From NCBI GenBank assembly GCA_046330315.1, contig JAXLSZ010000012.1, positions 398-64,397 of the forward strand: 64,000 bases of DNA. The letters run 5' to 3'. This document shows positions 1 through 64,000 of this stretch, one piece after another. The stretch comes from Solirubrobacterales bacterium (GTDB lineage: Bacteria; Actinomycetota; Thermoleophilia; Solirubrobacterales; 70-9). The translations under genes and the position numbers were made by a program. The notes under the pieces were generated by a model. The model was given only the letters and a program-made list of their open reading frames with translations. It was not told the DNA's origin and made no database searches. Positions within the stretch are counted from its first letter, which is position 1, and each line of letters begins with the position of its first letter.

Positions 1-616
1 CGAACATCTCCAGCGGCCGGGCCTCGGGGCTGACCACGCCGAGCTCGCTGACCGGGGCACCGCGCTCGGCCAGATGGCTCGCGCTGAGCAAGGCGAGCTC
101 GTAGAGAGGAAGGCTCCACCTCACGGTCGGGGGCACCGCGAAGACGAGCGACCCCAGCTCCCCGGCCTCGAGCCCGTCGAGAAGCCCCCGGAACGCGTCG
201 TTGGCCCCGGCGCCTTCGTAGGTCAGCGATCCCGGCAGCCACCGGGAGGCCGAGACGCCGAGGGCGAGCAGGAGGGCATCGTAGCCGAGGCGCTCGCCCG
301 CGCCGGTGAGCAGAAAACGCTCGCGGGTGTCCACCTCGGCGAGGCTGTCCCGCCGGTAGGCCGCGCCATGCTCGGAGGCGAACTGGTCGAGCCTCAGGCT
401 GGAGCCCTCGCTGAGCCCGAATGGCCCGGCCACCGCGAGGGGGCGATAGTGGAAGTCCGGGTCCGGCGAGACGAGCTCGACCTCGGTGAGGGGGCCGGCG
501 AGCTCGCGCAGGCAGAGGAGCGCCTCGAGACCGGCGATGCCGCCGCCGGCGATCAGGACCCTGAGGCGACCGCGCTCGCCCACCGGGTCGTCCGGCTCAC
601 CTCGTTCGACGGCCAT
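1..616 (-). CDS. NAD(P)/FAD-dependent oxidoreductase (pyridine nucleotide-disulfide or sulfide:quinone reductase-like). Only the 5' part is present; the gene runs off the left edge.
   Basis: Not in the ORF track because it is open at the window edge. Manual reverse translation from the ATG at 616 gives MAVERGEPDDPVGERGRLRVLIAGGGIAGLEALLCLRELAGP..., an N-terminal GxGxxG dinucleotide-binding motif. The + strand ORF 74..817 is its antisense shadow. Confidence 0.6.
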   Translation of the reverse strand, partial: MAVERGEPDDPVGERGRLRVLIAGGGIAGLEALLCLRELAGPLTEVELVSPDPDFHYRPLAVAGPFGLSEGSSLRLDQFASEHGAAYRRDSLAEVDTRERFLLTGAGERLGYDALLLALGVSASRWLPGSLTYEGAGANDAFRGLLDGLEAGELGSLVFAVPPTVRWSLPLYELALLSASHLAERGAPVSELGVVSPEARPLEMF

Positions 617-795
617 CCCCCCGATTGCATCGTCGCCGCTTCCCTCCGCCATCCGGTCGGCCCCGAAGCGTGGCGTGTGGTCGGGGTGCAACCCGCCGGG
701 ACCCGGGGCGGGCGAGTGCCGCCCGGGCCGGACCGCCCGCGGGGAGGAAGATCGTGGCCGCTCGGGCGAAGGAGCGAGCCTTCAAACCGCCGTTC

Positions 796-1775
796 TCACG
801 GGAGCCGCTCCACGTAGGCGCGGACGGGGGGCTCGGCGCGGACCTTCGGGGCAGCGGCGATCTGGGCGCTCACCAGGCCCCCGGCGCCGGTCAGAAGAGC
901 CGCCGTGGCGCTCTCGTCGAGGCCGGGCGCGTAGGGGCGCGAGCAGACGCCCCCGGGCAGGCGCGATACGCGGGCGGGGCCGGGGTGGGCGATCGCGTCG
1001 ACGAAGGCAGCGAAGGCCACCGAGTCCACGGCCGTGCCGATGTGGGAGACCCTGCGGCCCGGGCAGACTCGCTGGATGAGGATGTTGGTCGCCCCCGCAG
1101 CGCCGAGGTCGGGTGGGGACCGGACTGCGGCTGCACCGTCTCGTCGCCGAGCGAGCGCACCGTCGTCCAGCCGACGCTGCGCCCGGGGGTCTCGTCCGGC
1201 TGGCGGTTCAGCGCCCGCAGGAGGTGCGAGCCGGCGGCCTGCTGCCAGGCGGCGGGTACGCAGGGCTGCGCCGCCGAGCAGGCCCCCTCGAGGGCCACCG
1301 TGGTTCCGTGCTGGGTGCCCGCTGCGGCGAGCACGTCGCCCACCTTGTCGCGCAGCCCCGGCCAGTAGGTGAGCGCGAAGCGCGGCAGCAGGGCTCCCTG
1401 GCTGATTCCGAAGACGGCCACCTTGCGGCCCGCGAGCCTGGCCTCGCGCCTGATCCCGTAGACCAGGTACTGGACCGAGACCTGGATGTCGGCGGTGGTG
1501 GAGGCGGGGAAGTCGACGTCGCAGACCGGGTGGCCGTAGGCGTCGAAGGCGCCCTTGCCGATCGCGTAGGCCTGCTCGCCGGTCGCGCCGGTGCCGGTCA
1601 CCAGCATCAGCGGGACCCGCGCCGCGTCGCGGATCTCGGGCCCGTGGCAGTGGAACGCGGCGGCCAGCTTGGACTTGGGGACCGACAGCGGCGGGCCGGG
1701 CCGGGCGGCGGCGGGAGCCGCCGGCGCGACCGCCAGGGCGGCCGCCGCCAGCGCGAGCCCGGCCCACCGCCTCAA
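796..1775 (-). pseudogene. Secreted lipase / alpha-beta hydrolase (CALB-like), interrupted by a 1-nt frameshift.
   Basis: ORF 891..1775 gives a signal peptide (MRRWAGLALAAAALAVAPAAPAAA) and a GISQG nucleophile elbow. After ...DETVQPQSGPHPTSALRG the plausible sequence continues in the frame of ORF 796..1767 (ATNILIQRVCPGRRVSHIGTAVDSVAFAAFVDAIAH...). The switch lies at a C5 run, 1092..1096. One extra base would restore SALRGATNILIQ. Confidence 0.6.
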
Positions 1776-1779
1776 GCGC

Positions 1780-4239
1780 TCAGCGGTGCCCCTTGAACGA
1801 GATCACCTGCTGGATCCCGCTCGGGCGGTTCGTGTAGCGCATGGTCAGCAGGTTGAGCGGAGTGAAGTGGATCTGCTCCGCGGTGGCGCTCGCCCTCCAG
1901 GCGCTCGGATCGGAGGTCCCCTGGTCGGCGGTCAGCTCGGTGCCCGCCGCCGCCAGCGCGTTCCAGACCGCCTTGCGGCAGGCGCTCTTGCTGCCCTTCC
2001 CGCAGTAGCGGTTGGCGAAGGGCTGGGGCACCCTGTCTCCGAGCAGCCGGTGGATGTCGCGGTCGAAGTACTGGTACCAGCCCGAGTACTGACCGCCGGG
2101 CGGCTGATCGAAGCGCGAGAACAGCGAAGCCAGCTCGTCGAGCTGGGACCCCATCCACGGCTTCATGAAGGCGTCGGCGATCTTCGGCCAGGCGGCGTCC
2201 ATGATCGCGGCGCCGGGGTCGTCGATCTTGCCGTCGAGGTCCTTGTCGAGCCGGCTGCCGCCGTGGCTGCGCCAGGCGGCCAGCAGGTCCAGCATCTGCT
2301 GGGCCTGGGCGTTGGGCGGGGCGGAGCCCTGCAGCAGGCGGCGCAGCAGCGGCACCGTGTCGATCGCCCTCACGTCCTGGGTCGCGGCGGCGTTCATCGC
2401 AGAGGTCACCGACGCCAGGCTCCACTTGCCGTTCTTCACAAGCCGGTCGAGGTTGTAGTTGAGCAGGTCGACCCGGGCGGCCGAACCGTTCCGACCCCAC
2501 TCGTCGTCGGCCGCGCCGAAGCCGTGGGCGACGCTGTTGTTCCAGTTGACGATCCGGCCGTTGCGCGGATCGGTGCCGTGAGGGTGGCCGTTCTTGGAGA
2601 GGAAGCCGCGCCACTCGTAGCGGCCGGTTCCCTTCGCCGGGAGGCCCGGGTCGACGTTGCGCTCCCGGATCGGCAGCAGCCCGCTCGTGTACTCGGCGAT
2701 GTGCTTGCTGTCGATGTAGAACGAGTTGAAGGTCTGCGGGGTCTTCGAGGCGGCCTCGAAGAACGTCTTGGGGCTCTTCACCGAGCCGTTCGAGAGCCGG
2801 CGGTTGAAGAGCAGGTCGAGGACGTCCTTGCCGTAGCTCGAGCGCTTCGCCGCGAGCGCGACCTTGCGGCCCTGGACCTTGGCGTAGCCGATCACGGGAC
2901 CGTGGACCGTGGTCAGGAAGCTGACCTGCTGGGTCCCGTCCAGGACACCGGCGTTGAAATGGCCCATCTTGCGGCACTTGCCCTTGAAGAGGTAGCGCTC
3001 GCTGCTGCCGCCGCAGAGGGTCTCGGCGAACTGGTCGATCACGTCGCCGCTTGCGGATGTCAGGGTGGTCGCGAAGTCCTGGCCGCGACCGATCAGCAGG
3101 TAGCCGGGGAAGGGCGCCGAGGTGGCGCCTCGCCAGACGAGGTGCGGCGCGTCCATGTCGATCTCGTAGGTGAGGCCCGGGTAGAAGTAGCCGATCTGGG
3201 GCCCGCCGACCATCAGCGGCTTGCCGGTGTTCGAACGCCGGCCGCTGATCATCAGTGTGTTCGAGGCCTGCCGGCGCTCCAGCGCCGGGCGGGCCGCGCG
3301 CGGCACCCTGGAGACCGCCGGGGTCGCCTGGAAGCTGCCGGAGTCGAGGATCACGCTCCCGGAGTGGTTCTTCGGCACGCGCTCGTAGGGGAACTTGCCG
3401 TCGATCGAGGTCGGGCTACCGGCGTTGGTCTGCTGGCGGAGGTCGTTGAAGACACTCCAGGCTCGCTTCGAGCCGAGTCGCTTGCGCAGGCCCCCGAGGA
3501 ACTGCGAGCGGCGTGCCTCGTCGCCGCCGCCCTCGCCCAGGAACTGGTCCTTCAGCGCGTTGACCGCGTAGACGTCGTTGCGCGTCCAGGGCGCGGTCGA
3601 GGGGCTGTGAATCGCCAGGTAGTCGTTGATGCCGGAGATGAAGGTGTCGATGTCGCGCAGCACCGCGCGACCCTCCTTGCCGGCGTTCTTGAGCACCTGG
3701 GTCTGCTTGGCGACTTCGGCCTCGGTGCGCGGGCTGGGGGCGAAGGAGTGAAGCCCGGCGACAAGCCCGATCGCGCTCAGGCCCGGCGCGTCGATCGCCG
3801 CCACGCGGGCGTTGTAGCGGGCCTGCTGGAGCAGCAGGCCGCGGTCCTCGGCGGCGATCCAGCCGGCCGCCCAGATACCACCCGAGTAGGTGGTGGCGTG
3901 GACGTGCGGCACGTTGTAGGCGTCACGTGTGATGGTCACGCCGGCCTTTGGGACCGGCTCGTTGGTCCCGGGGCCGTCGGTGCCGAGCCCCAGCGCCTCG
4001 GACTTGAAATAGGTGGTGAGGTCCGAGTTGCCGACCTGGTCGAAGAGCGGGGTCAGCCCGTCGTACATCTGGGCCTGCTTGGTCGTGGCGGGGGTGACAG
4101 CGCCGCTCCCGTACTGTCCCGACGGGATGATGTTGAGCGCCGTCGCCGCGTAGTCGGTCGGGCCGCCGTCGGCCGCCGCCATGGCGGGAACCGCCAGCGC
4201 GCCGCCGAGAACCAAAACCAACGCCAAGAACCGTCGCAC
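1780..4239 (-). CDS. Penicillin acylase family protein (Ntn-hydrolase, peptidase S45), secreted.
   Basis: ORF 1780..4314 shows family-typical blocks: NVPHVHA, IWAAGWIAAEDRG, the ASNTLMISGRRSNTGKPLMVGGPQ nucleophile region, and WRGFLSKNGHPHGTDP. The GTG at 4239 is preceded by GAGAGGAGA (Shine-Dalgarno-like ribosome-binding site) and followed by a signal peptide (RRFLALVLVLGGALAVPAMA). Confidence 0.9.
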   Translation of the reverse strand: MRRFLALVLVLGGALAVPAMAAADGGPTDYAATALNIIPSGQYGSGAVTPATTKQAQMYDGLTPLFDQVGNSDLTTYFKSEALGLGTDGPGTNEPVPKAGVTITRDAYNVPHVHATTYSGGIWAAGWIAAEDRGLLLQQARYNARVAAIDAPGLSAIGLVAGLHSFAPSPRTEAEVAKQTQVLKNAGKEGRAVLRDIDTFISGINDYLAIHSPSTAPWTRNDVYAVNALKDQFLGEGGGDEARRSQFLGGLRKRLGSKRAWSVFNDLRQQTNAGSPTSIDGKFPYERVPKNHSGSVILDSGSFQATPAVSRVPRAARPALERRQASNTLMISGRRSNTGKPLMVGGPQIGYFYPGLTYEIDMDAPHLVWRGATSAPFPGYLLIGRGQDFATTLTSASGDVIDQFAETLCGGSSERYLFKGKCRKMGHFNAGVLDGTQQVSFLTTVHGPVIGYAKVQGRKVALAAKRSSYGKDVLDLLFNRRLSNGSVKSPKTFFEAASKTPQTFNSFYIDSKHIAEYTSGLLPIRERNVDPGLPAKGTGRYEWRGFLSKNGHPHGTDPRNGRIVNWNNSVAHGFGAADDEWGRNGSAARVDLLNYNLDRLVKNGKWSLASVTSAMNAAATQDVRAIDTVPLLRRLLQGSAPPNAQAQQMLDLLAAWRSHGGSRLDKDLDGKIDDPGAAIMDAAWPKIADAFMKPWMGSQLDELASLFSRFDQPPGGQYSGWYQYFDRDIHRLLGDRVPQPFANRYCGKGSKSACRKAVWNALAAAGTELTADQGTSDPSAWRASATAEQIHFTPLNLLTMRYTNRPSGIQQVISFKGHR

Positions 4240-4506
4240 CTGCCTGTCTCCTCTCGCGCCATCGCCACCCAGGTGGTGGCCGGCGGTGTCATTTATCCGG
4301 TCTGAGCCTGACATCTCAACCCTACCGGAGCCCCGAAGTAGCGGTCCCCCGGGCCGATCGCGCCCCGAAGGTCTCGCGGGGCGCCCCCCCGGATCCGGTC
4401 GCTCCTCCCCTGAGCGGTCCGGTTCGCGGCGATGGCGCGCCGACTCAACCGCAGCCGCTACCGCGAGCTGGCGGGCGTCGAGATCGAGATCGCCTGGGTC
4501 TGAGGA

Positions 4507-5840
4507 TCAGCCGCCGGCCGTCACGAACCGGCCGATCCGGGTCTGCTGCTCCAGCGCCGACCCGCCACCCGGCGCGAACGAGCAGGGGTCGGTGAGCACC
4601 TTGCCCACCTTGTCACGCACTTCCGCGGTGATCCCCGCCGGTATCTCGCCGATCGAGTCCACTCCCCTCAGCTCGGCGAGGAGCTCGGCCCTGATCTGCC
4701 GCAGCACCGTCGGCTCGTCCACCCGGTCCGGCAGCCTCCCCTGGGTCCAGAGCAGGCGTCGCCCACCGGGGTCCCAGGCGAACTCGGGGATGATCCAGCC
4801 GTCGCCTCCCAGGCGGGTGAGGCGCTTGACCGGGCCCAGCCGGCGCAGCCAGGTGCCGGCAGGGGTTCGCTCGATCCGCATCGCGTAGAGGTCGTTGGCC
4901 TGCTGGAAGGCGGGCCGCAGGAATCCCTCGGTGAAGACCTGCAGGATCAGCGCGTAGTCGTAGCGTGCCGGCAGGTCCACCAGGCGAGCCAGGATCGTCC
5001 AGTTGTTGAAGGCGCCTTCGTGGTCGCGGGTGGACATGAAGACGATTCGGCGCATGTCGGGAGTGAAGGCCGCCTGCTCGTCCCAGGCGGAATTGAAGGT
5101 CAGGCGCTGAGGCCGGCAGGCACCCGGTCGGGGTCCGGCAGCCGGCAGAAGAAGAGCTCGTTGTCGAGCGAGGTGCCGACCGACTCTGTGTAGAGGAAGC
5201 CCGACCCGTCGGGCGCCCACCACTGCGTCTCGTACCAGTGGCCGTTGCGGGGCCTGACCCGGTGCACGTCCACCAGGCGCGGGCCCTCGGGCCCCCGGGT
5301 CACGAACCGCCCCACCTCGATGTCGGAGCGTCCGTTGCCGCCCTCCGCCCGGTTCCAGCTCAGCGCCGTCCAGGCGATGTGCCGCCCGTCGGGCGACCAG
5401 TAGGCGTGGAATTTGTCGGCGAACTCGGGGCTGGGGGTCAGGTTGGTGCGCCGGCTTCCGTCCCGGCGCATGACCCAGACGTCGGAACCCAGGCCGCCGA
5501 ACCCGGGGGAGCCGATCCGCACCGCGTGGTCGTGCCAGGAGTGAAAGAGGATCCAGTCGCCGTCCGGCTGCACCACCGGGACCTGGTTCGGGCCGCTAAG
5601 GCCGCAGCTCAGGCAGTGCCGATCGGAGCCGTCGAGCCTGGCGCGGTAGATCTGCGGGTCTCCGCCCGGATCGTTCCGTGCGAAGACGACATGGCGGGAG
5701 TCCAGCCAGTCGGGCGCCTGCCCGAAGGTGTAGGGGTTGATCGTGGTGACGAAACGCTCCCCTGCGGGCGGGGCGGAGGCGCGGGTCAGTCCGGCGACGC
5801 CGGCCGCGAGAGCCAGCACCGCCGCGACGCCGACCACCAC
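4507..5840 (-). pseudogene. TolB-like / PD40 beta-propeller repeat protein, apparent 1-nt frameshift, start uncertain.
   Basis: ORF 5100..6185 has a transmembrane/signal segment (VVVGVAAVLALAAGVAGL) and propeller-like repeats (YWSPDGRHIAWTA, WAPDGSGFLYTE). It stops at 5100, but ORF 4507..5223 continues the same kind of sequence (RLTFNSAWDEQAAFTPDMRRIVFMS) in another frame. The junction is near 5105..5125. The start could be the GTG at 5840 or an upstream codon across the 24-bp repeat (up to 6185). Confidence 0.55.
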
Positions 5841-5896
5841 CCGGCGGCGCTTGCGCGCCGCGCCGAAGGGCCGCCTCCCGGGGCCCAGCCAGCGCC

Positions 5897-6064
5897 GCCG
5901 CCTGCCTGCGCCGTGGTGCCGCCGCCTGCCTGCGCCGTGGTGCCGCCGCCTGCCTGGGCCGTGGTGCCGCCGCCTGCCTGCGCCGTGGTGCCGCCGCCTG
6001 CCTGCGCCGTGGTGCCGCCGCCTGCCTGCGCCGTGTCGCCGCCGCCTGCCTGGGCCTCGCCGGC
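5897..6064. repeat. Tandem repeat, 24-bp unit gccgcctgcctgcgccgtggtgcc, about 7 copies.
   Basis: Read directly. Copies start at 5897, 5921, 5945, 5969, 5993, 6017 and 6041. Four are identical, two have 1-3 substitutions, and the last is degenerate. The period is 8 codons, giving RRRHHGAG or GGTTAQAG repeats depending on frame. Confidence 0.9.
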
Positions 6065-6191
6065 GCCGCCCATCCCGCGCTCCGCGCGGATTCCGGTCGG
6101 TTGTCCCGTGCGCCACACCCGCGATCCCTCCTCTAATCCCTCGCCACCCGGAGCATTGCACCATCCCCGCCCCGTGTCGACCCACAACGGG

Positions 6192-6318
6192 GTGGGACCT
6201 CTTTCCCTCGAATATCAGGGTTCAGAGGTCCCACGTCGGGAGACGGGGGGCACTTGGGTGGGCCGGCGCCGGGGTGGGACCTCGAACCCCCTCACCATCG
6301 AGGTCTAGAGGTCCCACG
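6192..6318. repeat. Two copies of a ~45-bp palindromic hairpin element (GTGGGACCTC-N22-24-AGAGGTCCCACG), locus A.
   Basis: Copy 6192..6235: GTGGGACCTCTttccctcgaatatcagggttcAGAGGTCCCACG. Copy 6274..6318: GTGGGACCTCgaaccccctcaccatcgaggtctAGAGGTCCCACG. The region is intergenic. The same element recurs at 43333..43667 and 45599..45714. Confidence 0.85.
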
Positions 6319-6357
6319 TCATCGGGGGCGAGACGCGCCGCGTCGCTCGAGCCTCGG

Positions 6358-6894
6358 CTAGCGGAGGGCTTCGGGGTCTGCCGGCGGGAAGCTCCCGCCC
6401 GGCCAGGGAACGCCCGAGTAGCGCTCGATGACGGGTCCGGGCGGGGGCGCCACACCACAGAAGAGGTCGGTGCGGAGAGTCGTGGCAGGGAAGAGCCGCG
6501 CGAACGGGTCCGACCCGAGCAGGTCGGGGCGACGGGCCACCGTTATCGCCCCCCCGCAGCGGGCAGCGTCGAGGGAGATGGTGGTGAGGCAGACCAGGTC
6601 GTCACCGAGCATCGGTATCCACCAGGCGAGGGCGTCGCGGCGCACCGCCTGCACCTCGGGCTCATCGAAGTGGAGCGCCGCCGCCGGATCGGGGCTGGCG
6701 CAGACGCTGGCCCAGGCGCCCGCGACCGGCTCGCCGTCGAGGCATCGGGCGTCGATACGCAACCTCCGGCCGGGACCGCGCGGGCCGGCGCGGAGGCTCT
6801 CCCCGTCGAAGGTCAAGTGGGCGAAGGGCCGGCCAGCTGGGCCGGCCCTCCCTTCCTCCCGGGCGGCACCCGTCGCCTCCCGGTCGGCACTCAC
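6358..6894 (-). CDS. Hypothetical protein, co-transcribed with the upstream redoxin gene.
   Basis: C-terminal part of ORF 6358..8193. The GTG at 6894 overlaps the redoxin stop (GTGA). The sequence is non-repetitive and protein-like (...LRIDARCLDGEPVAGAWASVCASPDPAAALHFDEPEVQAVRRDALAWWIPMLGDDLVCLTTISLD...). I do not recognise the family. Confidence 0.5.
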   Translation of the reverse strand: MSADREATGAAREEGRAGPAGRPFAHLTFDGESLRAGPRGPGRRLRIDARCLDGEPVAGAWASVCASPDPAAALHFDEPEVQAVRRDALAWWIPMLGDDLVCLTTISLDAARCGGAITVARRPDLLGSDPFARLFPATTLRTDLFCGVAPPPGPVIERYSGVPWPGGSFPPADPEALR

Positions 6895-7388
6895 CCCCCC
6901 ACCTCCCAGTCGGCGCGATGGGCCATGGTCAGCGCGCGCATGTCGCGGCGGAGCTCCTCCATCGTCGGGCGTCCCCAGAACCAGTAGCCGTTGTAGGCGC
7001 GGCGGACGCGGAGGTCCGGGCCCATCGTGAACGCCGCTGGAAGGTATGGCCGGTGCAGCGTGTCGGTGCTCTCCAGCAGGCCGAGCCGCTCGACCCACAG
7101 CCGCTCGGCGTCCGAGAGGAACGTGAAGCGGGCTCCGAGCCCGGCCCGGAAGGCCGCCTGCACCTCGGGGGGATCGACGCTGAGAACCACGAGCTTTGCG
7201 TAGGCGACCTCGAACTCGTCCTGCACGCCGCAGAGCAGGCGCATGAATCTCTGCTCCTTGGGGCACCACCATCCGCGTGAGGTGAACAGGGCGACCGGGT
7301 CGCCGCCGGCGAGCTCGGAAAGGCTCCTCGCCCTGCCGGTGTGGTCGGGCAGCTCGAGGTCGGGGAAGCTCTCTCCTTCGACGATCAC
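6891..7388 (-). CDS. Redoxin / peroxiredoxin-like (AhpC-TSA family, thioredoxin fold) protein.
   Basis: ORF 6891..7718. The conserved part begins at the GTG at 7388 (VIVEGESFPDLELPDHTGRARSLSELAGGDPVALFTSRGWWCPKEQRF...LVVLSVDPPE...FTFLSDAE). The upstream part of the ORF is repeat DNA. Confidence 0.7.
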   Translation of the reverse strand: MIVEGESFPDLELPDHTGRARSLSELAGGDPVALFTSRGWWCPKEQRFMRLLCGVQDEFEVAYAKLVVLSVDPPEVQAAFRAGLGARFTFLSDAERLWVERLGLLESTDTLHRPYLPAAFTMGPDLRVRRAYNGYWFWGRPTMEELRRDMRALTMAHRADWEVGG

Positions 7389-7442
7389 TCCCAGCAGTCC
7401 CGCTTCGCCCGCCGGGGTTACGCGGGACCCCGAATCTTCCGC

Positions 7443-7588
7443 GGGGTCTCGCCGGGCTCCGAATCGCCCTTTGGTCTCGCGGGGGCACGTTTGCCGGCCG
7501 GGGTATCGCAGGGGCACGTCCGCCGGCTGGGGTCTCGCCGGGCTCCGAATCGCCCTTTGGTTTCGCGGGGCACGTTTGCCGGCCGGGG
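7443..7588. repeat. Direct repeat, two ~60-bp copies with an 86-bp period.
   Basis: 7443..7503 and 7529..7588 share ggggtctcgccgggctccgaatcgccctttggtYtcgcgggg(g)cacgtttgccggccgggg. The spacer is a degenerate partial copy. The repeat sits in the divergent intergenic region between the redoxin operon and the Usp gene. Confidence 0.85.
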
Positions 7589-7743
7589 TTTGGCCGGGCC
7601 CATTTCGCCCGCCGGGGTAGGGCGGGCGGTCCAGCGCGAGCGCGGCCGGCACGCCGGGGGCGGCCCCTTGCGGGGTCCATCTCGATGGGCAATAGTCTCC
7701 ACCTGCCCACCTGCCCACCTGCCTGACGACAGAGAGGAGTGCG

Positions 7744-8214
7744 ATGAGCAGCGGGGACGGCGACGGAGGCCTCGTCCTCTTCGCCTACGACGGATCGGAC
7801 TTCGCGAGGCGGGCGATCGAGGAGGCGGGCCGGCAGCTGCGGACCGGGCGGGCCGCGCTGGTGCTCAGCGTGGTCACCCCGCTGGAGTCGATCCCCTTCT
7901 GGGGCGGCCCCTTCAGCACGATCCCCGCCGAGGTCGCCGAGGACATCTTCGGTAGCGCCACCGAGGTAGCGGAGGAGGGCGCCGCTCTGGCCCGCGGCGC
8001 GGGCTTCGAGGCCGAGGCGGCGGTGGAGCGCGGCTATCCGGTCTGGTCGGAGATCGTCGAAGCGGCCGAGCGCCACCGGGCGGGCCTCGTCGTGCTCGGA
8101 TCGCACGGGCGCACCGGGTTCCGCCACGTGCTGCTCGGAAGCGTGGCATCGGCGGTGGTCGAGCACTCCAAGCGCCCGGTTCTGATCGTGCACGCGGGCG
8201 GCGCTTCGAGCTGA
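7744..8214 (+). CDS. Universal stress protein (UspA family).
   Basis: ORF 7744..8214: ...LVLFAYDGSDFARRAIEEA...AGLVVLGSHGRTGFRHVLLGSVASAVVEHSKRPVLIV. Confidence 0.85.
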   Translation: MSSGDGDGGLVLFAYDGSDFARRAIEEAGRQLRTGRAALVLSVVTPLESIPFWGGPFSTIPAEVAEDIFGSATEVAEEGAALARGAGFEAEAAVERGYPVWSEIVEAAERHRAGLVVLGSHGRTGFRHVLLGSVASAVVEHSKRPVLIVHAGGASS

Positions 8215-8324
8215 GTCCCGACCGGAGCCAGACCGCGGATCGCCCGCCTGCCGCCCCGAGGGGCCGCCGGCTCGCCCTCAGCATCGCCCTCGCGGTCGGC
8301 GCGATCGTCAGCCTCTACGTCCTC

Positions 8325-9266
8325 GTGCCGGCGATCGCCGGCCTCGGGGACACCTGGGAGCGACTGGGCCGAGGCGACCCGCTTTGGCTGACCGCCGCGC
8401 TCGGGCTCGAGATCATCTCCTTCGCGGCCTACGCGGCGCTGTTCCGGACCGCCTTCGACTCCCCCGACCTGCGGATCGGCTGGGGAGGCAGCGCGAGGAT
8501 CACGCTGGCGGGCGTGGCCGCAACGCGCCTGCTCGCGATGGCCGGGGTCGGCGGGATAGTGCTGACGGTCTGGGCGCTGCGCAGGCTGGGAATGGCCGGG
8601 GGCGAGGTGACCCGGCGGCTCGCGACCTTCCTGATCCTCCTCTACGCGGTCTACATGGCGGCCCTGGTGGTGGGCGGCGTGGGCCTCCGCAGCGGCCTGC
8701 TGGCCGGCCCCGCGCCATTCGCCCTCACGGTCCTGCCGGCGGTCTTCGGCGCCCTGGTGATCGCCGCCGCCCTGGTGATCGCAGCCGTCTCCGGCGACCT
8801 CGACCAGGCGCTCGCCCGGGTCTCGGCGGCCCGGGGGCGGGGGGCCCGCTGGGCGGCGGCGCTCGCCACGGCCCCGGCGACCCTCTCTTCGGGAGTGAAG
8901 GGGGCTCTGGGCCTGCTGCGCACCCGCGATCCGGGGCTGCTGGGGGCTGTGGGCTGGTGGGCGTTCGACGTCGGCGTGCTCTGGGCCTGCCTGCGCGCCT
9001 TCGGGGGCGAGGCGACGATCGCGGTCGTCGTCATGGCCTACTTCGTCGGCATGCTGGCGAACGTCCTCCCGGTTCCCGGCGGCATCGGCGCCGTGGACGG
9101 CGGCATGGTCGGAGCGCTGATCGGATTCGGCGTCAGCGGCGGCCTCGCCCTGGTGGCCGTGCTCAGCTACCGGGCCTTCTCGTTCTGGATACCCACGGTC
9201 CCCGGGGCGGTCGCCTACGCGCAGCTCCTGCGCGAGCCGCCGGCGAACGACGGAGCCCAGCGCTGA
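8325..9266 (+). CDS. Flippase-like / lysylphosphatidylglycerol-synthase-TM-region family (UPF0104) membrane protein. True start probably upstream.
   Basis: ORF 8325..9266 is multi-pass hydrophobic and has the family-like MAYFVGMLANVLPVPGGIGAVDGGMVGAL block. The same frame stays open upstream and encodes a typical first helix (RRLALSIALAVGAIVSLYVL) with no ATG/GTG/TTG. Confidence 0.65.
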   Translation: MPAIAGLGDTWERLGRGDPLWLTAALGLEIISFAAYAALFRTAFDSPDLRIGWGGSARITLAGVAATRLLAMAGVGGIVLTVWALRRLGMAGGEVTRRLATFLILLYAVYMAALVVGGVGLRSGLLAGPAPFALTVLPAVFGALVIAAALVIAAVSGDLDQALARVSAARGRGARWAAALATAPATLSSGVKGALGLLRTRDPGLLGAVGWWAFDVGVLWACLRAFGGEATIAVVVMAYFVGMLANVLPVPGGIGAVDGGMVGALIGFGVSGGLALVAVLSYRAFSFWIPTVPGAVAYAQLLREPPANDGAQR

Positions 9267-9323
9267 CCCACCGGGGCCGCGTTCCCCTTGGCCCACGACG
9301 GTGCGGGTAGATCGCGGGCCGGC

Positions 9324-9449
9324 AGGGCGGGCCCATCGGGGCAGGGCGGGCCCTCGCGGGCTTCCAGGGCGGGCCCATCGGGGCAGGGCGGGCCCTCGCG
9401 GGCTTCCAGGGCGGGCCCATCGGGGCAGGGCGGGCCCTCGCGGGCTTCC
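9324..9449. repeat. Perfect tandem repeat, 42-bp unit x3, plus degenerate flanking copies.
   Basis: Unit agggcgggcccatcggggcagggcgggccctcgcgggcttcc at 9324, 9366 and 9408. A diverged copy follows to ~9498. Located between the membrane-protein stop (9266) and the radical SAM start. Confidence 0.9.
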
Positions 9450-9498
9450 ACGGCGGGTCCATCGCGGGTCGGCAGCTCGGGACCCGCGGGCCGACAGG

Positions 9499-10947
9499 AT
9501 GAATCCATTGCGGGTCGCAAGGGTCGGATCGAACGCAACCATGCAGACTGCAGACTCCCCACCGGCGAGCCACAGGCTCGGAGCGACCCGGTCGGCCTGC
9601 CCGCAGTGCCGGCGAGTACTCGACGCCGAAATCCTCCAGCGTGCCGGGCGGGTCGTGCTCTCTCGCGAGTGCCCCGAGCACGGCCGCTTCGAGGCGGTCG
9701 TCTACGGGGACGCCAGGAGGTATCTGGAGATCCAGCGCTTCTCGAAGCCGGGCGCGGCGCCGCTGAGCCGGCAGACCGAATCGCAGCGCGGGTGCCCGCA
9801 CGACTGCGGGATCTGCCCACAGCACGCCCAGCACACCTGCCTCGGGATCATCGAGGTCAACACCGCCTGCAACCTCGACTGCCCGATCTGCTTCGCCGAG
9901 TCGGGGACCGGCCAGAACGGAAACGGATACGCGCTGGCGCTCGCGGAGGTGGAGTCGATGCTGGACGCCTTCGTCGCCGCCGAGGGCAGCCCCGAGGCGG
10001 TCCAGATCTCGGGAGGGGAGCCGTCCATCCACCCCCAGATCCTCGAGATGCTGGGTGCGGCCAGGCAGCGGGGCATCCCCCTGGTGATGCTGAACACCAA
10101 CGGGATACGGCTCGCCCGCGACCCCCGCTTCGCCGCGGCGCTGGCCGAACTGGGGGTGCACGTGTACCTCCAGTTCGACGGACTCGAGGAGGCCACCCAC
10201 ACTGCGATCCGCGGCAGGCCGCTGCTCGACGAGAAGCTGCGCGCCCTCGAGCGCTGCTCGGAGGAGGGCGTGAGCGTCTCCCTGGCGACGGCCATCGAGC
10301 GCAACCTCAACGATCACGAGGCCGGGCCGATCGTCCGGTTCGGCATCGAGCACCCGGCGGTCACCGGTGTCTTCTTCCAGCCGGTGACCCACTCCGGGCG
10401 ATTCCTCGCGGCGAGTGACCCATTGGAAAAGCTGACCAACTCGGACGTGATCGAAGCGATCGCCGAGCAGCTTCCCGAGTGGTTTCGGCCCGACGACTTC
10501 GTCCCCGTCCCCTGCTGCTCGCCGACCTGCCGCTCGGCCACCTTCGCGCTCTGTGACGGGCGGGACGTGATCCCGCTGCCCCGGCTCGTCGACGTCGAGG
10601 ACTACCTCGACTACGTGACCAACCGGGCTGTGCCGGACTTCTCGGTGCGCGATGCGCTGGAGGGGCTGTGGTCGGCGAAGGCGGCCGGGGGAAGCGGCCC
10701 GGTCGCCGCGCGGCTCGAATGCGTCGCCTGCTCCACGGCGATCCCCGCCGAGCTACGGGAGGTGGCGGCCCGGGGCTTCATGATCGTGATCCAGGACTTC
10801 CAGGACCCCTACACGCTCGACGTCGAGAAGCTTCGCAAGTGCTGCGTCTCGGAGATCACGCCCGATGGCAGGCTCATCCCTTTCTGTGCCTACAACTCGT
10901 TCGGCTACCGGCAGCAGGTCAGGGAGTGGCGGTCGAGCCTGAGCTGA
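9499..10947 (+). CDS. Radical SAM enzyme with multiple Fe-S clusters (COG1964-type; same layout as archaeal tetraether lipid synthase Tes/GDGT-MAS).
   Basis: ORF 9301..10947, whose first ~66 aa are repeat DNA. Features: an N-terminal Cys-rich ribbon CPQCRRVL...ECPEHG; an auxiliary cluster motif GCPHDCGICPQHAQHTC; the canonical CNLDCPICF (CxxxCxxC); ISGGEP; and C-terminal Cys clusters (PVPCCSPTC, ECVAC, KCCVSE...FCAYN). Start is the ATG at 9499 or 9541. Confidence 0.8.
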   Translation: MNPLRVARVGSNATMQTADSPPASHRLGATRSACPQCRRVLDAEILQRAGRVVLSRECPEHGRFEAVVYGDARRYLEIQRFSKPGAAPLSRQTESQRGCPHDCGICPQHAQHTCLGIIEVNTACNLDCPICFAESGTGQNGNGYALALAEVESMLDAFVAAEGSPEAVQISGGEPSIHPQILEMLGAARQRGIPLVMLNTNGIRLARDPRFAAALAELGVHVYLQFDGLEEATHTAIRGRPLLDEKLRALERCSEEGVSVSLATAIERNLNDHEAGPIVRFGIEHPAVTGVFFQPVTHSGRFLAASDPLEKLTNSDVIEAIAEQLPEWFRPDDFVPVPCCSPTCRSATFALCDGRDVIPLPRLVDVEDYLDYVTNRAVPDFSVRDALEGLWSAKAAGGSGPVAARLECVACSTAIPAELREVAARGFMIVIQDFQDPYTLDVEKLRKCCVSEITPDGRLIPFCAYNSFGYRQQVREWRSSLS

Positions 10948-11714
10948 CCGCCGCCTGCGCGACCGCCTACGCCCACCCCGCGGTGCGGTGGCTGCTGGGC
11001 GGCGAGCTCCACCCCGGAGGAAGCGGGGCGACCCGCCGCGCCCTCGAGCTGATCTCGCTCGAGCCCGGCGAGACCCTCCTGGACGTGGCGTGCGGCGACG
11101 GCGCCTCGGCGATGCTCGCGGCCCGGGAGTTCGGCTGCCTCGCCGCCGGGCTCGAGTGCGCACCCGGGGCGGTGGCGGAGGCCCAGAGCGCGGCCGAGTC
11201 GGTGGGGCTCGGCGACCGCGCCGCGTTCATCCACGGCGATGCCCATGCACTCCCCTTCGGGGAGGGCTCCTTCGACGCGGTGCTGTGCGAGTGCGCGCTA
11301 TCCACCTTCCCCGATCCCGCGGCCGCCCTCGCCGAGATCCACCGGGTGCTGCGGCCGGGCGGCCGGGTGGCGATCAGCGACGTCACCACCGATCCGGGAC
11401 GGCTTCCCGCCGCCCTGCTGGGCGCCCTCGGAGGGGTGGCCTGCGTGGCCGGAGCGCGTTCGGCGGCGGGGTATGAGCTGCTGCTCGGCGAGTCCGGCTT
11501 CGAGCCGATCGCGACCGAGCGGCGGGACGACGACGCGGCGGCGATGGCCGCCCGGGCGATCGACCGGCTGCGGGGCGCCCGCCTGCTGGGCTTCGGCGAC
11601 CTCAGCGTCGCCGGGTTCGACCTCGACGACGCCCTCGAGCTGGGGAAGCTGGCGCAGCGCGCGATCGACGACGGGGCGCTCGGCTACGCGATCCTGGCGG
11701 GGAGGCGCCGGTGA
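10926..11714 (+). CDS. Class I SAM-dependent methyltransferase.
   Basis: In the frame of ORF 10668..11714. The GTG at 10926 overlaps the radical SAM gene end by 22 nt. Motif I is LLDVACGDGASA, and HRVLRPGGRVAISD follows. The N-terminus reads CATAYAHPAVRWLLGGELHPGG. Confidence 0.8.
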   Translation: MAVEPELTAACATAYAHPAVRWLLGGELHPGGSGATRRALELISLEPGETLLDVACGDGASAMLAAREFGCLAAGLECAPGAVAEAQSAAESVGLGDRAAFIHGDAHALPFGEGSFDAVLCECALSTFPDPAAALAEIHRVLRPGGRVAISDVTTDPGRLPAALLGALGGVACVAGARSAAGYELLLGESGFEPIATERRDDDAAAMAARAIDRLRGARLLGFGDLSVAGFDLDDALELGKLAQRAIDDGALGYAILAGRRR

Positions 11715-12463
11715 GCCGGGTCGCGATCCTCAACCGGCCCGGCGCCGAGCCCTCGCTCGGCGCGGTCGAGCTCTCCCGCCGGCTGCTCGGCGAAGCACGC
11801 TCCGTTTCACGGCCCGAGGAGTGCGCTCGACTGACCCGCCTCGCCGGGCAGCTCTCCGGGGTCGACCCGACCGGAATCGAGGGCGACGCCGAGCGGATCG
11901 CCTTCTGGCTGAACCTCTACAACGCCCTCCTGCTCCACGGTCTCTGCCTGAGGCCGGTCCGGGGAAGCATGCTGCGCCACCTGCGGCTGTTCGGGCGTCT
12001 CGCCTACGAGGTGGGCGGCAGCGTCTGCACGCCCAACGTCATCGAGCACGGCGTCCTGCGCCGGAACAGCCGACCGCCGCTTCACCTGCGGCGAGCCCTG
12101 CGCGCTTCCGATCCAAGGGCGGCGAGCTCTCCGGCGCGCCTCGACCCCCGCATCCACTTCGCGCTCAACTGCGGCGCCCGCTCGTGCCCCCCGATCCGCG
12201 CCTACGACCCGGCGGCGCTCGACGAGCAGCTCGAGACCGCGACCTCCGCCTACTTTGCGGGGGAGGCGCGGGTCGATCGCGAGCGCTGCCGGGCCGTGCT
12301 CCCGCGGCTGATGCGCATCTACGCGAGCGACTTCGGGTCTCGCACCCGGCAGGTCGGGTTCGCGGCCCGCTACCTCCCCGAGCTCGAGGAGTGCCGCGGG
12401 CGGATCATGGTCCGCTACGGGCGCTTCGACTGGACCGCCGTGCCGGCTTCGCCGCTGCCCTAG
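11711..12463 (+). CDS. DUF547 domain-containing protein.
   Basis: ORF 11711..12463. The GTG start overlaps the methyltransferase stop (GTGA). Family-typical blocks: AFWLNLYNALLLH and IHFALNCGARSCPPIRAY. Confidence 0.75.
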   Translation: MSRVAILNRPGAEPSLGAVELSRRLLGEARSVSRPEECARLTRLAGQLSGVDPTGIEGDAERIAFWLNLYNALLLHGLCLRPVRGSMLRHLRLFGRLAYEVGGSVCTPNVIEHGVLRRNSRPPLHLRRALRASDPRAASSPARLDPRIHFALNCGARSCPPIRAYDPAALDEQLETATSAYFAGEARVDRERCRAVLPRLMRIYASDFGSRTRQVGFAARYLPELEECRGRIMVRYGRFDWTAVPASPLP

Positions 12464-12464
12464 C

Positions 12465-12623
12465 GGCACCTTCCGCGACGCGCAGACGGGCTCGCTGTGG
12501 AACATCAGCGGGCGGTCCACCGCCGGCCCGCTCGCCGGCGCGAACCTTCGCCAGCTGCCGAGCGACGACCAGTTCTGGTTCGCGCTGGCGGCCTTCTTCC
12601 CCCGGGTCGAGATCAGGCGCTGA
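12465..12623 (+). pseudogene. C-terminal remnant (52 codons) of a DUF3179-like gene.
   Basis: Manual translation gives GTFRDAQTGSLWNISGRSTAGPLAGANLRQLPSDDQFWFALAAFFPRVEIRR*. It has no start codon and no upstream continuation. It begins 2 nt after the DUF547 stop. It resembles the DUF3179 C-terminus (ETGS.W...G.A..GPL.G..L...FWFAW.AF.P) as I remember it. Confidence 0.4.
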
Positions 12624-12634
12624 CGGCAGGCGGT

Positions 12635-13069
12635 CTACTTGCCGTGCTCCGCCCGCGCCCGCTTCCCGGCCAGCAGCCCGAGATTCGAGACGACGAACGG
12701 CACGAGGTAGTTGAGCCCGGCCCTGATCCAGGTGCCGGTCGTTGCGCCGCCGCCGAGGATCACGTCGGCCTGGTTGACGATCGTCAGGACGGTGCCGACC
12801 ACGAGGGCGATGCGGGTCGTCCGGCGCAGGTGCTCGCGGCGCAGGCAGACCCCAAGGGCCTCTCCCAGCGCCCGCTCGGCGCTCCTCCCGCGGGCGCCGG
12901 CGAGCGTGAACCGTTTCGGCGGCGCGGGGGTCGAACCTGCACCATGGCCCGAGTGCTCGAGACCACCGCGCTGCGACTGCTGATCAGCGCAGGCTTCCTC
13001 GGCGCCTCGCTGCTCGTCTTCGAGCGGTTCTGCCTGAGCTGCTGATGCCGGGAAGGGCAGCGCAACCAC
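12635..13069 (-). CDS. NrtS-like small membrane protein (nitrate/nitrite transporter NrtS family core at the C-terminus). Start uncertain.
   Basis: C-terminal part of ORF 12635..13222: RRTTRIALVVGTVLTIVNQADVILGGGATTGTWIRAGLNYLVPFVVSNLGLL. In-frame starts are the GTG at 13069 (1 nt after the dehalogenase stop) or the GTG at 12802 (55 aa). Confidence 0.45.
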   Translation of the reverse strand: MVALPFPASAAQAEPLEDEQRGAEEACADQQSQRGGLEHSGHGAGSTPAPPKRFTLAGARGRSAERALGEALGVCLRREHLRRTTRIALVVGTVLTIVNQADVILGGGATTGTWIRAGLNYLVPFVVSNLGLLAGKRARAEHGK

Positions 13070-13070
13070 C

Positions 13071-13928
13071 TCAACCGAAGCGGCGGCGGATCGCGTCGGC
13101 GACGGCGCCGGACGCATCCTCCTGGAAGTAGTGCCTCGCCTCCGGAAGCCTGACCAGGCGGGCGTCCTCGAACGCGGCCTGCACCCGTGGAAGGACCCGC
13201 CTCGCGGGGAAGGCGAGGTCACGCATCGGCCAGGTGATCAGCACCGGCTTCGAGCCCAACCTGCTCCTGACCTCGCTTGCGAGGCGGTCCAGCCAGGGAG
13301 CGGCGGCACGGATCTGGCGCGGGAACTCGGCAACCCCCACCCTGGCGTCGGGAGTGGGCTGAACCGCCCGGTAGTGCTCCATCTCGGAGGCGCTGAGCTC
13401 GCGGACGACGCCGAAGGGGATGATCCGCTCGACGAAGAGGTTCCGCCTGCGAATCGCCCACTGAAGCGGCGGACTCGACATCGCCGCGCTGAACGCGCGG
13501 AAGGCGCGGTCGGGAGCCCAGAACCATGTGTTTCCGAGGACCAGCCCGGCGACCCGGTCGGGCCGGGCGGCGGCGACCGAGGTGCCGATCGGGCCACCCC
13601 AGTCGTGCCCCATCACGATCGCATCGCCGAGGCCGAGCTCCTCGACCAGCTCGCCCACCACCGCGGCGTGCTCGGGGGGCGTGTAGCGGTAGGCCGGCGG
13701 GCGCTCGGAGAGACCGAAGCCCGGGTAGTCGACGGCCACGCACCGGAAGTCGTCGCGGAGCTCAGCGATCAGGTGCCGGTAGAGGAACGCCCAGGTCGGG
13801 TTTCCGTGCAGGACCACGAGGGGGCGCCCGCTTCCCTCGTCGACGTAGTGGACTCGCCCCGCGGAGCTCCCGAACCAGCGCGACTCGAACGGGAACAGCG
13901 TCGGGGATGGCGTGAAGTCTGGAACCAC
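13071..13928 (-). CDS. Haloalkane dehalogenase-like alpha/beta hydrolase.
   Basis: C-terminal 286 codons of ORF 13071..14885: GRPLVVLHGNPTWAFLYRH, VMGHDWGGPIG, WFW, ...ARHYFQED. GTG start at 13928 (VVPDFTPSPTLFPFESRWF). Confidence 0.8.
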   Translation of the reverse strand: MVPDFTPSPTLFPFESRWFGSSAGRVHYVDEGSGRPLVVLHGNPTWAFLYRHLIAELRDDFRCVAVDYPGFGLSERPPAYRYTPPEHAAVVGELVEELGLGDAIVMGHDWGGPIGTSVAAARPDRVAGLVLGNTWFWAPDRAFRAFSAAMSSPPLQWAIRRRNLFVERIIPFGVVRELSASEMEHYRAVQPTPDARVGVAEFPRQIRAAAPWLDRLASEVRSRLGSKPVLITWPMRDLAFPARRVLPRVQAAFEDARLVRLPEARHYFQEDASGAVADAIRRRFG

Positions 13929-14038
13929 CGGAGAGATCCTCTCCCCTTTGACCGGCGTTTCGCGAGAGCGATTCTCGAGCGGAGCCGACCCAACGCGGCC
14001 GGGTCGGCGGGTCGATGAGGATCTCGGGCTGGCGCCGG

Positions 14039-14293
14039 ATGAACGCGGCTCGCGACCATCGCTGGGCCCGCCCGCGGATGTCCGCATACCTCGAGGGCGA
14101 GCTTGCCCCCCGCCAGCACCGGCGCCTCGCCCAGCACCTGTCCCTCTGCCCGGACTGCTGGCGGGCGCTGCGCACCCTGGACGCGCTGCTGCGGGTCCTG
14201 CCAACGCTCCGGGTTCCGCCCCGGAGCACCGTCGAAGTCGTCCGGAGGACAGCCGCCCAGGCCAGGGCCCGCGTCGGTGAGTGGGATGGCTGA
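14039..14293 (+). CDS. Small zf-HC2 (putative anti-sigma factor) protein, no transmembrane segment.
   Basis: ORF 14015..14293: RDHRWARPRMSAYLEGELAPRQHRRLAQHLSLCPDCWRAL (HxxxCxxC). The stop overlaps the sigma-factor ATG (ATGGCTGA). Confidence 0.65.
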   Translation: MNAARDHRWARPRMSAYLEGELAPRQHRRLAQHLSLCPDCWRALRTLDALLRVLPTLRVPPRSTVEVVRRTAAQARARVGEWDG

Positions 14294-14945
14294 CGCGCAG
14301 CCCCCCGCCGCGCCTGAGGTGACCCGGAGCCGCTCCGGAAAGCCGGCAGGTGCAAGGCTTGGCGAGATGCCCCCGACCACCGCCGGCTCCGAGGCAGTGC
14401 TGGTCAAGCAGGCGCGGGAGGGCGACCGGCTCGCCTTCGAGAAGCTGGTGCGCCTTCACGCCGACCGCGTCTACGCGGTGGCGCTGCGCTTCCTCGGCGA
14501 TCCCGCCGATGCCGAGGAGGTGACCCAGGAGACCTTCCTGCGAGCCTGGCGGGGCATCGGCCGCTTCGAGGCCCGCTCGCAGTTCTTCACCTGGCTCTAC
14601 CGGATCGCCCTGAACGAGGCCAAGCGCCTGGCCGCCAGGCGACCTCCCGCCGGCCGGGTGCGCTCCCTGGAGGACGAGCCGATCCCGGATGCCCCCGACT
14701 GGAGCGATGCCCCGGAGGTGGGGGCCGGCCAGGCGGAGATCCGCTCCGTGCTGGAGGGGGCGATCCGCGAGCTCCCGATCGAGTACCGGGCGACGATCAT
14801 CCTGCGCGACGTCGAGGGGCTCTCGACGGCGGAGGCGGCGAGCGCGATGGAGCTCGGCGAGGCGGCTTTCAAGAGCCGGCTGCACCGGGCCAGGCTCGCG
14901 GTCCGCCGTAGCCTGGACCAGTACTTCATGGAGGAAGAGGCGTGA
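14286..14945 (+). CDS. ECF-type RNA polymerase sigma-70 family factor.
   Basis: In the frame of ORF 14103..14945: LVKQAREGDRLAFEKLVRLHADRVYAVALRFLGDPADAEEVTQETFLRAWRGIGRFEARSQFFTWLYRIALNE (region 2) and PIEYRATIILRDVEGLSTAEAASAMELGEAAFKSRLHRAR (region 4). ATG at 14286; an alternative ATG lies ~27 codons downstream. Confidence 0.85.
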   Translation: MADAQPPAAPEVTRSRSGKPAGARLGEMPPTTAGSEAVLVKQAREGDRLAFEKLVRLHADRVYAVALRFLGDPADAEEVTQETFLRAWRGIGRFEARSQFFTWLYRIALNEAKRLAARRPPAGRVRSLEDEPIPDAPDWSDAPEVGAGQAEIRSVLEGAIRELPIEYRATIILRDVEGLSTAEAASAMELGEAAFKSRLHRARLAVRRSLDQYFMEEEA

Positions 14946-15211
14946 TTCGGCGGCTGTTCGGGCAGATGCGCTACATGCGCGAGCACCGCTGGACCCACTC
15001 CCACCTCTCGGAGTACCTCGACGCGGAGCTCGACGCGCCCGGGAGGGCCCGGGTCGAGGAGCACGTCGGCATCTGCCCCCATTGCCACCGGGTCCTCGCG
15101 ACGCTGAGGCGGACCCTCGCGGGCCTGCGCGCGCTGCCGGCTGCGGCCGACCCGGGGCCGGAGGTCGCGGACGGCGTGATCGAGCGCCTGCGCGGCGAGG
15201 GCCGAAGCTGA
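14942..15211 (+). CDS. Small zf-HC2 (putative anti-sigma factor) protein, paralog of 14039..14293.
   Basis: ORF 14942..15211. The GTG overlaps the sigma stop (GTGA). REHRWTHSHLSEYLDAELDAPGRARVEEHVGICPHCHRVL aligns with the upstream small protein. Confidence 0.7.
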   Translation: MIRRLFGQMRYMREHRWTHSHLSEYLDAELDAPGRARVEEHVGICPHCHRVLATLRRTLAGLRALPAAADPGPEVADGVIERLRGEGRS

Positions 15212-15819
15212 CCGACTGGGACCGGCTCGCCCGCCTCTACGATCGCCAGCTGGCGCTGGAGCGTCCCGCCCTGCGGACGCTGCTGGAGATGCTGGACCCC
15301 GGCGAGGACGAGCGCCTGCTCGACATCGGCACCGGAACCGCGGCCCTGCTCCGCGAGCTCGCCCGGCGCCGGGACCGGCCGGCTCGGGCGGTCGGCCTCG
15401 ATCGCTCGCCGGCGATGCTGGCCCGGGCCGGGCCGATCCCGGCGGGATGGGAGCTGCTGCGCGGCGACGCGCGCCGGCTTCCCTTCGAATCCGGGAGCTT
15501 CGACGTGGCCACCGCCTCATACCTCCTGCACGTCGTCACCGCCGATGCCCGGGCCGCAATCCTCGGCGAGATCCACCGGGTCCTCGGGGCCGGGGGCCGG
15601 GTCGGCATGATCACGGTCGCCCCTCCGCGATCCCGCGTGGGCCTTGCTCTCTCCCGGCCGGTTCGGGCGGCGGCGGCGCGCTCCGATGGGGCCCTTGCCG
15701 GCCTTCGCCCGCTCGACCCGGGCCCGCTGCTTCGGGAAGCGGGCTTCGCGGCAACCGGCCGCCGCCGCGTCCTCCGGGGCTACCCGTCGCTCTGCGTCAC
15801 CGCGCTCAGACCTCGCTGA
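15208..15819 (+). CDS. Class I SAM-dependent methyltransferase (Methyltransf_11-like). Start unresolved.
   Basis: In the frame of ORF 14689..15819: WDRLARLYDRQLALERPALRTLLEMLDPGEDERLLDIGTGTAALL...HRVLGAGGRVGMI. The first canonical in-frame start is the ATG at 15289, yet family-like sequence begins ~15208, where only a CTG is available. Confidence 0.65.
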   Translation: MTDWDRLARLYDRQLALERPALRTLLEMLDPGEDERLLDIGTGTAALLRELARRRDRPARAVGLDRSPAMLARAGPIPAGWELLRGDARRLPFESGSFDVATASYLLHVVTADARAAILGEIHRVLGAGGRVGMITVAPPRSRVGLALSRPVRAAAARSDGALAGLRPLDPGPLLREAGFAATGRRRVLRGYPSLCVTALRPR

Positions 15820-15989
15820 AGAAGTCGACCTGACCGTCCCGGTCGCGGGCTGTGCCGGCCGCCACGAGGGCGCGGCGGGCACCGCGGAGATGGGGTCGCC
15901 CGACCCATCGCGGACGAAGCTCACCTTCGATCTGACCAGGTGAGACGCGTGGGCCTCCGGGGCCGGCGGGCTCCGGCGGCCCCCCGGGA

Positions 15990-16271
15990 TCATGGCCGCA
16001 CCTCAACTCCGTTCCAGAAGGCGACGTGGTTGCGGATCCTGCGGATCCAGGGGTACGGATGGCGGTAGGTCCAGGCGCCGAGGCGGCTGGTCTTTCCGCC
16101 CGCCTCGATCGTGTAGTAGCTGGCGAGACCCTTCCAGAAGCAGAGCGAGCGCATCGCGCTGCGCTTCAGGTAGCGGTGGTCGACGCTGTCGGGAGGGAAG
16201 TAGTGGTTTCCCTCGACAACCTTCGTGTCGTCGCTCTCGGCGAGGACCACTCCGTTCCATACTGCCTTCAT
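15990..16271 (-). CDS. DUF427 domain-containing protein.
   Basis: C-terminal 93 codons of ORF 15990..16619, from the ATG at 16271: MKAVWNGVVLAESDDTKVVEGNHYFPPDSVDHRYLKRSAMRSLCFWKGLASYYTIEAGG... Confidence 0.8.
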   Translation of the reverse strand: MKAVWNGVVLAESDDTKVVEGNHYFPPDSVDHRYLKRSAMRSLCFWKGLASYYTIEAGGKTSRLGAWTYRHPYPWIRRIRNHVAFWNGVEVRP

Positions 16272-16523
16272 TGCGAGGTCTCCGTTCTTCCTTCGTTTTC
16301 GATTTCTCGGCGCCTGACGGTGTGACCGCCCGGACGGGCGCGGGGATTCACGTCGCGGGCCAATCAACGGTCCGTGATCGAGGCGGGCGCGACCGCCGCC
16401 CCCCGCGCCGGGCGAGCTTTCTCGAGGAGTGCTGGGCGCCCTCGCGACGGCGCTCGGCACCCCGGGTTTCGTCGTTGCCCTCGACGATGAATCGAAGCGC
16501 CGCGACCCAGGGTCCAACCTCTC

Positions 16524-16952
16524 ATGCCACACGGCATCCGTCACGTACTCGTCATCCACGACGGCTCGAGCTCGGCGCGAAAGGCGCTCGTCGACGCGGC
16601 GACCATCGCCGATGAGCACGATGCGGAGATCTCCGTTGTGGCGCTGATCGATCGTCAGCCGGCCGAGGTCGGCTGCGCACGCTGCAGGCAGGCGACGGCC
16701 TACTGGAACGGGGTGCTGGAGGAGATGGCACAGGCCGACCTGGCCGAGGCCAGGGGAACCCTCGGCGAACGGGAGCCGGCGCCGCGATTCGAGATCGTCT
16801 CGGGAGCGGGCCCGAGCGGCGTCCGCCGCGCGGTCGCCCGGTTCGGATGCGACCTCGTGCTCGTGCCCGCGCGCGGTCCCTTCCGCGAGCGATTGGCGCG
16901 CCGGGTCCGGCGCCGCGTGACGGCGTCGGTCGTGGCTGTGAGCGCGAGCTGA
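16524..16952 (+). CDS. Universal stress protein family protein.
   Basis: ORF 16524..16952: IRHVLVIHDGSSSARKALVDAATIADEHDAEISVVAL...CDLVLVPARG. Confidence 0.65.
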   Translation: MPHGIRHVLVIHDGSSSARKALVDAATIADEHDAEISVVALIDRQPAEVGCARCRQATAYWNGVLEEMAQADLAEARGTLGEREPAPRFEIVSGAGPSGVRRAVARFGCDLVLVPARGPFRERLARRVRRRVTASVVAVSAS

Positions 16953-17055
16953 GGCGCGAAGCCCACCGCGGCGGCCACTGTCGCTGCCGGTCCTCGCCCC
17001 GGGCCCTGGGTCCCGGCGTGCCCGGGCGCCCGAGAGCGGGCGCCCGGGCGTTCGC

Positions 17056-17442
17056 TCAGGAGGACTCCGACTGCATCTCGGCCATGTTCCTGGTCACGAC
17101 CTCCATCGTGCGGCCCAGTTCCTCGCTGGGGCTGAACTCGACAACCTGGGTGCCGGCGTAGAGGACCGGCGTGTGCCCGGGGCCGACGTAGTAGGCGTCT
17201 CCGGTCTCGAAGACCTCCTCTCCGTCCGTCGAGCGAAATGCGACCTTGCCCTCGATCACGTAGCCCATGTGCTCGCACTGGCACTGATCGTCGGGGAGCC
17301 CCTTGAAGAGCGGCGACAGGTCGGCGTCCTGGGTGTAGGCCTCGAAGCCGACAGTCCAGCCACCTTCGAAGTGCTCGAAGTGACCTTCGTACCCCTCGAC
17401 CGTCTCGTGCTCCGAGGCCGTCTCCTTCGATGCCTTGGGCAT
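17056..17442 (-). CDS. Cupin domain-containing protein.
   Basis: ORF 17056..17442: ...CEHMGYVIEGKVAFRSTDGEEVFETGDAYYVGPGHTPVLYAGTQVVEF. A GAGGTAG-like ribosome-binding site lies upstream. Confidence 0.7.
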   Translation of the reverse strand: MPKASKETASEHETVEGYEGHFEHFEGGWTVGFEAYTQDADLSPLFKGLPDDQCQCEHMGYVIEGKVAFRSTDGEEVFETGDAYYVGPGHTPVLYAGTQVVEFSPSEELGRTMEVVTRNMAEMQSESS

Positions 17443-17515
17443 TTCTACCTCCTGTTCGGGTGGCTTGAAGCAGGCCCTTTCGGCCCGCGCCCTGAGGCGC
17501 AGGCAAGCGGCCCGC

Positions 17516-17887
17516 TCACTGCTTCGGATCGCCCGAGGCGACGTCGCGTTCGCGAACGATTCGTCCGTCGCGAATCTCGAGCATCGCGTTCGCCACGACC
17601 TTGCGGCCGCCGGGGAACTCGCAGGTAACGGTGGCGGCGGCGCGATCCTCGTCCGCGACCGCGTTCTCCACCGTCGCCTTGACGCCGGCGGCGGCGCAGT
17701 GCTCGAACATGCCCCTGAAAACCTCCTTGCCGTGCCGGACGCGGGGGGAGCTCGGCGGGTTGTCGCGGTCGATCTGTGTCAGCTCGACCTCGTCGGCGTA
17801 GAGCGCGAGCAGTGCCTCGATGTCCCAGTCCTCGTAGCCGCGCCTGAACGTTTCGAGATCGAAGGACGTGCTGGTCTTCACGGTCAT
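17516..17887 (-). CDS. Nuclear transport factor 2 / SnoaL-like family protein.
   Basis: ORF 17516..17887: FRRGYEDWDIEALLALYADEVELTQID...ANAMLEIRDGRIVRERD. Confidence 0.65.
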   Translation of the reverse strand: MTVKTSTSFDLETFRRGYEDWDIEALLALYADEVELTQIDRDNPPSSPRVRHGKEVFRGMFEHCAAAGVKATVENAVADEDRAAATVTCEFPGGRKVVANAMLEIRDGRIVRERDVASGDPKQ

Positions 17888-17931
17888 CGTGTACCTCCTC
17901 GGTTCGTGGATCCGACCGTTCGGGGGTTATC

Positions 17932-18444
17932 ATGGCCCTTGAACCGCGGTTCAAGTCAAGGCTCATCGAGATGGACGGATTCCCGGAGCTGACGATCGGC
18001 GAGGTGGCGCGTCGCGCGGGAGTGGCGACGTCCGCGATTCGGTACTACGAGCGGATCGGCCTGCTGCCCGAGCCGGACCGCCTGGGAGGACAGCGCCGGT
18101 ATGACCCGGACGTGATCGGGAAGATCGGCTTCATCGGTGTCGCCCAGAGCGCAGGGTTCAGACTGCGCGAGATCAAGCAGTTGATCGAGGGGGTCGATGG
18201 CGCGATCGGCATGGGCGAGCAGCTGCGGGCCCTCTCGAGCCAGAAGCTCGGCGAGGTCGAGGCGTTGCTCGAGCGCACCCAGGCGATGAAGGGGTGGCTC
18301 GAGGTGGCGAGGGAGTGTGGCTGTGCGACCCCCGCGGAGTGCGCCCTCTTCCCGATCGCCGGTGAGGCCCCCTTGGATCCCGATCTCGCCCTGCGGGTGA
18401 TCCGGGTCGAGGGCGGGGACTGTCGCCGTCCGTCCACCGGCTGA
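17932..18444 (+). CDS. MerR family transcriptional regulator.
   Basis: ORF 17932..18444: LTIGEVARRAGVATSAIRYYERIGLLPEPDRLGGQRRYDPDVIGKIGFIGVAQSAGFRLREIKQLI. Divergent from the SnoaL/cupin genes. An alternative ATG lies at 17971. Confidence 0.85.
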   Translation: MALEPRFKSRLIEMDGFPELTIGEVARRAGVATSAIRYYERIGLLPEPDRLGGQRRYDPDVIGKIGFIGVAQSAGFRLREIKQLIEGVDGAIGMGEQLRALSSQKLGEVEALLERTQAMKGWLEVARECGCATPAECALFPIAGEAPLDPDLALRVIRVEGGDCRRPSTG

Positions 18445-18619
18445 GCTTCCATCCACCCCTGCTTCCGCGCCGCCGGGAGCGTCTCGGGCGATCCACCGGC
18501 GCGGGCGATCGCGGATCGGCGCGGACCCGTTCGGATCGCACCGCAGGCCTTGCGGGCACGCTGGCCGGGCTGGGTCTGGTGAGCTTCGCGGTCCTGCGCA
18601 GCCGCCGCGCGGCTGCGCC

Positions 18620-20902
18620 TCAGGCCGGTCCGAGCGGGTCGGTGCCGCAGCGGCGGAAGTAGGGGAGCGTGGCGAGGGGAGCGGCGACGGTCGCGTTGCC
18701 CCGGCCCGCGTAGCGCCTTCCATCGGGGTCGCGCCAGCACCCGGCGGGGAGGTAGACCCGGCGCGACGTCGCTCCCTGCTCGACGACCGGGGCGACGAGG
18801 AGGTCGGGGCCCAGCAGCCACTCCTGGTCGGCCCGGCGCGCCCGGCGGTCGGCCGGGTCGGAGAGCCAGAGGGGGCGGGTCGGTGGGATTCCGGTGCGCC
18901 CGGCTGCCCTCCAGAGCCGCAGGATCAGGGGCGCGGCGCGCAGGTGCAGCCTGGAGAGGCGGCGGTAGATCCGAACCGTCTGGGCGTCGAAGGTCCAGGG
19001 CGCGTGGGTCCCGGTCGGCCCGGCGCCGTGCAGGCGGAATATGGGGCTCAGCGCCGCCCACTCGGCCCAGCGGATGAACAGCTCCTTGGTGGTCGGCGGC
19101 GTGGTGAGGTCGAAGTAGCCGCCGATGTCGGTGCCGTAGCCGTAGGCGCCGCCGACCGCGCGATTCAGCATGTCCGGGGTCGAGGAGGCCAGGCCGGAGG
19201 AGCGGCTCCAGTCCGTGGTCCCGTCGCCGGCGAAGTTGCCGCCCTCGTACGCGGTCGACCCGGGGTGCCCGCTGTAGCCGGCGCGGGTGAAGAACCAGAG
19301 CCTGCGGTTGGGATGGGAGCGCTCGTAGCTCTCGATCACCTCCCGGGTCGCCCTGTGGAAGAGGATCAGGTAGCGGTTGTGCATGGTCCGGCCCGTCTCG
19401 CCGTCGTGGAAGCGCATGCCGAACAGGACCTCCTCGCCGAAGTCCTGCATGAAGCCGTCGAAGCCGAGGCCGAAGACCGCGCGAACCTGGCGCTTCCAGT
19501 AGCGCACCGCGGCCGGGTCAGTGAAGTCGATCAGGGCGATCGGCCGGCCGGTGGTGCTGCTGGTCAGATACGGGGTGCCGTCGGCGTGGGTCGCGACCCA
19601 GCCCCTCTCGACGGCCGCGGAGTCGGGCTCCACCCAGGGGCGCAGGTAGGCGATCGGGTGGATGTTGCGGCTGCGCAGGGTGCGGATGACTCGCGCCTGG
19701 ACCTCCGGCGCGACGAAGGTGTGCAGGGCGAGGCCGTGGTTGCCACCCGGGAAGCCCCATCCCTCGATCCGGTAGGCGCGGATCGGGATCCTGTGCCGGC
19801 GCAGGTCGCGCAGGTCGGCGAGCAGGTTGCCCTCGTAGTCGGCCTGGGTCTCGCCGAAGTTCTTGACCAGCCGATCCATCATCGGGCCCAGGGCCCAGCG
19901 CGGCGGAAGCGGCTGGCGGCCGCTCAGCGAGGTCAGGGTGGCGATCGCCCGGCGCGGCGAGCCGGGCGCGACGACGTAGCGAAGCCCACGGGCCGAGGCC
20001 GCGACGTTCCACCTGCGAGGGCCGTCGACGGCGAGCTTGAAGCGCGCCAGCTGGGGCTGGTCGAGGAGGAACCCGTAGCCCCGCGAGGAGACGAACTCGG
20101 CCTGGGGGTAGTAGGCGGCGGGAGGCCCGTTCGGGTACAGCGAGGTGCCGTCCCCCCCGATCCCCCAGCCCGTGAGCCCGTCGACGTTCTCCTCGTTGAC
20201 GAAGCTCGAGAAGGCCTTTCCGCGCTGGTCGAGGCCGATGTGACGGCCCCCGAACCCGAAGTATCCCTCGCCCGGGCCGGAGACGAAGGAGTCGCCGAGG
20301 GTCGCGACGCCGGCGGCCGGGTGGGCGTCGGCCCGCACCGAGATCGCGCAGCATCCCGCCGGCGCCAGCCTCAGGCTCAGGGTCCGCCCGCTGGGATCGG
20401 ACGTGGCCAGGCGAAGCCGCACGCTCCCGCCGCCCGACCTGCGCGCGCCGAGCACCCGGGTCGCCGCGTACTGCACGCCGGAGCGCTGGCCGCTCTCGAG
20501 GTTGCCCCCGAACAGCCCGCCGTCGTACTGCTGGAGCGCCTCGCTGCCGACCAGGAAGGAGAGCGGCGCGTAGAGCGTCGGTGTGGCCGGGTTGTCGAAC
20601 CCGGGCGCCAGGGGGTCCGGCGTCAGCGGGGTCGGCAGTGGGCCTACCGGCGAGCCGCCCGACCGCCCGGCGAGCTCGGAGAGCATCGGGCGGCCCGTCC
20701 CGGTCGAGAACGAGAGCCGGAAGGGATCGCGGTCGACCGTGACCCTCGCGGCGGGGGCCCTGACGACAATGCGGGCCGCGCCGGGGCGGGTTTGGGGGTG
20801 CGCGGCCGCCGAGGTTGGGAGGGCGGAAATCGCCAGCAGGAGCGCCGCCCCCCAGCCGAGCGGCGACACAGCTCTGCCGTCCTCCCGCCGCGATCCCCGC
20901 AT
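18620..20902 (-). CDS. Glycoside hydrolase family 31 (alpha-glucosidase/alpha-xylosidase-like), secreted.
   Basis: Within ORF 18620..21763, from the ATG at 20902 (MRGSRREDGRAVSPLGWGAALLLAISALPTSAAA signal peptide). GH31-like blocks: GFDGFMQDFGE, FFTRAGYSG, FAGDGTTDW, YGTDIGGY, SPIFRLHG. Confidence 0.8.
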   Translation of the reverse strand: MRGSRREDGRAVSPLGWGAALLLAISALPTSAAAHPQTRPGAARIVVRAPAARVTVDRDPFRLSFSTGTGRPMLSELAGRSGGSPVGPLPTPLTPDPLAPGFDNPATPTLYAPLSFLVGSEALQQYDGGLFGGNLESGQRSGVQYAATRVLGARRSGGGSVRLRLATSDPSGRTLSLRLAPAGCCAISVRADAHPAAGVATLGDSFVSGPGEGYFGFGGRHIGLDQRGKAFSSFVNEENVDGLTGWGIGGDGTSLYPNGPPAAYYPQAEFVSSRGYGFLLDQPQLARFKLAVDGPRRWNVAASARGLRYVVAPGSPRRAIATLTSLSGRQPLPPRWALGPMMDRLVKNFGETQADYEGNLLADLRDLRRHRIPIRAYRIEGWGFPGGNHGLALHTFVAPEVQARVIRTLRSRNIHPIAYLRPWVEPDSAAVERGWVATHADGTPYLTSSTTGRPIALIDFTDPAAVRYWKRQVRAVFGLGFDGFMQDFGEEVLFGMRFHDGETGRTMHNRYLILFHRATREVIESYERSHPNRRLWFFTRAGYSGHPGSTAYEGGNFAGDGTTDWSRSSGLASSTPDMLNRAVGGAYGYGTDIGGYFDLTTPPTTKELFIRWAEWAALSPIFRLHGAGPTGTHAPWTFDAQTVRIYRRLSRLHLRAAPLILRLWRAAGRTGIPPTRPLWLSDPADRRARRADQEWLLGPDLLVAPVVEQGATSRRVYLPAGCWRDPDGRRYAGRGNATVAAPLATLPYFRRCGTDPLGPA

Positions 20903-21010
20903 GCCCGGCAGACTAGCGTCCTGGCCGAGGGCAGCGGGCCCGCAATGGGCAACGGGCCGAGCCGGGCCCCGTCGCCGCGCGGTCCCGGCCGAGCCGGTAA
21001 ACATCCAGCG

Positions 21011-21535
21011 ATGCCCCACGCCGAGCCGGGCGCGCTTCCCGCCCACATCGACTCCATCCCCGGTGCCCCGTTCACGGCCCCGGTACCGGGCAGGGTCATG
21101 GGACGCCGCTCCGAGGCGCTCGCCGGGCTCTCCCGCGACCACCATCAAGCCCTCGCGCGCGCGATCACCCTGAAGCGGGCGAACGAGGAGACGGCCGAGG
21201 CCGCCTGGCAGGAGTTCCACGGGTTCTGGCGCGAGGACGGAGCCGACCACTTCATCGAGGAGGAGACCGTCCTGCTGCCCGCCTACGCGGAATTCGCCGA
21301 TCCCGACCACCCGGCGATCATCCGCATGCTCCTCGAGCACGTGCTGATCCGGGCCAGGGTTTCGGAGCTGGAGGCCCGTGCCGAGCACGATGCCGCCGAC
21401 CTCAACCTGCTCGGGCAGTGGTTCGAGCTCCACGTGCGCCTGGAGGAGCGGGTGCTCTTCCCGCTGATCGAGGCGGCGCTCCCAGAGCGCGCCCAGGCGG
21501 CCCTTCTTAAGCGGCTGGGGAGCGAAGGCGGCTGA
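21011..21535 (+). CDS. Hemerythrin domain-containing protein.
   Basis: C-terminal part of ORF 18944..21535: LSRDHHQALARAITLKRA...HFIEEETVLLPAY...LLEHVLIRARV...HVRLEERVLFPLIE. ATG at 21011 or 21098. Confidence 0.7.
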   Translation: MPHAEPGALPAHIDSIPGAPFTAPVPGRVMGRRSEALAGLSRDHHQALARAITLKRANEETAEAAWQEFHGFWREDGADHFIEEETVLLPAYAEFADPDHPAIIRMLLEHVLIRARVSELEARAEHDAADLNLLGQWFELHVRLEERVLFPLIEAALPERAQAALLKRLGSEGG

Positions 21536-21656
21536 GGGCCCTCGGGGCCCCCGCTGCAAAGGCCCGTCGCTGGACCGCGCGGGCGAGGGAGAGCAGGTGG
21601 CGCGCGCCGGCCACCGGGCCCGAGAGCGGCGGGTCCGCTCGAGCGAGCGGGAGCAA

Positions 21657-21680
21657 GAGGCACCGCTACCGGGATTCGAA
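21657..21680. repeat. Distal att-like direct repeat (duplicate of the tRNA-Glu 3' end).
   Basis: Exact 24/24 match to 26539..26562. Followed on the left by a short hairpin (ccgctcg ag cgagcgg, ~21635..21650) that could be the original tRNA terminator. Confidence 0.7.
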
Positions 21681-21765
21681 GAGAGTAACTCTGATTGGGC
21701 ACGTTTATAGGCTCGTATCGGGCATAAAGCCTGGCTCTGATTGTGCATGATATTATCCTCCAATC

Positions 21766-23058
21766 ATGCAAGGGGACTCGACGCCTGGCAGGAGACCTCT
21801 GAGTCGACTAGTCGATCGGCGGATCGAGAGTGTGGCGCTGGAGCGGATGCGCGAGGAGCCCGTGCTCGCGCTCCAGGGCCCCCGCGCCGTGGGAAAGACC
21901 ACGTTGCTCAACGCCCTGGCTAGGGCGCACAACGCATCGGTGATCGACCTCGACGACCTCGCCACGCGCGAGGCGGTCGCCGCCGATCCGGCGACCTTCG
22001 TCTCCGGGCCTGCCCCGGTCCTGATCGACGAGTACCAGCACGTCCCCGTCCTCCTCGACGCGATCAAGGCCGAGCTCAACAGGGCCTCCTCGCCCGGGAG
22101 ATTCATGATCACCGGCTCGACGCGCTACGACGCGCTGCCGATGGCCGCACAGGCGCTGACGGGCCGGCTCCACCTGCTCACCGTGCTTCCTCTTGCGCAG
22201 GCGGAGCTTACGGGCGAAGGCGGCGACCTCCTCAGGCTCCTCTTTGACGATCCCCTCGCCCTGGTGACACCGAAGGCGTCGAGCACCTCGCGGGAAGAGT
22301 ACGCGGAGCGGATCGTCGCCGGCGGGTTTCCGCCGGCGCTCCGGCGCGCGACGGGCACCGCGCGTGGACGCTGGTTCGACGACTACCTGCGCCTCTGCCT
22401 CGAGCGCGACGCGGCGGAGCTCGCCCGAATCCAGCAACGCGCGGCGCTTCCCGAGCTCCTCGCCCGGCTCGCCGCGCAGACCGGTCAGGTGCTGAACGTA
22501 GCCGCTGCGGGGGCGAGTGCCGGCCTGAATAAGCGCACAGCCGACAACTACACCAAGCTGCTCGAGGCGCTCTTCCTGATCGAACGCCTGCCCGCCTGGG
22601 GGCGCACGCTTCGCGCCCGGGCTGCCCGGCTCCCGAAGGTCCACGTAGTCGACTCGGGCCTCGCGGCGCGCCTCCTGCGTCTCACGCCCGAGCGGCTCCT
22701 GCGCCGCGACGTGGCCGCGCTCCAGCAGTTCGGCCACCTGCTCGAGACCTTCGTCGTCGGCGAGGTCCGAAAGCAGGCGAGCTGGCTCGAGGGAATCGCC
22801 GGCCTCGGCCACTGGCGCACCCACGACGGCGCCGAACTGGATCTGGTGATCGAACGCGATGACGGCTCGGTCGTCGGGATCGAGGTCAAGGCCGCAGGCC
22901 GGGTAGCGCGGAGGGACACCGCGGGCCTGCGCGCGACCCGGAACTCCCTCGGGGAGGCTTTCGTGGCCGGCGCGGTCCTGTACGCCGGATCGCGTTCCTA
23001 CACGGCCGAGGATCGAATTCACGTCCTCCCGGTCGACCGCCTCTGGCAGTCGCCTTAA
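21766..23058 (+). CDS. AAA-family ATPase with a DUF4143 domain (AAA_14/DUF4143 ATP-binding protein).
   Basis: ORF 21766..23058: Walker A LQGPRAVGKTTLL, Walker B VLIDEYQ, C-terminal ...LETFVVGEVRKQ...LGHWRTHDGAELDLVIE...GIEVKA. Confidence 0.8.
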   Translation: MQGDSTPGRRPLSRLVDRRIESVALERMREEPVLALQGPRAVGKTTLLNALARAHNASVIDLDDLATREAVAADPATFVSGPAPVLIDEYQHVPVLLDAIKAELNRASSPGRFMITGSTRYDALPMAAQALTGRLHLLTVLPLAQAELTGEGGDLLRLLFDDPLALVTPKASSTSREEYAERIVAGGFPPALRRATGTARGRWFDDYLRLCLERDAAELARIQQRAALPELLARLAAQTGQVLNVAAAGASAGLNKRTADNYTKLLEALFLIERLPAWGRTLRARAARLPKVHVVDSGLAARLLRLTPERLLRRDVAALQQFGHLLETFVVGEVRKQASWLEGIAGLGHWRTHDGAELDLVIERDDGSVVGIEVKAAGRVARRDTAGLRATRNSLGEAFVAGAVLYAGSRSYTAEDRIHVLPVDRLWQSP

Positions 23059-23243
23059 CCGCGTACCCGCTCGTCGAGCAGACCGCGACGGCGGAGGCTT
23101 CCGCTTGCCGCCCGCGGCGGGAGTGTCAACTGGTGGGCAGGCTGCTTCTGAGTGTCCGCAGCGGCCGCCATGGAGACGCGGGCCGTCGTGCCTCCCTTTC
23201 GCGCGGAGCGAAAGCGGGGCCGCCGGCGTTCGACAGATGAACG

Positions 23244-24170
23244 TCAGCTGGACGCGTCGGGCCCGCGCTCTCTCGTGTCGGGGCCGGCAGAGGCCACTGA
23301 GGCGCTACCGGACCCAATCTCGCCTGCCTCTTCGGTCGCCACCCAGCTCGCGAGCAGGCTGAAGGCCTCGGCGGACTTCGAGCCGGGTTCGGCGGTGTAG
23401 GCGACGATGCTCAGACCGGGGTCACCCGGGAGCTCGATCCGGTTGTAGCTGAGCTCCAGCTCGCCGACGACGGGATGCTTGAACTGCTTCTCGCCCTTGT
23501 TGTGGAGCCGAACGTCGTGGGTCGCCCAGTAGCCGCGGAACTCCTCGCTTCGTGTTGATAGCTCACCGACCAGGCCGGACAGGCCACGATCCAACGGGTT
23601 GCGGCCGGCCTCGGTGCGGAGCAGGGCAACGCAGTCTCTTGCCGAACGCTCCCAGTCGGCGTAGAAGTCCTCGGCCCGCGGGTCGAGGAACATGAAGCGA
23701 GCGAAGTTGACGGGGTGTCCCGACCCGTCGAAGAGGTGCGAGTAGAAAGCCCGCGCCAGCTGGTTGGTGGCAAGCGCATCGAGGCGGCCGTTCTCCGCGA
23801 TCGCCGCGGATCCTGTCATCGAATCGAGCATCCATTGCACGCTCGGGCGGACGTTCTGCTTGACAGCGCGACTGCGGCCCCAAGGGGCCGGCCGCGAAGC
23901 GCGGGCCAGGTCGAAGAGGTGGGCGCGTTCCGCCTCGTCGAGCCGTAGGGCGCGCGCGAGGGCATCGAGCACGCTGTCGGAGGCGCCGCTCAGGTTGCCG
24001 CGCTCCATCCGGTTGTAGTAGTCGACGCTGACTCCGGCCAGGGTCGCGACCTCCTCCCGGCGCAGGCCCGGAACGCGGCGCGTCCCGTAGCTCGGCAGGC
24101 CGATCTCCTCGGCTGTGATCCTCGCTCGCCGCGAGGTCAGGAAATCGCGGATCTCGCTTCTTGTGTCCAC
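23244..24170 (-). CDS. Helix-turn-helix XRE-family (MmyB-like) transcriptional regulator.
   Basis: ORF 23244..24170: IRDFLTSRRARITAEEIGLPSYGTRRVPGLRREEVATLAGVSVDYYNRMERG plus an MmyB-like C-terminal domain (NFARFMFLDPRAEDFYADWE...). Confidence 0.85.
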   Translation of the reverse strand: MDTRSEIRDFLTSRRARITAEEIGLPSYGTRRVPGLRREEVATLAGVSVDYYNRMERGNLSGASDSVLDALARALRLDEAERAHLFDLARASRPAPWGRSRAVKQNVRPSVQWMLDSMTGSAAIAENGRLDALATNQLARAFYSHLFDGSGHPVNFARFMFLDPRAEDFYADWERSARDCVALLRTEAGRNPLDRGLSGLVGELSTRSEEFRGYWATHDVRLHNKGEKQFKHPVVGELELSYNRIELPGDPGLSIVAYTAEPGSKSAEAFSLLASWVATEEAGEIGSGSASVASAGPDTRERGPDASS

Positions 24171-24305
24171 GTCCGAAAGTCGAGGGTAAACGCGTCAGAG
24201 CGCCCGTGGGGTGCCCTGCGAGTACCGGGAACGAGCCGCCCTCTCAGCCTCGCCGAATCGGTGCTTCCCTGGAGGGGCACCAATGAAGACAGCGAGGAGA
24301 AGACG

Positions 24306-25328
24306 ATGAAGGCAGCAGTCATGCACGCCCCGGGCGACGTCCGCGTCGAGGACCGTGACGACCCTCAGGTCCTCGAACCGACTGACGCTGTGATCCGCGT
24401 CTCGGCGGCCTGCGTCTGCGGCTCGGACCTATGGCTGTACCGGGGCATCGAGGAGATGGAATGGCCCGCGCCCATGGGCCACGAGTACGCCGGGGTCATC
24501 GAAGAGGTCGGCGACGAGGTCGAGACGATCAAACCGGGGCAGTTCGTCGTCGGCTCGTTCTGGGCAACGGACAACACGTGCCCGATCTGCCGGGCCGGCT
24601 ATCAGAGCGGGTGCGTCAACCGGGTGCCGATGGGCATGCTGGGCGCCCAGGCCGAGTTCCTGCGCGTTCCGCTTGCCGACGGAACCCTCATTGCCACCCC
24701 GGAGTTTCCCGACGACGACCTGGTCCCGAGCCTGCTCACCGCATCCGACGTGCTCGGCACGGGTTGGTTTGGCGCAGTCGCCGCCGAGGCCGGGCCCGGC
24801 AAAAGCGTCGCCGTCGTCGGCGATGGCGCGGTCGGCCTGCTGGCGGTGCTGGCCGCCAAGCAGCTCGGCGCCGAGCGGATCATCGCGATGAGCCGTCACG
24901 AGCCGCGCCAGCGCATCGCGACCGAGTACGGCGCAACCGACATCGTCGAGGAGCGCGGCGAGGACGGCGTGGCGAAGATCAAGGAGGTCACCGAGGGGCT
25001 CGGTGCTCACTCTGTGGTCGAGGCCGTCGGCACCCAGGAGTCGATGATGCAGGCGATCAGCTCGACCCGCCCCGGCGGACACGTCGGCTTCGTTGGCGTC
25101 GGGCACGGCGTCGCCATCGACGGAATGGACCTGTTCTGGAGCCTCGTGCACCTGCACGGCGGCCCGGCGCCCGTGCGGCGCTTCCTGCCCGAACTGATCG
25201 ACCTGATCTGGAGGCGCGAGATCGACCCCGGAAAGGTCTTCGACCTCGAGTTGCCGCTCAACGAAGCCGCCGAGGGATATGAGGCCATGGATCAGCGGCG
25301 GGCGATCAAGGCGCTGCTTCGCCCTTGA
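24306..25328 (+). CDS. Zinc-dependent alcohol dehydrogenase family oxidoreductase.
   Basis: In ORF 24261..25328. The ATG at 24306 follows GAGGAGAAG. MKAAVMHAPGDVRVEDRDDP...CVCGSDLWLYRG...GHEYAGVIEEVG...VAVVGDGAVGL. Confidence 0.9.
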   Translation: MKAAVMHAPGDVRVEDRDDPQVLEPTDAVIRVSAACVCGSDLWLYRGIEEMEWPAPMGHEYAGVIEEVGDEVETIKPGQFVVGSFWATDNTCPICRAGYQSGCVNRVPMGMLGAQAEFLRVPLADGTLIATPEFPDDDLVPSLLTASDVLGTGWFGAVAAEAGPGKSVAVVGDGAVGLLAVLAAKQLGAERIIAMSRHEPRQRIATEYGATDIVEERGEDGVAKIKEVTEGLGAHSVVEAVGTQESMMQAISSTRPGGHVGFVGVGHGVAIDGMDLFWSLVHLHGGPAPVRRFLPELIDLIWRREIDPGKVFDLELPLNEAAEGYEAMDQRRAIKALLRP

Positions 25329-26098
25329 CCGCGCCGGTGGAGAACGGCGAGTTCGCGGGCAAGGTCTCGTTCGTGACCGGCGCCGCCAGCGGGATCGGCC
25401 GCGCAACGGCGCTTGCGTTCGCGCGGGAGGGGGCCGCCGTGGTCGCCGCCGACCTCTCTGAGCAGGCGAATACCGAGACCGTTCGCCTGATTGAAGACCT
25501 CGGAGGCCGGGCCCTCGGACTGCGATGCGACGTGACCAGCTCTGACGACGTGCAGGTCGCCGTCGAGAGGACCGTGCAGGAGTTCGACCGCCTCGACCTC
25601 GCGTTCAACAACGCCGGCATCGAGCAGCCGATCAAAGCGACGGCCGAGCTCACCGAGGAGGAGTGGAGCCGCAGCCTGGCGGTGAACCTCACCGGGGTGT
25701 TCACGTGCATGAAGCACCAGATCCCGGTGATGCTCGAGCTGGGGGGAGGGGCGATCGTCAACACATCGTCGGGTGCAGGGGTAAGAGGCTTCGCCGGCCA
25801 GGCCGCCTACTCGGCCGCAAAGCACGGCGTGATCGGCCTGACCAAAGCCGCGGCGCTCGACTACACGCAATCGAACATCCGCATCAACGCGGTCTGCCCG
25901 GGGATCGTCGGGACGGAGATGATGGAGCGCTTCACCGGAGGGACAGCCGAAGGCGAGGCGCGCGTGATCGCGCAGGAGCCCGTCGGACGTATGGGCCGGC
26001 CCGAGGAGATTGCCGCGGCGGTCGTCTGGCTGTGCTCCGAGCGGGCGTCCTTCCTCGTCGGACACGCCATGGTGGTCGACGGCGGCCAGACGGCGTAG
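25325..26098 (+). CDS. SDR family oxidoreductase.
   Basis: ORF 25325..26098. The TTG start overlaps the ADH stop (TTGA). VSFVTGAASGIGRATA, NNAG, YSAAKHG. Confidence 0.9.
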   Translation: MTAPVENGEFAGKVSFVTGAASGIGRATALAFAREGAAVVAADLSEQANTETVRLIEDLGGRALGLRCDVTSSDDVQVAVERTVQEFDRLDLAFNNAGIEQPIKATAELTEEEWSRSLAVNLTGVFTCMKHQIPVMLELGGGAIVNTSSGAGVRGFAGQAAYSAAKHGVIGLTKAAALDYTQSNIRINAVCPGIVGTEMMERFTGGTAEGEARVIAQEPVGRMGRPEEIAAAVVWLCSERASFLVGHAMVVDGGQTA

Positions 26099-26515
26099 CC
26101 GCCGCTTTCGATAGCGAACGCACGGGTTCCGCCCTCCGGGCTCTGCTTTCGCGTGAGGGGAGGCGCGTGTCGGAGCGGGACGACGTGCTCGCTCCGGACG
26201 AGGCCGAGGCGCTGCGGCGCGGATCCGCTGACGCCCGCATCGGCCAAGCGGAAGTGTGCAGCCGAGACTTCCGCTCCCGGGAAACGCGAGCGCGCTCGGC
26301 ACAAGTCGCGATACGACTGCCGCTCGTCCATTTGGGGCGTCTTGCCGCCCTCCGGTGGCCCTGGCCGATGTTTGCTTCCGCGTTGCACGAGGAGCAGTCG
26401 CTCTCCCCGAAGCAACCACCCTGCGGAGAAGCGGCGGAACGGCCACCAGGAAGCAGCGCTCGGAACAGGAAATGTGCCCCTATTGTGCCCACGAGCGAGC
26501 CGAAAAGTGGCGAAT

Positions 26516-26533
26516 CCCGCTTGATCAAGCGGG
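26516..26533. terminator. Perfect 18-bp palindrome immediately 3' of tRNA-Glu.
   Basis: cccgcttgatcaagcggg is its own reverse complement and lies 10 nt downstream of the tRNA 3' end. Possibly a terminator or a recombination-site-adjacent structure. Confidence 0.4.
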
Positions 26534-26542
26534 ATCCCGAGG

Positions 26543-26615
26543 CACCGCTACCGGGATTCGAACCCGGGTTTCCGGACTGAGAATCCGGCGTCCTAGTCCC
26601 CTAGACGATAGCGGC
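26543..26615 (-). tRNA. tRNA-Glu (anticodon CUC).
   Basis: Reverse complement folds as GCCGCTA TC GTC TAGGGGACTAGGAC G CCGGA TTCTCAG TCCGG AAAC CCGGG TTCGAAT CCCGG TAGCGGT G. Its layout matches E. coli tRNA-Glu position for position. 1:72 is a G-U pair. CC, but not CCA, follows. Confidence 0.85.
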
Positions 26616-26730
26616 GCGGAGCGATGATCCTAGCAGCGGGTATATCCCCGATTCCGTCCGCGGGCGGCGCCAGAATACGAACGTGTGTTCGCTCCCCTTT
26701 GCCCGCAGACCCTGTAGATTTCTCCTCTCC

Positions 26731-26814
26731 GCGGCTGTGGCGGAACTGGAAGACGCGATACGTTCAGGGCGTATTGTCCGAAAGGACGTGGGGGTTCGAC
26801 TCCCTCCAGCCGCA
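26731..26814 (+). tRNA. tRNA-Leu (anticodon CAG).
   Basis: GCGGCTG TG GCGGAACTGGAAGACGC G ATACG TTCAGGG CGTAT TGTCCGAAAGGACGT GGGGG TTCGACT CCCTC CAGCCGC A. It has a perfect acceptor stem, a long variable arm and a TTCGA T-loop. Confidence 0.9.
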
Positions 26815-26830
26815 TACCCGGTGAGGCCAG

Positions 26831-26977
26831 ATGCACCGGTCCGACGACATCCTCCGGATCTTCTGCGAGGCCTGTGACCTGGTCGGCGTTCGCTGGACCG
26901 TGGCGCCGCGGACGGTCTACGTCTCGCGCAAGGACGACGTCGCCCTGCTCGACACCTTCATCGGGCCGAAGGCCTGA
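26831..26977 (+). pseudogene. Short ORF (48 aa) resembling the C-terminus of an actinobacterial LAGLIDADG-like / HTH 'transcriptional regulator' family. Probable gene remnant.
   Basis: Manual translation: MHRSDDILRIFCEACDLVGVRWTVAPRTVYVSRKDDVALLDTFIGPKA*. The pattern D.L.IF..ACD.LG..W.....I.VSR...VA.LD.F.GPK is recalled from ~300-aa proteins. Only the last ~48 codons are present. Confidence 0.35.
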
Positions 26978-27107
26978 GCGGGAGTGATGGCGGACGGGCC
27001 GCGCCGCCGGGGCAAGTTGCCAACCGCCCCTCCCCCCCGCCCGTAGAAGTCGCTACTGGACACGCCCGCGGCACCCTCGCTGCGGGCATCAAGAGGAGGA
27101 AGCTCAG

Positions 27108-27704
27108 ATGAACAAGCAGCTGCGACGGCTCGTGCCCGTGGCCGCGGCGCTCGCTATCTCCGCGGGCCTGGTCGCCTGCGGCGGGAGCGACGACGGCACC
27201 GACACCACGGCAACCCAGGCGGGCGGCAAGAACCTGATGCTGACCGGCAAGGACACGTCCCTGGTGCTCGACGCGGCCACGGCCAAGGTCCTCACCGACA
27301 ACAAGGTCAAGGTCTCCCCGATATCGCCGGCAAAGGCGAAGGGGAACGGCATCGCCTTCCCGATCACCGGCGGCGACGTCAACTCCGAGACGCTGGCGGG
27401 GGTCATCGACCACAGCGGAGGCCTCGACTTCTCCAGCGGCGGGACCCAGGTGAAGCTGACGGACTTCGTGATCGACACCACCAAGGGCGTGCTCACCGCG
27501 ACCGCGGGCGGCGCCCAGCTGCCGACCCTCGACCTCGACCTCTCGGGGCTGAAAGAGTCCGAGCAGGGCGGTGCCATCGTCGCCTCCAACATCAAGGCGA
27601 CGCTGACGGCGCAGGCCGCAAAGGCGCTCAACGACGCATTCGGCGTCAGCCTCTTCCAGAAGGGCCTGGCGATCGGGACGGCCACGGTGACGGCCACAGG
27701 CTGA
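27108..27704 (+). CDS. Lipoprotein of unknown function.
   Basis: ORF 27108..27704. AGGAGGAAG ribosome-binding site. Signal peptide with lipobox (AISAGLVAC/GGSDDG). Thr/Gly/Lys-rich, beta-type sequence. Confidence 0.75.
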   Translation: MNKQLRRLVPVAAALAISAGLVACGGSDDGTDTTATQAGGKNLMLTGKDTSLVLDAATAKVLTDNKVKVSPISPAKAKGNGIAFPITGGDVNSETLAGVIDHSGGLDFSSGGTQVKLTDFVIDTTKGVLTATAGGAQLPTLDLDLSGLKESEQGGAIVASNIKATLTAQAAKALNDAFGVSLFQKGLAIGTATVTATG

Positions 27705-27731
27705 GCAGCGCCGGGGAGAAGTGCAGAGCGC

Positions 27732-27759
27732 GCAGGCCGGGCATCCATGCCCGGCCTGC
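27732..27759. terminator. GC-rich hairpin downstream of the lipoprotein gene.
   Basis: gcaggccgggcat cc atgcccggcctgc has 13-nt perfectly complementary arms. Confidence 0.5.
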
Positions 27760-27779
27760 GCCACGTATTCACCAATGAG

Positions 27780-28427
27780 ATGAGCGCCGCAGCTATCACA
27801 GCATCCGTCGCCGGGCCGGCCATGCTCGAGCGAAAGCCCCTAGATTTCAGCCCTCTGCCGAGGGTCCGCGACAACCAGAGCACCGGGAGCGAGCGGCGGA
27901 TCGCCGCCGGCCTGCGCGAGCGCCGTCCCGAGGCCGTCGAGCGGGCCTACGAGGCCTACGGCGGTGCCGTCTTCGGATACCTGCTGAAGGCGGTCGGCGA
28001 CCGGGCCGCGGCGGAGGACGTCCAGCAGCAGGTCTTCCTCGAGGTCTGGCAGCGCGGCGAGGCATACGACCCCGACCGCGCCGGCCTGCTCACCTGGATC
28101 ATGACGATCGCCCGCAGTCGCGCCATCGACCACCTGCGAAAGCGGGTGCCCGAGCCCCATGACCCGACCTCCCCGCAGGTCCTCTCCGAGCCGGCCGGCG
28201 AGACCGCGGACTCTCCCGAGAGGATCGCCGAGCGCTGGCGGGTCGCCGGCCTGCTGCGCCGCATCCCGCCCGAGGAGGCCGAGCTGCTGCGCATGCGCTT
28301 CTACCGGGACCTCAGCCAGCGCGAGATCGCCGAGGCGACGGGAATGCCGCTCGGTACCGTGAAGATGAGGATGGTCAAGGCCTTCGAGCGGCTGCGGGAG
28401 ATGATCGAGAGCGAGGAGGAGCGGTGA
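27780..28427 (+). CDS. ECF-type RNA polymerase sigma factor.
   Basis: ORF 27747..28427. The ATG at 27747 lies inside the terminator hairpin, so 27780 (or 27822) is preferred. VFGYLLKAVGDRAAAEDVQQQVFLEVWQRGEAYDPDRAGLLTWIMTIARSRAIDHLR; region 4 is EEAELLRMRFYRDLSQREIAEATGMPLGTVKMRMVKAFERLR. Confidence 0.85.
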   Translation: MSAAAITASVAGPAMLERKPLDFSPLPRVRDNQSTGSERRIAAGLRERRPEAVERAYEAYGGAVFGYLLKAVGDRAAAEDVQQQVFLEVWQRGEAYDPDRAGLLTWIMTIARSRAIDHLRKRVPEPHDPTSPQVLSEPAGETADSPERIAERWRVAGLLRRIPPEEAELLRMRFYRDLSQREIAEATGMPLGTVKMRMVKAFERLREMIESEEER

Positions 28428-29212
28428 GCGGGCGTATCGACGTCTCCGACTACCTGCTCGGTGAGCTCTCGGCCGGGGAGCGCGCCGAGGCCGAGCGCCT
28501 GATGCGCGAGGACCCGTCCTTCCGCGCCGAGGTCGAGCGGCTGCGCCCGGTCGTCGAGCGGCTCTCGGAGATGCCCGCCGAGGGATGGGAGTCCCTCGAT
28601 CCCCCTCCGCTGCGGCTGACCGAGCGGGACCTCGCGCCCGCCCCCAGGGGCGGCCGGGCCCCCTCCACCGCCACGGCAGGCGATGCGGGCGTGGACCGCC
28701 CCGCCCCGCCGGCCGCGCGGCGCCGGCGCCTCGGCTTCCTGCGCGAGGGGTTCACCCTGCGCCCCGCCTTCGCGGGGCTCGCCGCGGCCGCCCTGCTCGC
28801 GGTCGGCGTCGGCGCCGGCCTGGCGCTCGACAGCGGCGGCGGGGGGGCGAGCGGCGGCCGCGAGGTCGCGCTCCAGCCGATCGGCACCGTGGACGCGGGG
28901 GCGACCGGGACGGCCACCTTCGCGGCGAGCACGACCTCCGGGCCCGAGGACGCCGGGGGCCCGCAGGCTGTGATCGAGCTGCGGGGCATGCGTCCCAGCC
29001 CGCCCGGCACCTATTACGAGATGTGGCTGATGAACTCCGCGAGCGACCTCGTCTCGCTCGGCTCCTTCCGGGTCCCGACCTCCGGGAAGGCGACGATCAC
29101 GGTGCCGCTGCCCGAGGACCCCGGCCGCTACCACTACTTCGACATCTCGGTCGAGCGCAACGACGGGGACCCCGGGCACTCCGGCGTCTCGGTGATGCGG
29201 GCGCCGGCCTGA
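28424..29212 (+). CDS. Anti-sigma factor (RskA-like: N-terminal anti-sigma domain, one transmembrane segment, extracytoplasmic domain).
   Basis: ORF 28424..29212. The GTG overlaps the sigma stop (GTGA). DYLLGELSAGERAEAERLMREDPSFRAEVERL; transmembrane segment FAGLAAAALLAVGVGAGLAL; C-terminus YYEMWLMNSASDLVSLGSFRV...FDISVERNDGDPGHSG. Confidence 0.8.
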   Translation: MSGRIDVSDYLLGELSAGERAEAERLMREDPSFRAEVERLRPVVERLSEMPAEGWESLDPPPLRLTERDLAPAPRGGRAPSTATAGDAGVDRPAPPAARRRRLGFLREGFTLRPAFAGLAAAALLAVGVGAGLALDSGGGGASGGREVALQPIGTVDAGATGTATFAASTTSGPEDAGGPQAVIELRGMRPSPPGTYYEMWLMNSASDLVSLGSFRVPTSGKATITVPLPEDPGRYHYFDISVERNDGDPGHSGVSVMRAPA

Positions 29213-29275
29213 CCCGGCAACCACCCGGCGCCGGGCGACACCCGCCGCACGAGGGCGGCCACCCGCCGGCAAGAA

Positions 29276-29301
29276 GAAGGACGGCCCGGGGGCCGCCCTT
29301 C
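29276..29301. terminator. GC-rich hairpin between convergent genes.
   Basis: gaaggacggcc cggg ggccgcccttc (one mismatch). Near-identical to the hairpin at 30301..30326. Confidence 0.55.
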
Positions 29302-29325
29302 CTCGCAACCGGCCTGCGGTCGTGG

Positions 29326-30144
29326 CTACCTGACCTGGCAGCTCTGCTGCGCGGTGGCGCTCAGCGAGCCCGAGTTGGGCGTCGGGTCGAGCGGGTCGCT
29401 CCTGTAGAAGAAGGTTCCCTTGTAGCTCCACTTCCGGTTCGCGTGGCTGCACTTGGCGGCCACGTAGTAGTGAGTCGTTCTGATCGTCTTCCTGACCGTC
29501 CGGCCGTTGCGACGGATCGTCTTGGTCTTCTTGGTCACCACCGGCTTGTGGTTGATGTTGACCTGGAAGACCGTCACCGCGGTCCCCGCCGGCAGCGGCG
29601 GGACCTTGACGTCGAGACGCCACCCGTACTTCCCGTTGGTCTTGTTCAGGGTCGCGGTGAGGATCTGGGTGCTGGCGATCGCGTCCACCCGCACGTGCAG
29701 AAGGATCACCGGCTTGCCGCCCTTGGGCTTCGAGTTGAAGGCCGTGATCTTGCCGATCGTGTCGGGGAGGGCGGGGTTGCCGCCGATCTTCACCTTGGCC
29801 TGGCCGGCCCCGATCTTGGCGTTGCCGCACTTCTGCAGCGCCACCGCCGTGGTCGTGCCCTCCAGGCTGGCGTTGCACTGCTTGACGCCCTGGGTGTCGA
29901 ACTTGATGTCCTTGTCGTAGAAGATCTGCGCCTTCACGACGGGGGTGATGGCGAACGCCCCGGTCGCGGTCGACCCGGTTGTGGTGACGTTCTTGAGCTG
30001 GACGTTGGCGTACTTGCTCTTCGGCACCTTGGAGGGCGACACGGTCACGCTCATCGTCTGCGTGTTGTCGGTCGCGGCCTGGGCGACGCCGGCGACTCCG
30101 AGGGCGGCAAGGAGGCAAAGCCCGCCGATCACTCGCTTTCTCAT
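29326..30144 (-). CDS. Secreted protein of unknown function (paralog 1).
   Basis: In ORF 29326..30330, from the ATG at 30144 (GAAAGGAAG ribosome-binding site). Signal peptide MRKRVIGGLCLLAALGVAGVAQA. High identity by eye to 30364..31137 (shared FDT.G.KQC.A.L.GTTT.VALQKCGNAK.G.GQAKVKIGGNPALPDT..KITAFN.KPKG.KPVILLH.RVDAIAST). Confidence 0.8.
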   Translation of the reverse strand: MRKRVIGGLCLLAALGVAGVAQAATDNTQTMSVTVSPSKVPKSKYANVQLKNVTTTGSTATGAFAITPVVKAQIFYDKDIKFDTQGVKQCNASLEGTTTAVALQKCGNAKIGAGQAKVKIGGNPALPDTIGKITAFNSKPKGGKPVILLHVRVDAIASTQILTATLNKTNGKYGWRLDVKVPPLPAGTAVTVFQVNINHKPVVTKKTKTIRRNGRTVRKTIRTTHYYVAAKCSHANRKWSYKGTFFYRSDPLDPTPNSGSLSATAQQSCQVR

Positions 30145-30300
30145 CTTCTGACTTCCTTTCTGGGGGCGCCCGGGGGGGCGCCTGTCTCTTTCGCGGTCAT
30201 CGCTGGCCGCCGCTCGCTGCTCTCCAGCCGGATCGTAACCACCCGGCTCCTTCCATAACGCTCCCGGAGCGGCGAAGTTGTGGTCCCGCCCCGGTATGCG

Positions 30301-30326
30301 GAAGGGCGGCCCGGGGGCCGCCCTTC
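30301..30326. terminator. GC-rich hairpin downstream of paralog 2.
   Basis: gaagggcggcc cggg ggccgcccttc has perfect 11-nt arms. Confidence 0.55.
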
Positions 30327-30363
30327 CCAAACCGCTGCCTGGTCTCCCAGGCCTGTGCAGCGC

Positions 30364-31137
30364 CTACGCCTTCTTCTGGCAGCCCTGCTGGTCGGTGACC
30401 GTCAGCGAGCCGGCTCTCGGCGTCGGGTCGAGGGGGTCGCTCTTGTAGACGAACGAGCCCTTGTAGTTCCACTTGCCGGCCGGGCAGCGTGCGGTCACGT
30501 AGGTGTGCTTGACCTTGCCCACCTTGACCGCCTTGTGCTGCACGGTCACGTCGAACACCGTGGTCGCGGTGCCGGCCGGGAGGGGCGGAACGACGACGTT
30601 CAGCTTCCAGCCGTACTTGCCGCTGACCTTGCTGAGCGTCCCGACCAGAACGGTGGTCGAGGCGATCGCATCGACGCGGGTGTGGAGCAGGATCACCGGC
30701 TTGTCGCCCTTCGGCTTCGCGTTGAAGGCGGTGATCTTGGCGACGGTGTCCGGAAGGGCCGGGTTGCCGCCGATCTTCACCTTGGCCTGTCCGACACCGA
30801 CCTTGGCGTTGCCGCACTTCTGCAGCGCCACCTGCGTGGTCGTGCCGTCGAGGTTGGCCTTGCACTGCTTGAGGCCCTTGGTGTCGAACTTGATGCCCTT
30901 GTCGTAGAAGATCGTCGCCGAGGTGACCGGCGTGATCGCAAAGGCGCCGGTGCCCGTGCTCCCCGTCGTGGTCACGCTGCGCAGCTTGGCGGCGCCGAAC
31001 TTCGTCTTCGACTGCTTGCTGGGCGTCACGGTGACGGCCATGTCCTGGGTGTTGAGCGTGTTGCCGCTGCCGTAGGCGACGGCGGAAACGCCCAGTGCCA
31101 GGGCCAGGCCCAGCGCCCAAACCAGATGCTTTCGCAT
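30364..31137 (-). CDS. Secreted protein of unknown function (paralog 2).
   Basis: In ORF 30364..31248, from the ATG at 31137 (AGGAGAG ribosome-binding site). Signal peptide MRKHLVWALGLALALGVSAVAYG. Paralogous to 29326..30144. Confidence 0.8.
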   Translation of the reverse strand: MRKHLVWALGLALALGVSAVAYGSGNTLNTQDMAVTVTPSKQSKTKFGAAKLRSVTTTGSTGTGAFAITPVTSATIFYDKGIKFDTKGLKQCKANLDGTTTQVALQKCGNAKVGVGQAKVKIGGNPALPDTVAKITAFNAKPKGDKPVILLHTRVDAIASTTVLVGTLSKVSGKYGWKLNVVVPPLPAGTATTVFDVTVQHKAVKVGKVKHTYVTARCPAGKWNYKGSFVYKSDPLDPTPRAGSLTVTDQQGCQKKA

Positions 31138-31323
31138 TCCTTCCGACTCTCCTTGGTCCCGGCGCCTGCCAGGGCGCCATGTTCCCCGCGGCACCCGCCG
31201 CGGCTTCTCTCCCGGACCTGAACCTATCAGGGCCCGGGTCCTGATCAAAGAACCGGGGAACCGCGCCTAAGTTGCGGTCTCCCCCCTGCGTTCAGGGAAG
31301 GATACCCGCCTGGCCCGGGGCGG

Positions 31324-32892
31324 TTACGGCCGCGAGAAGACGTGCTGGTACTTGGTCGCCGGCTGGCCGGGCTGGCCGAGCGGCGCGTAGGTCCCCTGCG
31401 CCGTGCACGGAGGGGCGGGCAGGGTGTTGGAGTTCGTCTGGTTGACGAACGCGTAGCTCTTGACCCGGTCGTAGAGGTTCTGGGCGTCGGCGGCGCTGAG
31501 CCCGGTGGCGGTGGCGAAGGTTGACTGCTCGGCCGGGGTGAGGGCCACCCAGTCGCGGAGGATCGCGTTGATCCCCGTCGAGCACTGGCGCGTCTCGAAG
31601 TTGCGCACGCCGCTCGGAAGGTCGAGCGAGCCCCCGGACTTCATGTAGGGATTGACCCGGTTGACGAGCAGCCGCTTCGGGTAGGCCGAGAGGGAGTCCG
31701 GTCCCAGCGGCACGCCGGTCCGCAGGTACTTGGTCAGGCGGTTGCCGTCCTCGGGGTCGAAGGCGGCGGCGTTGGTCGCCGCCGCGGCGTTGCCGAGAAA
31801 GGCCGCCAGCTCGCGCTTATAGAGAGCCACCGCCTGCAGCAGCGGGTCCAGCTCCTGGGAGAAGGAGTCCAGCCGGCCGAGCAGGGGCGGGAGGTCCTTG
31901 AGCAGGAACTTTCGAAGCGCCGGGAACTGCACCGGCGCGGCCCTGATCACGGGTTTGAGGCCGATGAAGAAGTCCCGCAGGATCGGCGCCAGCTGCCCGG
32001 TCTTGACGAGCACCGGGGAGAGGTTGCGCACGGCCGGCCGCAGCTGGGTGACCAGGGGGTTGGTGTTGGCCGCGAAGCGGTCGAGGCGCTCCAGGGTCAG
32101 CTTCGACTCGCTGAGGAAGGTCGGGAGGACGATGAACAGGCTGCGCAGGTCCTGGTCTCGCTGGGCGGTCGTCTGGAAGACGGCGTTGCTGTTGCGGATC
32201 AGGCTTGCGAGCTGGCCCCGGCGGGCGGTGAGGGCGCCGAAGACGACGCCCGAGTTGCGCACGAACTGGCTCACGGCGACCCGCTGCGTGTCGAGCACGC
32301 GCAGGACCTTGTTGGCGTCGGTGAGGGTCGGCTCGAACAGCCCGAAGGCCGCGTTGAGGCCCTCTCCGCGGCCCCGGAAGGCGACGGCCGCGTCCGCCAT
32401 CCAGCTCTGGAAGGCGGCCCGCGTCTTCGCGTTGAAGGTGCGGAAGATCTCGTCGAGCTCTACCGACGGAGCGACCTGGGCCGCGGCCAGCTCGCCCCCG
32501 TCGGCGAGCTTGGGGTCGTTGCGGTCCCCGGGGGTGAGCTCGACGTAGGTCTCGCCGAGCAGGGTCTTCTGGCGCAGGGTCGCCCTGGTGTTGGCGGGGA
32601 TCGGCGCGTAGGTGTCGTTGAGCTCGATCGTCACCACGGCCGAGCCGGCGTCCTGGCCGCTGCCCAGGTTGATCTTCGTGACCTTGCCGACCGAGACACC
32701 GGAGATCCGGACGTCGGACTGCTCGGCGAGCTGCCCGGCCTCCCTGAAGGGGACCTGGAAGGTGTAGCCCTTCGCCCGCAGCGGCGTCGGGCCGCCGAAG
32801 GAGACCCAGAGGAAGAGGAGCAGGCCGAAGCAGGACAGGGTGAAGCCCGCGATTACCGCTATCTGGGTGACTGAGGGGGCCTGTTTCTGCAT
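31324..32892 (-). CDS. MCE family protein (MlaD domain), sixth of six.
   Basis: ORF 31324..32892: N-terminal transmembrane segment, then FREAGQLAEQSDVRISGVSVGKVTKINL...ATLRQKTLLGETYVELTPG. Confidence 0.85.
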   Translation of the reverse strand: MQKQAPSVTQIAVIAGFTLSCFGLLLFLWVSFGGPTPLRAKGYTFQVPFREAGQLAEQSDVRISGVSVGKVTKINLGSGQDAGSAVVTIELNDTYAPIPANTRATLRQKTLLGETYVELTPGDRNDPKLADGGELAAAQVAPSVELDEIFRTFNAKTRAAFQSWMADAAVAFRGRGEGLNAAFGLFEPTLTDANKVLRVLDTQRVAVSQFVRNSGVVFGALTARRGQLASLIRNSNAVFQTTAQRDQDLRSLFIVLPTFLSESKLTLERLDRFAANTNPLVTQLRPAVRNLSPVLVKTGQLAPILRDFFIGLKPVIRAAPVQFPALRKFLLKDLPPLLGRLDSFSQELDPLLQAVALYKRELAAFLGNAAAATNAAAFDPEDGNRLTKYLRTGVPLGPDSLSAYPKRLLVNRVNPYMKSGGSLDLPSGVRNFETRQCSTGINAILRDWVALTPAEQSTFATATGLSAADAQNLYDRVKSYAFVNQTNSNTLPAPPCTAQGTYAPLGQPGQPATKYQHVFSRP

Positions 32893-32896
32893 CAGC

Positions 32897-34213
32897 TCAC
32901 GGGGGGCAGATCGACACCGAGGTGGGCAGCTGACTGGTCTGCAGGTTGGTCTTCAGCAGCGCGTTGGCGGCAGCGGTGAACTCGGCCTGGATCGCCGTGT
33001 TGCAGGTGAGGATCAGCAGGCCGCGACGCACCGGCCCCTCTGCGTCCTGGGTGAGGAAGATCGAGTTGAAGTTGTGGTTCAGCCAGGACGCCCAGAACAG
33101 GTAGCCCTCGTCCTGGCTGCCCGGCGGGTTGTAGGCGAGCATGTTGACCAGCTCGTCGAGGTCCCCGAAGGCACCGTTCAGCGACTTCGAGGTGTTCTTC
33201 AGCGGAGTCGTGGCCTGCACCAGGTGGCGCACGGTCGGCCTGATCTGGCGGGTGAAGGGCCGGATCTGGTTGGCGATCGGCCCCCTCGTCTCCTTGAAGA
33301 CCTCCTGGGTGCTTGCCAGCGCCGGCTTCAGCGCCTGCGCCTGGGGGATCAGCGCCAGCAGCGAGGGCCGCAGCACGCGGGAGAGCCGATCGGCCTTGCC
33401 CAGCCCGGTGTCGGTGGCCCGCAACGTGCCCGGCAGCTCCTGCAGCGATTGCTGAAGCGCGGCCTGCTGGTTGGCAAAGGCCCCGAGGGCCGCGTTCGAG
33501 GAGTCGACAAAGCGGGCCAGATCGGCGTCGTGGCGACCCAGATCCTCGGCGATCAGCCGGAAGTTGTGGATCGAGCGGGCGATGTTGCGGCGCCGAACCT
33601 CCAGCGCCGTGCCGATCTTCGCGAGGTCCCGGGTGAAGGGCTCGAAGCGGCGCAGGGCCGCCGAGAACCGCACCCCTTTCCCGCCCAGGCCCTTCCCGCC
33701 CCCCTCGAGCAGCAGGGCGAGGTACTCGCGGGTGTCGGCGTCGAGCGAGGAGAGCACCTCGTCGGGCTGCACGTTGGGCCGGGTCTGAGCGAGCGGGATG
33801 GTCGAGCCCTCCGGGGGCGTCGGCCCCCTGGTGCCGGGATCGACCTCGATGACCATGTCGTTGAGACCGGTCTTCGGCCTCAAAAGGAGGGTGGCGTCGG
33901 CGTGCAGGAGCTCCGCGTACTTGGGCTCCATCTGCATGCTCACGACCGCGACCCCGTCCTCGAGGTCGACCGAGCCCACCTGCCCGATCCGGATCCCGGC
34001 TATGTCTATGGACTGGCCCTGGCCGGGGGTGACCGCCTGGGCGGTCTGGAACTCCGCCTTGACCGTGTAGAAGTCCTGCCCGAGGATCGGCACCCAGGCG
34101 GGCATCGCCGCCTTCTGGTTGACGAGGATCACGACCAAGGTGAACAGCGCCGCGAGGATCAGGGCGACGATGCCCAGGAAGTCGCGCAGGTGTGTCCGGA
34201 TCGCCCTCTTCAT
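32897..34213 (-). CDS. MCE family protein, fifth of six.
   Basis: ORF 32897..34213: transmembrane segment, FQTAQAVTPGQGQSIDIAGIRIGQVGSVDLEDGVAVVSM...LLLRPKTGLNDMVIEVDPG. Confidence 0.85.
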   Translation of the reverse strand: MKRAIRTHLRDFLGIVALILAALFTLVVILVNQKAAMPAWVPILGQDFYTVKAEFQTAQAVTPGQGQSIDIAGIRIGQVGSVDLEDGVAVVSMQMEPKYAELLHADATLLLRPKTGLNDMVIEVDPGTRGPTPPEGSTIPLAQTRPNVQPDEVLSSLDADTREYLALLLEGGGKGLGGKGVRFSAALRRFEPFTRDLAKIGTALEVRRRNIARSIHNFRLIAEDLGRHDADLARFVDSSNAALGAFANQQAALQQSLQELPGTLRATDTGLGKADRLSRVLRPSLLALIPQAQALKPALASTQEVFKETRGPIANQIRPFTRQIRPTVRHLVQATTPLKNTSKSLNGAFGDLDELVNMLAYNPPGSQDEGYLFWASWLNHNFNSIFLTQDAEGPVRRGLLILTCNTAIQAEFTAAANALLKTNLQTSQLPTSVSICPP

Positions 34214-34214
34214 C

Positions 34215-35738
34215 TCACGGATACTGGGTCGGGTTGGAGGGGCCGGCGGCCGCGGCGGGGCCGTTGAGGTCGGGAACCGCGTTCTTGTAGCAGGCGACGT
34301 CGGAGCGGATCGGGGGCACTCCGCGCAGGCGCGGGCGGGTCCCCAGCGGGGGCGAGATCGTGTTGCCGAACATCTCGTTGGCGACGGGGGCGGTGCTGCC
34401 CTTGGGGTTCGGCGTCTTCACGGTGACCGGGCCGCCGCCGGGCTGGAAGCGGACGTAGGAGCCGTTGCCGTCGAAGTTGGCGCTCTCGCCCGAGACCCCC
34501 GTCGTCGCGTAGAAGAACTCGCGGTAGTTGGGCTGGCCCGAGGTGAAGTCGTAGGGGCCGTAGCTGTCCTGGAGGACCACGTTGCCGGCCGGGATCAGGT
34601 TGTGGGTCACGCAGCGGTTGAACCTGGTCAGCTTCGGCAGCATCTGCAGCGTCTGCCGGCTGGCCTCGGCCAGCAGCGGCGTCCCCCGCTTCAGCAGCTT
34701 CGCGATCCCGCCCAGCTCGCGCTGGCTGAGCAGCGGGTAGGCCTCCTTGAGCCAGGGGATCCCCGCCTTGATCGTGGCGGGAAGCTCGGCGATCGCGGGC
34801 CGCAGGGCGATCGCGTAGCCCCGCAGCGCAGGCAGCGCGGCGTTGAGGCTGACCAGGGAGCGGTGGGTGGTGTCCAGGGTCGGCGCCAGCAGCCGCACCG
34901 ACTCCGAGAGGTTCCCCGACTGCGCCGCGAGCGCCCCGGTGAAGGTGTTGAAGTTGGAGATCAGCCCCTTGAGCTGCGCCTCGCGGGCAGCCAGCGTTCT
35001 GAAGATCCGGTTGCCCCCGACCAGGATGCCCCGCAGGTCGCTGCGCGGGCGGGTACCCAGCAGGGCCTCGTTGACGATCGCCGAGCCCCGGCCCGCGGCG
35101 GCGCCGTAGTCGAAGGCCTTGTTGAGGGCCTCCGCCGCCGTCAGGCCCCTGACCTCGGGGTCCTGGGTGGCGTCCTCGGCAGCGGTCGGCTCGTGGGTGA
35201 GGGCAGTGCCGAAGCCCTCGAGCAGCAGCTGCAGGTTGGTGCGCTCGGGCTGCTGCAGGGCGGTGAGGATCTGGTCGAGCTGCACGGCGGTCGCGGTGCG
35301 GCTGAGCGGGATCGTGGCGTTGTCGGGCAGCTCGGGCGCGCTGGGGCTGCCCGGGTCGAGGTCGATGAAGAAGTTGCCCTCGAGGAAGATCCGCGGGCGG
35401 ATCGTCGCCGCCGCGTCGCTGTGGATCGGGCGCCCGGCCCCGTCCACCGTGAAGGTGACGACCGAGTTGCTCCCCTTGCGCTCCAGGCCGGTGACCTTGC
35501 CGACGTTGACGCCGGCGATCCGCACCGGGGCCTTGTCGCTGATGTTGACCGCGTTGGCGAAGGTCGCCTTGAGCTCGTAGCCCGGGCTCTGGAAGGGGAT
35601 CTCCTTGGTGAAGGCCAGGTAGAGGCCGACCACCACCAGCAGGATCATCACCGTGCCGACCACCGCCGGCCCGGGCCCGCCCCAGCCCCGGAAGAAGGTC
35701 TCGTTGTACTTGCTCTTGCTCTTCGCCTTGGGCGCCAT
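34215..35738 (-). CDS. MCE family protein, fourth of six.
   Basis: ORF 34215..35738: transmembrane segment, ATFANAVNISDKAPVRIAGVNVGKVTGLER...ATIRPRIFLEGNFFIDLDPG. Confidence 0.85.
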   Translation of the reverse strand: MAPKAKSKSKYNETFFRGWGGPGPAVVGTVMILLVVVGLYLAFTKEIPFQSPGYELKATFANAVNISDKAPVRIAGVNVGKVTGLERKGSNSVVTFTVDGAGRPIHSDAAATIRPRIFLEGNFFIDLDPGSPSAPELPDNATIPLSRTATAVQLDQILTALQQPERTNLQLLLEGFGTALTHEPTAAEDATQDPEVRGLTAAEALNKAFDYGAAAGRGSAIVNEALLGTRPRSDLRGILVGGNRIFRTLAAREAQLKGLISNFNTFTGALAAQSGNLSESVRLLAPTLDTTHRSLVSLNAALPALRGYAIALRPAIAELPATIKAGIPWLKEAYPLLSQRELGGIAKLLKRGTPLLAEASRQTLQMLPKLTRFNRCVTHNLIPAGNVVLQDSYGPYDFTSGQPNYREFFYATTGVSGESANFDGNGSYVRFQPGGGPVTVKTPNPKGSTAPVANEMFGNTISPPLGTRPRLRGVPPIRSDVACYKNAVPDLNGPAAAAGPSNPTQYP

Positions 35739-35742
35739 CTCG

Positions 35743-37182
35743 CTACCTCACCGGGGGCGAGGGAACCTGCCCCGAGGTCTTGGTGCCCTGGTTGCCGGGA
35801 ACGTTGCCGATCACCGTCTGTCCCGCCAGGAAGGGCTCGTTCCCGGCCTCGCACTCGTGCGGGCTCTGTCCCGGCGCGGCGGTGTTCGGCAGGGGGTTGT
35901 AGTGGAGGTGGTTGCGCTCGTCGGGCCCGTTGGCCGGAGCCGAGGACGGGCCGGCCTCGCCGTTCGGGAAGGTGCCGGTCACCGGGATCGGCGGCATGAT
36001 CGTGATCGTCCGGAGCCACTTGCCGGTGGAGTTCCCGCTGCTCCACATCTTCGAGGAGTTCTCGAGCAGGATCGTCGCGTAGTTGCAGACCGACTGGGCC
36101 GGGACGACGAACCTGAGCGTCGGCTCGAGGATCTTGGTGGTGCGGCTCAGGGAGGTGAGGCCGTTGGTGACGTTGGGGTTCTTGCCGAACTTCAGCAGCG
36201 CCTCGGAGGTCGGAGGGAGCTGGTTGTTGAGGGCCGGGGAGGCGCGGAGCACCGGGGCGCCGACCGTCAGGGCCTGGGCCAGGGCCGGCGAGTTCTCCGC
36301 CAGCGCCCTCGCCCCCGGAGCGAGGTCGTTGAACAGGCCCGCCGAGTTGACCAGGAACGGCCTGATCCTCGGCAGGATCTCGATCGTCGCGTTCTCGGTC
36401 TCGACCCCGCGGCTGATCGACTCCTGGATGAAGGGGCGGGCGACCGAGGCCAGGGCGGCGAAGGTGCGGTCCAGGGCCACGAACATGCTCGCCTGCTCCT
36501 CGGCCACCGGGGCAAGCTCGGAGTTCAGGGCCTCCAGGCCGCGCAGGAACCCGGCCAGGTCGGTCTGCGGCGAGGAGAGGTTCCGCATCACCGGGATCGC
36601 CAGGTAGACCAGGGGGCGGAGCTGCCCGATCGCCGCGTTCAGCGAGGAGCCGCGGCCGGCGACCGCGCCGCCGAACTCGACCAGGTTACGTTGGATGTTC
36701 CGCCGCGTGGAAGCCTGGAAGGTGTTGAAGACCTGGTCTATCTCCACCGGCTCCGGGCGCGCCTGGCCGATCGGCAGGGTGCCGCCCTGGGGAAGCCCCT
36801 GGCTGGAGTGCCCCGGGGTGATCTGCAGGTACTTCAGCCCCAGCGCCGAGCGCGAGCGCACCACGAAGGTCGAGTCCACCGGGAGCGGCTCGACGCTCTT
36901 GTCGAGCTTGAGGTCGAGCTTCGCGTCCACCGAGCCGTCGGGGTTCTGGATCGGTGTGACCGCCTGGACCGTCCCCACCCTCACCCCGCCGACCCGAACG
37001 TCGTTGTTGCGGACCAGCGAGTTGGCGTTGGAGACGATCGCGGAGACCTGATAGGTCGGCACGAAGGGCAGCCCCGTGTTGGCGTTGTAGGCGAGGAAGA
37101 CCGCGACGATCACGATCAGCGTGGTCAGCGCCCCGACCAGTACCGGGCTCGCCGTCAGCCTCTGGATCGGTCCGCCCCTCAT
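35743..37182 (-). CDS. MCE family protein, third of six.
   Basis: ORF 35743..37182. ATGA overlap with the preceding gene. AIVSNANSLVRNNDVRVGGVRVGTVQAVTP...FVVRSRSALGLKYLQITPG. Confidence 0.85.
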   Translation of the reverse strand: MRGGPIQRLTASPVLVGALTTLIVIVAVFLAYNANTGLPFVPTYQVSAIVSNANSLVRNNDVRVGGVRVGTVQAVTPIQNPDGSVDAKLDLKLDKSVEPLPVDSTFVVRSRSALGLKYLQITPGHSSQGLPQGGTLPIGQARPEPVEIDQVFNTFQASTRRNIQRNLVEFGGAVAGRGSSLNAAIGQLRPLVYLAIPVMRNLSSPQTDLAGFLRGLEALNSELAPVAEEQASMFVALDRTFAALASVARPFIQESISRGVETENATIEILPRIRPFLVNSAGLFNDLAPGARALAENSPALAQALTVGAPVLRASPALNNQLPPTSEALLKFGKNPNVTNGLTSLSRTTKILEPTLRFVVPAQSVCNYATILLENSSKMWSSGNSTGKWLRTITIMPPIPVTGTFPNGEAGPSSAPANGPDERNHLHYNPLPNTAAPGQSPHECEAGNEPFLAGQTVIGNVPGNQGTKTSGQVPSPPVR

Positions 37183-38849
37183 GGTCCCAGCAGGTAGCGC
37201 AGCACCCCTGCGCTACCGCGGTCGAGGTTTCGCCGCCCCGCTGTGCCGGGCGGCGCGGGCGTGCCCGTCGCTCCCTGGGGAGCGGGCCCGGCTCCGGCTC
37301 CGGTTCCCGCTGCCCCGGTGTTCGGGGCGGACCGGCCCTGCGATCCGCTCCCCGGGGTCCCCGCGCCGGGGATCGTCCCGATCGCCGGGCCGAACGTCCC
37401 CAGGCCCGTCGTTGCGCCGGTCTCGCCGGCCGGCGCCGCCAGCAGGCCGCCGCTGCGCTTGGTGGCCTGGTCGAGGAGCCTGAGGATCGCCTCCCGGCTC
37501 GACGGGTTCACCGCACCCCTCAGGCGCGAGGACGCCGCGCCGGTGAAGTTTGCCCCACAGCCCCCGAAGGGCTCCTGCTGATAGATCACGCAGGAGGAGA
37601 CGAGGATGTTGGTCCGCTGGTAGTGGCCGTACTTGTCGAACCCGTTGTAGACCGCGGTGCTGTTGAGCAGGAACTTCATCAGCGCCGGGAAGGCGCCGCT
37701 GCGCTTCAGGCTGCTGGTCAGCACCGCCAGGTTGAAGGTGGGGTTCTCGGCGTTGGTCGCCGTGCCCCTGACCTGCCGCACGATCGGGTCCGACTGGGCC
37801 AGCGCCGGCCCGCTCTTCTCGGCCGCGTCGCCGAGGCTCTTCAGCGAGATCGTCGCGGCCTCCGAGAAGGGGCTCAGCGCCCGGGTGGCCCTGGTGATCG
37901 ACGGAGCCGCTCCGCCGAGGACGCTGACCACGGGGCGGGCGGCGTCCGAGAACCGGCCGAGGTCGTTCATGGTCAGCCGCAACTCGGTCAGCGTCTGCGG
38001 CAGCTTCTGGAGGTTCAGCTCGAGCTCGGCGCTGCGCTCGGCGGTGGCCGCCGCCGTCTCGCCGGCGTTGCGGATGAAGCCGGTGATGTGCGTCCTCTCC
38101 CGGGCCAGCGGCTCGAGGACCGCGTCGGAGTCCTGGGCGAGCCGGGCGAGCTGGCGGTTCTGCGCGGCCAGGATCGCCAGCACCTTGTTGGTCTGCCGCA
38201 GCGCCGGATCGGCCCGCAGGACTATCTGCTCGAGGTCCTTCCCCCGGGCCGCCAGCCCCGCGCCGAGGTCGTTGAGGATCAGCCGGAAGCGGTCGGCGTA
38301 GGGCTGGCGGTTGATGTTCTGGATCAGGTCCAGATCCACGGCCTTGCCGTTGTTCTCCACCGGCAGCAGGTACTGGCCGGAGCCCTCCTGGCCGCCGGGG
38401 ATCTGCCTCAGCTCCGGCGGAGGCTTCGAGCCGGGCGCGCGCTGCTGGGTCGGCTCGCAGTCGACGTACTTCTCGCCGATCAGCGACTGCGGCCGGATCA
38501 GGCAGGTCGCGTCGGTGCGGAAGTCCTGGAAGCCGGGGTCGGCGATCTCAAGCACGACGGCGGCCTTGCCGGGGATCGCCGCGCCGCGCCCGCCGGCGCA
38601 CTGTTCGACGTTGGTCTTCGGGCCCCGGCAGGAGTCGATCTCCCCGGGCAGGGAGACGTCCACCGATTGCACGGAGCCCACGTTGGCTCCGGCCACCCGC
38701 ACGTCCTCCCCGTTGACGACGAAACCGCCGTTGTCGAAGTAGGCGCGCACCAGGTATGAGCCGCCCGAGCCGCTTCCCCCGGCGCTGGCGACCAGCACGA
38801 GGGCCACGACCACGGCGACGGCCAGGGCTGTGAGCAGGATCCGCCTCAT
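37179..38849 (-). CDS. MCE family protein with a Gly/Pro/Ala-rich C-terminal tail, second of six.
   Basis: ORF 37179..38879. The ATG at 38849 makes an ATGA overlap with the upstream stop. MRRILLTALAVAVVVALVLV..., AYFDNGGFVVNGEDVRVAGANVGSVQSVDV. The tail reads GAGTPGSGSQGRSAPNTGAAGTGAGAGPAPQGATGTPAPPG. Confidence 0.85.
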   Translation of the reverse strand: MRRILLTALAVAVVVALVLVASAGGSGSGGSYLVRAYFDNGGFVVNGEDVRVAGANVGSVQSVDVSLPGEIDSCRGPKTNVEQCAGGRGAAIPGKAAVVLEIADPGFQDFRTDATCLIRPQSLIGEKYVDCEPTQQRAPGSKPPPELRQIPGGQEGSGQYLLPVENNGKAVDLDLIQNINRQPYADRFRLILNDLGAGLAARGKDLEQIVLRADPALRQTNKVLAILAAQNRQLARLAQDSDAVLEPLARERTHITGFIRNAGETAAATAERSAELELNLQKLPQTLTELRLTMNDLGRFSDAARPVVSVLGGAAPSITRATRALSPFSEAATISLKSLGDAAEKSGPALAQSDPIVRQVRGTATNAENPTFNLAVLTSSLKRSGAFPALMKFLLNSTAVYNGFDKYGHYQRTNILVSSCVIYQQEPFGGCGANFTGAASSRLRGAVNPSSREAILRLLDQATKRSGGLLAAPAGETGATTGLGTFGPAIGTIPGAGTPGSGSQGRSAPNTGAAGTGAGAGPAPQGATGTPAPPGTAGRRNLDRGSAGVLRYLLGP

Positions 38850-40135
38850 GGGCCCGGCGGCACGTCGGCCGGGTTGCACTTGCCGGTCAGCTTGCCCTGG
38901 TCGGTGAACGGGTTGGAGCCGGTGATCGGCTGGGTGGCGCCGCCGGGGCAGCGGGTGGAGATCGCCGTGGTGAACCCGTTGAACTTGTCCGAGAGCGGGA
39001 TCGGGTCGAGGTTGTTGGTCACCGAGTTCCAGGCGAAGAGGTTGAAGGCGGCGTTCTGGACCCGCGCGTAGTGGCCGTCGGCGTCGTAGTAGCCGGTCAC
39101 CTGCCCGAGCCGGGTGAAGGAGCCGAGCAGGTCGGGCGCGTAGGGGCGGGCGAAGGAGATCACCGGCTCGGACGCGTTGAGGGCCGCCACGCCGGTGCGG
39201 GAGGCGGCGCCCCCGCGCTTGTGCAGAGGCACCGAGGCCTTGACCACCTCGGCGAGCGGGTTGGAGCCGTCCGGGGCCTTCACGGTGTCGCGCAGGTCCG
39301 AGAACACCGGCACCGCGCGGTTCAGCACGGGGCGCAGCCTGAGCAGGAAGGGGTTGAGGTTCTTGGTCGCGACCTTCGAGGTGTTGACGAGGGGGTCGAG
39401 GTCGTCGAGGGCGGCGCGGAGGTTGACGAACGTGGTGTTGGCCTGGCGCAGGGTCGGGGGGAGCTCCTGCAGGGAGCGGTCGAGGGCGGCGTTCTGGCTG
39501 GCGATCGCGCCCAGGGAGGTGTTCGCGTTGGAGACCAGCGAGGTCAGCTCGTCGCGGCGCTGGGCGATCGCCGTGACCACCTTGCCGCCGTTGACGAGGA
39601 AGTCGGCGAGGACCCGCTGGTCGGCGCTGAGCTGGCGCAGCAGGCGGTCGGTGCTGCTCAGCGACGGGGCGAAGTACTTGTAGGCGGCGTTCGCCTCCTC
39701 GCCCTTGCCCGCGTAGAGGGCCGCGAAGCCCTGGATCACGTTCTGCAGGCCCTTCCTCGCCCTCGGGGTGAAGGTGCCGAAGAGCTGGTCGAGGTCGACC
39801 GGCGTGGTCGTCGCGTCGCCGCGCAGGGTCGCCCCGTCGGGCAGCGCCGGGCTGTTGTCGGGGCCCGGGGATATCGAGACGTAGCGGCCCGCCACGGTCG
39901 AGAGGGACGGGGTGCGGATCACCGCCGTGGTGCCCTCGTGCAGCTGGTCGTCCATGGTGATGTCCACCTCCGCCTGGTTGTCGGGCGTGAGGCTGACGCT
40001 GTCGACCGACCCCGCCGGGGCGCCGCCGACGAGGACCTGGTTGCCGCTGACCAGCTGGCCGGCGGTCTGGAACAGCAGCTTGTACTTGTGGCCGCCGCCG
40101 CCGCCGAACAGCAACACCGCGACGAGAACGACCAC
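38846..40135 (-). CDS. MCE family protein, first of six. Start probably upstream of 40135.
   Basis: ORF 38846..40135: LLFQTAGQLVSGNQVLVGGAPAGSVDSVSLTPDN...AVIRTPSLSTVAGRYVSISPG. The frame remains open upstream and encodes GRRTLITRLITIGALLAVVVLV (a typical Mce N-terminus), but without ATG/GTG/TTG. Confidence 0.8.
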   Translation of the reverse strand: MVVLVAVLLFGGGGGHKYKLLFQTAGQLVSGNQVLVGGAPAGSVDSVSLTPDNQAEVDITMDDQLHEGTTAVIRTPSLSTVAGRYVSISPGPDNSPALPDGATLRGDATTTPVDLDQLFGTFTPRARKGLQNVIQGFAALYAGKGEEANAAYKYFAPSLSSTDRLLRQLSADQRVLADFLVNGGKVVTAIAQRRDELTSLVSNANTSLGAIASQNAALDRSLQELPPTLRQANTTFVNLRAALDDLDPLVNTSKVATKNLNPFLLRLRPVLNRAVPVFSDLRDTVKAPDGSNPLAEVVKASVPLHKRGGAASRTGVAALNASEPVISFARPYAPDLLGSFTRLGQVTGYYDADGHYARVQNAAFNLFAWNSVTNNLDPIPLSDKFNGFTTAISTRCPGGATQPITGSNPFTDQGKLTGKCNPADVPPGP

Positions 40136-40380
40136 GGCGAGCAGCGCCCCGATCGTGATCAGCCGGGTGATCAGGGTCCGCCTACCGGGCGTCGAGCTGA
40201 CTGGCTGGTTTGGTGGATTCGCCGGCGTCGATCCGTCCTTTGGCCGTTCCCCGAGTTCTCCCCCCCGGGCTCTCCTTCCTGCTGCGCGGATCCTATCCGA
40301 GCGAGGGGCGGTCTCCCGAGCGCCCTAACGCACGGTTAACGATCCCGCCGGAAAAGGGAAAACGGCTCTGGCGAGCGGAT

Positions 40381-43299
40381 TCAGGGGACCTCGCGGCGGA
40401 GCCAGCCGCGGTAGAAGCCCTCCAGGTCGGGGAGGAACTCGTGGACCACCGGATAGCCCGGCGTCACCGCCTCGGTCTCCAGCAGCCGGCCCGAGACCGG
40501 GCAGTAGAACTCGCGCAGCTCCATCCAGTCCGGATCGCAGTGCGCCAGCCGCGGATAGACCTCCTCGAGGAGCTCGTCGGTGTCGCGGACGAAGACCGGC
40601 GCGTGCATCTTCCAGTTGCGGTCGTAGCGGCAGAAGTCGTGGCCCGCGTCCGAGCGGATCACCAGCTCCCGGTCGGAGCGGCGCCTCACCACGTTCAGCG
40701 CCTCGCCCACCGGCAGCACGATCGGATCGTCGTAGGGAACCCGCTCCTGGAGGACCGAGGTCCACTTCTCGAAGCGGTCGGGGTCCTTGTAGCCGGACTG
40801 GATGTCCTTGACCTCCAAGCGGGAGAGGCGCTCGTCCAGCAGCGCCGCCAGGGTCTCGCGCTCCAGCGGGCGGCCGGCGGCCCGCGGCGGCTCGACCTCG
40901 GAGACCTCGGAGGAGGACAGGAACGCGGCGGCGGACTCCTCGGGGGTGACCTTGCCGACCGGGGTGTCCACGGCGGCCGGGATGGTCGGCGTCTCGGCGT
41001 CGAATTCGAAGTCCTCTGGAAGGTCCCAGAAGCCACGGAACTCCGCCGCCCAGCGGGCGGAGAGCCTCATCGACTCCGCGTAGCCGACCTTGACGGGCTC
41101 GATCAGGTCGCCGGCCAGCACCCGTTCGCGCTCGCGCTGCCACCACTCCGCAGCCGGGACCGCGCGCTCCAGCCGCCGCTCCCGGGCCCGGGAGCGGCGC
41201 GCCTCGGGGCCGCCGCCGTCCTCGAAGCTGCCGCCCTCCTCGGGGCCGCGGCCGTCCTCGAGGCTGCCGCCCTCGGAGCCGCCGCCCATCTCGGGGCCGC
41301 CGCCCATCTCGGGGCCGCGGCCGTCTTCGAGGCCGACCGCGTAGACCGACTCGGCGAAGCGCGGCAGCAGGTGGCCCTCGGCCACGTCGCGGCGCACCGC
41401 CTCCGGGTCGCGCTCGAGCGGGTCGCCGAGGCCGGCCGCCCCCTTCATCACCGAGAGGTAGAGATCGCCGTTTGCGAAGGGCTCGAGAAGCGTCCAGTTG
41501 TCCAGTCCCAGGTTGCGCTCGCCCGCGATCCCGAGCAGCTCCGGCTCGTCGAAGGGGCCGTCGGCGAGCGGGTAGGCCTCGCCCGCCTCGGCCAGCTCGC
41601 GCAGGTTGTTCGCCTTGATGTTGTGGATGTAGGCCGCCGAGCCCGGGTAGCCGCCGAAGATCCCCTGCGAGGTGAAGAGCCTGGTGGTGCCGAGGTTCTG
41701 GAGCTCCCAGAAGGGCGTGTTCCAGATCATGTGCAGGGACTCGAAGCTGGAGCCGCCGCGATGGCGCCCGGGCCCTGAGGTGTTGGCCTTGATGCGGCGC
41801 GAGAGGTAGATCATCGGGCAGATCAGCTCCCACATCTCGACGTCGCCGGCGTCGCCCTCGGGATTGAACATCGCGGCGCAGGTGTCGGTGCCGTCGAGCA
41901 CGTACTTCGCGCCCATCCCCTGCGCGGCGATCTCGAAGTTCATGATCGCCGAGGAGTTTCCGTACTGGTCCACCCCGCCGCCCTGGATCACGTTCCCCGA
42001 CACCGAGTAGGACCCGATCACCTCCTCGATGAAGCCGCGTGACTGAAGCGCCCGCGAGAGGGTGCGCGGGTAGCCGGTGAAGGCCGGCTGCAGGAAGGCC
42101 CAGGCGATCCCGGTCGAGCCCTCGGCGTCGCCGAGATTGGCGATCGTCCCCTCCGGGAAGTTGGTCTTGACCGCGTAGTAGGCGCCGTCGTTGACCTTGT
42201 CGTTGCAGATCAGGGTCTGGGTGAACATCACCCAGATCGCTCCCTGCATCCCCGAGGGGGTGCAGTTCGCCGAGTGCCAGCCCCAGGCCGAGGCGCCGTC
42301 CATGTCGAGCTCGTAGTCGCCGTCTCCGCCGATCCGCACCTCGAAGGGCGCGTGCATGACGAAGTCGCGGCGGGCCCTCGCCGGAAGCTGGGGCTTGTCG
42401 GCGAAGGTCGTGTCCATGAAGGCGGCGGCGCGGTAGCGGCCCGGCACCGTCATCTCGCGGATCCGCGCCTTGAAGGAGCGCCGGCCCTCCTCGATAACCT
42501 CACGGCTGAAGCGCTTGAAGCGCTCGGCGCCCTCCTCGAGGACGACTCGCTCGACCGCCTCGCGGATCATGTGGCAGCCGGCCAGGCGGGTGCGCTCGTC
42601 GAGCAGGTAGTACATCGGCGCCCGGGTCTGCTTCTGGCAGCGCAGCAGGTGCCAGGCGGCGAGCTCGTCCTCCTCGCCGATCTTCATGCAGGGAAGGTCG
42701 ATGCCGTCGTCGAGGCGGTTGGTCGGGCCCACCGGGACCCCGCCCGGGGTCGAGGCGCCGATGTCCAGGACATGGGTGACGCCCCCGGCCCAGGCGATCA
42801 GCTCCCCCTCCCAGAAGATCGGCACGAAGGTCTGCACGTCGGCGTTGTGGACGTCGCCGATCACCGGGTCGTCGTTGGAGAAGATGTCGCCGGGGCGGAT
42901 CTTCGGGTTGTCCTCCCAGCCGTTTCGGACCATGAACTTGATCGCGTCCGACATCGTGTGGACGTGGACGATGATCCCGGTGGAGAGAGCGATCGAGTCC
43001 CCCTCGGGGGTGTAGAGCGCGAAGCAGAGCTCGCCTAGCTCGCGGACGATCGGCGAGGCCGAGATGTTCAACGCCGTCTCGCGGGCCGAAACCAGCCCCC
43101 CGCGCAGCCGCGCGAAGAGCTTCTCGTAGCCGATCGGGTCCGAGTCCTTCATCTCCAGCTCGGTGATCCCGTGGTAGTGGCCGGTCTCGGCGAAGAGGCT
43201 CTCCGAGGTGGCGAGCATCTCGTCCAGCCTCCGTCCGTCCCAGCCGATGCCCCCGCCCTCCCTGGGTTCCAGCCGGCGGCTCTCTTCGACCATCGCCAT
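40381..43299 (-). CDS. Acetone carboxylase alpha subunit-like (hydantoinase B/oxoprolinase family) fused to an acetone carboxylase gamma subunit-like domain.
   Basis: ORF 40381..43299 (972 aa). Hydantoinase-B-type body: GDVHNADVQTFVPIFWEGELIAWAGGVTHVLDIG, NPEGDAGDVEMWE, GPGRHRGGSSF. The C-terminal ~190 aa look like the gamma subunit: DFCRYDRNWKMHAPVFVRD...HCDPDWMELREFYCPVSGRLLETEAVTPGYPVVHEFLPDLEGF. A Gly/Glu-rich insertion is encoded at ~41204..41332. Confidence 0.75.
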   Translation of the reverse strand: MAMVEESRRLEPREGGGIGWDGRRLDEMLATSESLFAETGHYHGITELEMKDSDPIGYEKLFARLRGGLVSARETALNISASPIVRELGELCFALYTPEGDSIALSTGIIVHVHTMSDAIKFMVRNGWEDNPKIRPGDIFSNDDPVIGDVHNADVQTFVPIFWEGELIAWAGGVTHVLDIGASTPGGVPVGPTNRLDDGIDLPCMKIGEEDELAAWHLLRCQKQTRAPMYYLLDERTRLAGCHMIREAVERVVLEEGAERFKRFSREVIEEGRRSFKARIREMTVPGRYRAAAFMDTTFADKPQLPARARRDFVMHAPFEVRIGGDGDYELDMDGASAWGWHSANCTPSGMQGAIWVMFTQTLICNDKVNDGAYYAVKTNFPEGTIANLGDAEGSTGIAWAFLQPAFTGYPRTLSRALQSRGFIEEVIGSYSVSGNVIQGGGVDQYGNSSAIMNFEIAAQGMGAKYVLDGTDTCAAMFNPEGDAGDVEMWELICPMIYLSRRIKANTSGPGRHRGGSSFESLHMIWNTPFWELQNLGTTRLFTSQGIFGGYPGSAAYIHNIKANNLRELAEAGEAYPLADGPFDEPELLGIAGERNLGLDNWTLLEPFANGDLYLSVMKGAAGLGDPLERDPEAVRRDVAEGHLLPRFAESVYAVGLEDGRGPEMGGGPEMGGGSEGGSLEDGRGPEEGGSFEDGGGPEARRSRARERRLERAVPAAEWWQRERERVLAGDLIEPVKVGYAESMRLSARWAAEFRGFWDLPEDFEFDAETPTIPAAVDTPVGKVTPEESAAAFLSSSEVSEVEPPRAAGRPLERETLAALLDERLSRLEVKDIQSGYKDPDRFEKWTSVLQERVPYDDPIVLPVGEALNVVRRRSDRELVIRSDAGHDFCRYDRNWKMHAPVFVRDTDELLEEVYPRLAHCDPDWMELREFYCPVSGRLLETEAVTPGYPVVHEFLPDLEGFYRGWLRREVP

Positions 43300-43332
43300 C
43301 GCGGCGAGGAACTCTACCCGCCCGCCCCCGGG

Positions 43333-43667
43333 GTGGGACCTCTAATCGCTGACCCTCAGGGTTTAGAGGTCCCACGGCGGGCTGCGGACCGATCGGCGAT
43401 GGCACTCGCACCAGGCGCGCGGGGTCCGGGAGGGAAACGGGGCAGACTCGGCACACTCCGCGCGCCACCCGCACGCCACCCACCGCCACCCTCGCCCGAT
43501 GCTCCGGGTGGGACCTCAAAGCGCTGATGGTCAAGGTCGAGAGGTCCCACGTGGCCGGCCGCCCCGGCCGCCCGGCGCGTGGGGCCACTCGTCACCGACG
43601 CCGTGGGACCAGTCATCGCCGACGCCGTGGGACCTCTTCCCGTCGATGGTCAGGGTCTAGAGGTCCC
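43333..43667. repeat. Three copies plus one half-site of the GTGGGACCTC...AGAGGTCCCAC hairpin element, locus B.
   Basis: Copies at 43333..43376, 43508..43551 and 43627..43667; half-site cgtgggacc at ~43604. Loops share (c/g)tgatggtca(g/a)ggt or ctcagggtt. The third copy abuts the GTG start of the DUF559 gene. Confidence 0.85.
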
Positions 43668-43669
43668 GG

Positions 43670-44596
43670 GTGGCTGTGGAGGCGCACAAGGACCCTTGGA
43701 GGCGGGTGTCTGAGTTGGCCTCGGCTCAGGGTGGGGTGATCGGCAGGCAGCAGCTCCTCGAGGCCGGCCTCGGGCCGGGCGCGATCGACAACTGGCTCGG
43801 CTCAGGCCGTCTCCACCGGGTTCACCGAGGCGCATTCTCGGTTGGGCATCGCGCTCTCGGGGACCGCGGTCGGCAGATGGCCGCCGTCCTGGCCGCGGGA
43901 CGCGGCGCCGTGATCAGCCATCGCAGCGCCGCCCACCTTTGGGACCTTCGGCGAACCGACCGCAAGGTGGTCGAGGTATCGGCCCCCGGGCGCTGCCGGC
44001 ACCGCAGGCCGGACCTTCACGTGCATCGACCGCGCCGGCTCGACCAGGACGACTGCACAGCTCTCGACGGCGTGCCCGTGACCACGGTCGCGCGGACCCT
44101 GCTCGACCTTGCCGAGGTGGTCGGCCTGGCCGATCTCGACCGAGCGACGGAGCAGGCGGAGCGCATCGGGATCTTCGATCTCGACCAGATGAACAGGCTG
44201 CTGGGCCGCAGCCGGGGTCGCCGTGGGCTGAGGCCCCTGCGGGTTGTGCTGGCCCGGCAGGCTCCGGAAACGATGTCGGCCCGGTCGGAGCTGGAGCGCG
44301 CCTTTCTGCGGCTTTGCCGGGAGGGGTCCATCCCTGTGCCGTCGATCAACATCTGGATCGAGGGCTACGAGGTCGACGCGGCCTGGCCCCGGGCCCGGCT
44401 GGTGGTGGAGCTGGACGGCTTCGAGTATCACCGAACCCGGGCCGCGTTCGAGCGCGACCGCCTGCGGGACGCGCAGCTGCAGGCCGCAGGGTTCAGCGTT
44501 ATCCGGCTCACCGATCAGCGGCTGCGAACGGATCGGGACGGAGTGGTGGGGTCGCTTCGCCGGATGCTCGGGCTGGATCAGGCGACGGTGCAGTGA
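43670..44596 (+). CDS. DUF559 / endonuclease-domain protein (AbiEi-like N-terminus, Vsr/PD-(D/E)XK-like C-terminus).
   Basis: ORF 43670..44596: GVIGRQQLLEAGLGPGAIDNWLGSGRLHRVHRGAFSVGH...SHRSAAHLWDL...YEVDAAWPRARLVVELDGFEYHRTRAAFERDRLRDAQLQAAGFSVIRLT. Confidence 0.8.
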   Translation: MAVEAHKDPWRRVSELASAQGGVIGRQQLLEAGLGPGAIDNWLGSGRLHRVHRGAFSVGHRALGDRGRQMAAVLAAGRGAVISHRSAAHLWDLRRTDRKVVEVSAPGRCRHRRPDLHVHRPRRLDQDDCTALDGVPVTTVARTLLDLAEVVGLADLDRATEQAERIGIFDLDQMNRLLGRSRGRRGLRPLRVVLARQAPETMSARSELERAFLRLCREGSIPVPSINIWIEGYEVDAAWPRARLVVELDGFEYHRTRAAFERDRLRDAQLQAAGFSVIRLTDQRLRTDRDGVVGSLRRMLGLDQATVQ

Positions 44597-44629
44597 CGGT
44601 CCGCCCGCCCAGCCCCTCCGGCAAACGCG

Positions 44630-45580
44630 TCAGGCGGCCGTCCCGACCTTGACGCCACCGCGGCGCGCGTTGGCGTCGATCGCATCGACAATCTCCGGCC
44701 AAAGCTGCTCCGGGAGATCGTGGCCCATGCCCTCGATCATCTTCAGGCGTGCTTCGGGAATTGCCCGAGCGGTCGCCCTCCCCGCGGCCGGGCGAATCAG
44801 CGGGTCCGACCCGCCGTGGACGACCAGCGCGGGGAGGTCCAGCCGCCGAAGCCGGCGAGCCCTGTTTCCCGAGCAGTTGATCGCATGAAGCTGACGGGCC
44901 ACCCCCGGCGGGTAGAAGCTGCGCCGGTAGGAGACCTGCATCAGCTCCCGGAACCGCTCGGGGGCCATCGGGTAGCGCGGCGAGCCGATCACTTCGAAGG
45001 TCCTCGTGACCAAATCCATGTAGGCGTCGGCGTCGGAGGGCGGCTTGGCCATCAGCGTCACCATCGCCCTCCACTTGGGCATCCGAAACCAGCGGCTGCC
45101 GGTGCTGGACATCACCGAGGCGATCGAGTGGACCCGCTGCCGATGCTCGATCGCCATCGTCTGGCAGATCATCCCGCCCATCGAGACCCCGACCACGTGG
45201 GCCCTCTCGATTCCGAGGTGGTCGAGCAGGCCGACCGCATCGGCGGCCATGTCGGAGAGCAGGTAGGCGGGGCGGCCCGTCCCCGTGAGCATCGCGGCCC
45301 GACCCGGCATCTTGCGGGAATCGAGCTTGGTCGAGTGGCCGACATCGCGATTGTCGAAGCGGATCACGCGGTATCCCCGCGCGACGAGGGTCTCGCAGAA
45401 CCGCTCGTCCCAGGCTACCAGCTGCATGCCGAGGCCCATGACGAGAAGCATCGCCGGGTCGCCGGTGTTCCCGAACTCGTCATAGGCGATCTCGATTCCG
45501 TTGGAGGCGACCACGTGCTCCCGTTCGGCCAGCCTGTCGAGGGTCTCCTGCACCCTCCGATCCCGATCGCGCCCGCTCAC
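44630..45580 (-). CDS. Alpha/beta hydrolase.
   Basis: In ORF 44630..45949, from the GTG at 45580. The upstream part of the ORF is hairpin-repeat DNA. IEIAYDEFGNTGDPAMLLVMGLGMQLVAW, nucleophile elbow GVSMGG, VVHGGSDPL, GMGHDLP. Confidence 0.8.
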   Translation of the reverse strand: MSGRDRDRRVQETLDRLAEREHVVASNGIEIAYDEFGNTGDPAMLLVMGLGMQLVAWDERFCETLVARGYRVIRFDNRDVGHSTKLDSRKMPGRAAMLTGTGRPAYLLSDMAADAVGLLDHLGIERAHVVGVSMGGMICQTMAIEHRQRVHSIASVMSSTGSRWFRMPKWRAMVTLMAKPPSDADAYMDLVTRTFEVIGSPRYPMAPERFRELMQVSYRRSFYPPGVARQLHAINCSGNRARRLRRLDLPALVVHGGSDPLIRPAAGRATARAIPEARLKMIEGMGHDLPEQLWPEIVDAIDANARRGGVKVGTAA

Positions 45581-45598
45581 CCCTCGAACCCTATGACC

Positions 45599-45714
45599 TG
45601 GGACCTCCCGACCCCGCTGTGAGGGGGTGAAAAGGTCCCAGGTCCTCTGGCGAGCTTCGTGGCTGCGACGTGGGACCTCCGAGCACCTGCTGGGTGGGGT
45701 CAAAAGGTCCCACG
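45599..45714. repeat. Two copies of the hairpin element (variant, probably inverted orientation), locus C.
   Basis: 45599..45641: TGGGACCTCccgaccccgctgtgagggggtgaaAAGGTCCCA. 45670..45714: GTGGGACCTCcgagcacctgctgggtggggtcaaAAGGTCCCACG. Confidence 0.8.
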
Positions 45715-45762
45715 TGGGAGGCGGAGGTGGGGTTGCGGGCCGGGAAGAGCTGGCGGGGCGAG

Positions 45763-47919
45763 CTAGGCGGAGGTGAGGTGGAAGATCTGGTGGCGGTCGA
45801 GCCGGGCGCTGCGGCCCGGGGGGACCGCGAAGGTGGTCGCCACCGACTCGACGATCGCCGGGCCCTCGATCGTGTTCCCGGCCCGCAGCTCGGAGAGCTC
45901 GAAGATCGCGGTCTCGCGACGCTCCAGGCCCTCGCCCGTCTTCCACCACACCGCGCGCCCGCCCTTTGGCGGCGCCGCCGAGTCACCCTCCCGCTCGTCG
46001 GGCAGGGCGGGGCGCTCGACCTCGACCGACCCGAGGACGATCGCGTGAGTCACCAGGTAGCCGAGCTCCGGCGAGCGGGCCGAGCGCGCGAACACCTTCC
46101 CGTAGGCATCCTCGAAGGCGGCGACGAGGTCCTCGAGCTCGGCGGAGTCCTCGAGCTCGGCATGCGGGGAGACGATCTCGATGTCGTTGAGCTGGCCGTA
46201 GTACTGCATCCGCACCGCATGCGTGAAGGAGATCCTCTCCCGCCCGATCCCCGACTTGGCGAACTCGGCGGCCACCTTCTCCTCGAGCCCCTGCCACAAG
46301 CCGGTGATCAGCATCCCGATCCCGGCCCGCTCCATCTCGTCCTGCGCGGGCATGATCGGCATGTCGATGGTCTGGTCGAAGCGGTACTCGAAGGGCGCGC
46401 AGGCGCAGCCGTAGGCGCTGAACCCGGCCGCCCAGGCGGGCACCAGAACGTCCCTGTAGGGGACATCCTCGGTGTAGCCGGCGACGTGGAGCGGCCCGCC
46501 GCCCCCGTAGCAGAGCAGCGCGTAGTCGGCCGGCGAGTAGCCCTTTCCGAGGATCCGCCCGACCGCCTCGTTCTTCAGGGTCTGCTCGAATAGCTCGACC
46601 ACCCCCGCCGCCGCCTCCTCGACGCCGAGGCCGAGCGGCTCGGCCACCTGCTCGCGCACCGCCGCCCGGGCCCGCTCGGGGTCGAGCTTCACCTCGCCGC
46701 CCAGGAAGTAGTCCGGGTTGACGCGTCCGAGCACCAGGTCGAGGTCGGTGACCGAGACCTCCTCCAGCCCGCCCTCGGGCCAGCACATGCCGATCCTCGA
46801 GCCCGCCGAGTCGGGCCCCAGCTCGGGGCGGTTGGAGTTGGGGTTGACCCGCACGAAGGATCCGGTCCCGGCGCCGATCGAGTCGATCCTGACCAGTGGC
46901 ATGGCGAGAAGGAAGCGCGCGATATCCGGCGTCTGGGTGATCTCGAAACGCCCGTCGGTGATCAGCGCGATGTCGAACGAGGTCCCGCCGATGTCCGTGC
47001 ACAGGACATTGGGCAGCCCCATCGCCTCCGCCAGCTGCCCCCCCCCGACCACCCCGCCGATCGGGCCCGAGACCAGAGTGCGGGCCAGCTCCTGTGCCTC
47101 GATCGAAATCGTCCCACCGTGCGAGGCCATCACCCGCAGCTCGAACCCGGCCCCCGCCTCCTTCGTCCTGTGGCGAACCGACTTCAGCGTTCCCCGCGAC
47201 GGCTCGGCCGCGTAGGCCTCGATCAGGGTGGAGTTGAGCCTCGGCAGGTCGCGCCGCATCGGGTAGAGCTGGGAGGAGACGAACACCGGCACCTCCTCCG
47301 AGGCGACCCCGCGGGCGGCCTTCTCCTCCTCGAGGATCTCGGCGACCCGCAGCTCGTGCCCGGCGTTGCGATAGCTGAAGAGCAGCGAAATGCAGATGCC
47401 CTCGACCCCCGCCTCGAGCAGCTCGGCGGCCGCCGCCCGGGCGTCCTCCTCGCGCAGCGGCAGCACCTCGGTGCCCATCACGTCGATCCTCCCCCTCACC
47501 CCCTTGACCAGCTCGCGGGCAACGATCGGCTCGTTGTGGTGGTGCGTGGCGATGTGGAGACGATCGGAGTAGGAGTAGCCGAGATAGGTCTGGATCGCGC
47601 GCTCGATGCGCAGGTAGTCCTCCTGTCCGGCGGTGACCACCGCCCCGATCCTCAGTCCCTGGCGGGAGAGCAGGCGGTTGAGCATCGCGGTCCCGCTGAA
47701 GATCCCCGAGACGATCCCGCCGAAGGCCTGTTCCGGCGAGCTGTCCCACTGCCCGAGCGCGTCCTCGGCGGAGCGCATGAACCCGACCGACTCGTCCTCT
47801 GGCGTGGTCTGGGCCTTGCCGACCGCGAAACGCCCGCGGGCATCGACGATGAAGGTGTCCGTCATCGTTCCTCCGGCGTCGATCGCCAGCACCCGGGGAT
47901 CGCGGTGCGCCTCGCTCAT
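45763..47919 (-). CDS. Acetone carboxylase beta subunit-like (hydantoinase A/oxoprolinase family).
   Basis: ORF 45763..47919 (718 aa): VLAIDAGGTMTDTFIVDARGRFAVGKAQTTPEDES, SGTAMLNRLL, TDIGGTSFDIALI, YGGGGPLH, VPAWAAGFSAYGCA, MQYYGQLNDIEI, ARSPELGY. Collinear with AcxA as I remember it. Confidence 0.85.
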   Translation of the reverse strand: MSEAHRDPRVLAIDAGGTMTDTFIVDARGRFAVGKAQTTPEDESVGFMRSAEDALGQWDSSPEQAFGGIVSGIFSGTAMLNRLLSRQGLRIGAVVTAGQEDYLRIERAIQTYLGYSYSDRLHIATHHHNEPIVARELVKGVRGRIDVMGTEVLPLREEDARAAAAELLEAGVEGICISLLFSYRNAGHELRVAEILEEEKAARGVASEEVPVFVSSQLYPMRRDLPRLNSTLIEAYAAEPSRGTLKSVRHRTKEAGAGFELRVMASHGGTISIEAQELARTLVSGPIGGVVGGGQLAEAMGLPNVLCTDIGGTSFDIALITDGRFEITQTPDIARFLLAMPLVRIDSIGAGTGSFVRVNPNSNRPELGPDSAGSRIGMCWPEGGLEEVSVTDLDLVLGRVNPDYFLGGEVKLDPERARAAVREQVAEPLGLGVEEAAAGVVELFEQTLKNEAVGRILGKGYSPADYALLCYGGGGPLHVAGYTEDVPYRDVLVPAWAAGFSAYGCACAPFEYRFDQTIDMPIMPAQDEMERAGIGMLITGLWQGLEEKVAAEFAKSGIGRERISFTHAVRMQYYGQLNDIEIVSPHAELEDSAELEDLVAAFEDAYGKVFARSARSPELGYLVTHAIVLGSVEVERPALPDEREGDSAAPPKGGRAVWWKTGEGLERRETAIFELSELRAGNTIEGPAIVESVATTFAVPPGRSARLDRHQIFHLTSA

Positions 47920-48043
47920 GGCCCGCGAGTCTATTCAGCACGGTGGGGCGCAGGCCGGCCGCGATTCACCGCCCGGGCGATGGCTGGGCGGCTTCGATTC
48001 CCCGGCCGGGCGCCGGACCGCCACAGCGCCTAGCCTTGGGCCG

Positions 48044-49204
48044 GTGCGAACGGCGGTGATATCCGACCTTCACCTGGGAAGCGCCTCGCGCGAGGACGTC
48101 CTGCGCGATCCCGAGGTGCGCTCCGCCCTCTTCGAGCCCCTCGCCTCCGCCGACCGCCTCGTCCTGCTGGGCGACAGCGTGGAGCTGCGGGACTTCCCCC
48201 TGGCCCTGGCCCTCGAGGAGGCCCGGCCCTTCTTCGAGGAGCTCGGCGAGGCGATGGCCGGGCGCGAGGTGCTGATGGTGCCCGGCAACCACGACCACCG
48301 GCTCGCCGAGCCGCTGCTGGAGCAGCACTCGCTCGACGGCGCCGGCCAGCGCCCCCTGGGCCTCGAGAACCGCTACGCGCCCGCCGGCGGGGCGGCCGCG
48401 AGGATCGCCGCGTGGCTCGGCCCGGCCCGCCTGGAGATGTCCTATCCCGGGGTGTGGCTGACCTCCGAGGTCTACGCCATGCACGGGCACTACATGGACG
48501 TCCACCTCACCCTGCCTAAGGTGGAGGCGATCGGCGCCGCGGCGCTGACCCGCGCGCTCGGGCGCCTCCCGGACCCGGCCGCCCCCCAAGACTACGAGCG
48601 GCTCCTGGCCCCGATGTACGGCCTGATCTACGACTTCGCCCAGACCCGCGGCCACCGGAAGGTGGGGGCTCCGCGGCCCTCGGAGCGAGTCTGGAAGCTC
48701 GCCACCGGCGGCGCCGGCTCGGGCTCCCGCCGCGCCCGGCTCGCTTCCACCGCGATCTCCCGCGGCGCCGTGCCGCTCGCCGTCGGCGCTCTGAACCTCC
48801 TGCTGGGGACCGGCTACGAGTCCGACCTCTCGGCCCCGGCGGTCTCACGGGCCGGGGTCAGGGGAGCCGCCGAGGCGGCCCAACGGATGCGCATCGGGGC
48901 CGAGCACGTGGTCGTCGGCCACAGCCACCGTGCCGGCCCCCGGGAGGACGAGGGCCCGTGGCGGATCGAGGGCGGAGGGTCGCTCCACAACACCGGCAAC
49001 TGGGTCTTCGCCTCGGCCCTCCACCCCCTTCGCTCCCGGCCCGGTCCCTACTGGCCCGGGACGGTCACCTGGGTCGAGCCGGGCCTCGCGCCCCACCGGG
49101 AGCTGCTGCTGGCGGACCGCAGCGCCGAGGAGCTGGCCGCGATCGGCGGCGGCAGCGCCGGGCGGTTCCGGCTCTACTCCCTGGCCTCCAGGGAGGAGAG
49201 CTGA
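48044..49204 (+). CDS. Metallophosphoesterase (calcineurin-like).
   Basis: In ORF 47633..49204, from the GTG at 48044: VRTAVISDLHLGS, LVLLGDSVEL, VPGNHDH, MHGHY, VVGHSH. Confidence 0.8.
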   Translation: MRTAVISDLHLGSASREDVLRDPEVRSALFEPLASADRLVLLGDSVELRDFPLALALEEARPFFEELGEAMAGREVLMVPGNHDHRLAEPLLEQHSLDGAGQRPLGLENRYAPAGGAAARIAAWLGPARLEMSYPGVWLTSEVYAMHGHYMDVHLTLPKVEAIGAAALTRALGRLPDPAAPQDYERLLAPMYGLIYDFAQTRGHRKVGAPRPSERVWKLATGGAGSGSRRARLASTAISRGAVPLAVGALNLLLGTGYESDLSAPAVSRAGVRGAAEAAQRMRIGAEHVVVGHSHRAGPREDEGPWRIEGGGSLHNTGNWVFASALHPLRSRPGPYWPGTVTWVEPGLAPHRELLLADRSAEELAAIGGGSAGRFRLYSLASREES

Positions 49205-49215
49205 TCCAGCGACCG

Positions 49216-49233
49216 CCCGGCGCCGGCGCCGGG
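49216..49233. terminator. Perfect 18-bp GC palindrome between convergent genes.
   Basis: cccggcgccggcgccggg is its own reverse complement. Confidence 0.4.
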
Positions 49234-49234
49234 T

Positions 49235-51718
49235 TCAGGGACCAGTGTAGGTCCCCGAGAAGCAGGGCAGCCCGCTGCAGGTGTCGGTGATCTGGCTGAG
49301 GTTGTCAGGCTGCAGGAAGTCGGAGACCATCTGCTGCTCGGCGGGCGTGTTCCTCGGCAGGCTGTGTGGATCATCACCGCTCTCGTTCGGCGTGTTGGTC
49401 AGCGGCGGCGGGTCGGTGCCAAGGCCGGGGGACCAGTCGAGCGGGCCGCCGTCCCAGTAGACGATCGCCGAGCCCGTGTAGGGGTAGGCGGCGATCCGCG
49501 GGATCCCGTAGAGCGGGTCCACACCCGGCCAGCGGCCGGCGGCGATGACCGGGTCGTGGGTCTGGGCGCCGATCGTCCTCGCCTCTGTGTCCGCCTGCCA
49601 GGTGGTCACCTGGTGGTCCCCGAAGGCGACGTCCATCAGGACCTTGTGGGCCGGAGTGTCGGGCAGCGGGTCATCGGTCATCCGCCGGGCGTAGCCGTTG
49701 GCCTCGGAGCGATCCCAGAGCATCTGGACGATCGCCAGCACCTGCGCCTGCTCCAGCTTGCTGGGGTACGCCGGGTTGAGGACGATCTGGTAGGTGGCGA
49801 AATCCGTGGAGCGGTTGAGCAGGACCGAGTAGTTCATCCCAGGGACTCCGAGCGAGCCCCGGGTCGCGTCGGGGGAGATCGCCATGAAGGCGCCGCCGAG
49901 GATCCCACCCTGGCTGTTGCCGTTGTAGTAGAGCTTGGAGGTATCGATCACCGACGGGTTGGTGGGATCGCCGGGCGTGATCGTCTCGTTGGGATGGGTG
50001 TCGGCCTCGGTCTGGTCGACGTGGAAGGCCTTGACGCTGGCGAATCCGGCCGGGTTGTCCATCAGCCGGCCGAGGTAAAGCTCGTCGAGCAGTCCCTGCT
50101 GGGTCCGATCGGTGATAAGCGGGAACTTCGACATGTCCCCGAGCGCCGCTATCGCCGTCGCGATGTCGTTCTCGGAGAAACCGATCTCGTCGGTCGCGCA
50201 GTGCATGAACTTGTGTGACTGCGAGAGCGTCCGCTGGGGGGTCGAGGCGACCTCACCCGCGTCGCCGAGCAGGCCGTGCCCGTAGACCACCGGCCGACCG
50301 GGCGAGTGCCCCGCGTCGTCGACGATCGAGTGCGGGACGATGCAGTCGAAGTTGGCCGTCCAGGTCCCGTTCTGGACCGGCACCCCGTTGGAGTCGAGGT
50401 TGTAACGGCTTCCCGGGGCGCAGGGGACGTTGCTCACTGAGGTCATGTAGCAGGGCACCGTGAATGTCCCCTTGACCCGCCGGGCGAGCTCGGTGTTCGG
50501 GTTGAGGTCGACCTCGGTGACGGTGAAGGCGGGCGCGGTGCCTGTCACAGTCCCGTCGGAGAGGTTGGTGTCCCCGAGCTGGCTGAACGCGTCGTCGCGG
50601 ATCTGAAGGAGCCGTGAGGCGATGTTGAGGTCGCTGGCGACGGTGAAATCCCAAGCCAGGTAGAGATCCGCCCTGGCGACGCCAGCCTTGCGCAGCGTCC
50701 GGAAGACCGCCTCGAAGCGCTTTCGCTGCTTGTTGATCGCCGTTTTCGAGGAGGGCAGATCATCGCGGTAGTAGCGGAAGCCCTCGGGGGCGGCGATCGT
50801 CGTACCGGCGGAGGTCTTCAAGTCACGCAGGGCGACCACGTAGCGGTGCCCGGCCGCGAAGTTCTTCGCCGGGTGGATGAGCAGCGCAGTGTCGGCGGGA
50901 GTCGCGGCGTTGGAGTCGATCTCGACCCAGACCGGCCACCGCTTGCCGGTCTCGGCGTCGATCACCACGACTGGCGCGTTGCGGTCCTTGTAGCGGCCGA
51001 TTTGGTTGATCGCCACCGCTCCGGTCTTGGTCATCGCGGCCGGGTTGTCGAGTCCCGGGACGCGCAGCACGATGGTCTGCCCGGGACTGAACCCGTCGTT
51101 GCCGTTGTAGTCGGAGGCGATCATGTGCGAACCCGACACGTTGGCCGGGAGCGCCGCGTTCTGGAAGTAGATCCGCCGTCCCGTGTCGCCGGCGGAGTCC
51201 TTGCGGGTGTAGAAGTCGTCGGGGAAGGGAAGCATGCAGCGCGAGCCCTTCTGCTGACCGATGAAGTCGCATAGCGAGGCCTGCGAGAGGTCGACCGGCT
51301 TCGGCTTGCAGGAGGCGGTCTGGCGAACCAGGTCCGCCCTGGACTTCGAGCCCCCGGCCTTGACCTCGAGGGTTCGCGCCTCGCAGCTCGCCGCCGCCTT
51401 GCGCCCGGCCGCGGTCAGCGGGAGCTTCACCGTCCGCTGCCCGGTGTGCCTGAACACCAGCGTCTTGGTGCCGGTCAGTGCCGAGAAGCCGGGGTGGTCG
51501 AAGGTCGAGGAGAGGCCCTTGACCGTGACCCTCTTTGCGCGGTGGCCCTTGACCTTGGCGCTCACCTTCACCTTGAGGGCGCCGGCGGAGAGGATCGACT
51601 TCTGACCCGAGCCGAGCAGCTTCAGCTTCGGCGCCGAGGCCGACGCGGAGGCCGCGAGCAGCCCCCCGAGCGCGAGCACCGCAATCGCCGTGGCCAGAAG
51701 CCTGGTGATTCCTCTCAT
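49235..51718 (-). CDS. Large secreted protein with alpha/beta-hydrolase-like motifs (putative esterase/lipase). Family not recognised.
   Basis: ORF 49235..51718 (827 aa). Signal peptide MRGITRLLATAIAVLALGGLLAASASA. VVYGHGLLG (oxyanion-hole-like), YYNGNSQGG (GxSxG), AFGDHQV (His-like). Confidence 0.6.
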   Translation of the reverse strand: MRGITRLLATAIAVLALGGLLAASASASAPKLKLLGSGQKSILSAGALKVKVSAKVKGHRAKRVTVKGLSSTFDHPGFSALTGTKTLVFRHTGQRTVKLPLTAAGRKAAASCEARTLEVKAGGSKSRADLVRQTASCKPKPVDLSQASLCDFIGQQKGSRCMLPFPDDFYTRKDSAGDTGRRIYFQNAALPANVSGSHMIASDYNGNDGFSPGQTIVLRVPGLDNPAAMTKTGAVAINQIGRYKDRNAPVVVIDAETGKRWPVWVEIDSNAATPADTALLIHPAKNFAAGHRYVVALRDLKTSAGTTIAAPEGFRYYRDDLPSSKTAINKQRKRFEAVFRTLRKAGVARADLYLAWDFTVASDLNIASRLLQIRDDAFSQLGDTNLSDGTVTGTAPAFTVTEVDLNPNTELARRVKGTFTVPCYMTSVSNVPCAPGSRYNLDSNGVPVQNGTWTANFDCIVPHSIVDDAGHSPGRPVVYGHGLLGDAGEVASTPQRTLSQSHKFMHCATDEIGFSENDIATAIAALGDMSKFPLITDRTQQGLLDELYLGRLMDNPAGFASVKAFHVDQTEADTHPNETITPGDPTNPSVIDTSKLYYNGNSQGGILGGAFMAISPDATRGSLGVPGMNYSVLLNRSTDFATYQIVLNPAYPSKLEQAQVLAIVQMLWDRSEANGYARRMTDDPLPDTPAHKVLMDVAFGDHQVTTWQADTEARTIGAQTHDPVIAAGRWPGVDPLYGIPRIAAYPYTGSAIVYWDGGPLDWSPGLGTDPPPLTNTPNESGDDPHSLPRNTPAEQQMVSDFLQPDNLSQITDTCSGLPCFSGTYTGP

Positions 51719-51910
51719 CCTTCTCCTCCGATCTCAGCCGGGCGACCCCCGCCCTTCTCCTCTCCTGCGGCCGGGGACGCTACCACCAACCGGGGCGGGG
51801 TGAGAGGTGGAGCGGCCATCCTTACCAATCTGGTCGACTTTCTTCCTCGGAAGCTGCTACCTTGCTGCGCTGTAATTCTGGATAAAAAAAATCAAGAAAG
51901 AAGGAAAACA

Positions 51911-52966
51911 ATGAGCAAGGCACGAACGCGCGGCAGTCGCCTCCTCATAACCGCGATCGCCGCCACCGCCCTCACCCTCGGTGCGGCAGCGGTCATTGCC
52001 GGCTGCGGCTCGAGCGACAGCTCCAGCACCGGCTCGAGCGGCTCCGGCCCGAACAGCGGCGAGAAGCTCGACGTCGTCGGCTACTCCACCCCGGAGACCG
52101 TCTACGAGGAGGGGCTCGAGCCGGGCTTCAACAAGACCAAGGATGGGGCCGGGGTCAGCTTCTCCAACTCCTTCGGTGCCTCCGGTGACCAGAGCCGGGC
52201 GGTGGAGGCAGGTCAGCCCGCCTCGGTCGTCCACTTCTCCCAGGCCGGCGATATGACCCGCTTGGTGGACGCCGGGATCGTCTCCAAGGACTGGGACAAG
52301 CAGAAGTACGACGGGATCGCCCAGAACTCGGTCGTCGTGATCGTCACCCGGAAGGGCAACCCCAAAGGCATCAAGTCGTTCGACGACCTGATCAACAAGG
52401 ACGTCAGCATCGTCACCCCGAACCCGTTCAGCTCGGGCTCGGCGCGCTGGAACATCATGGCGATCTACGGCTCGCAGATCGAGCAGGGCAAGACGCCCGA
52501 CCAGGCGCTGGCCGCCGTGAAGACGGTGCTCGGCAAGACCGCCGTGCAGCCTGGCAGCGGCCGCGACGCGCTGGCCGCCTTCACCCAGGGTGAGGGCGAC
52601 GTCCTGCTCTCCTACGAGAACGAGGCGATCGCCGCCCAGCGCGAGGGCGAGGACGTCGACTACGTAATCCCCGACGACACCATCCTGATCCAGACCCCGG
52701 TCGCCGTGACCGAAGGCGCCCCGGCGGCCGCGACGGCATTCCTCGACTACATCTGGTCGGACGCCGGCCAGAAGGTGTGGGCCGAGAACGGCTACCGGCC
52801 GGTCAACCCGAAGCTGGTCGACAAGAAGGAGTTCCCGACCCCCAAGGGCCTCTTCACGATCGACAAGTTCGGCGGCTGGGACAAGGTGAACGACGAGTTC
52901 TTCGACGAGGCCGCCGGGTCGGTGGCGAAGATCGAGCAGGAGCTCGGGGTCTCCACAGCGGGTTAG
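51911..52966 (+). CDS. cysP: Sulfate/thiosulfate ABC transporter substrate-binding lipoprotein.
   Basis: In ORF 51446..52966, from the ATG at 51911 (AGAAAGAAGGAAAA upstream). Lipobox VIAGC/GSS. PNPFSSGSARWNIMAIYG, LLSYENEAI, ENGYRPV. Confidence 0.85.
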   Translation: MSKARTRGSRLLITAIAATALTLGAAAVIAGCGSSDSSSTGSSGSGPNSGEKLDVVGYSTPETVYEEGLEPGFNKTKDGAGVSFSNSFGASGDQSRAVEAGQPASVVHFSQAGDMTRLVDAGIVSKDWDKQKYDGIAQNSVVVIVTRKGNPKGIKSFDDLINKDVSIVTPNPFSSGSARWNIMAIYGSQIEQGKTPDQALAAVKTVLGKTAVQPGSGRDALAAFTQGEGDVLLSYENEAIAAQREGEDVDYVIPDDTILIQTPVAVTEGAPAAATAFLDYIWSDAGQKVWAENGYRPVNPKLVDKKEFPTPKGLFTIDKFGGWDKVNDEFFDEAAGSVAKIEQELGVSTAG

Positions 52967-52968
52967 CC

Positions 52969-53877
52969 GTGGAGGCACGGACCGCGACAGCGCCAACCTC
53001 CCGGGCGGGCATCCGCCTGCCTGGGGTCGGCGCCGGCCTCGGCCGGGGCATGATCGCGCTCTACCTGAGCGTGATCGTGCTGCTGCCGCTGGCCGCCGTG
53101 GTCGACACCTCGCTGAAGGACGGCGTCGGCGCCTTCTGGGACGTCGTCAGCAGCCCCCAGTCCGTAGCCGCCCTGAAGCTGACCGTGGTCGCTTCGCTGA
53201 TCGTGGTCGCGATCAACGGCGTCTTCGGGACGATCATCGCCTGGGTTCTGGTGCGCGACAACTTCCGGGGCAAGGCCGTGGTCAACGCGGTCATCGACCT
53301 CCCGTTCGCGCTGCCGACCATCGTCGCGGGCCTGACCCTGATCGCGCTCTACGGCGCCAACAGCCCGGTCGGCATTGACGTGGCCTTCACCCGCGCCGGT
53401 GTGGTCATGGCCCTGCTCTTCGTCACGCTCCCCTTCGTGGTCAGGGCGGTGCAGCCGCTTCTGCTCGAGCTGGACCGCGACATGGAGGAGGCGGCCGCTT
53501 CGCTGGGCGCCTCGGGCCTGACGATCTTCCGGCGCATCATCTTCCCGAACCTCCTCCCTGGGCTCTGCGCCGGAATCGCCCTGGCCTTTGCGCGGGCGCT
53601 CGGCGAGTACGGCTCCCTGGTGCTGATCTCGGGAAACATCCCGTTCAAAACCGAGGTCTCCTCGGTGTTCATCCGCTCTCAGGTCGAGTCCGGCAACGTC
53701 TCCGGGGCTGCCGCCGTCTCCGTGGTCCTGCTGGGCGCCTCCCTGCTCCTGCTGGCCGGGGTGACCCTCGCCCAGCGCTGGAGCGGCCGCAGCCAACCGG
53801 GTGAGGAGACCGGCCTGACCGTGATGCCGATCAGCGGCGAGGACTACACCGCCCGCGAGGAAGACGATGACCGGTAG
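52969..53877 (+). CDS. cysT: Sulfate ABC transporter permease CysT.
   Basis: In ORF 52777..53877, from the GTG at 52969. Multi-pass membrane protein. EAAASLGASGLTIFRRIIFPNLLPG (EAA loop), GEYGSLVLISGNIPFKTE. Confidence 0.85.
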   Translation: MEARTATAPTSRAGIRLPGVGAGLGRGMIALYLSVIVLLPLAAVVDTSLKDGVGAFWDVVSSPQSVAALKLTVVASLIVVAINGVFGTIIAWVLVRDNFRGKAVVNAVIDLPFALPTIVAGLTLIALYGANSPVGIDVAFTRAGVVMALLFVTLPFVVRAVQPLLLELDRDMEEAAASLGASGLTIFRRIIFPNLLPGLCAGIALAFARALGEYGSLVLISGNIPFKTEVSSVFIRSQVESGNVSGAAAVSVVLLGASLLLLAGVTLAQRWSGRSQPGEETGLTVMPISGEDYTAREEDDDR

Positions 53878-54673
53878 CCGCACCGCGACGAGATGGAGCC
53901 TGAGGGGCCTGGCACTCGGCTACCTCACCGTCCTCCTGCTGGCCCCCCTGACGATGATCTTCGTCAAGGCCTTCGAGGACGGAATCGGTCCGCCGCTGGA
54001 CGCAATCACCTCCCCGGACGGCCTCCACGCTCTCAAGCTGACCCTGCTGATGGTGGTGATCGCGGTCCCCCTCAACACGGTCTTCGGGATCGGCTGCGCC
54101 CTGCTGCTGGTCCGGCATCGCTGGTGGGGGAACTCGTTGCTCGACGGGATCATCAACCTCCCATTCGCGATCTCGCCGATCGTCATCGGGCTTTCGCTGT
54201 TCCTGCTCTACGGAACCGACGGGTGGTTCGGCCCGACTCTGGAGAGCGCCGGGATCAAGGTCCTCTTCTCGGTCCCGGGAATGGTCCTGGCGAGCGTCTT
54301 CGTCTCGCTGCCCTTCGTCGTTCGCGAGGTGGTGCCGGTGCTCCAGGAGATCGGCACCGAGCAGGAGCAGGCAGCCTCCACCCTCGGGGCCAGCGCCTGG
54401 CAGGCCTTCTGGCGCGTCACCCTCCCGGCGATCCGCTGGGGTGTCGCCTACGGCGTGGTCCTGACGACCGCCCGGGTGCTCGGCGAGTTCGGGGCCGTGA
54501 CGATCGTCTCCGGATCGATCTCCGGTCAGACCCAGACGCTGCCCCTCTACGTCGCCAAGCAGTTCGAGCAGTTCAACCTCCCCGGGGCCTACGGCGTCTC
54601 GATCGTGCTCGCCCTGCTGGCGCTCTCGACCCTTCTGCTGATGAATCTCCTGAAGCGAAAGGACAATGCCTGA
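53867..54673 (+). CDS. cysW: Sulfate ABC transporter permease CysW.
   Basis: ORF 53867..54673: [50 protein letters not shown]. Confidence 0.85.
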
Positions 54674-55653
54674 TGAGCATCACGGTTGAGCACGCCTGCA
54701 AGAGCTTCGGCGACTTCAGGGCTCTCGACGACGTCTCCATCGAGGTCCCCGACGGTTCGCTGACTGCCCTTCTGGGGCCCAGCGGGAGCGGCAAGTCCAC
54801 GCTGCTGCGGGCGATCGCCGGCCTGGAGGCGCTCGACTCCGGGCGCGTGCTGATCAACGGCGAGGACGCAACCGACCGGCCGCCCCAGAAGCGGGACGTC
54901 GGCTTCGTCTTCCAGCACTACGCCGCCTTCAAGCACATGACGGTGTTCGGGAACGTCGGCTTCGGGTTGAAGATCCGCAAGTGGTCGAGGGCGCAGACAT
55001 CCGCGCGCGTGCACGAACTCCTCCGGCTCGTCCAGCTCGACGGGCTCGCCGACCGCTACCCCTCGCAGCTCTCGGGCGGGCAGCGCCAGCGCATGGCGCT
55101 GGCCAGGGCCCTTGCCGTCGAGCCTCAGGTGCTGCTTCTCGACGAGCCCTTCGGCGCGCTCGACGCGAAGGTCCGCAAGGACCTGCGCACCTGGCTGCGC
55201 CGCCTCCACGACGAGGTTCACGTGACCACCATCTTCGTCACCCACGACCAGGAGGAGGCGATGGACGTCGCGGAGCAGCTGGTGGTGATGAACGAGGGCC
55301 GGGTCGAGCAGAGCGGTAACGCCTCCGACCTGTACGAGCACCCCGCCAACGAGTGGGTGATGAGCTTCGTCGGGGAGGTCAACCGGATCGGCGAGCACTT
55401 CGTGCGCCCCCACGACATGGACGTCACCCGCCGGCCGATCGAGGGCAGCGAGGAGGCGATGGTCGAGCGGATCGTCCCGCTCGGCTTCGAGATTCGCGTC
55501 GAGTTCGTGCTGGGCAACGGCGAGGAGATCTGGGCGCAGCTCACCCGCTCGGAGCTCGAGGAGGTCGAGCTCCGCGAGGGTCAGATCGTCTATGTCCGCC
55601 CGCGCCAGGCAAAGGTCTTCAGCGGCAAGGCCGGAGTACCGGCCGCCGTCTGA
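54673..55653 (+). CDS. cysA: Sulfate ABC transporter ATP-binding protein CysA.
   Basis: In ORF 53893..55653. The ATG at 54673 overlaps the cysW stop (ATGA). [39 protein letters not shown]-terminal TOBE-like domain. Confidence 0.9.
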
Positions 55654-55662
55654 AGGGGTGAT

Positions 55663-55697
55663 GGGCGGGGCGCTCCTTGCCGGGTGGCGCCCCGCCC
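55663..55697. terminator. GC-rich hairpin between convergent cysA and the Rrf2 gene.
   Basis: gggcggggcgc (13-nt loop) gcgccccgccc has perfect 11-nt arms. Confidence 0.55.
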
Positions 55698-55715
55698 TCC
55701 CACGCCCGCCCCTTT

Positions 55716-56147
55716 CTATCGCAGAAGTCGGGTGACCTCGTCGGGAAGGCGGCTCTCGGCGAGATCGGCCAGGCTGACCCGGTCGAGCACGGCACGCATG
55801 TTGACCCTCAGCGCGAGCCAGACGTCGCGCAGCGGCGCCGCCGATCCTGAGTAGGCGAGCTCATCGGGGCTCTCCGAGCGCACGCTGGCCAGGGGGCCGT
55901 CGACCGCACGGATCACGTCTGCGACGCTGATCTCGGCTGCGGGGCGCGCCAGCTCGGAGCCTCCCCCCACCCCGCGCTGGCTGCGGACGAGGCCGGCGCT
56001 CCTCAGCTCGGCGAGAATTTTCTCCAGGAAGGGCAGGGGTATGTCCTGCGCCACCGCAACCTGCTCGTTGGTGGTCGGTCCCTCCCCGCGGGCGGCGAGC
56101 TCGATCGCCGCCCGCACCGCGTAGTCCGCCTTCGCCGTCACATACAT
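55716..56147 (-). CDS. Rrf2 family transcriptional regulator.
   Basis: ORF 55716..56147: MYVTAKADYAVRAAIELAARGEGPTTNEQVAVAQDIPLPFLEKILAELRSAGLVRSQRGVGGG. Confidence 0.85.
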   Translation of the reverse strand: MYVTAKADYAVRAAIELAARGEGPTTNEQVAVAQDIPLPFLEKILAELRSAGLVRSQRGVGGGSELARPAAEISVADVIRAVDGPLASVRSESPDELAYSGSAAPLRDVWLALRVNMRAVLDRVSLADLAESRLPDEVTRLLR

Positions 56148-56195
56148 GCGGCGGGCATCTTCGCATCAAGGCGAGCGGTCGGCCCCCGCGGGCCC

Positions 56196-57059
56196 TCACT
56201 TCCCGCGGGCCACCTTGCGCAGGAAGGGAAGCGGGTCGATCGGGTGACCGCCGCCGTACCAGGGGCCGACCCAGTACTCGAAGTGCAGGTGACACCCCGT
56301 GGCGTCCCCGGTCTGGCCGACGTAGCCGACCCGCTGGCCCGGCTCGACCATCTGGCCCGGCGCCACGGCGGCCGGCTTGATCAGGTGCATGTAGACGAAA
56401 TCGGTGTTGGTGCCGATGTTGTGGAGGACGACGTAGTTGCCCGCCGCCGACTGGTAGGCGCGGTACCGCACCCGGGCCTTGCGGACCGAGACCAGCTTGG
56501 TGCCGCAGGCGGCCCCTACGTCCTGGCCCTGGTGGGTGTGGCCGGTGCGGGGGGCGCCGAACCGCGACCCCGACCCGCCGAAGCTGAAGGGCCCCCTGAC
56601 CGGAAAGACCTCTTCGGGAATCGCGCTCGGGGGGAGTATCTCCAGCCTGTGGGGCGAGCGGTTGGAGGCCTTGCCCCGGGTGTCCACAACGTAGGGGCGC
56701 GAGTCGATCGCGCCCTTCGGCACGACCGCTCTGGCCCTGGTGAGGCCCCGCGAGACGTAGCGGGAGCGAAGCGGGCCGTCCTTGCCGCGGAAGACGACGC
56801 TGCGAACGCGGTCGAGATAGGCGCCGCGGACCACCACCGTCGCCTTTGGGGTCGCCTTGTGCCCCGAGACGCAGAGGTCCACGCAGACGACGTCATCCAC
56901 CTTCGGGGGGGCGGGGACACGGACGCCGCCGGAGGACACCGTGGCCGCGCCGGCCCCGGCCGGCAGGGCTAGCGCGGCGAGCACCGCCGCCATCGTCGCG
57001 ATCCGAACCTGGCAACCGCGCCGGGAGCGCGGGCGCCGACAAGCTGGGCTTGCGTGCAC
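56196..57059 (-). CDS. M23 family metallopeptidase (secreted cell-wall hydrolase).
   Basis: ORF 56196..57059: HTHQGQDV, AAGNYVVLHN...FVYMHL, GYVGQTGDATGCHLHFEYW. The GTG at 57059 is preceded by AGAGAGG. Signal-like MAAVLAALALPAGAGA. Confidence 0.85.
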   Translation of the reverse strand: MHASPACRRPRSRRGCQVRIATMAAVLAALALPAGAGAATVSSGGVRVPAPPKVDDVVCVDLCVSGHKATPKATVVVRGAYLDRVRSVVFRGKDGPLRSRYVSRGLTRARAVVPKGAIDSRPYVVDTRGKASNRSPHRLEILPPSAIPEEVFPVRGPFSFGGSGSRFGAPRTGHTHQGQDVGAACGTKLVSVRKARVRYRAYQSAAGNYVVLHNIGTNTDFVYMHLIKPAAVAPGQMVEPGQRVGYVGQTGDATGCHLHFEYWVGPWYGGGHPIDPLPFLRKVARGK

Positions 57060-57071
57060 CGAAGACCTCTC

Positions 57072-57215
57072 TTTCTCGGGCCGACGGGGTTAGCTGTCGG
57101 GCTCGCGCTGAAAGAGCTGCGCTACGGACCGCGGTCCGATTCGCCCCCGGAGGCATCGCCTCCATTGGGTCCCCCGCTCCCGTCCGGCGTGCCGGCGGGA
57201 TTAGGCTTGTCTCGA
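57072..57215 (-). promoter_or_regulatory. ydaO-yuaA type cyclic-di-AMP riboswitch in the 5' leader of the M23 peptidase gene.
   Basis: The minus-strand RNA reads ...CCUAAUCCCGCCGGCACGCCGGACGGGAGCGGGGGACCCAAUGGAGGCGAUGCCUCCGGGGGCGAAUCGGACCGCGGUCCGUAGCGCAGCUCUUUCAGCGCGAGCCCGACAGCUAACCCCGUCGGCCCGAGAAAGAGAGG. It contains the class-defining blocks UAAUC...GAGCGGGGGACCCA, GGGG(U/C)GAAUC and CCCG(U/A)CAGCUAACC(U/C)CGU, in the same order as the B. subtilis ydaO leader. Confidence 0.75.
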
Positions 57216-57286
57216 CTTCGGCCGGGATTATACGCAAGTTTCCGGCGAAGAACAGGTTTGTGTTTGCTCACACTGGGATCCCAGAG

Positions 57287-58273
57287 ATGCGCCTCGACCT
57301 CGATCGAGTGCCGATCGGGACGGGCCCGACCCCGGTGCGCAGGCTCACCGCGGCATCCCGCCGGGGCCCCGCCGACGTCTGGCTCAAGGACGACGCCCTC
57401 TACGGGCCGCATTCCGGGAACAAGGCCCGCAAGCTGGAATGGCTGCTCGGCGCCGCCCGGCGCCGCGGGGCGCAAACGGTCATCACCTCCGGGGCGATCG
57501 GCACCAACCACGGGCTGGCGACCGCGCTCTACGCGCGGGAGCTGGGCATGCGGACGGTGCTGGTGCTCGTCCCGCAGCCGGAGAGCGCCCAGGCGCGCGC
57601 CCAGCTTGCCCGGATCCGCCGCAGCGGCGCCGAGGTCCACCCGGTCGCCGGGCGGGCCGGGGCCGTCGCCCTGACCGCCTGGCTGCTGGTCGCCCGCGCC
57701 GGCCCCGGGCTGCATCTGCCGGCGCTGATCCTCCCCGGCGGCTCGACGCCCCTGGGGTGCGTGGGGTACGTGGAGGCGGGGCTCGAGCTCGGTCGCCAGG
57801 TCGCCGCGGGAGAGGTTCCCGAGCCGAGCCACGTCGTCGTCGCGCTCGGCAGCGGCGGAACGGCGGCGGGGCTGCTCCTCGGCCTGAGGCTGGCCGGGCT
57901 GCGCTCGCGATTGGTGGCGGTTTCGGTCAACGACCTCACCCCGCTGGGCCCCCGGGCCCTCAGCCGGCTCGCCTCCCGCACCCAGCGCCTGCTGCAGCGC
58001 CACAACAGCGGGCCGCTGCCCCGGGTGGCCCTGGGGCCCGGCGACCTTGACGTGGCGACCGGCTGGCTCGGCGAGGGTTACGGGCACGAGACCGCCGCCG
58101 GTGCCGCTGCGATCGAGGCGCTCGGGCCCGACCGGGTCTCCCTGGAGCCGGTCTACACGGCCAAGGCGGCCGCGGCCCTGCTCGAGATCAACTCCGCGGG
58201 CGGCTTCGGCGCCGGGCCCGTGCTCTTCTGGCAGACCCACCGCCCCCCCAAACCACCGAACGTCCCGGAGTAG
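57287..58273 (+). CDS. PLP-dependent 1-aminocyclopropane-1-carboxylate deaminase / D-cysteine desulfhydrase family protein.
   Basis: In ORF 56846..58273, from the ATG at 57287: WLKDDALYGPHSGNKARKLEWLL, ITSGAIGTNHGLATALYA, LPGGSTPLG, ALGSGGTAAGL. Confidence 0.75.
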   Translation: MRLDLDRVPIGTGPTPVRRLTAASRRGPADVWLKDDALYGPHSGNKARKLEWLLGAARRRGAQTVITSGAIGTNHGLATALYARELGMRTVLVLVPQPESAQARAQLARIRRSGAEVHPVAGRAGAVALTAWLLVARAGPGLHLPALILPGGSTPLGCVGYVEAGLELGRQVAAGEVPEPSHVVVALGSGGTAAGLLLGLRLAGLRSRLVAVSVNDLTPLGPRALSRLASRTQRLLQRHNSGPLPRVALGPGDLDVATGWLGEGYGHETAAGAAAIEALGPDRVSLEPVYTAKAAAALLEINSAGGFGAGPVLFWQTHRPPKPPNVPE

Positions 58274-58328
58274 TGGCTATGCGGGGTACTCCGGGACGTT
58301 CGCGGGGGGTGGTGATTAGGCTTCGGCG

Positions 58329-59045
58329 ATGCGAGCGCTGGCGATCGTCTACGAGCGGGACGCCGGCCCCGGCGTCTTCGAGCAGCAGGCCGAGGCCGAG
58401 GGGGTCGCGATGGACCGGTGGGTCGCCACGCAGGAGGATGCCCCGCCGCAGGAGCCCGCGCGCTACGACGCCGTGGTGGTGCTGGGCGCCTCCACCCACG
58501 CCGACCAGGAGGAGGAGAACCCCTGGCTGCGCGAGCAGAAGGCCCTGGTCGGGGAGCTGCTGGAGCGCGGCACCCCGCTGATCGGCGTCTGCCTGGGCTC
58601 GCAGCTCCTCGCCGAGGCCGCCGGAGCCGCCCCGGTTCGGCTCGAGCGTCCGGAGATCGGCTGGTTCGGGGTGGGGCTCACGGCCGAGGGACGGGATGAC
58701 CCGGTGACCGGTCGGCTCCCGGCGACCTTCACCGCCTTCGAGTGGCACAGCTACGCCGCGCCCCTGCCGCCGGGGGCGGAGGCGCTGGCCTCCAGCGAGG
58801 CATGCCTTCAGGCCTTTCGCCTCGGCGAGGAGGCCTGGGGGGTGCAGTTCCACCCTGAGGTGGCGCTGGCCGACGCCGAATCGTGGATCGACGACATCCG
58901 GCCCGGCTCCGACCCCGCGCGGATCGGCATCGAGCCCGCGGCTTTCCGCGCCGAGACCCGCGATGCGATGGCGGCCTGGAACCGGCTCGGCCGCGACCTC
59001 TTCTCGGGGTTCCTCGAAGCGGCCCGCGCGCGGGCCCCGCGCTAG
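58329..59045 (+). CDS. Type 1 glutamine amidotransferase domain protein.
   Basis: ORF 58329..59045: PLIGVCLGSQLLAEA (nucleophile Cys), GVQFHPEV. Confidence 0.8.
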   Translation: MRALAIVYERDAGPGVFEQQAEAEGVAMDRWVATQEDAPPQEPARYDAVVVLGASTHADQEEENPWLREQKALVGELLERGTPLIGVCLGSQLLAEAAGAAPVRLERPEIGWFGVGLTAEGRDDPVTGRLPATFTAFEWHSYAAPLPPGAEALASSEACLQAFRLGEEAWGVQFHPEVALADAESWIDDIRPGSDPARIGIEPAAFRAETRDAMAAWNRLGRDLFSGFLEAARARAPR

Positions 59046-59055
59046 GCTCGCCGGC

Positions 59056-59802
59056 CTACTCGGGAGTCACGTAGGCGCCGGAGAGTCCGCCGTCCACCAG
59101 GAAGGTCGTGGCGGTCACGAAGGAGGAGTCGTCGCTGGCCAGGAAGAGCGCGCCCCTGGCGATCTCCTCGGCCTCCCCGAAGCGGCCCATCGGGATGTGG
59201 ACGAGCCGCCGCTGGGCCTTCTCGGGGTCCTTGGCGAACAGCTCCTGCAGGAGCGGCGTGTTGACGGGCCCGGGGCACAGGGCGTTGACCCGCACCCCGC
59301 GGCGGGCGAACTCGACACCCAGCTCGCGCGAGAGCGAGAGAACGGCCCCCTTCGACGCCGTATAGGAGATCTGCGAGACCGCCGCACCCATCACCGCCAC
59401 GAAGGAAGCCGTGTTGATCACCGAGCCGCCGCCGGAGTCGAGCAGGTGCGGAATCCCGTGCTTGCAGCAGAGGAAGACGCTTCGCAGGTTGACGTCCTGG
59501 ACCCGCTGCCAGGCCTCCAGCGAGGTCTCCAGGGCGGAGGTGTCGTCGTTGGGGTTGATGCCGGCGTTGTTGAAGAGGACGTCGATGCGCCCGTAGCGCT
59601 CGCGCACCTTTGCGTACATCTCGGCGACCTGGTCCTCCGCGCTGACGTCGGCGACCAGCGCCATCTCCCCCGCCGCGCCCTCGGCCAGGTCCACGCCCAC
59701 CACGCTCGCCCCCTCCTCGGCAAACAGCCTCGCGGACTCGGCGCCGATCCCGCTCGCGGCGCCCGTGATCACGCATACCTTGCCATCCAGCCGGCCGGCC
59801 AT
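59056..59802 (-). CDS. SDR family oxidoreductase.
   Basis: ORF 59056..59802: VCVITGAASGIGAESA, NNAG, YTASKGA. Confidence 0.9.
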   Translation of the reverse strand: MAGRLDGKVCVITGAASGIGAESARLFAEEGASVVGVDLAEGAAGEMALVADVSAEDQVAEMYAKVRERYGRIDVLFNNAGINPNDDTSALETSLEAWQRVQDVNLRSVFLCCKHGIPHLLDSGGGSVINTASFVAVMGAAVSQISYTASKGAVLSLSRELGVEFARRGVRVNALCPGPVNTPLLQELFAKDPEKAQRRLVHIPMGRFGEAEEIARGALFLASDDSSFVTATTFLVDGGLSGAYVTPE

Positions 59803-59803
59803 C

Positions 59804-61168
59804 TCATCCCTCCCGCGTCGCGTAGTAGACGTTCTTGACCTCGGTGTAGGCGTCGAGAGCGTCCGGGCCGAGCTCGCGCCCGATGCCGGACTGCTTGAAG
59901 CCGCCGAACGGGGTCGAGACCCGCACCGAGGTGTTCGAGTTGATCGAGATCACCCCGCTCTCCACCGCCCGCGCGACCCGCAGCGCCCTCGCCCCGTCCC
60001 TCGTCCACACGGACCCCGAGAGACCGTAGATCGTCTCGTTGGCAAGCCTCACCGCCTCGGCCTCCCCCTCGAAGGGGATCACGCAGGCGACGGGACCGAA
60101 GATCTCCTCGCGGGCGGCGCGGTCGGAGTTGGCGACCGGGGCGAGAACGGTCGGCGCGAACCAGAAGCCGGGCCCCTCCGGGGCGCTGCCGCGGATCGCG
60201 ACCGGCGCGTCCTCGGGGACGAACGAGGCGACCTCCTCCCGGCGCCCCGCCGAGATCAGCGGGCCCATCTCGGTGCCGGGGTCGAGCGGATCACCGACCC
60301 GGATCGCCTTCACCGCTGTCTCCAGCGCCTCCATGAAGCGGTCCATCGCCGGGCGCTCGACGAGGATCCGCGAGCGGGCGCAGCAGTCCTGCCCGGCGTT
60401 GCCGAACACCGCCGAGGGAGCCGCGGCCGCGGCCGCCTCGATGTCGGCGTCGGCGAAGACGATGTTCGCCGACTTGCCGCCGAGCTCCAGCGTGACCCGC
60501 TTGATCGTCGCCGCGGCGCCCGCAGCGATCCCCCTGCCGACCTCTGTCGAGCCGGTGAAGGCGATCTTGGCCACGTCGGGATGCTCGACGAGCCGGGTAC
60601 CGCAGACGCTTCCCGGCCCGGCCACCACGTTGACCACACCCTCGGGGATGCCCGCGTCCAGGGCGATCTTCTCGAGCTCCAGCGCGCTGAGCGGAGTCAG
60701 CTCGGCGGGCTTCAGCACCACCGTGTTGCCCGCCGCCAGGGCGGGGGCGGTCTTCCAGGACGCGATCACCAGGGGGAAGTTCCAGGGGACGATCAGCCCG
60801 ACCACGCCGAGCGGCTCGCGGAAGGTCATGTCGACTCCGCCGGCCACCGGGATCGTGCGGCCGAGGATCCGCTCCGGGGCCCCGGCGTAGTAGCGGAAGG
60901 TCTCGGCGACCATGCCCATCTCCCCCCTCGCGTCGCCGACCGGCTTGCCGGCGTTGCGGGCCTCGATCCGGGCGAGGTCCCCCCCGCGCTCCTCCAGCAG
61001 GTCGGCGAGGCGGTGCAGCAGGGCCGACCGGTCGGCCGGGGCGAGGGCCCGCCACCCGGGATAGGCCGTCCTGGCGCGGGCCACCGCCTCGTCGACCTCC
61101 TCCACCCCGGCGCGGGGCACCTCGGCGAGGACCGCCTCGGTGGCGGGCTCGAGGACGGCGATATTCAA
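59804..61168 (-). CDS. NAD-dependent aldehyde dehydrogenase (gamma-aminobutyraldehyde / gamma-glutamyl-aminobutyraldehyde dehydrogenase-like).
   Basis: ORF 59804..61168. The TTG start overlaps the upstream stop (TTGA). VPWNFPL, FTGSTEVG, LELGGKS, GQDCCARSR, EEIFGPV. Confidence 0.9.
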   Translation of the reverse strand: MNIAVLEPATEAVLAEVPRAGVEEVDEAVARARTAYPGWRALAPADRSALLHRLADLLEERGGDLARIEARNAGKPVGDARGEMGMVAETFRYYAGAPERILGRTIPVAGGVDMTFREPLGVVGLIVPWNFPLVIASWKTAPALAAGNTVVLKPAELTPLSALELEKIALDAGIPEGVVNVVAGPGSVCGTRLVEHPDVAKIAFTGSTEVGRGIAAGAAATIKRVTLELGGKSANIVFADADIEAAAAAAPSAVFGNAGQDCCARSRILVERPAMDRFMEALETAVKAIRVGDPLDPGTEMGPLISAGRREEVASFVPEDAPVAIRGSAPEGPGFWFAPTVLAPVANSDRAAREEIFGPVACVIPFEGEAEAVRLANETIYGLSGSVWTRDGARALRVARAVESGVISINSNTSVRVSTPFGGFKQSGIGRELGPDALDAYTEVKNVYYATREG

Positions 61169-61962
61169 CGCGCCACCCCCTCCGCTTCGCGTCCGGGGGT
61201 GGCGCGGCCCCCGGCACTCCCCGCTTCGCGTCCGGGGGTGGCGCGGCCCCCGGCACTCCCCGCCGCCTCGACCAGGGACGGGATCACGCGGCTCTCAGCG
61301 TCCTCCTCGGGGTGCCAGAGTACGCCGAGGGCGAACCCGGGGCCGGGCAGCTCGATCGCCTCGATCACTTCGTCCTCCGGGGCGGACCAGCCGGTCACCG
61401 CGAGGCCCTCCCCGACCTCGGCAACCCCCTGATGGTGGTGGGACTTGACGGCGAGGCGCTCGGCACCGGCGGCGCGTGCGGCCAGCGAGCCAGGTTCGAG
61501 GCGCACCTCGTGGTCGGCGAAGGAGCCCGGGGTCTCGCGGTGCTCGGGGTGGCCGATGCGGTCGGGGAGATGCTGCTCGAGGGTGCCCCCCAGCGCCAGG
61601 TTGAGGACCTGCATTCCCCGGCAGACCCCGAGCACCGGCATGCCCGCCTCCAGGGCGCGGCGGGCCAGCGCCAGCTCGAAGCTGTCGCGCTCGGGCCGGG
61701 TGCCCTTGGTCTCCGGATGCGGCTCGGCGCCGTAGGTCGCCGGGTCCACGTCGGAGCCCCCCGCAAGCAGGAGTGCGTCGAGCCGCGAGAGCACCCTGTC
61801 GGGATCGCCGACCGCCGCCCGGTCCGGCGGCAGCAGCAGCGCGACCGCGCCGGCGGCCTGGACGGCCGTCGCGTAGCTGCGGGGGGTCATCGTCACGGTC
61901 TCCGTCCAAGCGCCCCATCTCGCCTGCTCGACGGCCGCGCAGATGCCGACCGCGACGCTCAC
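61165..61962 (-). CDS. puuD: Gamma-glutamyl-gamma-aminobutyrate hydrolase family (peptidase C26, class I amidotransferase-like).
   Basis: C-terminal 266 codons of ORF 61165..63303. The GTG at 61962 overlaps the glutamine-synthetase-like stop (GTGA). LLLAGGSDVDP, PVLGVCRGMQVLN, HHQGV, LGVLWHPE. The C-terminal tail carries a 13-aa duplication. Confidence 0.8.
   Translation of the reverse strand: MSVAVGICAAVEQARWGAWTETVTMTPRSYATAVQAAGAVALLLPPDRAAVGDPDRVLSRLDALLLAGGSDVDPATYGAEPHPETKGTRPERDSFELALARRALEAGMPVLGVCRGMQVLNLALGGTLEQHLPDRIGHPEHRETPGSFADHEVRLEPGSLAARAAGAERLAVKSHHHQGVAEVGEGLAVTGWSAPEDEVIEAIELPGPGFALGVLWHPEEDAESRVIPSLVEAAGSAGGRATPGREAGSAGGRATPGREAEGVAR
61182..61259. repeat. Perfect 39-bp tandem duplication inside the 3' end of the puuD-like gene.
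   Basis: ccgcttcgcgtccgggggtggcgcggcccccggcactcc occurs at 61182..61220 and again at 61221..61259. It encodes AGSAGGRATPGRE twice. Confidence 0.9.
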
Positions 61963-63287
61963 AACCGTTCGAAACCGCGGAAGTGCTCCCAGTCGGTCAC
62001 CACCGCCTCGAAGGCGTTGATCTCGACCTGGGCGCGGTTGAGGTAGTGCTCGATCACCTCGCCCCCGAAGGACTCCCGGGCGACCTCGCTGCGGGCGAAC
62101 AGCTCGCGGGCGTCGTAGATGTTGTGCGGCACCCGCGGCGAATCGGAGACGTAGGCGTTCCCGGCCATCGGGGGCGGGAGCTCCAGCCCGGAGTCGATCC
62201 CATGGAGGCCGGCCGCGATCATCGCGCTCAGCGCCAGGTAGGGGTTGACGTCGGCGCCGGGCAGGCGGTTCTCGACCCGCAGCGAGGGGCCGTGGCCGAC
62301 CACCCGCATCGAGCAGGTGCGGTTGTCGTTGCCCCAGGCGACCGCGGTCGGCGCGAAGGAGCCGGGAGCGAACCGCTTGTAGGAGTTGATGTGGGGGGCG
62401 TAGAGAAGCGTGAACTCGCGCAGGCAGGCGAGCTGCCCCGCGAGGAAGCGGTCGAACAGCTCCCGGTCGGCCCCGAACGCGTTGCTCCCGTCCTCGGCCG
62501 CCAGCGAGCAGTGGATGTGGCACGAGTTGCCCTCGGCCTCGTTGAACTTCGCCATGAAGGTGATCGAGCAGCCCTCCTGGGAGGCGATCTCCTTGGCGCC
62601 GTTCTTGTAGATCGCGTGCTCGTCGGCCTTCCGCAACGCCTCCCCGTAGCGGAAGTTGATCTCGTGCTGGCCGAGGTTGCACTCGCCTTTCGAGTTCTCC
62701 ACGACCATCCCGGTCGCGGCCATCTCGTTGCGGATGCGCCGGATCAGCGGCTCTACCCGGGCGCTGCCCAACAGCGAGTAGTCGATGTTGTAGAGGTTGG
62801 CCGGTTCGAGGTCGCGGAACCCCTTTCGCCAGGCCTCCTCGTAGGAGTCGTTGAAGACGATGAACTCCAGTTCCGTGCCGGCGTTGGCGCTCATCCCGCG
62901 CTCGGCCAGCCGCCCGAGCTGGCGGCGGAGGATCTGGCGGGGAGAGGCGACCACGTCCTCGCCGTCTGGCCACTGCAGGTCGGCCATCAGCATCACCGTG
63001 CCCTCGTGCCAGGGCACCGGTCGGAGCGTCTCGAGGTCCGGCTTCATCACGAAGTCCCCGTAGCCCTGCTCCCACGAGGACATCGCGTATCCCCCGACCG
63101 TTTCCATGTCCACGTCCACGGCGAGCAGGTAGTTGCAGCCCTCGGCGCCATGCTCGATGACCTCGTCGAGGAAATGCGACGCGGTCAGCCGCTTGCCCTG
63201 GAGGCGCCCCTCCATGTCGGCGATCGCGAGGAGCACGGTGTCCACCGTGCCCTCCGCGACTGCCTTGTTGAGCTCGTCGAGCGTCAC
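61959..63287 (-). CDS. Glutamine synthetase family protein (gamma-glutamyl-polyamine synthetase, PuuA/GlnA3-like).
   Basis: ORF 61959..63287: GTELEFIVF, ENSKGECNLGQHEINFRY, FMAKF...GNSCHIH, APHINSYKRF, WGNDNRTCSMRV, ENRLPGADVNPYL. Confidence 0.85.
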   Translation of the reverse strand: MTLDELNKAVAEGTVDTVLLAIADMEGRLQGKRLTASHFLDEVIEHGAEGCNYLLAVDVDMETVGGYAMSSWEQGYGDFVMKPDLETLRPVPWHEGTVMLMADLQWPDGEDVVASPRQILRRQLGRLAERGMSANAGTELEFIVFNDSYEEAWRKGFRDLEPANLYNIDYSLLGSARVEPLIRRIRNEMAATGMVVENSKGECNLGQHEINFRYGEALRKADEHAIYKNGAKEIASQEGCSITFMAKFNEAEGNSCHIHCSLAAEDGSNAFGADRELFDRFLAGQLACLREFTLLYAPHINSYKRFAPGSFAPTAVAWGNDNRTCSMRVVGHGPSLRVENRLPGADVNPYLALSAMIAAGLHGIDSGLELPPPMAGNAYVSDSPRVPHNIYDARELFARSEVARESFGGEVIEHYLNRAQVEINAFEAVVTDWEHFRGFERL

Positions 63288-63330
63288 GCCCGAATCCTCT
63301 CACCCGCCGGGACCCGGCGGGCCGCCGGGC

Positions 63331-64000
63331 TCAGGGCGCCTCCGGGAAGGGTGGCGGTGGGCCGATCGCCTCCTCGACCTCGACCTCGCGGATCGGGCCC
63401 TTGAAGTGATTTCGAGCGCTGATCAGCCACCAGGCGCCCACCGCCAGGATCACCAAGAGCACGGTTGCGGGCGCGTAGTTGAAGAACTTCCAGTCGAAAG
63501 ACGAATCCCAGGGCACAGCAACCGGTGCCGTCGGGAGGCTGAAGATGATCACGCAGATGATCACCCAGATCACGGCGGCCGGGTTCACCCACTTGTACTT
63601 CGAGCCCAGGGTCCAGGGTCCGGGCTCGAAGCTGTCGCCCTTGCGCCACCTCAAGTAGACCGGGATCACGTAGGCGATGTAGAGGCCGATCACGGCGATC
63701 GAGACCACCGCCACGAAGGCGTAGGTGTAGTTGTTCTCGTCTCCGATCAGAGCGGGCAGGGTCACCACCCAGGCGACGAATGCCATGAACAGCACCGAGA
63801 GGTGCGGGATCCTGTGGTGGTTGAGCCGGGTCCACAGGCGGTGCCCGGGCACCGCCCGGTCGCGGGAGAACGCGTAGTTCATTCGCGAGGCGCTGGTCAG
63901 GCATGACATCCCGCAGAACAGCTGGCCGATGGTCGCGATCAGGATGACCATCTTCGCCGCCCACGGGTCCAGAGAGCTATCGAATATCGCCAGGGATGAG
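63331..64000 (-). CDS. APC-family amino acid/polyamine permease, 3' part. The gene continues past the right edge.
   Basis: ORF 63331..63951 plus open frame to 64000: ATIGQLFCGMSCLTSASRMNYAFSRDRAVPG..., multiple hydrophobic helices. Confidence 0.75.
   Translation of the reverse strand, partial: SSLAIFDSSLDPWAAKMVILIATIGQLFCGMSCLTSASRMNYAFSRDRAVPGHRLWTRLNHHRIPHLSVLFMAFVAWVVTLPALIGDENNYTYAFVAVVSIAVIGLYIAYVIPVYLRWRKGDSFEPGPWTLGSKYKWVNPAAVIWVIICVIIFSLPTAPVAVPWDSSFDWKFFNYAPATVLLVILAVGAWWLISARNHFKGPIREVEVEEAIGPPPPFPEAP

Follow-up and report, generated by a model that had tools for sequence, protein, structure and literature searches.

Repeat copies in the window and their neighbours

The 64,000-nucleotide stretch of DNA analysed here (hereafter the window; G000:C4:398-64397) belongs to a Solirubrobacterales genome of 2.98 Mb in 13 contigs, with 72% GC and a completeness of 94.5%. 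The window genes were assigned by a Pfam scan, and those beside the repeats described below include a Hydantoinase_B-like gene, a DUF559/AbiEi_4 gene and a Hydantoinase_A-like gene; two tRNAs and a c-di-AMP (ydaO) riboswitch lie at other places in the window (Table 1). The first-pass annotation had listed seven copies of a hairpin repeat and a half-site at ~43604. All of these exist, although one start, given as 45599, was off by one base (45598). Four of the copies match GTGGGACCTC-N23/24-GAGGTCCCAC exactly, a pattern whose chance expectation in the window is none (0 in 100 shuffles), and copy 1 was matched by a covariance model at G000:C4:6581-6639 with 64.9 bits. In copy 6 the outer pair has changed from G-C to C-G, with both sides altered. 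The two copies at 45598-45713 had been thought to represent either the inverted orientation or a subfamily; they are not inverted, and it is the subfamily that they represent (24-nt interior, A at the inner arm position). The locus at 43333-43669 is genuinely divergent, lying between the starts of the Hydantoinase_B-like and DUF559/AbiEi_4 genes.

Table 1. Repeat copies and other features of the window (positions as in the window; basis of each assignment where given)
Feature	Position	Strand	Basis
Copy 1, 43 bp, GTGGGACCTC + 23-nt interior + GAGGTCCCAC	6192..6234		exact pattern match
Linker of 39 nt joining copies 1 and 2, from the longest of three length classes	6235..6273		linker lengths
Copy 2, 44 bp, 24-nt-interior subfamily	6274..6317		exact pattern match; covariance model, 54.9 bits
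tRNA	26543..26615	-	
tRNA	26731..26814	+	
Copy 3, 43 bp, divergent intergenic region, 33 nt off Hydantoinase_B-like gene start	43333..43375		exact pattern; covariance model
Copy 4, 43 bp, positional orthologue of a single copy in sister-genus G104	43508..43550		exact pattern; pairwise comparison
Lone left half-site GTGGGACCAG	43604..43613	+	sequence read
Copy 5, 43 bp, degenerate right arm GAGGTCCCGG, abuts GTG start of DUF559/AbiEi_4 gene	43627..43669		read directly; covariance model, 51.0 bits
DUF559/AbiEi_4 gene	43670..44596	+	Pfam scan
Copy 6, 44 bp, CTGGGACCTC...AAGGTCCCAG	45598..45641		read directly
Copy 7, 44 bp, right arm AAGGTCCCAC, 49 nt off Hydantoinase_A-like gene stop	45670..45713		read directly; covariance model, 54.9 bits
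c-di-AMP (ydaO) riboswitch	57062..57217	-	74 bits

Copy number, constraint and genomic position

A genome-wide scan with the exact arm pattern returned 44 copies versus 0 for the reversed control, and relaxation of the inner arm base gave 65 matches. When up to two arm mismatches were allowed, 82 copies were found at 47 loci on all nine large contigs, with interiors of 23 nt in 47 copies and 24 nt in 35, and a covariance model built from the copies recovered the same loci plus one weak extra copy (C13:245062). The motif is therefore dispersed, as first proposed, and not confined to the three loci at which it was initially noticed. Of these loci, 20 hold a single copy, 22 hold two and three hold three, while one has four and another five. 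Genes were called with a crude codon-usage caller of our own (2,756 genes, 89% coding), so that the classes of genomic context given below are approximate. The centres of 81 of the 82 copies fell outside called genes in a genome that is ~89% coding (P ~1e-75). Uncalled regions next to clusters contained ordinary genes that the caller had missed, or a tRNA. At G000:C10:151519-151606 (minus strand), an 88-nt tRNA with a long arm adjoins the four-copy cluster at C10:151659-151923, and is preceded by ~700 bp with low third-position GC and without an Rfam match. According to the same caller, three minus-strand genes (G000:C9:518041, C10:54324 and C12:110281) end at the same position, 23 nt inside a copy, and their C-terminal codons and stop are apparently supplied by the repeat; in the one sequence read by hand (C10:54301), the TCA within the conserved interior TCAG motif provides the stop.

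The repeat unit is a 43-44-bp hairpin repeat with arms of 9-10 bp. Its consensus consists of a C-rich flank, GAC (or GGG), GTGGGACCT(C/T), 23 or 24 variable nucleotides, (G/A)AGGTCCCAC, GTC (or CCC) and a G-rich flank, and the inverted flanking triplets GAC/GTC (or GGG/CCC) combine freely. In an alignment of all 82 sequences, the eight core arm pairs (columns 10-17 / 44-51) were near-invariant, with at most two deviating copies per pair, and the innermost pair was C-G in 58 copies and U-G in 12, the remaining 12 being unpaired there. Hence, of the perfectly complementary 10-11-bp arms originally described, 8-9 bp are present in every copy and the innermost pair is variable. Considering that the interiors diverge pairwise by ~43% in this genome, several mismatches per copy would be expected in unconstrained arms; none such are seen, so that only the arms are constrained, a pattern of substitution that indicates purifying selection on them. 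At interior and flank positions, standard pairs were formed in only 40-60% of sequences, not above column shuffles, and no interior or flank covariation was found in the 82-sequence alignment (0.128 versus 0.147 shuffled). Interior pairs out of 10 numbered 6.3 within a copy versus 6.6 between different copies, the distance between interiors of different loci equalled the column-shuffled null, and the complementarity of the flanks is compositional, not copy-specific. Extension of the stem through covariation of interior and flanks was rejected on the basis of these covariation and pairing tests. Pairing of the two arms is supported by the inner arm pair, which is C-G in this genome and T-A in the sister genus g59 and is thus compensatory between the genera. 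The mean folding energy of the units was -31 kcal/mol versus -23 +/- 7 kcal/mol for random intergenic 60-mers, and the hairpins were stable in both orientations.

By our own gene calls, the loci occupy 13 convergent, 23 tandem and 11 divergent contexts; 36 of the 47 have a gene 3' end on at least one side, and convergent regions are slightly over-represented (13/47 loci versus 18% of intergenic regions of at least 60 nt). This placement raises the possibility that the repeats are RNA elements, i.e., mRNA 3'-end hairpins that end transcription or block 3'-5' exonucleases and have been selected at many genes. Hairpin stability in both directions fits such elements, as do the three genes that end at a fixed interior position of a copy and a C-rich, G-poor stretch that precedes the hairpin on either transcribed strand and resembles a Rho-loading site. 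However, no U-tract was found after the hairpin, the 3' flank being GTCGGGG with T rare, and no Rfam match was obtained, either for the repeats at gathering score or for 43250-43720 even at E <=1. At least four of the 11 'divergent' loci are artefacts of genes missed by the caller; ~7-11 loci, including that at 43333-43669, lie between divergent starts, and orientation as assigned from interior asymmetry is unbiased relative to the flanking genes (23 same, 15 opposite). Moreover, structure alone does not explain eight invariant bases per arm with almost no compensatory variants, and the 11-nt linker step described below has no obvious RNA meaning. We therefore regard selection as RNA elements as an unlikely explanation of the family.

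Multi-unit loci (27 of the 47) contain 2-5 units each at periods of 59-61, 70-73 or 82 bp. Since neighbouring units are identical at C13:24439/24498, C11:196143/196215 and C13:69447/69506, the clusters appear to grow through tandem duplication. Linkers in this genome measured 16, 17 or 18 nt (6, 1 and 2 cases, respectively), 27, 28 or 29 nt (2, 10 and 1) and 38 or 39 nt (1 and 5), and the six g59 linkers measured 17, 17, 18, 28, 29 and 29 nt. Three narrow classes with a step of ~11 nt thus hold 34 of the 35 linkers of up to 45 nt, including all six from g59, and a Rayleigh test on linker lengths peaked at a period of 11-11.5 nt (z ~27). On metagenome contigs, two tandem pairs were seen, one with a period of 61 bp and the other of 82 bp. 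The linker sequences themselves are without conservation. The ~11-nt step may reflect helical phasing of a DNA-protein assembly, or it may descend from three ancestral dimer types whose lengths were preserved. Judged by interior type, neighbours joined by 28-nt linkers mostly share the same orientation; as the arms are fully palindromic, alternating orientation within clusters is not readable from them. An assignment of the linker classes to head-to-tail versus head-to-head pairs fails, since 16-nt linkers separate identical tandem units. At G000:C9:174102-174181 and G000:C10:54197-54301, 4-5 left half-sites are repeated in tandem every 20-21 bp (GCGTGGGACCTCCCAACCCC, CCTGGGACCTCCCGCCCCCGA), in both cases directly upstream of a full copy.

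The phased spacing also bears on a second explanation, namely that the repeats are sites on double-stranded DNA, serving as operators or in nucleoid organisation, at which a dimeric protein of the clade binds with the arms, three helical turns apart, as its half-sites. The invariant arms, the fixed spacer of 23-24 bp and arm centres 33-34 bp apart are consistent with such sites, the ~11-bp step between tandem units would keep helical phase constant, and copies are present in promoter-containing divergent regions as well as in 3' regions. Nevertheless, three features point to a folded single strand instead: the compensatory inner arm pair between genera (C-G to T-A), the palindromic interiors of young g59 copies and the complementary composition of the flanks (C-rich versus G-rich). 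Furthermore, 82 sites with tandem sets of up to five and amplified identical units would be unusual for a regulon, and we consider it very unlikely that protein binding to the duplex accounts for the repeats.

Taxonomic range, shared loci and the search for a partner

An exact-arm scan of ~185,000 species genomes returned three single hits in other species, which by our own estimate is about the chance number, and two of the three belong to an unrelated conserved element. The relaxed pattern was present in all seven sampled genomes of g59, a sister genus in the same family (31, 18, 17, 12, 10, 4 and 1 copies), and, across 56 further genera of that family, in none of ~390 genomes; sampling 400 genomes in 127 genera throughout the class added one stray single copy. 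Clear family members of many interior types were found on ~25 soil-type metagenome contigs of ~70% GC. The sole hit in viral contigs (43% GC) was dismissed as a chance match. Among the 58 genera sampled within the taxonomic family and the 127 within the class, the repeats are thus limited to this genus and one sister genus; beyond these, they occur on soil-type metagenome contigs. A single copy of the G104 type lies at G744:C2:136411-136453 in a genome from another family within the class, where a mis-binned contig or horizontal transfer is possible.

A near-invariant 44-mer unrelated to the family, GTGGGACCTCGGGTGCAGACAAAGCGCGGGAGTCGAGGTCCCAC, was seen at L002:813-856 and L085:2133-2176 and in L003, L082, L087, L091 and L107. 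It recurs in MAGs that carry different phylum labels as well as in several metagenomes, and is set in a non-coding stretch of ~300 bp dense in GGGAC/GTCCC motifs, just after a small gene. It resembles a mobile element's iteron or transfer locus.

The g59 arms read GTGGGACCTT/AAGGTCCCAC, and the interiors there are much more uniform than in this genome, visibly palindromic and dependent on the species: ..GCGCCATATAGGCGC.. in G104, G152 and G131, ..CCGCGATATCGCGG.. in G183 and G197, and ..CCAGGACAGTCCTGG.. in G169. To compare loci between the two genera, 33 G104 loci with their flanks were mapped onto this genome, and 24 were syntenic. The matching intergenic site is occupied in this genome at nine of the 24 (38%), versus ~1.7% expected if sites were independent. 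In eight positionally orthologous pairs, identity amounted to 144/160 in the arms, 67/185 in the interior and 33-46% in the 25-nt flanks, with the core TGGGACCT fully identical throughout; for copy 4 of the window, the corresponding values against G104 were 19/20 in the arms, 4/23 in the interior and 20/25 in the left flank. Interiors were 80% alike within G104, 57% alike within this genome and 39% alike between the two. From one genus to the other, both the interior and the flanks change freely. At one orthologous site among the g59 genomes, G104, G152 and G183 each have a full copy with the interior type of their own genome, the G131 copy is internally deleted down to GTGGGACC|GTC, G197 is without the element and G067 has unrelated filler.

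Judging from this synteny, the loci are old and, where shared, predate the split of the genera. Since the arms at shared loci are conserved and the interior is of each genome's own type, these results suggest concerted evolution or replacement, and we infer that gene conversion, or replacement at the same sites, has homogenised interiors within genomes. Shared loci with apparent concerted evolution could also result from independent insertions at a handful of favoured targets. The neighbourhood of the window copies is itself conserved: across 40381-47919, the order hydA, alpha/beta-hydrolase, DUF559, hydB is kept in G104, G169 and G131, and the repeat between hydB and DUF559 is also conserved in G104 and G169. 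A second hydrolase copy is found at this hydA-hydB locus in G104 and G131, and DUF559 is missing there in G183. Since the arrangement is kept in the sister genus, the 2.4-kb 'insert' noted earlier at this place predates the genus split, and the separation of the hydantoinase/acetone-carboxylase-like genes is old and does not stem from a recent insertion.

Inverted ends of 10-13 bp that are conserved around a variable middle, presence/absence differences at orthologous sites and a homogeneous type per genome, as after a burst of copying, are also features of MITEs, in which case the arms would be the terminal inverted repeats to which a DDE transposase binds, its gene lying elsewhere. Such elements had been named initially as an alternative to REP/BIME. 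However, direct target-site duplications were not seen; the GAC/GTC (or GGG/CCC) triplets beside the arms are inverted, and a palindromic ACGT duplication is possible. In the inter-genus comparison, neither a clean empty site nor a target duplication was definable, the intergenic DNA being too diverged and saturated. Searches for an insertion sequence or a longer autonomous element with matching ends, and for an arm pair enclosing a gene-sized segment, found none; the intergenic lone half-sites are partial copies, all beside clusters, and the remaining half-sites are random coding occurrences. In addition, a 38% share of syntenic loci common to both genera would not be expected of random insertion. 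It is therefore highly improbable that the repeats are MITEs.

A partner gene was sought as well. A six-frame search found no RAYT/IS200 gene (PF01797) in this genome (94.5% complete) or in G104, G067, G002 and G057, and control genomes were detected, which speaks against the RAYT association first suggested. Genes located between nearby loci were rejected as partners, as none recurs; they are mutually unrelated housekeeping genes that, from their translations, look like MoaA-, XerD- and Fpg-like proteins and various metabolic enzymes. Genes beside the C8, C9, C10 and C3 loci were judged by eye from their translations. The DUF559/AbiEi_4 gene adjoins the window repeats and in G104 has a repeat on both sides. 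This family (wHTH plus Vsr-like endonuclease) has eight other places in the genome besides the window, 9-10 copies in total, and up to 22 matches per genome across the taxonomic family, with paralogues 40-50% identical. It was rejected as a partner, since only one of nine paralogues in this genome lies near a repeat, several copies of such genes are present in 82 of 101 genomes from the taxonomic family, and G183 has 12 repeats without such a gene at the locus. A link to restriction-modification was likewise discarded: RGGWCCY occurs in each arm, but neither GGWCC nor RGGWCCY is depleted in the genome. Among the literature matches listed for the arm sequence, nothing relevant was found.

A probable REP-like family and its relation to known systems

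Our preferred reading is that these repeats probably constitute a clade-specific family of repetitive extragenic palindromes with a REP/BIME-like organisation, independent of RAYT. The REP/BIME-like behaviour noted at the outset is borne out by ~82 extragenic copies, regularly spaced clusters, restriction to one small clade and conserved loci with genome-specific types. In such palindromes, GTGGGACCT(C/T) and its complement, which make up the outermost 9-10 bp at either end, would pair to form a hairpin in RNA or single-stranded DNA and a cruciform in supercoiled DNA, with the C-rich 5' and G-rich 3' flanks able to lengthen the stem. The conservation of the arms suggests that they are recognised sequence-specifically by a factor of the clade other than RAYT. 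Copies would be subject to a homogenising process, either gene conversion or excision and re-insertion at the same sites, and clusters would arise by local tandem duplication in which the spacing of units keeps the ~11-bp step. Secondarily, transcripts are probably protected or ended by the hairpins, which would also mark sites of rearrangement; a terminator or stabiliser role is possible. A more specific version, which we consider doubtful, holds that a RAYT-independent system recognises the arm ACGTGGGACCT once the strand has folded, renews the 23-24-nt interior over and over at fixed sites by rewriting or replacing it, giving rise to concerted evolution, and builds the ~11-bp-phased tandem sets.

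The family offers a clean case of transposase-less, REP-like repeats in a lineage of high GC content whose members are mostly known as metagenome-assembled genomes. Its arms are frozen across two genera, and its interiors are homogenised per genome even at loci older than the genus split. Since copy number ranges from 1 to 31 within g59, a phyletic-profile search for the partner gene is feasible. In practical terms, the repeats probably mark intergenic rearrangement points; they can break assemblies or be mistaken for terminators or small RNAs, and the arm motif is a specific marker of the clade in soil metagenomes.

REP-type repeats have been well studied in Proteobacteria, where the RAYT transposase explains their spread. 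With the REP/BIME elements of Enterobacteria and Pseudomonas, and with REPINs and their RAYT transposases (Nunvar 2010, PMC2817692; Bertels & Rainey 2011, PMC3116915), the present family has in common short imperfect palindromes, tens to hundreds of extragenic copies, singletons alongside regular clusters, a narrow lineage and persistent loci. Unlike RAYT-associated elements, it lacks both RAYT (in the five genomes searched) and the GTAG tag; no such tetranucleotide was found at the 5' end, where the flank consensus before GTGGG is (G)AC or GGG. Also unlike REP/BIME, only the outer 9-10 bp of the stem are conserved here, around a long interior of 23-24 nt. The genome-specific types at shared loci have a possible parallel, in that Gilson et al. 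reportedly described, in 1987, species-specific sequence types at equivalent positions of enterobacterial palindromic units.

Other systems share individual features. Correia/NEMIS and ERIC MITEs are small, non-coding intergenic repeats with inverted ends that fold when transcribed, but neither a clear target duplication nor an autonomous relative was found for the present family, and its 43-bp unit is much shorter. It differs from a CRISPR array in that the interior changes from copy to copy, arrays have at most five units and the 47 loci are dispersed, and from an intrinsic (Rho-independent) terminator in that the hairpin is present while the U-tract is missing and ~7-11 loci lie between divergent starts. 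Integron attC sites and the Vibrio cholerae repeats resemble it in their conserved inverted ends, variable centre, strand-marking asymmetries and species-specific types. However, attC sites form a single gene-cassette array beside the integron integrase, whereas the 47 loci described here are scattered among housekeeping genes on all large contigs.

The closest published class is that of the CGTC-tagged REPs, which have no dedicated transposase, and form families that are species-specific or present in few species (Di Nocera et al. 2013, PMC3733652). Its reported hosts are Proteobacteria, Chlorobi, Bacteroidetes, Spirochaetes and Thermotogae, and do not include organisms of the present kind. 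The question of how transposase-less REP-like families originate and persist has been raised for this class (PMC3733652), and the interior-rewriting system considered above, if true, would be a new enzyme-repeat partnership that could explain such persistence. Similar to the CGTC-tagged REPs, the present repeats carry CGTC at the foot of the stem (GACG...CGTC), have stems of 8-9 bp and have no known dedicated transposase. In the published class, however, an unpaired CGTC is found at one end only, together with an 8-9-bp stem, a loop of 4-5 nt and a CCA-like tail (PMC3733652), whereas here CGTC/GACG occurs at both ends, pairs with itself and encloses a loop of 23-24 nt.

What the first reader, a model, noticed from the sequence alone, without database searches (positions are those of the whole stretch)
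9499..12463. Translationally coupled operon: Tes/GDGT-MAS-like multi-cluster radical SAM enzyme, methyltransferase, DUF547
The three genes overlap end to end: a 22-nt overlap at 10926..10947 and a GTGA overlap at 11711. This suggests one functional unit.

The first protein has an N-terminal Cys-rich ribbon (CPQC...CPEH), an auxiliary-cluster motif (GCPHDCGICPQHAQHTC), the CxxxCxxC radical SAM motif (CNLDCPICF) and further C-terminal Cys clusters. As far as I recall, this is the layout of COG1964 enzymes, the family that includes the archaeal tetraether lipid synthase.

I do not know a described pathway that couples such an enzyme to a class I SAM methyltransferase and a DUF547 protein (function unknown) in an actinobacterium. 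A role in lipid or other hydrophobic-substrate C-C coupling plus methylation is speculation.

The operon is bracketed by a perfect 42-bp x3 repeat upstream and a truncated gene remnant downstream. That is compatible with acquisition or local rearrangement.
Basis: partly seen in the sequence, partly recalled or inferred. Interest (0 to 1): 0.7.

Follow-up and report, generated by a model that had tools for sequence, protein, structure and literature searches.

The report
Tes-like radical SAM plus ArsM-like methyltransferase
The three overlapping genes are real, but the conserved unit is only the first two: a radical SAM enzyme built like the archaeal tetraether-lipid synthase, always paired with a cysteine-bearing, arsenite-methyltransferase-like methyltransferase, of unknown chemistry and apparently switched on by a stress sigma factor; DUF547 is an optional extra.

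Summary
Three + strand genes overlap by 22 nt and by GTGA. A perfect 42-bp x3 repeat lies upstream and a gene remnant downstream. The radical SAM (rSAM) start is more likely ATG 9541 than 9499.

The rSAM protein belongs to the GDGT-MAS/Tes architecture (7TOL: sequence E 7.6e-76; model TM 0.77). It fails the curated cut-offs for both Tes (325/450) and TrsS (351/490). It also carries invariant cysteines that the Tes clade lacks.

The methyltransferase (MT) is nearest the DVU_1556 family, the partner of TrsS. It keeps the two As(III)-binding cysteines of ArsM.

The rSAM-MT pair is adjacent in 75/77 genome loci and 66/68 metagenome loci, across several phyla. DUF547 is the third gene in only 7/70 loci; a membrane-anchored SRPBCC protein is third in 22/70. 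The triad is therefore not co-conserved.

Neighbours are an ECF sigma with a ZAS anti-sigma, thioredoxin, a disulfide reductase and, in some lineages, ars or mer genes and Lgt. An ECF-type promoter sits 13 nt before ATG 9541.

Best reading: a stress-induced two-enzyme module that puts a methylated thiophilic heteroatom on a hydrophobic substrate. The chemistry is inferred, not shown. I rate it a new variant of a known but uncharacterised kind.

The parts
9323..9450 (.). Exact 42-bp x3.05 tandem repeat (TRF array 9312-9464). It lies in the intergenic region between the flippase-like gene and the rSAM gene. It is probably non-coding and not part of the functional unit.
   Evidence: No copy in 168 related loci. 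One of five GC-rich arrays in the window.
9500..9528 (+). ECF-sigma-type promoter-like element, TGAATCC-N16-GGTCGGA, ending 13 nt before ATG 9541.
   Evidence: 2 matches in the window against 0.07 expected.: a relaxed form of the motif occurs upstream of the rSAM in 16/76 loci against 0.02 expected per upstream window..
9541..10947 (+). Multi-cluster radical SAM enzyme, 468 aa, of the GDGT-MAS/Tes/TrsS architecture. N-terminal Cys3His ribbon, CX3CX2C(+C100) auxiliary motif, CX3CX2C radical SAM motif, C-terminal cluster cysteines, plus extra invariant Cys 325/326/394/397.
10926..11714 (+). Class I SAM methyltransferase, 262 aa, DVU_1556-family/ArsM-like, with conserved Cys11, Cys123 and Cys173. 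Overlaps the rSAM gene by 22 nt.
11711..12463 (+). DUF547 protein, 250 aa, with an invariant NCGARSCP motif. A lineage-restricted accessory gene with a GTGA overlap to the MT.
12465..12623 (+). 3' remnant of a DUF3179 gene (last 52 codons plus the stop codon). It marks a local deletion.
   Evidence: Intact DUF3179 after DUF547 in L002 and L087.
12907..12935 (+). Second ECF-type promoter-like element, TGAACCG-N16-GGTCGAA.
   Evidence: The same element precedes the homologous small ORF in L002.
12942..13045 (+). Small conserved ORF of 33 aa, hydrophobic, with a C-terminal CxxC. In relatives it directly precedes the sigma/anti-sigma genes.
14358..14945 (+). ECF sigma factor (start approximate). 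Orthologues at 59-75% identity lie beside the pair in 20 or more loci.
14942..15211 (+). Short cytoplasmic zf-HC2 anti-sigma factor with an HxxxCxxC (ZAS) motif.
15229..15819 (+). Second class I methyltransferase ('MT2'). It recurs next to the pair in several loci, either upstream or downstream.

Best explanation
**What the unit is.** The functional core is a two-gene module, rSAM + MT. It is an actinobacterial branch related to the TrsS / DVU_1556-methyltransferase module. Lineage-specific accessories are bolted on: DUF547 here, and more often a membrane-anchored SRPBCC protein. In Solirubrobacterales the module appears to be transcribed from an ECF-sigma promoter, as part of a thiol or metal(loid) stress neighbourhood: ECF sigma, ZAS anti-sigma, thioredoxin, a disulfide reductase and, in other lineages, ArsR/ArsI/aquaporin/ArsC or MerA.

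**Proposed mechanism (inferred, not shown).**
1. The rSAM enzyme, built like GDGT-MAS, uses 5'-deoxyadenosyl radical to abstract H from an unactivated C-H of a hydrophobic substrate, probably a lipid alkyl chain.
2. As in Tes, the carbon radical is captured on a thiophilic atom. This could be a cluster sulfide, or a heteroatom (S, Se or As(III)) held by the extra invariant cysteines.
3. Instead of being resolved by a second C-C coupling, the C-X product is passed to the partner MT.
4. The MT holds the heteroatom between its ArsM-type cysteine pair (Cys123/Cys173) and methylates it.
5. Thioredoxin or the disulfide reductase recycles the cysteines.
6. DUF547, or the SRPBCC protein, would handle or deliver the hydrophobic substrate or product.

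**Shown:** anatomy, family placement, pair conservation, cysteine conservation, neighbourhood, promoter motif.

**Inferred:** substrate class, identity of the heteroatom, order of the steps, regulation.
For: **Pair linkage**
- The MT lies directly 3' of the rSAM in 75/77 genome loci (Solirubrobacterales, Gaiellaceae, Acidimicrobiia, Chloroflexota, Dormibacterota, Mycobacteriales). It also does so in 66/68 metagenome loci of sister clades.
- P0188 is a natural fusion in which both halves pass their cut-offs: DVU_1556 MT 248 bits against 155, TrsS 698 bits against 490.

**Architecture**
- 7TOL: sequence E 7.6e-76. The AlphaFold model has TM 0.77/0.73 to 7TOL; the next fold, MoaA, reaches 0.40.
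- All shared cluster cysteines are conserved.

**MT**
- Best NCBIfam hit is DVU_1556 at 142 bits (cut-off 155); next is arsenite MT at 99 bits.
- Cys11, Cys123 and Cys173 are conserved in 99%, 97% and 93% of 80 orthologues.
- Cys123 and Cys173 align with the NCV and GEC(L)xGA cysteines of ArsM (CmArsM Cys174 and Cys224), with the same 50-residue spacing.
- The same cysteine pattern occurs in the MTs of true TrsS loci.

**Hydrophobic or lipid link**
- An SRPBCC protein (PF10604) with a TM anchor is the third gene in 22/70 loci.
- Lgt lies directly upstream in 7 Acidimicrobiia loci, and there are LGT-rSAM fusions in two other clades.

**Stress or thiophile link**
- Promoter motif.
- ECF sigma/ZAS anti-sigma, Trx, disulfide reductase and DF-family protein as neighbours.
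- ars clusters in 8 loci, in at least 4 arrangements; MerA above its cut-off in L019; a MerB-like gene in L073.

**Chemical precedents**
- Tes forms a substrate-sulfur adduct on an auxiliary cluster (PMC13459092).
- The ArsL-ArsM and ArsS-ArsM rSAM + MT pairs make C-As compounds (bioRxiv 10.64898/2026.04.29.721666).
Against: - No experiment and no characterised close relative exists. Both proteins fall below every curated equivalog cut-off.
- Most loci (about 70/80), and the whole 64-kb window, carry no ars or mer gene. The metalloid signal is therefore lineage-restricted and could be inherited synteny.
- True TrsS modules sit in a molybdenum-hydroxylase/XdhC/MocA cluster. That points to cofactor chemistry rather than lipid or metalloid chemistry.
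- The cysteine pair could have another role, such as a redox switch or protein-protein contact.
- ArsM's Cys72 (GCG motif) is absent; the MT has HPGG there.
- The rSAM region carrying the extra cysteines is modelled with pLDDT below 50, so no site geometry can be claimed.
- The promoter assignment rests on a consensus-like motif only.
- The NJ tree has no support values.
Confidence: 0.4

Rival explanations
1. Bacterial membrane-spanning-lipid synthase. The rSAM couples two fatty-acyl or alkyl tails end to end (brGDGT or diabolic-acid type). The MT adds methyl branches, and DUF547 or the SRPBCC protein assists lipid handling.
For: - Full-length homology and the same fold as GDGT-MAS.
- Bacterial Tes homologues have been proposed as brGDGT synthases (PMC8941075; PMC10087280).
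- Lgt adjacency and fusions, the SRPBCC partner, and a flippase-like gene upstream in the window.
- The lineage is abundant in soil metagenomes.
Against: - Below the Tes cut-off (325/450) and outside the clade that holds GDGT-MAS.
- Four to five extra invariant cysteines that the Tes clade lacks.
- The obligatory partner is an ArsM-like, cysteine-pair MT, not a CFA/UfaA-type lipid C-methylase.
- The ECF-stress promoter and redox or metal neighbours do not look like housekeeping lipid synthesis.
- Only 3 of 14 iso-diabolic-acid-producing Acidobacteria carry Tes homologues (PMC13159169).
- No bacterial Tes homologue has been tested functionally in the papers I could read.
Confidence: 0.15
2. Organoarsenical (or other metalloid) biosynthesis or detoxification. 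The rSAM makes a C-As bond by adding a substrate carbon radical to As(III). The ArsM-like MT then methylates the alkyl-As(III), as in ArsL-ArsM (arsinothricin) and ArsS-ArsM (arsenosugars).
For: - The ArsM cysteine pair is conserved, and the MT hits an ArsM-like gene at 29-38% identity in 69 loci.
- ArsR-ArsI/CadI-aquaporin-ArsC clusters lie beside the pair in L060, 61, 62, 64, 69, 72, 76 and 82, in at least 4 arrangements. ArsR lies directly 5' on the same strand in L076.
- L019 has an ArsM-like gene, MerA and an ArsR-type regulator.
- Vicinal CC and CxxC motifs were gained in the rSAM.
- ArsL binds As through C-terminal cysteines.
- Trx and disulfide-reductase neighbours fit ArsM's need for a reductant, an inference from established ArsM enzymology.
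Against: - Only about 10/80 loci have ars or mer neighbours, most of them within one class. There are none in the window.
- The MT scores 99 bits against the ArsM cut-off of 263 and lacks the Cys72 equivalent.
- TrsS relatives sit with Mo enzymes, not ars genes.
- In Solirubrobacterales the regulator is an ECF sigma/ZAS anti-sigma pair, not ArsR.
Confidence: 0.15
3. Cofactor or protein maturation. Like the TrsS module inside molybdenum-hydroxylase clusters, the pair would modify a cofactor (for example a pterin/dithiolene or another metal centre), or a cysteine-rich protein or peptide, rather than a lipid.
For: - True TrsS loci are flanked by an XDH-family Mo enzyme, XdhC, a MocA-like NTP-transferase+HD, an AMP-binding enzyme and a C_GCAxxG_C_C protein.
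- Family fusions with NTP_transf_3 and AMP-binding domains.
- The rSAM shares Cys100 and Cys325 with TrsS but not with Tes.
- A conserved small CxxC peptide gene lies in the same neighbourhood.
Against: - None of the Mo-enzyme or maturation genes lies within +/-6 kb of the pair in the 80 genome loci, judged by ORF clustering.
- The actinobacterial clade is separate from TrsS in the tree and below the TrsS cut-off.
- The SRPBCC and Lgt associations argue for a hydrophobic substrate.
Confidence: 0.15

Closest known systems
TrsS (radical SAM (seleno)protein, NCBIfam NF045646) with the DVU_1556-family methyltransferase (NF045667). A review lists TrsS under Haft & Tolstoy 2025, mSystems, which I could not read. 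Described bioinformatically only.
   Same: - These are the best NCBIfam hits for both window proteins.
- Same domain layout of the rSAM.
- Shared Cys100 and Cys325, which Tes lacks.
- Same three-cysteine pattern and C-terminal GY.LL motif in the MT.
- rSAM and MT are always neighbours, and sometimes fused.
   Different: - Both proteins are below the cut-offs (351/490 and 142/155).
- Separate clade in the NJ tree.
- Gene order is reversed, with no C_GCAxxG_C_C gene between them.
- No Mo-hydroxylase, XdhC, MocA or AMP-ligase neighbourhood. Instead: ECF sigma/ZAS anti-sigma, Trx, disulfide reductase, ars/mer genes, Lgt, SRPBCC or DUF547.
- A different second cysteine pair (C394/C397) in place of TrsS's CxC.
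- Aerobic soil Actinomycetota rather than anaerobes.
Tes / GDGT-MAS (archaeal tetraether lipid synthase; PDB 7TOL/7TOM; NCBIfam NF045702)
   Same: - Same overall fold (TM 0.77).
- Same N-terminal Cys3His ribbon, CX3CX2C auxiliary motif, radical SAM motif and C-terminal cluster cysteines.
- It may share the trick of parking a substrate radical on a cluster sulfur.
   Different: - 30% identity, and below the cut-off (325/450).
- Outside the Tes clade.
- The window protein has Cys100, 325, 326, 394 and 397, which the Tes clade lacks.
- The 323-401 segment is divergent and poorly modelled.
- It has an obligatory MT partner, which I did not find mentioned for Tes in the papers I read.
- Stress-type regulation.
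ArsL-ArsM (arsinothricin) and ArsS-ArsM (arsenosugar) pairs
   Same: A radical SAM enzyme encoded next to an ArsM-type MT with metalloid-binding cysteines. Such pairs are often found inside ars islands (PMC8552651 abstract).
   Different: - ArsL and ArsS did not appear among the rSAM hits listed.
- They transfer a SAM-derived fragment (ACP or 5'-dA) to arsenic. A Tes-like enzyme would be expected to activate a substrate C-H instead.
- The window MT is not an ArsM member by score.
ArsM (arsenite S-adenosylmethionine methyltransferase; PDB 4FR0, 5EVJ)
   Same: Class I fold. Cys174 and Cys224 equivalents are conserved with identical spacing and local motifs. An N-terminal cysteine is also conserved.
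   Different: - 99 bits against a cut-off of 263.
- No GCG (Cys72) motif.
- No C-terminal ArsM domain.
- The best PDB sequence hits are other small-molecule MTs, led by MitM.

Membership tests
GDGT-MAS/Tes architecture (COG1964; Pfam PF23545 + PF04055) | N-terminal Zn/Fe ribbon domain plus radical SAM core with a CX3CX2C motif | tested here: met
   PF23545 57.4 bits (cut-off 27) and PF04055 83.6 bits (cut-off 29.5). Motifs conserved in 81 orthologues.
GDGT-MAS/Tes architecture (COG1964; Pfam PF23545 + PF04055) | Same three-dimensional fold as the solved GDGT-MAS | tested here: met
   Foldseek against 7TOL: E 4.8e-36, TM 0.77/0.73 over 488 columns. The next fold reaches TM 0.40. Caveat: model residues 323-401 have pLDDT below 50.
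Tes, tetraether lipid synthase (NCBIfam NF045702, equivalog) | Score at or above the curated cut-off of 450 bits | tested here: not met
   324.8 bits, aligned in two stretches.
Tes, tetraether lipid synthase (NCBIfam NF045702, equivalog) | Placement in the clade that contains characterised GDGT-MAS, with the same cysteine complement | tested here: not met
   The NJ tree puts the actinobacterial clade apart from the 7TOL clade (no support values). Cys100, 325, 326, 394 and 397 are invariant here and absent from the 7TOL clade.
Tes, tetraether lipid synthase (NCBIfam NF045702, equivalog) | Catalyses tail-to-tail C-C coupling of two lipid chains | not testable with these tools
   Needs expression and lipidomics.
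TrsS (NCBIfam NF045646, equivalog) | Score at or above the curated cut-off of 490 bits | tested here: not met
   351.4 bits, one full-length stretch. True members score 618-698 bits.
TrsS (NCBIfam NF045646, equivalog) | Encoded next to, or fused with, a DVU_1556-type methyltransferase | tested here: met
   An adjacent MT of that type in 75/77 and 66/68 loci. The same cysteine pattern as in the MTs of true TrsS loci.
TrsS (NCBIfam NF045646, equivalog) | Neighbourhood with an XDH-family Mo enzyme, XdhC, MocA-like+HD, AMP-binding and C_GCAxxG_C_C genes (as seen in three true loci) | tested here: not met
   Seen in L083-L085. Not recovered among the recurrent ORF clusters within +/-6 kb in the 80 actinobacterial and related loci or in the window.
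DVU_1556-family methyltransferase (NCBIfam NF045667, equivalog) | Score at or above the curated cut-off of 155 bits | tested here: not met
   142.1 bits for the window MT and 140.5 bits for the L062 orthologue. Borderline.
ArsM, arsenite methyltransferase (NCBIfam NF008823, subfamily) | Score at or above the curated cut-off of 263 bits | tested here: not met
   99.2 bits.
ArsM, arsenite methyltransferase (NCBIfam NF008823, subfamily) | As(III)-binding cysteines equivalent to CmArsM Cys174 and Cys224 | tested here: met
   Cys123 and Cys173 align to them, with 50-residue spacing. They are conserved in 97% and 93% of 80 orthologues.
ArsM, arsenite methyltransferase (NCBIfam NF008823, subfamily) | Cys72 equivalent in the GCG(N)P motif, needed for As(III) but not for MAs(III); this role is recalled from the ArsM literature | tested here: not met
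   The motif reads HPGG in the whole family. An N-terminal Cys11 is conserved; it may correspond to ArsM Cys44, but I did not align it to an ArsM sequence.
DUF547 (Pfam PF04784) | Score at or above the gathering cut-off of 27 bits | tested here: met
   115.5 bits. Invariant FALNCGA.SCP motif. No solved structural relative: Foldseek best E 2.9 with a pLDDT-90 model.

The most novel reading that the evidence does not exclude
The pair could be a third kind of radical SAM route to carbon-metalloid bonds. A Tes-like enzyme would generate a radical on the terminal (or another unactivated) carbon of a membrane-lipid chain. That radical would add to As(III), or to Se or Te, held by the enzyme's extra cysteines. 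The ArsM-like partner would then methylate the alkyl-metalloid, giving omega-(methyl)arsenic lipids. This would supply a biosynthetic route, not known to me, for long-chain lipids that carry a methylated arsenic group, in abundant soil Actinomycetota. It would also mean that many 'bacterial Tes homologues' are not tetraether synthases.
Probability: 0.12. Interest if true: 0.9.

Novelty: new variant of a known kind. Interest (0 to 1): 0.55.

Why it matters
**Marker use.** Bacterial homologues of the archaeal tetraether synthase are used as genomic markers for producers of brGDGT palaeoclimate lipids. Pipelines label this very protein family 'tetraether lipid synthase' or 'pterin dimethyltransferase'. 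This large soil clade has more than 5,000 homologues. It is tied to an ArsM-like, cysteine-pair methyltransferase and to a stress sigma factor, not to lipid-synthesis genes. Those annotations, and inferences built on them, should therefore be treated with caution.

**A tractable module.** The rSAM-MT module is conserved from Desulfotomaculum to Solirubrobacterales and is sometimes fused. It is a compact, testable two-enzyme system of unknown chemistry. It has plausible links to organo-sulfur, organo-selenium or organo-arsenic chemistry.

**DUF547.** This gene family of unknown function gains a concrete bacterial context: it is one of two alternative accessories of the module.

Tried and rejected
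1. **Haft & Tolstoy 2025.** The paper a review cites for TrsS is not held under its PMC id or its DOI. Searches for DVU1554-1557 found nothing. What is published about TrsS is known to me only through NCBIfam names and a review table.
2. **DUF547 literature.** Only plant expression papers turned up. A PDB sequence search and a Foldseek search with a pLDDT-90 model gave no relative, so there is no functional lead.
3. **Exact-sequence look-up of the window rSAM.** Not on record. I used close homologues instead.
4. **Sigma-70 promoter and intrinsic terminator scan of 9200-13200.** Nothing found. That prompted the ECF-motif search.
5. **Acquisition or mobile-element reading.** Rejected, because:
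   - the GC content is like that of the window;
   - the neighbourhood is syntenic with relatives;
   - the 42-mer is absent from 168 loci;
   - tandem arrays are common in this window.
6. **ars/mer, SRPBCC and DUF3179 genes in the 64-kb window.** tblastn found only the partner MT and the DUF3179 remnant.
7. **The disulfide reductases as MerA.** Rejected for the common type: 378 bits against 454, with no C-terminal CC. Only the L019 copy passes the cut-off.
8. **The upstream flippase-like gene (8325-9263) as part of the unit.** It is not conserved next to the pair.
9. **A Solirubrobacterales-brGDGT link in the literature.** None found.

Full report
**1. The observation**

On the + strand, an ORF ending with TGA at 10945-10947 encodes a radical SAM (rSAM) protein. 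A second ORF starts at GTG 10926, a 22-nt overlap, and ends with TGA at 11712-11714. A third starts at GTG 11711, the GTGA overlap, and ends at 12463.

Pfam assigns PF04055 + PF23545 (the 'HMPTM' zinc ribbon) to the first protein. It assigns Methyltransf_11/25/31 to the second and DUF547 to the third.

The upstream repeat is exact for 3.05 copies of 42 bp at 9323-9450.

The downstream 'remnant' is the last 52 codons of a DUF3179 gene at 12465-12620 (71% identity), with the stop codon at 12621-12623. That gene is intact behind DUF547 in relatives.

The window matches a Solirubrobacterales MAG at 100% identity (P0001, 468 aa). That length implies a start at ATG 9541.

**2. What the first protein is**

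It aligns over its full length with GDGT-MAS, the archaeal tetraether synthase (7TOL, E 7.6e-76). An AlphaFold model superposes on 7TOL with TM 0.77/0.73; the next fold, MoaA, reaches 0.40.

It is not an orthologue of a named enzyme:
- NCBIfam gives TrsS 351 bits (cut-off 490) and Tes 325 bits (cut-off 450).
- In a neighbour-joining tree of 126 family members, the window protein and its relatives form their own clade. These relatives come from Gaiellaceae, Acidimicrobiia, Chloroflexota, Dormibacterota and Mycobacteriales. The clade has bacterial sister groups. GDGT-MAS and TrsS lie elsewhere (midpoint-rooted, no support values).
- A cysteine map shows that all clades share the ribbon cysteines (C20, C23, C44), auxiliary cluster 1 (C85, C89, C92), the radical SAM cluster (C110, C114, C117) and auxiliary cluster 2 (C330, C434, C449).
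- C100 and C325 occur in the bacterial clades, TrsS included, but not in the Tes clade.
- C326, C394 and C397 are invariant in the window's clade. C394 and C397 are also invariant in its sister groups.
- This divergent segment, residues 323-401, is the one part of the model with pLDDT below 50.

**3. What the second protein is**

Its best curated hit is the DVU_1556-family MT at 142 bits (cut-off 155). Next is arsenite methyltransferase at 99 bits (cut-off 263).

Among 80 orthologues, Cys11, Cys123 and Cys173 are conserved at 99%, 97% and 93%. Cys123 and Cys173 align with the NCV... and GEC(L)xGA cysteines of ArsM, which are CmArsM Cys174 and Cys224. The 50-residue spacing is the same. ArsM's GCG(N)P cysteine is missing; the motif reads HPGG.

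MTs taken from true TrsS loci share the same three-cysteine pattern and the C-terminal motif. This is one MT family with an ArsM-like thiolate pair. It is not a lipid C-methylase type.

**4. What is conserved with what**

*Genome scan.* A scan of one genome per GTDB species gave 80 loci at 57-82% rSAM identity. The MT follows the rSAM directly in 75 of 77 testable loci. DUF547 is the third gene in 7 of 70, all Solirubrobacterales. A roughly 198-aa protein with an N-terminal TM helix and an SRPBCC/Polyketide_cyc2 domain is third in 22 of 70.

*Metagenome scan.* A scan seeded with the sister clades gave 80 more loci at 42-71% identity. The MT is adjacent in 66 of 68 of them, and none has DUF547 in third position. 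Many carry a class I pyridine-nucleotide disulfide oxidoreductase directly upstream, with a GGDCTWTGCVPSK motif. It is not MerA by score.

*DUF547 elsewhere.* Close DUF547 homologues also occur away from the pair (L086).

The conserved unit is therefore the pair. DUF547 is an optional, lineage-restricted accessory.

**5. The link to TrsS**

P0188 is a single protein. Its N-terminal half passes the DVU_1556-MT cut-off (248 against 155) and its C-terminal half passes the TrsS cut-off (698 against 490).

In Desulfotomaculum nigrificans, Desulfoluna and an Ardenticatenaceae MAG, the MT, a C_GCAxxG_C_C protein and TrsS lie together. They sit inside a cluster with an XDH-family molybdenum hydroxylase, an Fe-S/FAD protein and an AMP-binding enzyme. 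The first two loci also carry XdhC and a MocA-like NTP-transferase+HD. Fusions seen in the wider family mirror this: NTP_transf_3+rSAM, rSAM+AMP-binding and rSAM+DUF5714. There is also LGT+rSAM.

The rSAM-MT coupling is therefore ancient and is already recorded in NCBIfam. A review lists TrsS under Haft & Tolstoy 2025, which I could not read. The actinobacterial branch, however, keeps only the pair, in reverse order and in a different neighbourhood.

**6. Neighbourhood and regulation of the actinobacterial branch**

Recurrent neighbours:
- An ECF sigma factor with a short HxxxCxxC anti-sigma factor, in 20 or more loci including the window at 14358-15211.
- Thioredoxin directly upstream, in 6 loci.
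- The disulfide reductase.
- A DF-family (seleno)protein, CcdA/TlpA, DUF427, DUF3179 and a second MT.
- ArsR-ArsI/CadI-aquaporin-ArsC clusters in eight loci, mostly Acidimicrobiia, in at least four different arrangements. In L076, ArsR lies directly 5' on the same strand.
- In a Gaiellaceae locus, a MerB-like gene plus an ArsR-type regulator.
- In L019, an ArsM-like gene, a MerA above its cut-off, and an ArsR-type regulator.
- Lgt immediately upstream in 7 Acidimicrobiia loci.

The window itself has no ars or mer genes.

Promoter evidence:
- A motif typical of ECF promoters, TGAAYC-N15-18-GGTCKRA, occurs twice in the 64-kb window against 0.07 expected. One copy ends 13 nt before ATG 9541. The other is at 12907-12935, before a conserved 33-aa CxxC peptide gene. 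In L002 that peptide gene directly precedes the sigma gene and carries the same motif.
- Across the 80 loci, the strict motif occurs 10 times in 1.77 Mb. Most copies lie 5' of the rSAM or of the sigma operon.
- A relaxed form is found in the 180 nt upstream of the rSAM in 16 of 76 loci, against 0.02 expected per upstream window.

I infer, but have not shown, that the operon belongs to the regulon of the adjacent ECF sigma.

**7. How it most likely works**

*Shown:*
- a GDGT-MAS-type multi-cluster rSAM with additional invariant cysteines;
- an obligatory ArsM-like cysteine-pair MT;
- hydrophobic-ligand and membrane accessories (SRPBCC, Lgt, DUF547);
- thiol-redox and metal(loid) neighbours;
- an ECF-type promoter motif.

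*Established for relatives:*
- Tes parks its first substrate radical on an auxiliary-cluster sulfur, and a sulfur adduct of archaeol has been detected (PMC13459092).
- ArsL-ArsM and ArsS-ArsM are rSAM + MT pairs that build C-As compounds, and ArsL binds As through cysteines.

*Inference:*
1. The rSAM activates an unactivated C-H of a hydrophobic, probably lipid, substrate.
2. It forms a carbon-heteroatom bond, with S, Se or As.
3. The MT holds that heteroatom between Cys123 and Cys173 and methylates it.
4. Trx or the disulfide reductase recycles the cysteines.
5. DUF547, or the SRPBCC protein, handles the hydrophobic molecule.

My confidence is high in the unit, the family placement and the stress-type neighbourhood. 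It is low in the chemistry. Overall I put it at 0.4.

The rivals, each at about 0.15, are:
- a genuine tail-to-tail lipid synthase plus methylation;
- a specifically arsenical pathway;
- cofactor or protein maturation, as the TrsS context suggests.

**8. Novelty and verdict**

The family call is right. The claim that the triad is a unit is wrong. 'No described coupling' is outdated for the pair. 'Acquisition' is not supported.

I did not find this actinobacterial and related clade described in the papers I could search. It fails the membership tests of Tes, TrsS, DVU_1556-MT and ArsM by score, while sharing defining features with each. I therefore rate it a new variant of a known, functionally uncharacterised kind.

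It matters mainly for two reasons:
- It cautions against reading bacterial 'Tes homologues' as tetraether synthases.
- It offers a compact two-enzyme system for experiment.

The most novel reading not excluded is arsenolipid-type C-As chemistry. I give it about 0.12.

Noticed in passing
window 12942-13045 (+), with a promoter-like element at 12907-12935: A conserved 33-aa hydrophobic ORF (MARVLETTALRLLISAGFLGASLLVFERFCLSC) ending in CxxC, preceded by the same ECF-type motif as the rSAM gene. Its homologue in L002 (14331-14435) sits directly 5' of the ECF sigma/anti-sigma genes. It may be a co-regulated membrane peptide or part of the sensing system.
   Followed up: partly
window 13074-~14000 (-): A haloalkane-dehalogenase-like alpha/beta hydrolase (NF002873, 405 bits, cut-off 466). 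It lies between the small ORF and the sigma gene in the window but not in L002. Together with the DUF3179 deletion, this indicates local rearrangement of the region.
   Followed up: partly
window 5894-6056, 7473-7626, 41202-41340, 61182-61263: Further GC-rich tandem-repeat arrays (24 bp x6.8, 29 bp x5.4, 18/36 bp, 39 bp x2.1) besides the 42-bp array. Such arrays look like a genome-wide habit of this organism rather than a mark of the operon.
   Followed up: no
L083, L084, L085 (true TrsS loci): TrsS and its MT lie in a conserved cluster with an XDH-family molybdenum hydroxylase, an Fe-S/FAD oxidoreductase, DUF7479, C_GCAxxG_C_C and an AMP-binding enzyme. This holds across Bacillota, Desulfobacterota and Chloroflexota. 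L083 and L084 also carry XdhC, a MocA-like NTP-transferase+HD and a histidine phosphatase. It suggests a cofactor-related role for the TrsS branch.
   Followed up: partly
P0149, P0233 (fusions); L061-L072 upstream genes: Prolipoprotein diacylglyceryl transferase (Lgt) is fused to rSAMs of this family in two separate clades. A gene that passes the Lgt cut-off lies about 46 nt upstream of the rSAM in 7 Acidimicrobiia loci. This recurring link to a phosphatidylglycerol-using membrane enzyme is unexplained.
   Followed up: partly
L028 (3051-3812) and L019 (3167-4015): L028 is the one long locus with no partner MT after the rSAM, yet it carries an ArsM-like gene about 2 kb upstream. L019 has both that ArsM-like gene and the partner MT. 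This may be functional substitution.
   Followed up: no
window 15229-15819 (+) and 15990-16619 (-): A second class I MT and an ORF that clusters with DUF427 proteins. Both recur near the pair in other Solirubrobacterales loci (L004, L029, L039, L088). They may belong to the same regulon.
   Followed up: partly
window 11711-12463 (DUF547): A confident AlphaFold model (pLDDT 90.2, pTM 0.89) has no significant match in the PDB (best Foldseek E 2.9). By this search, the DUF547 fold has no solved relative. The FALNCGA.SCP motif, with two cysteines, is invariant.
   Followed up: yes
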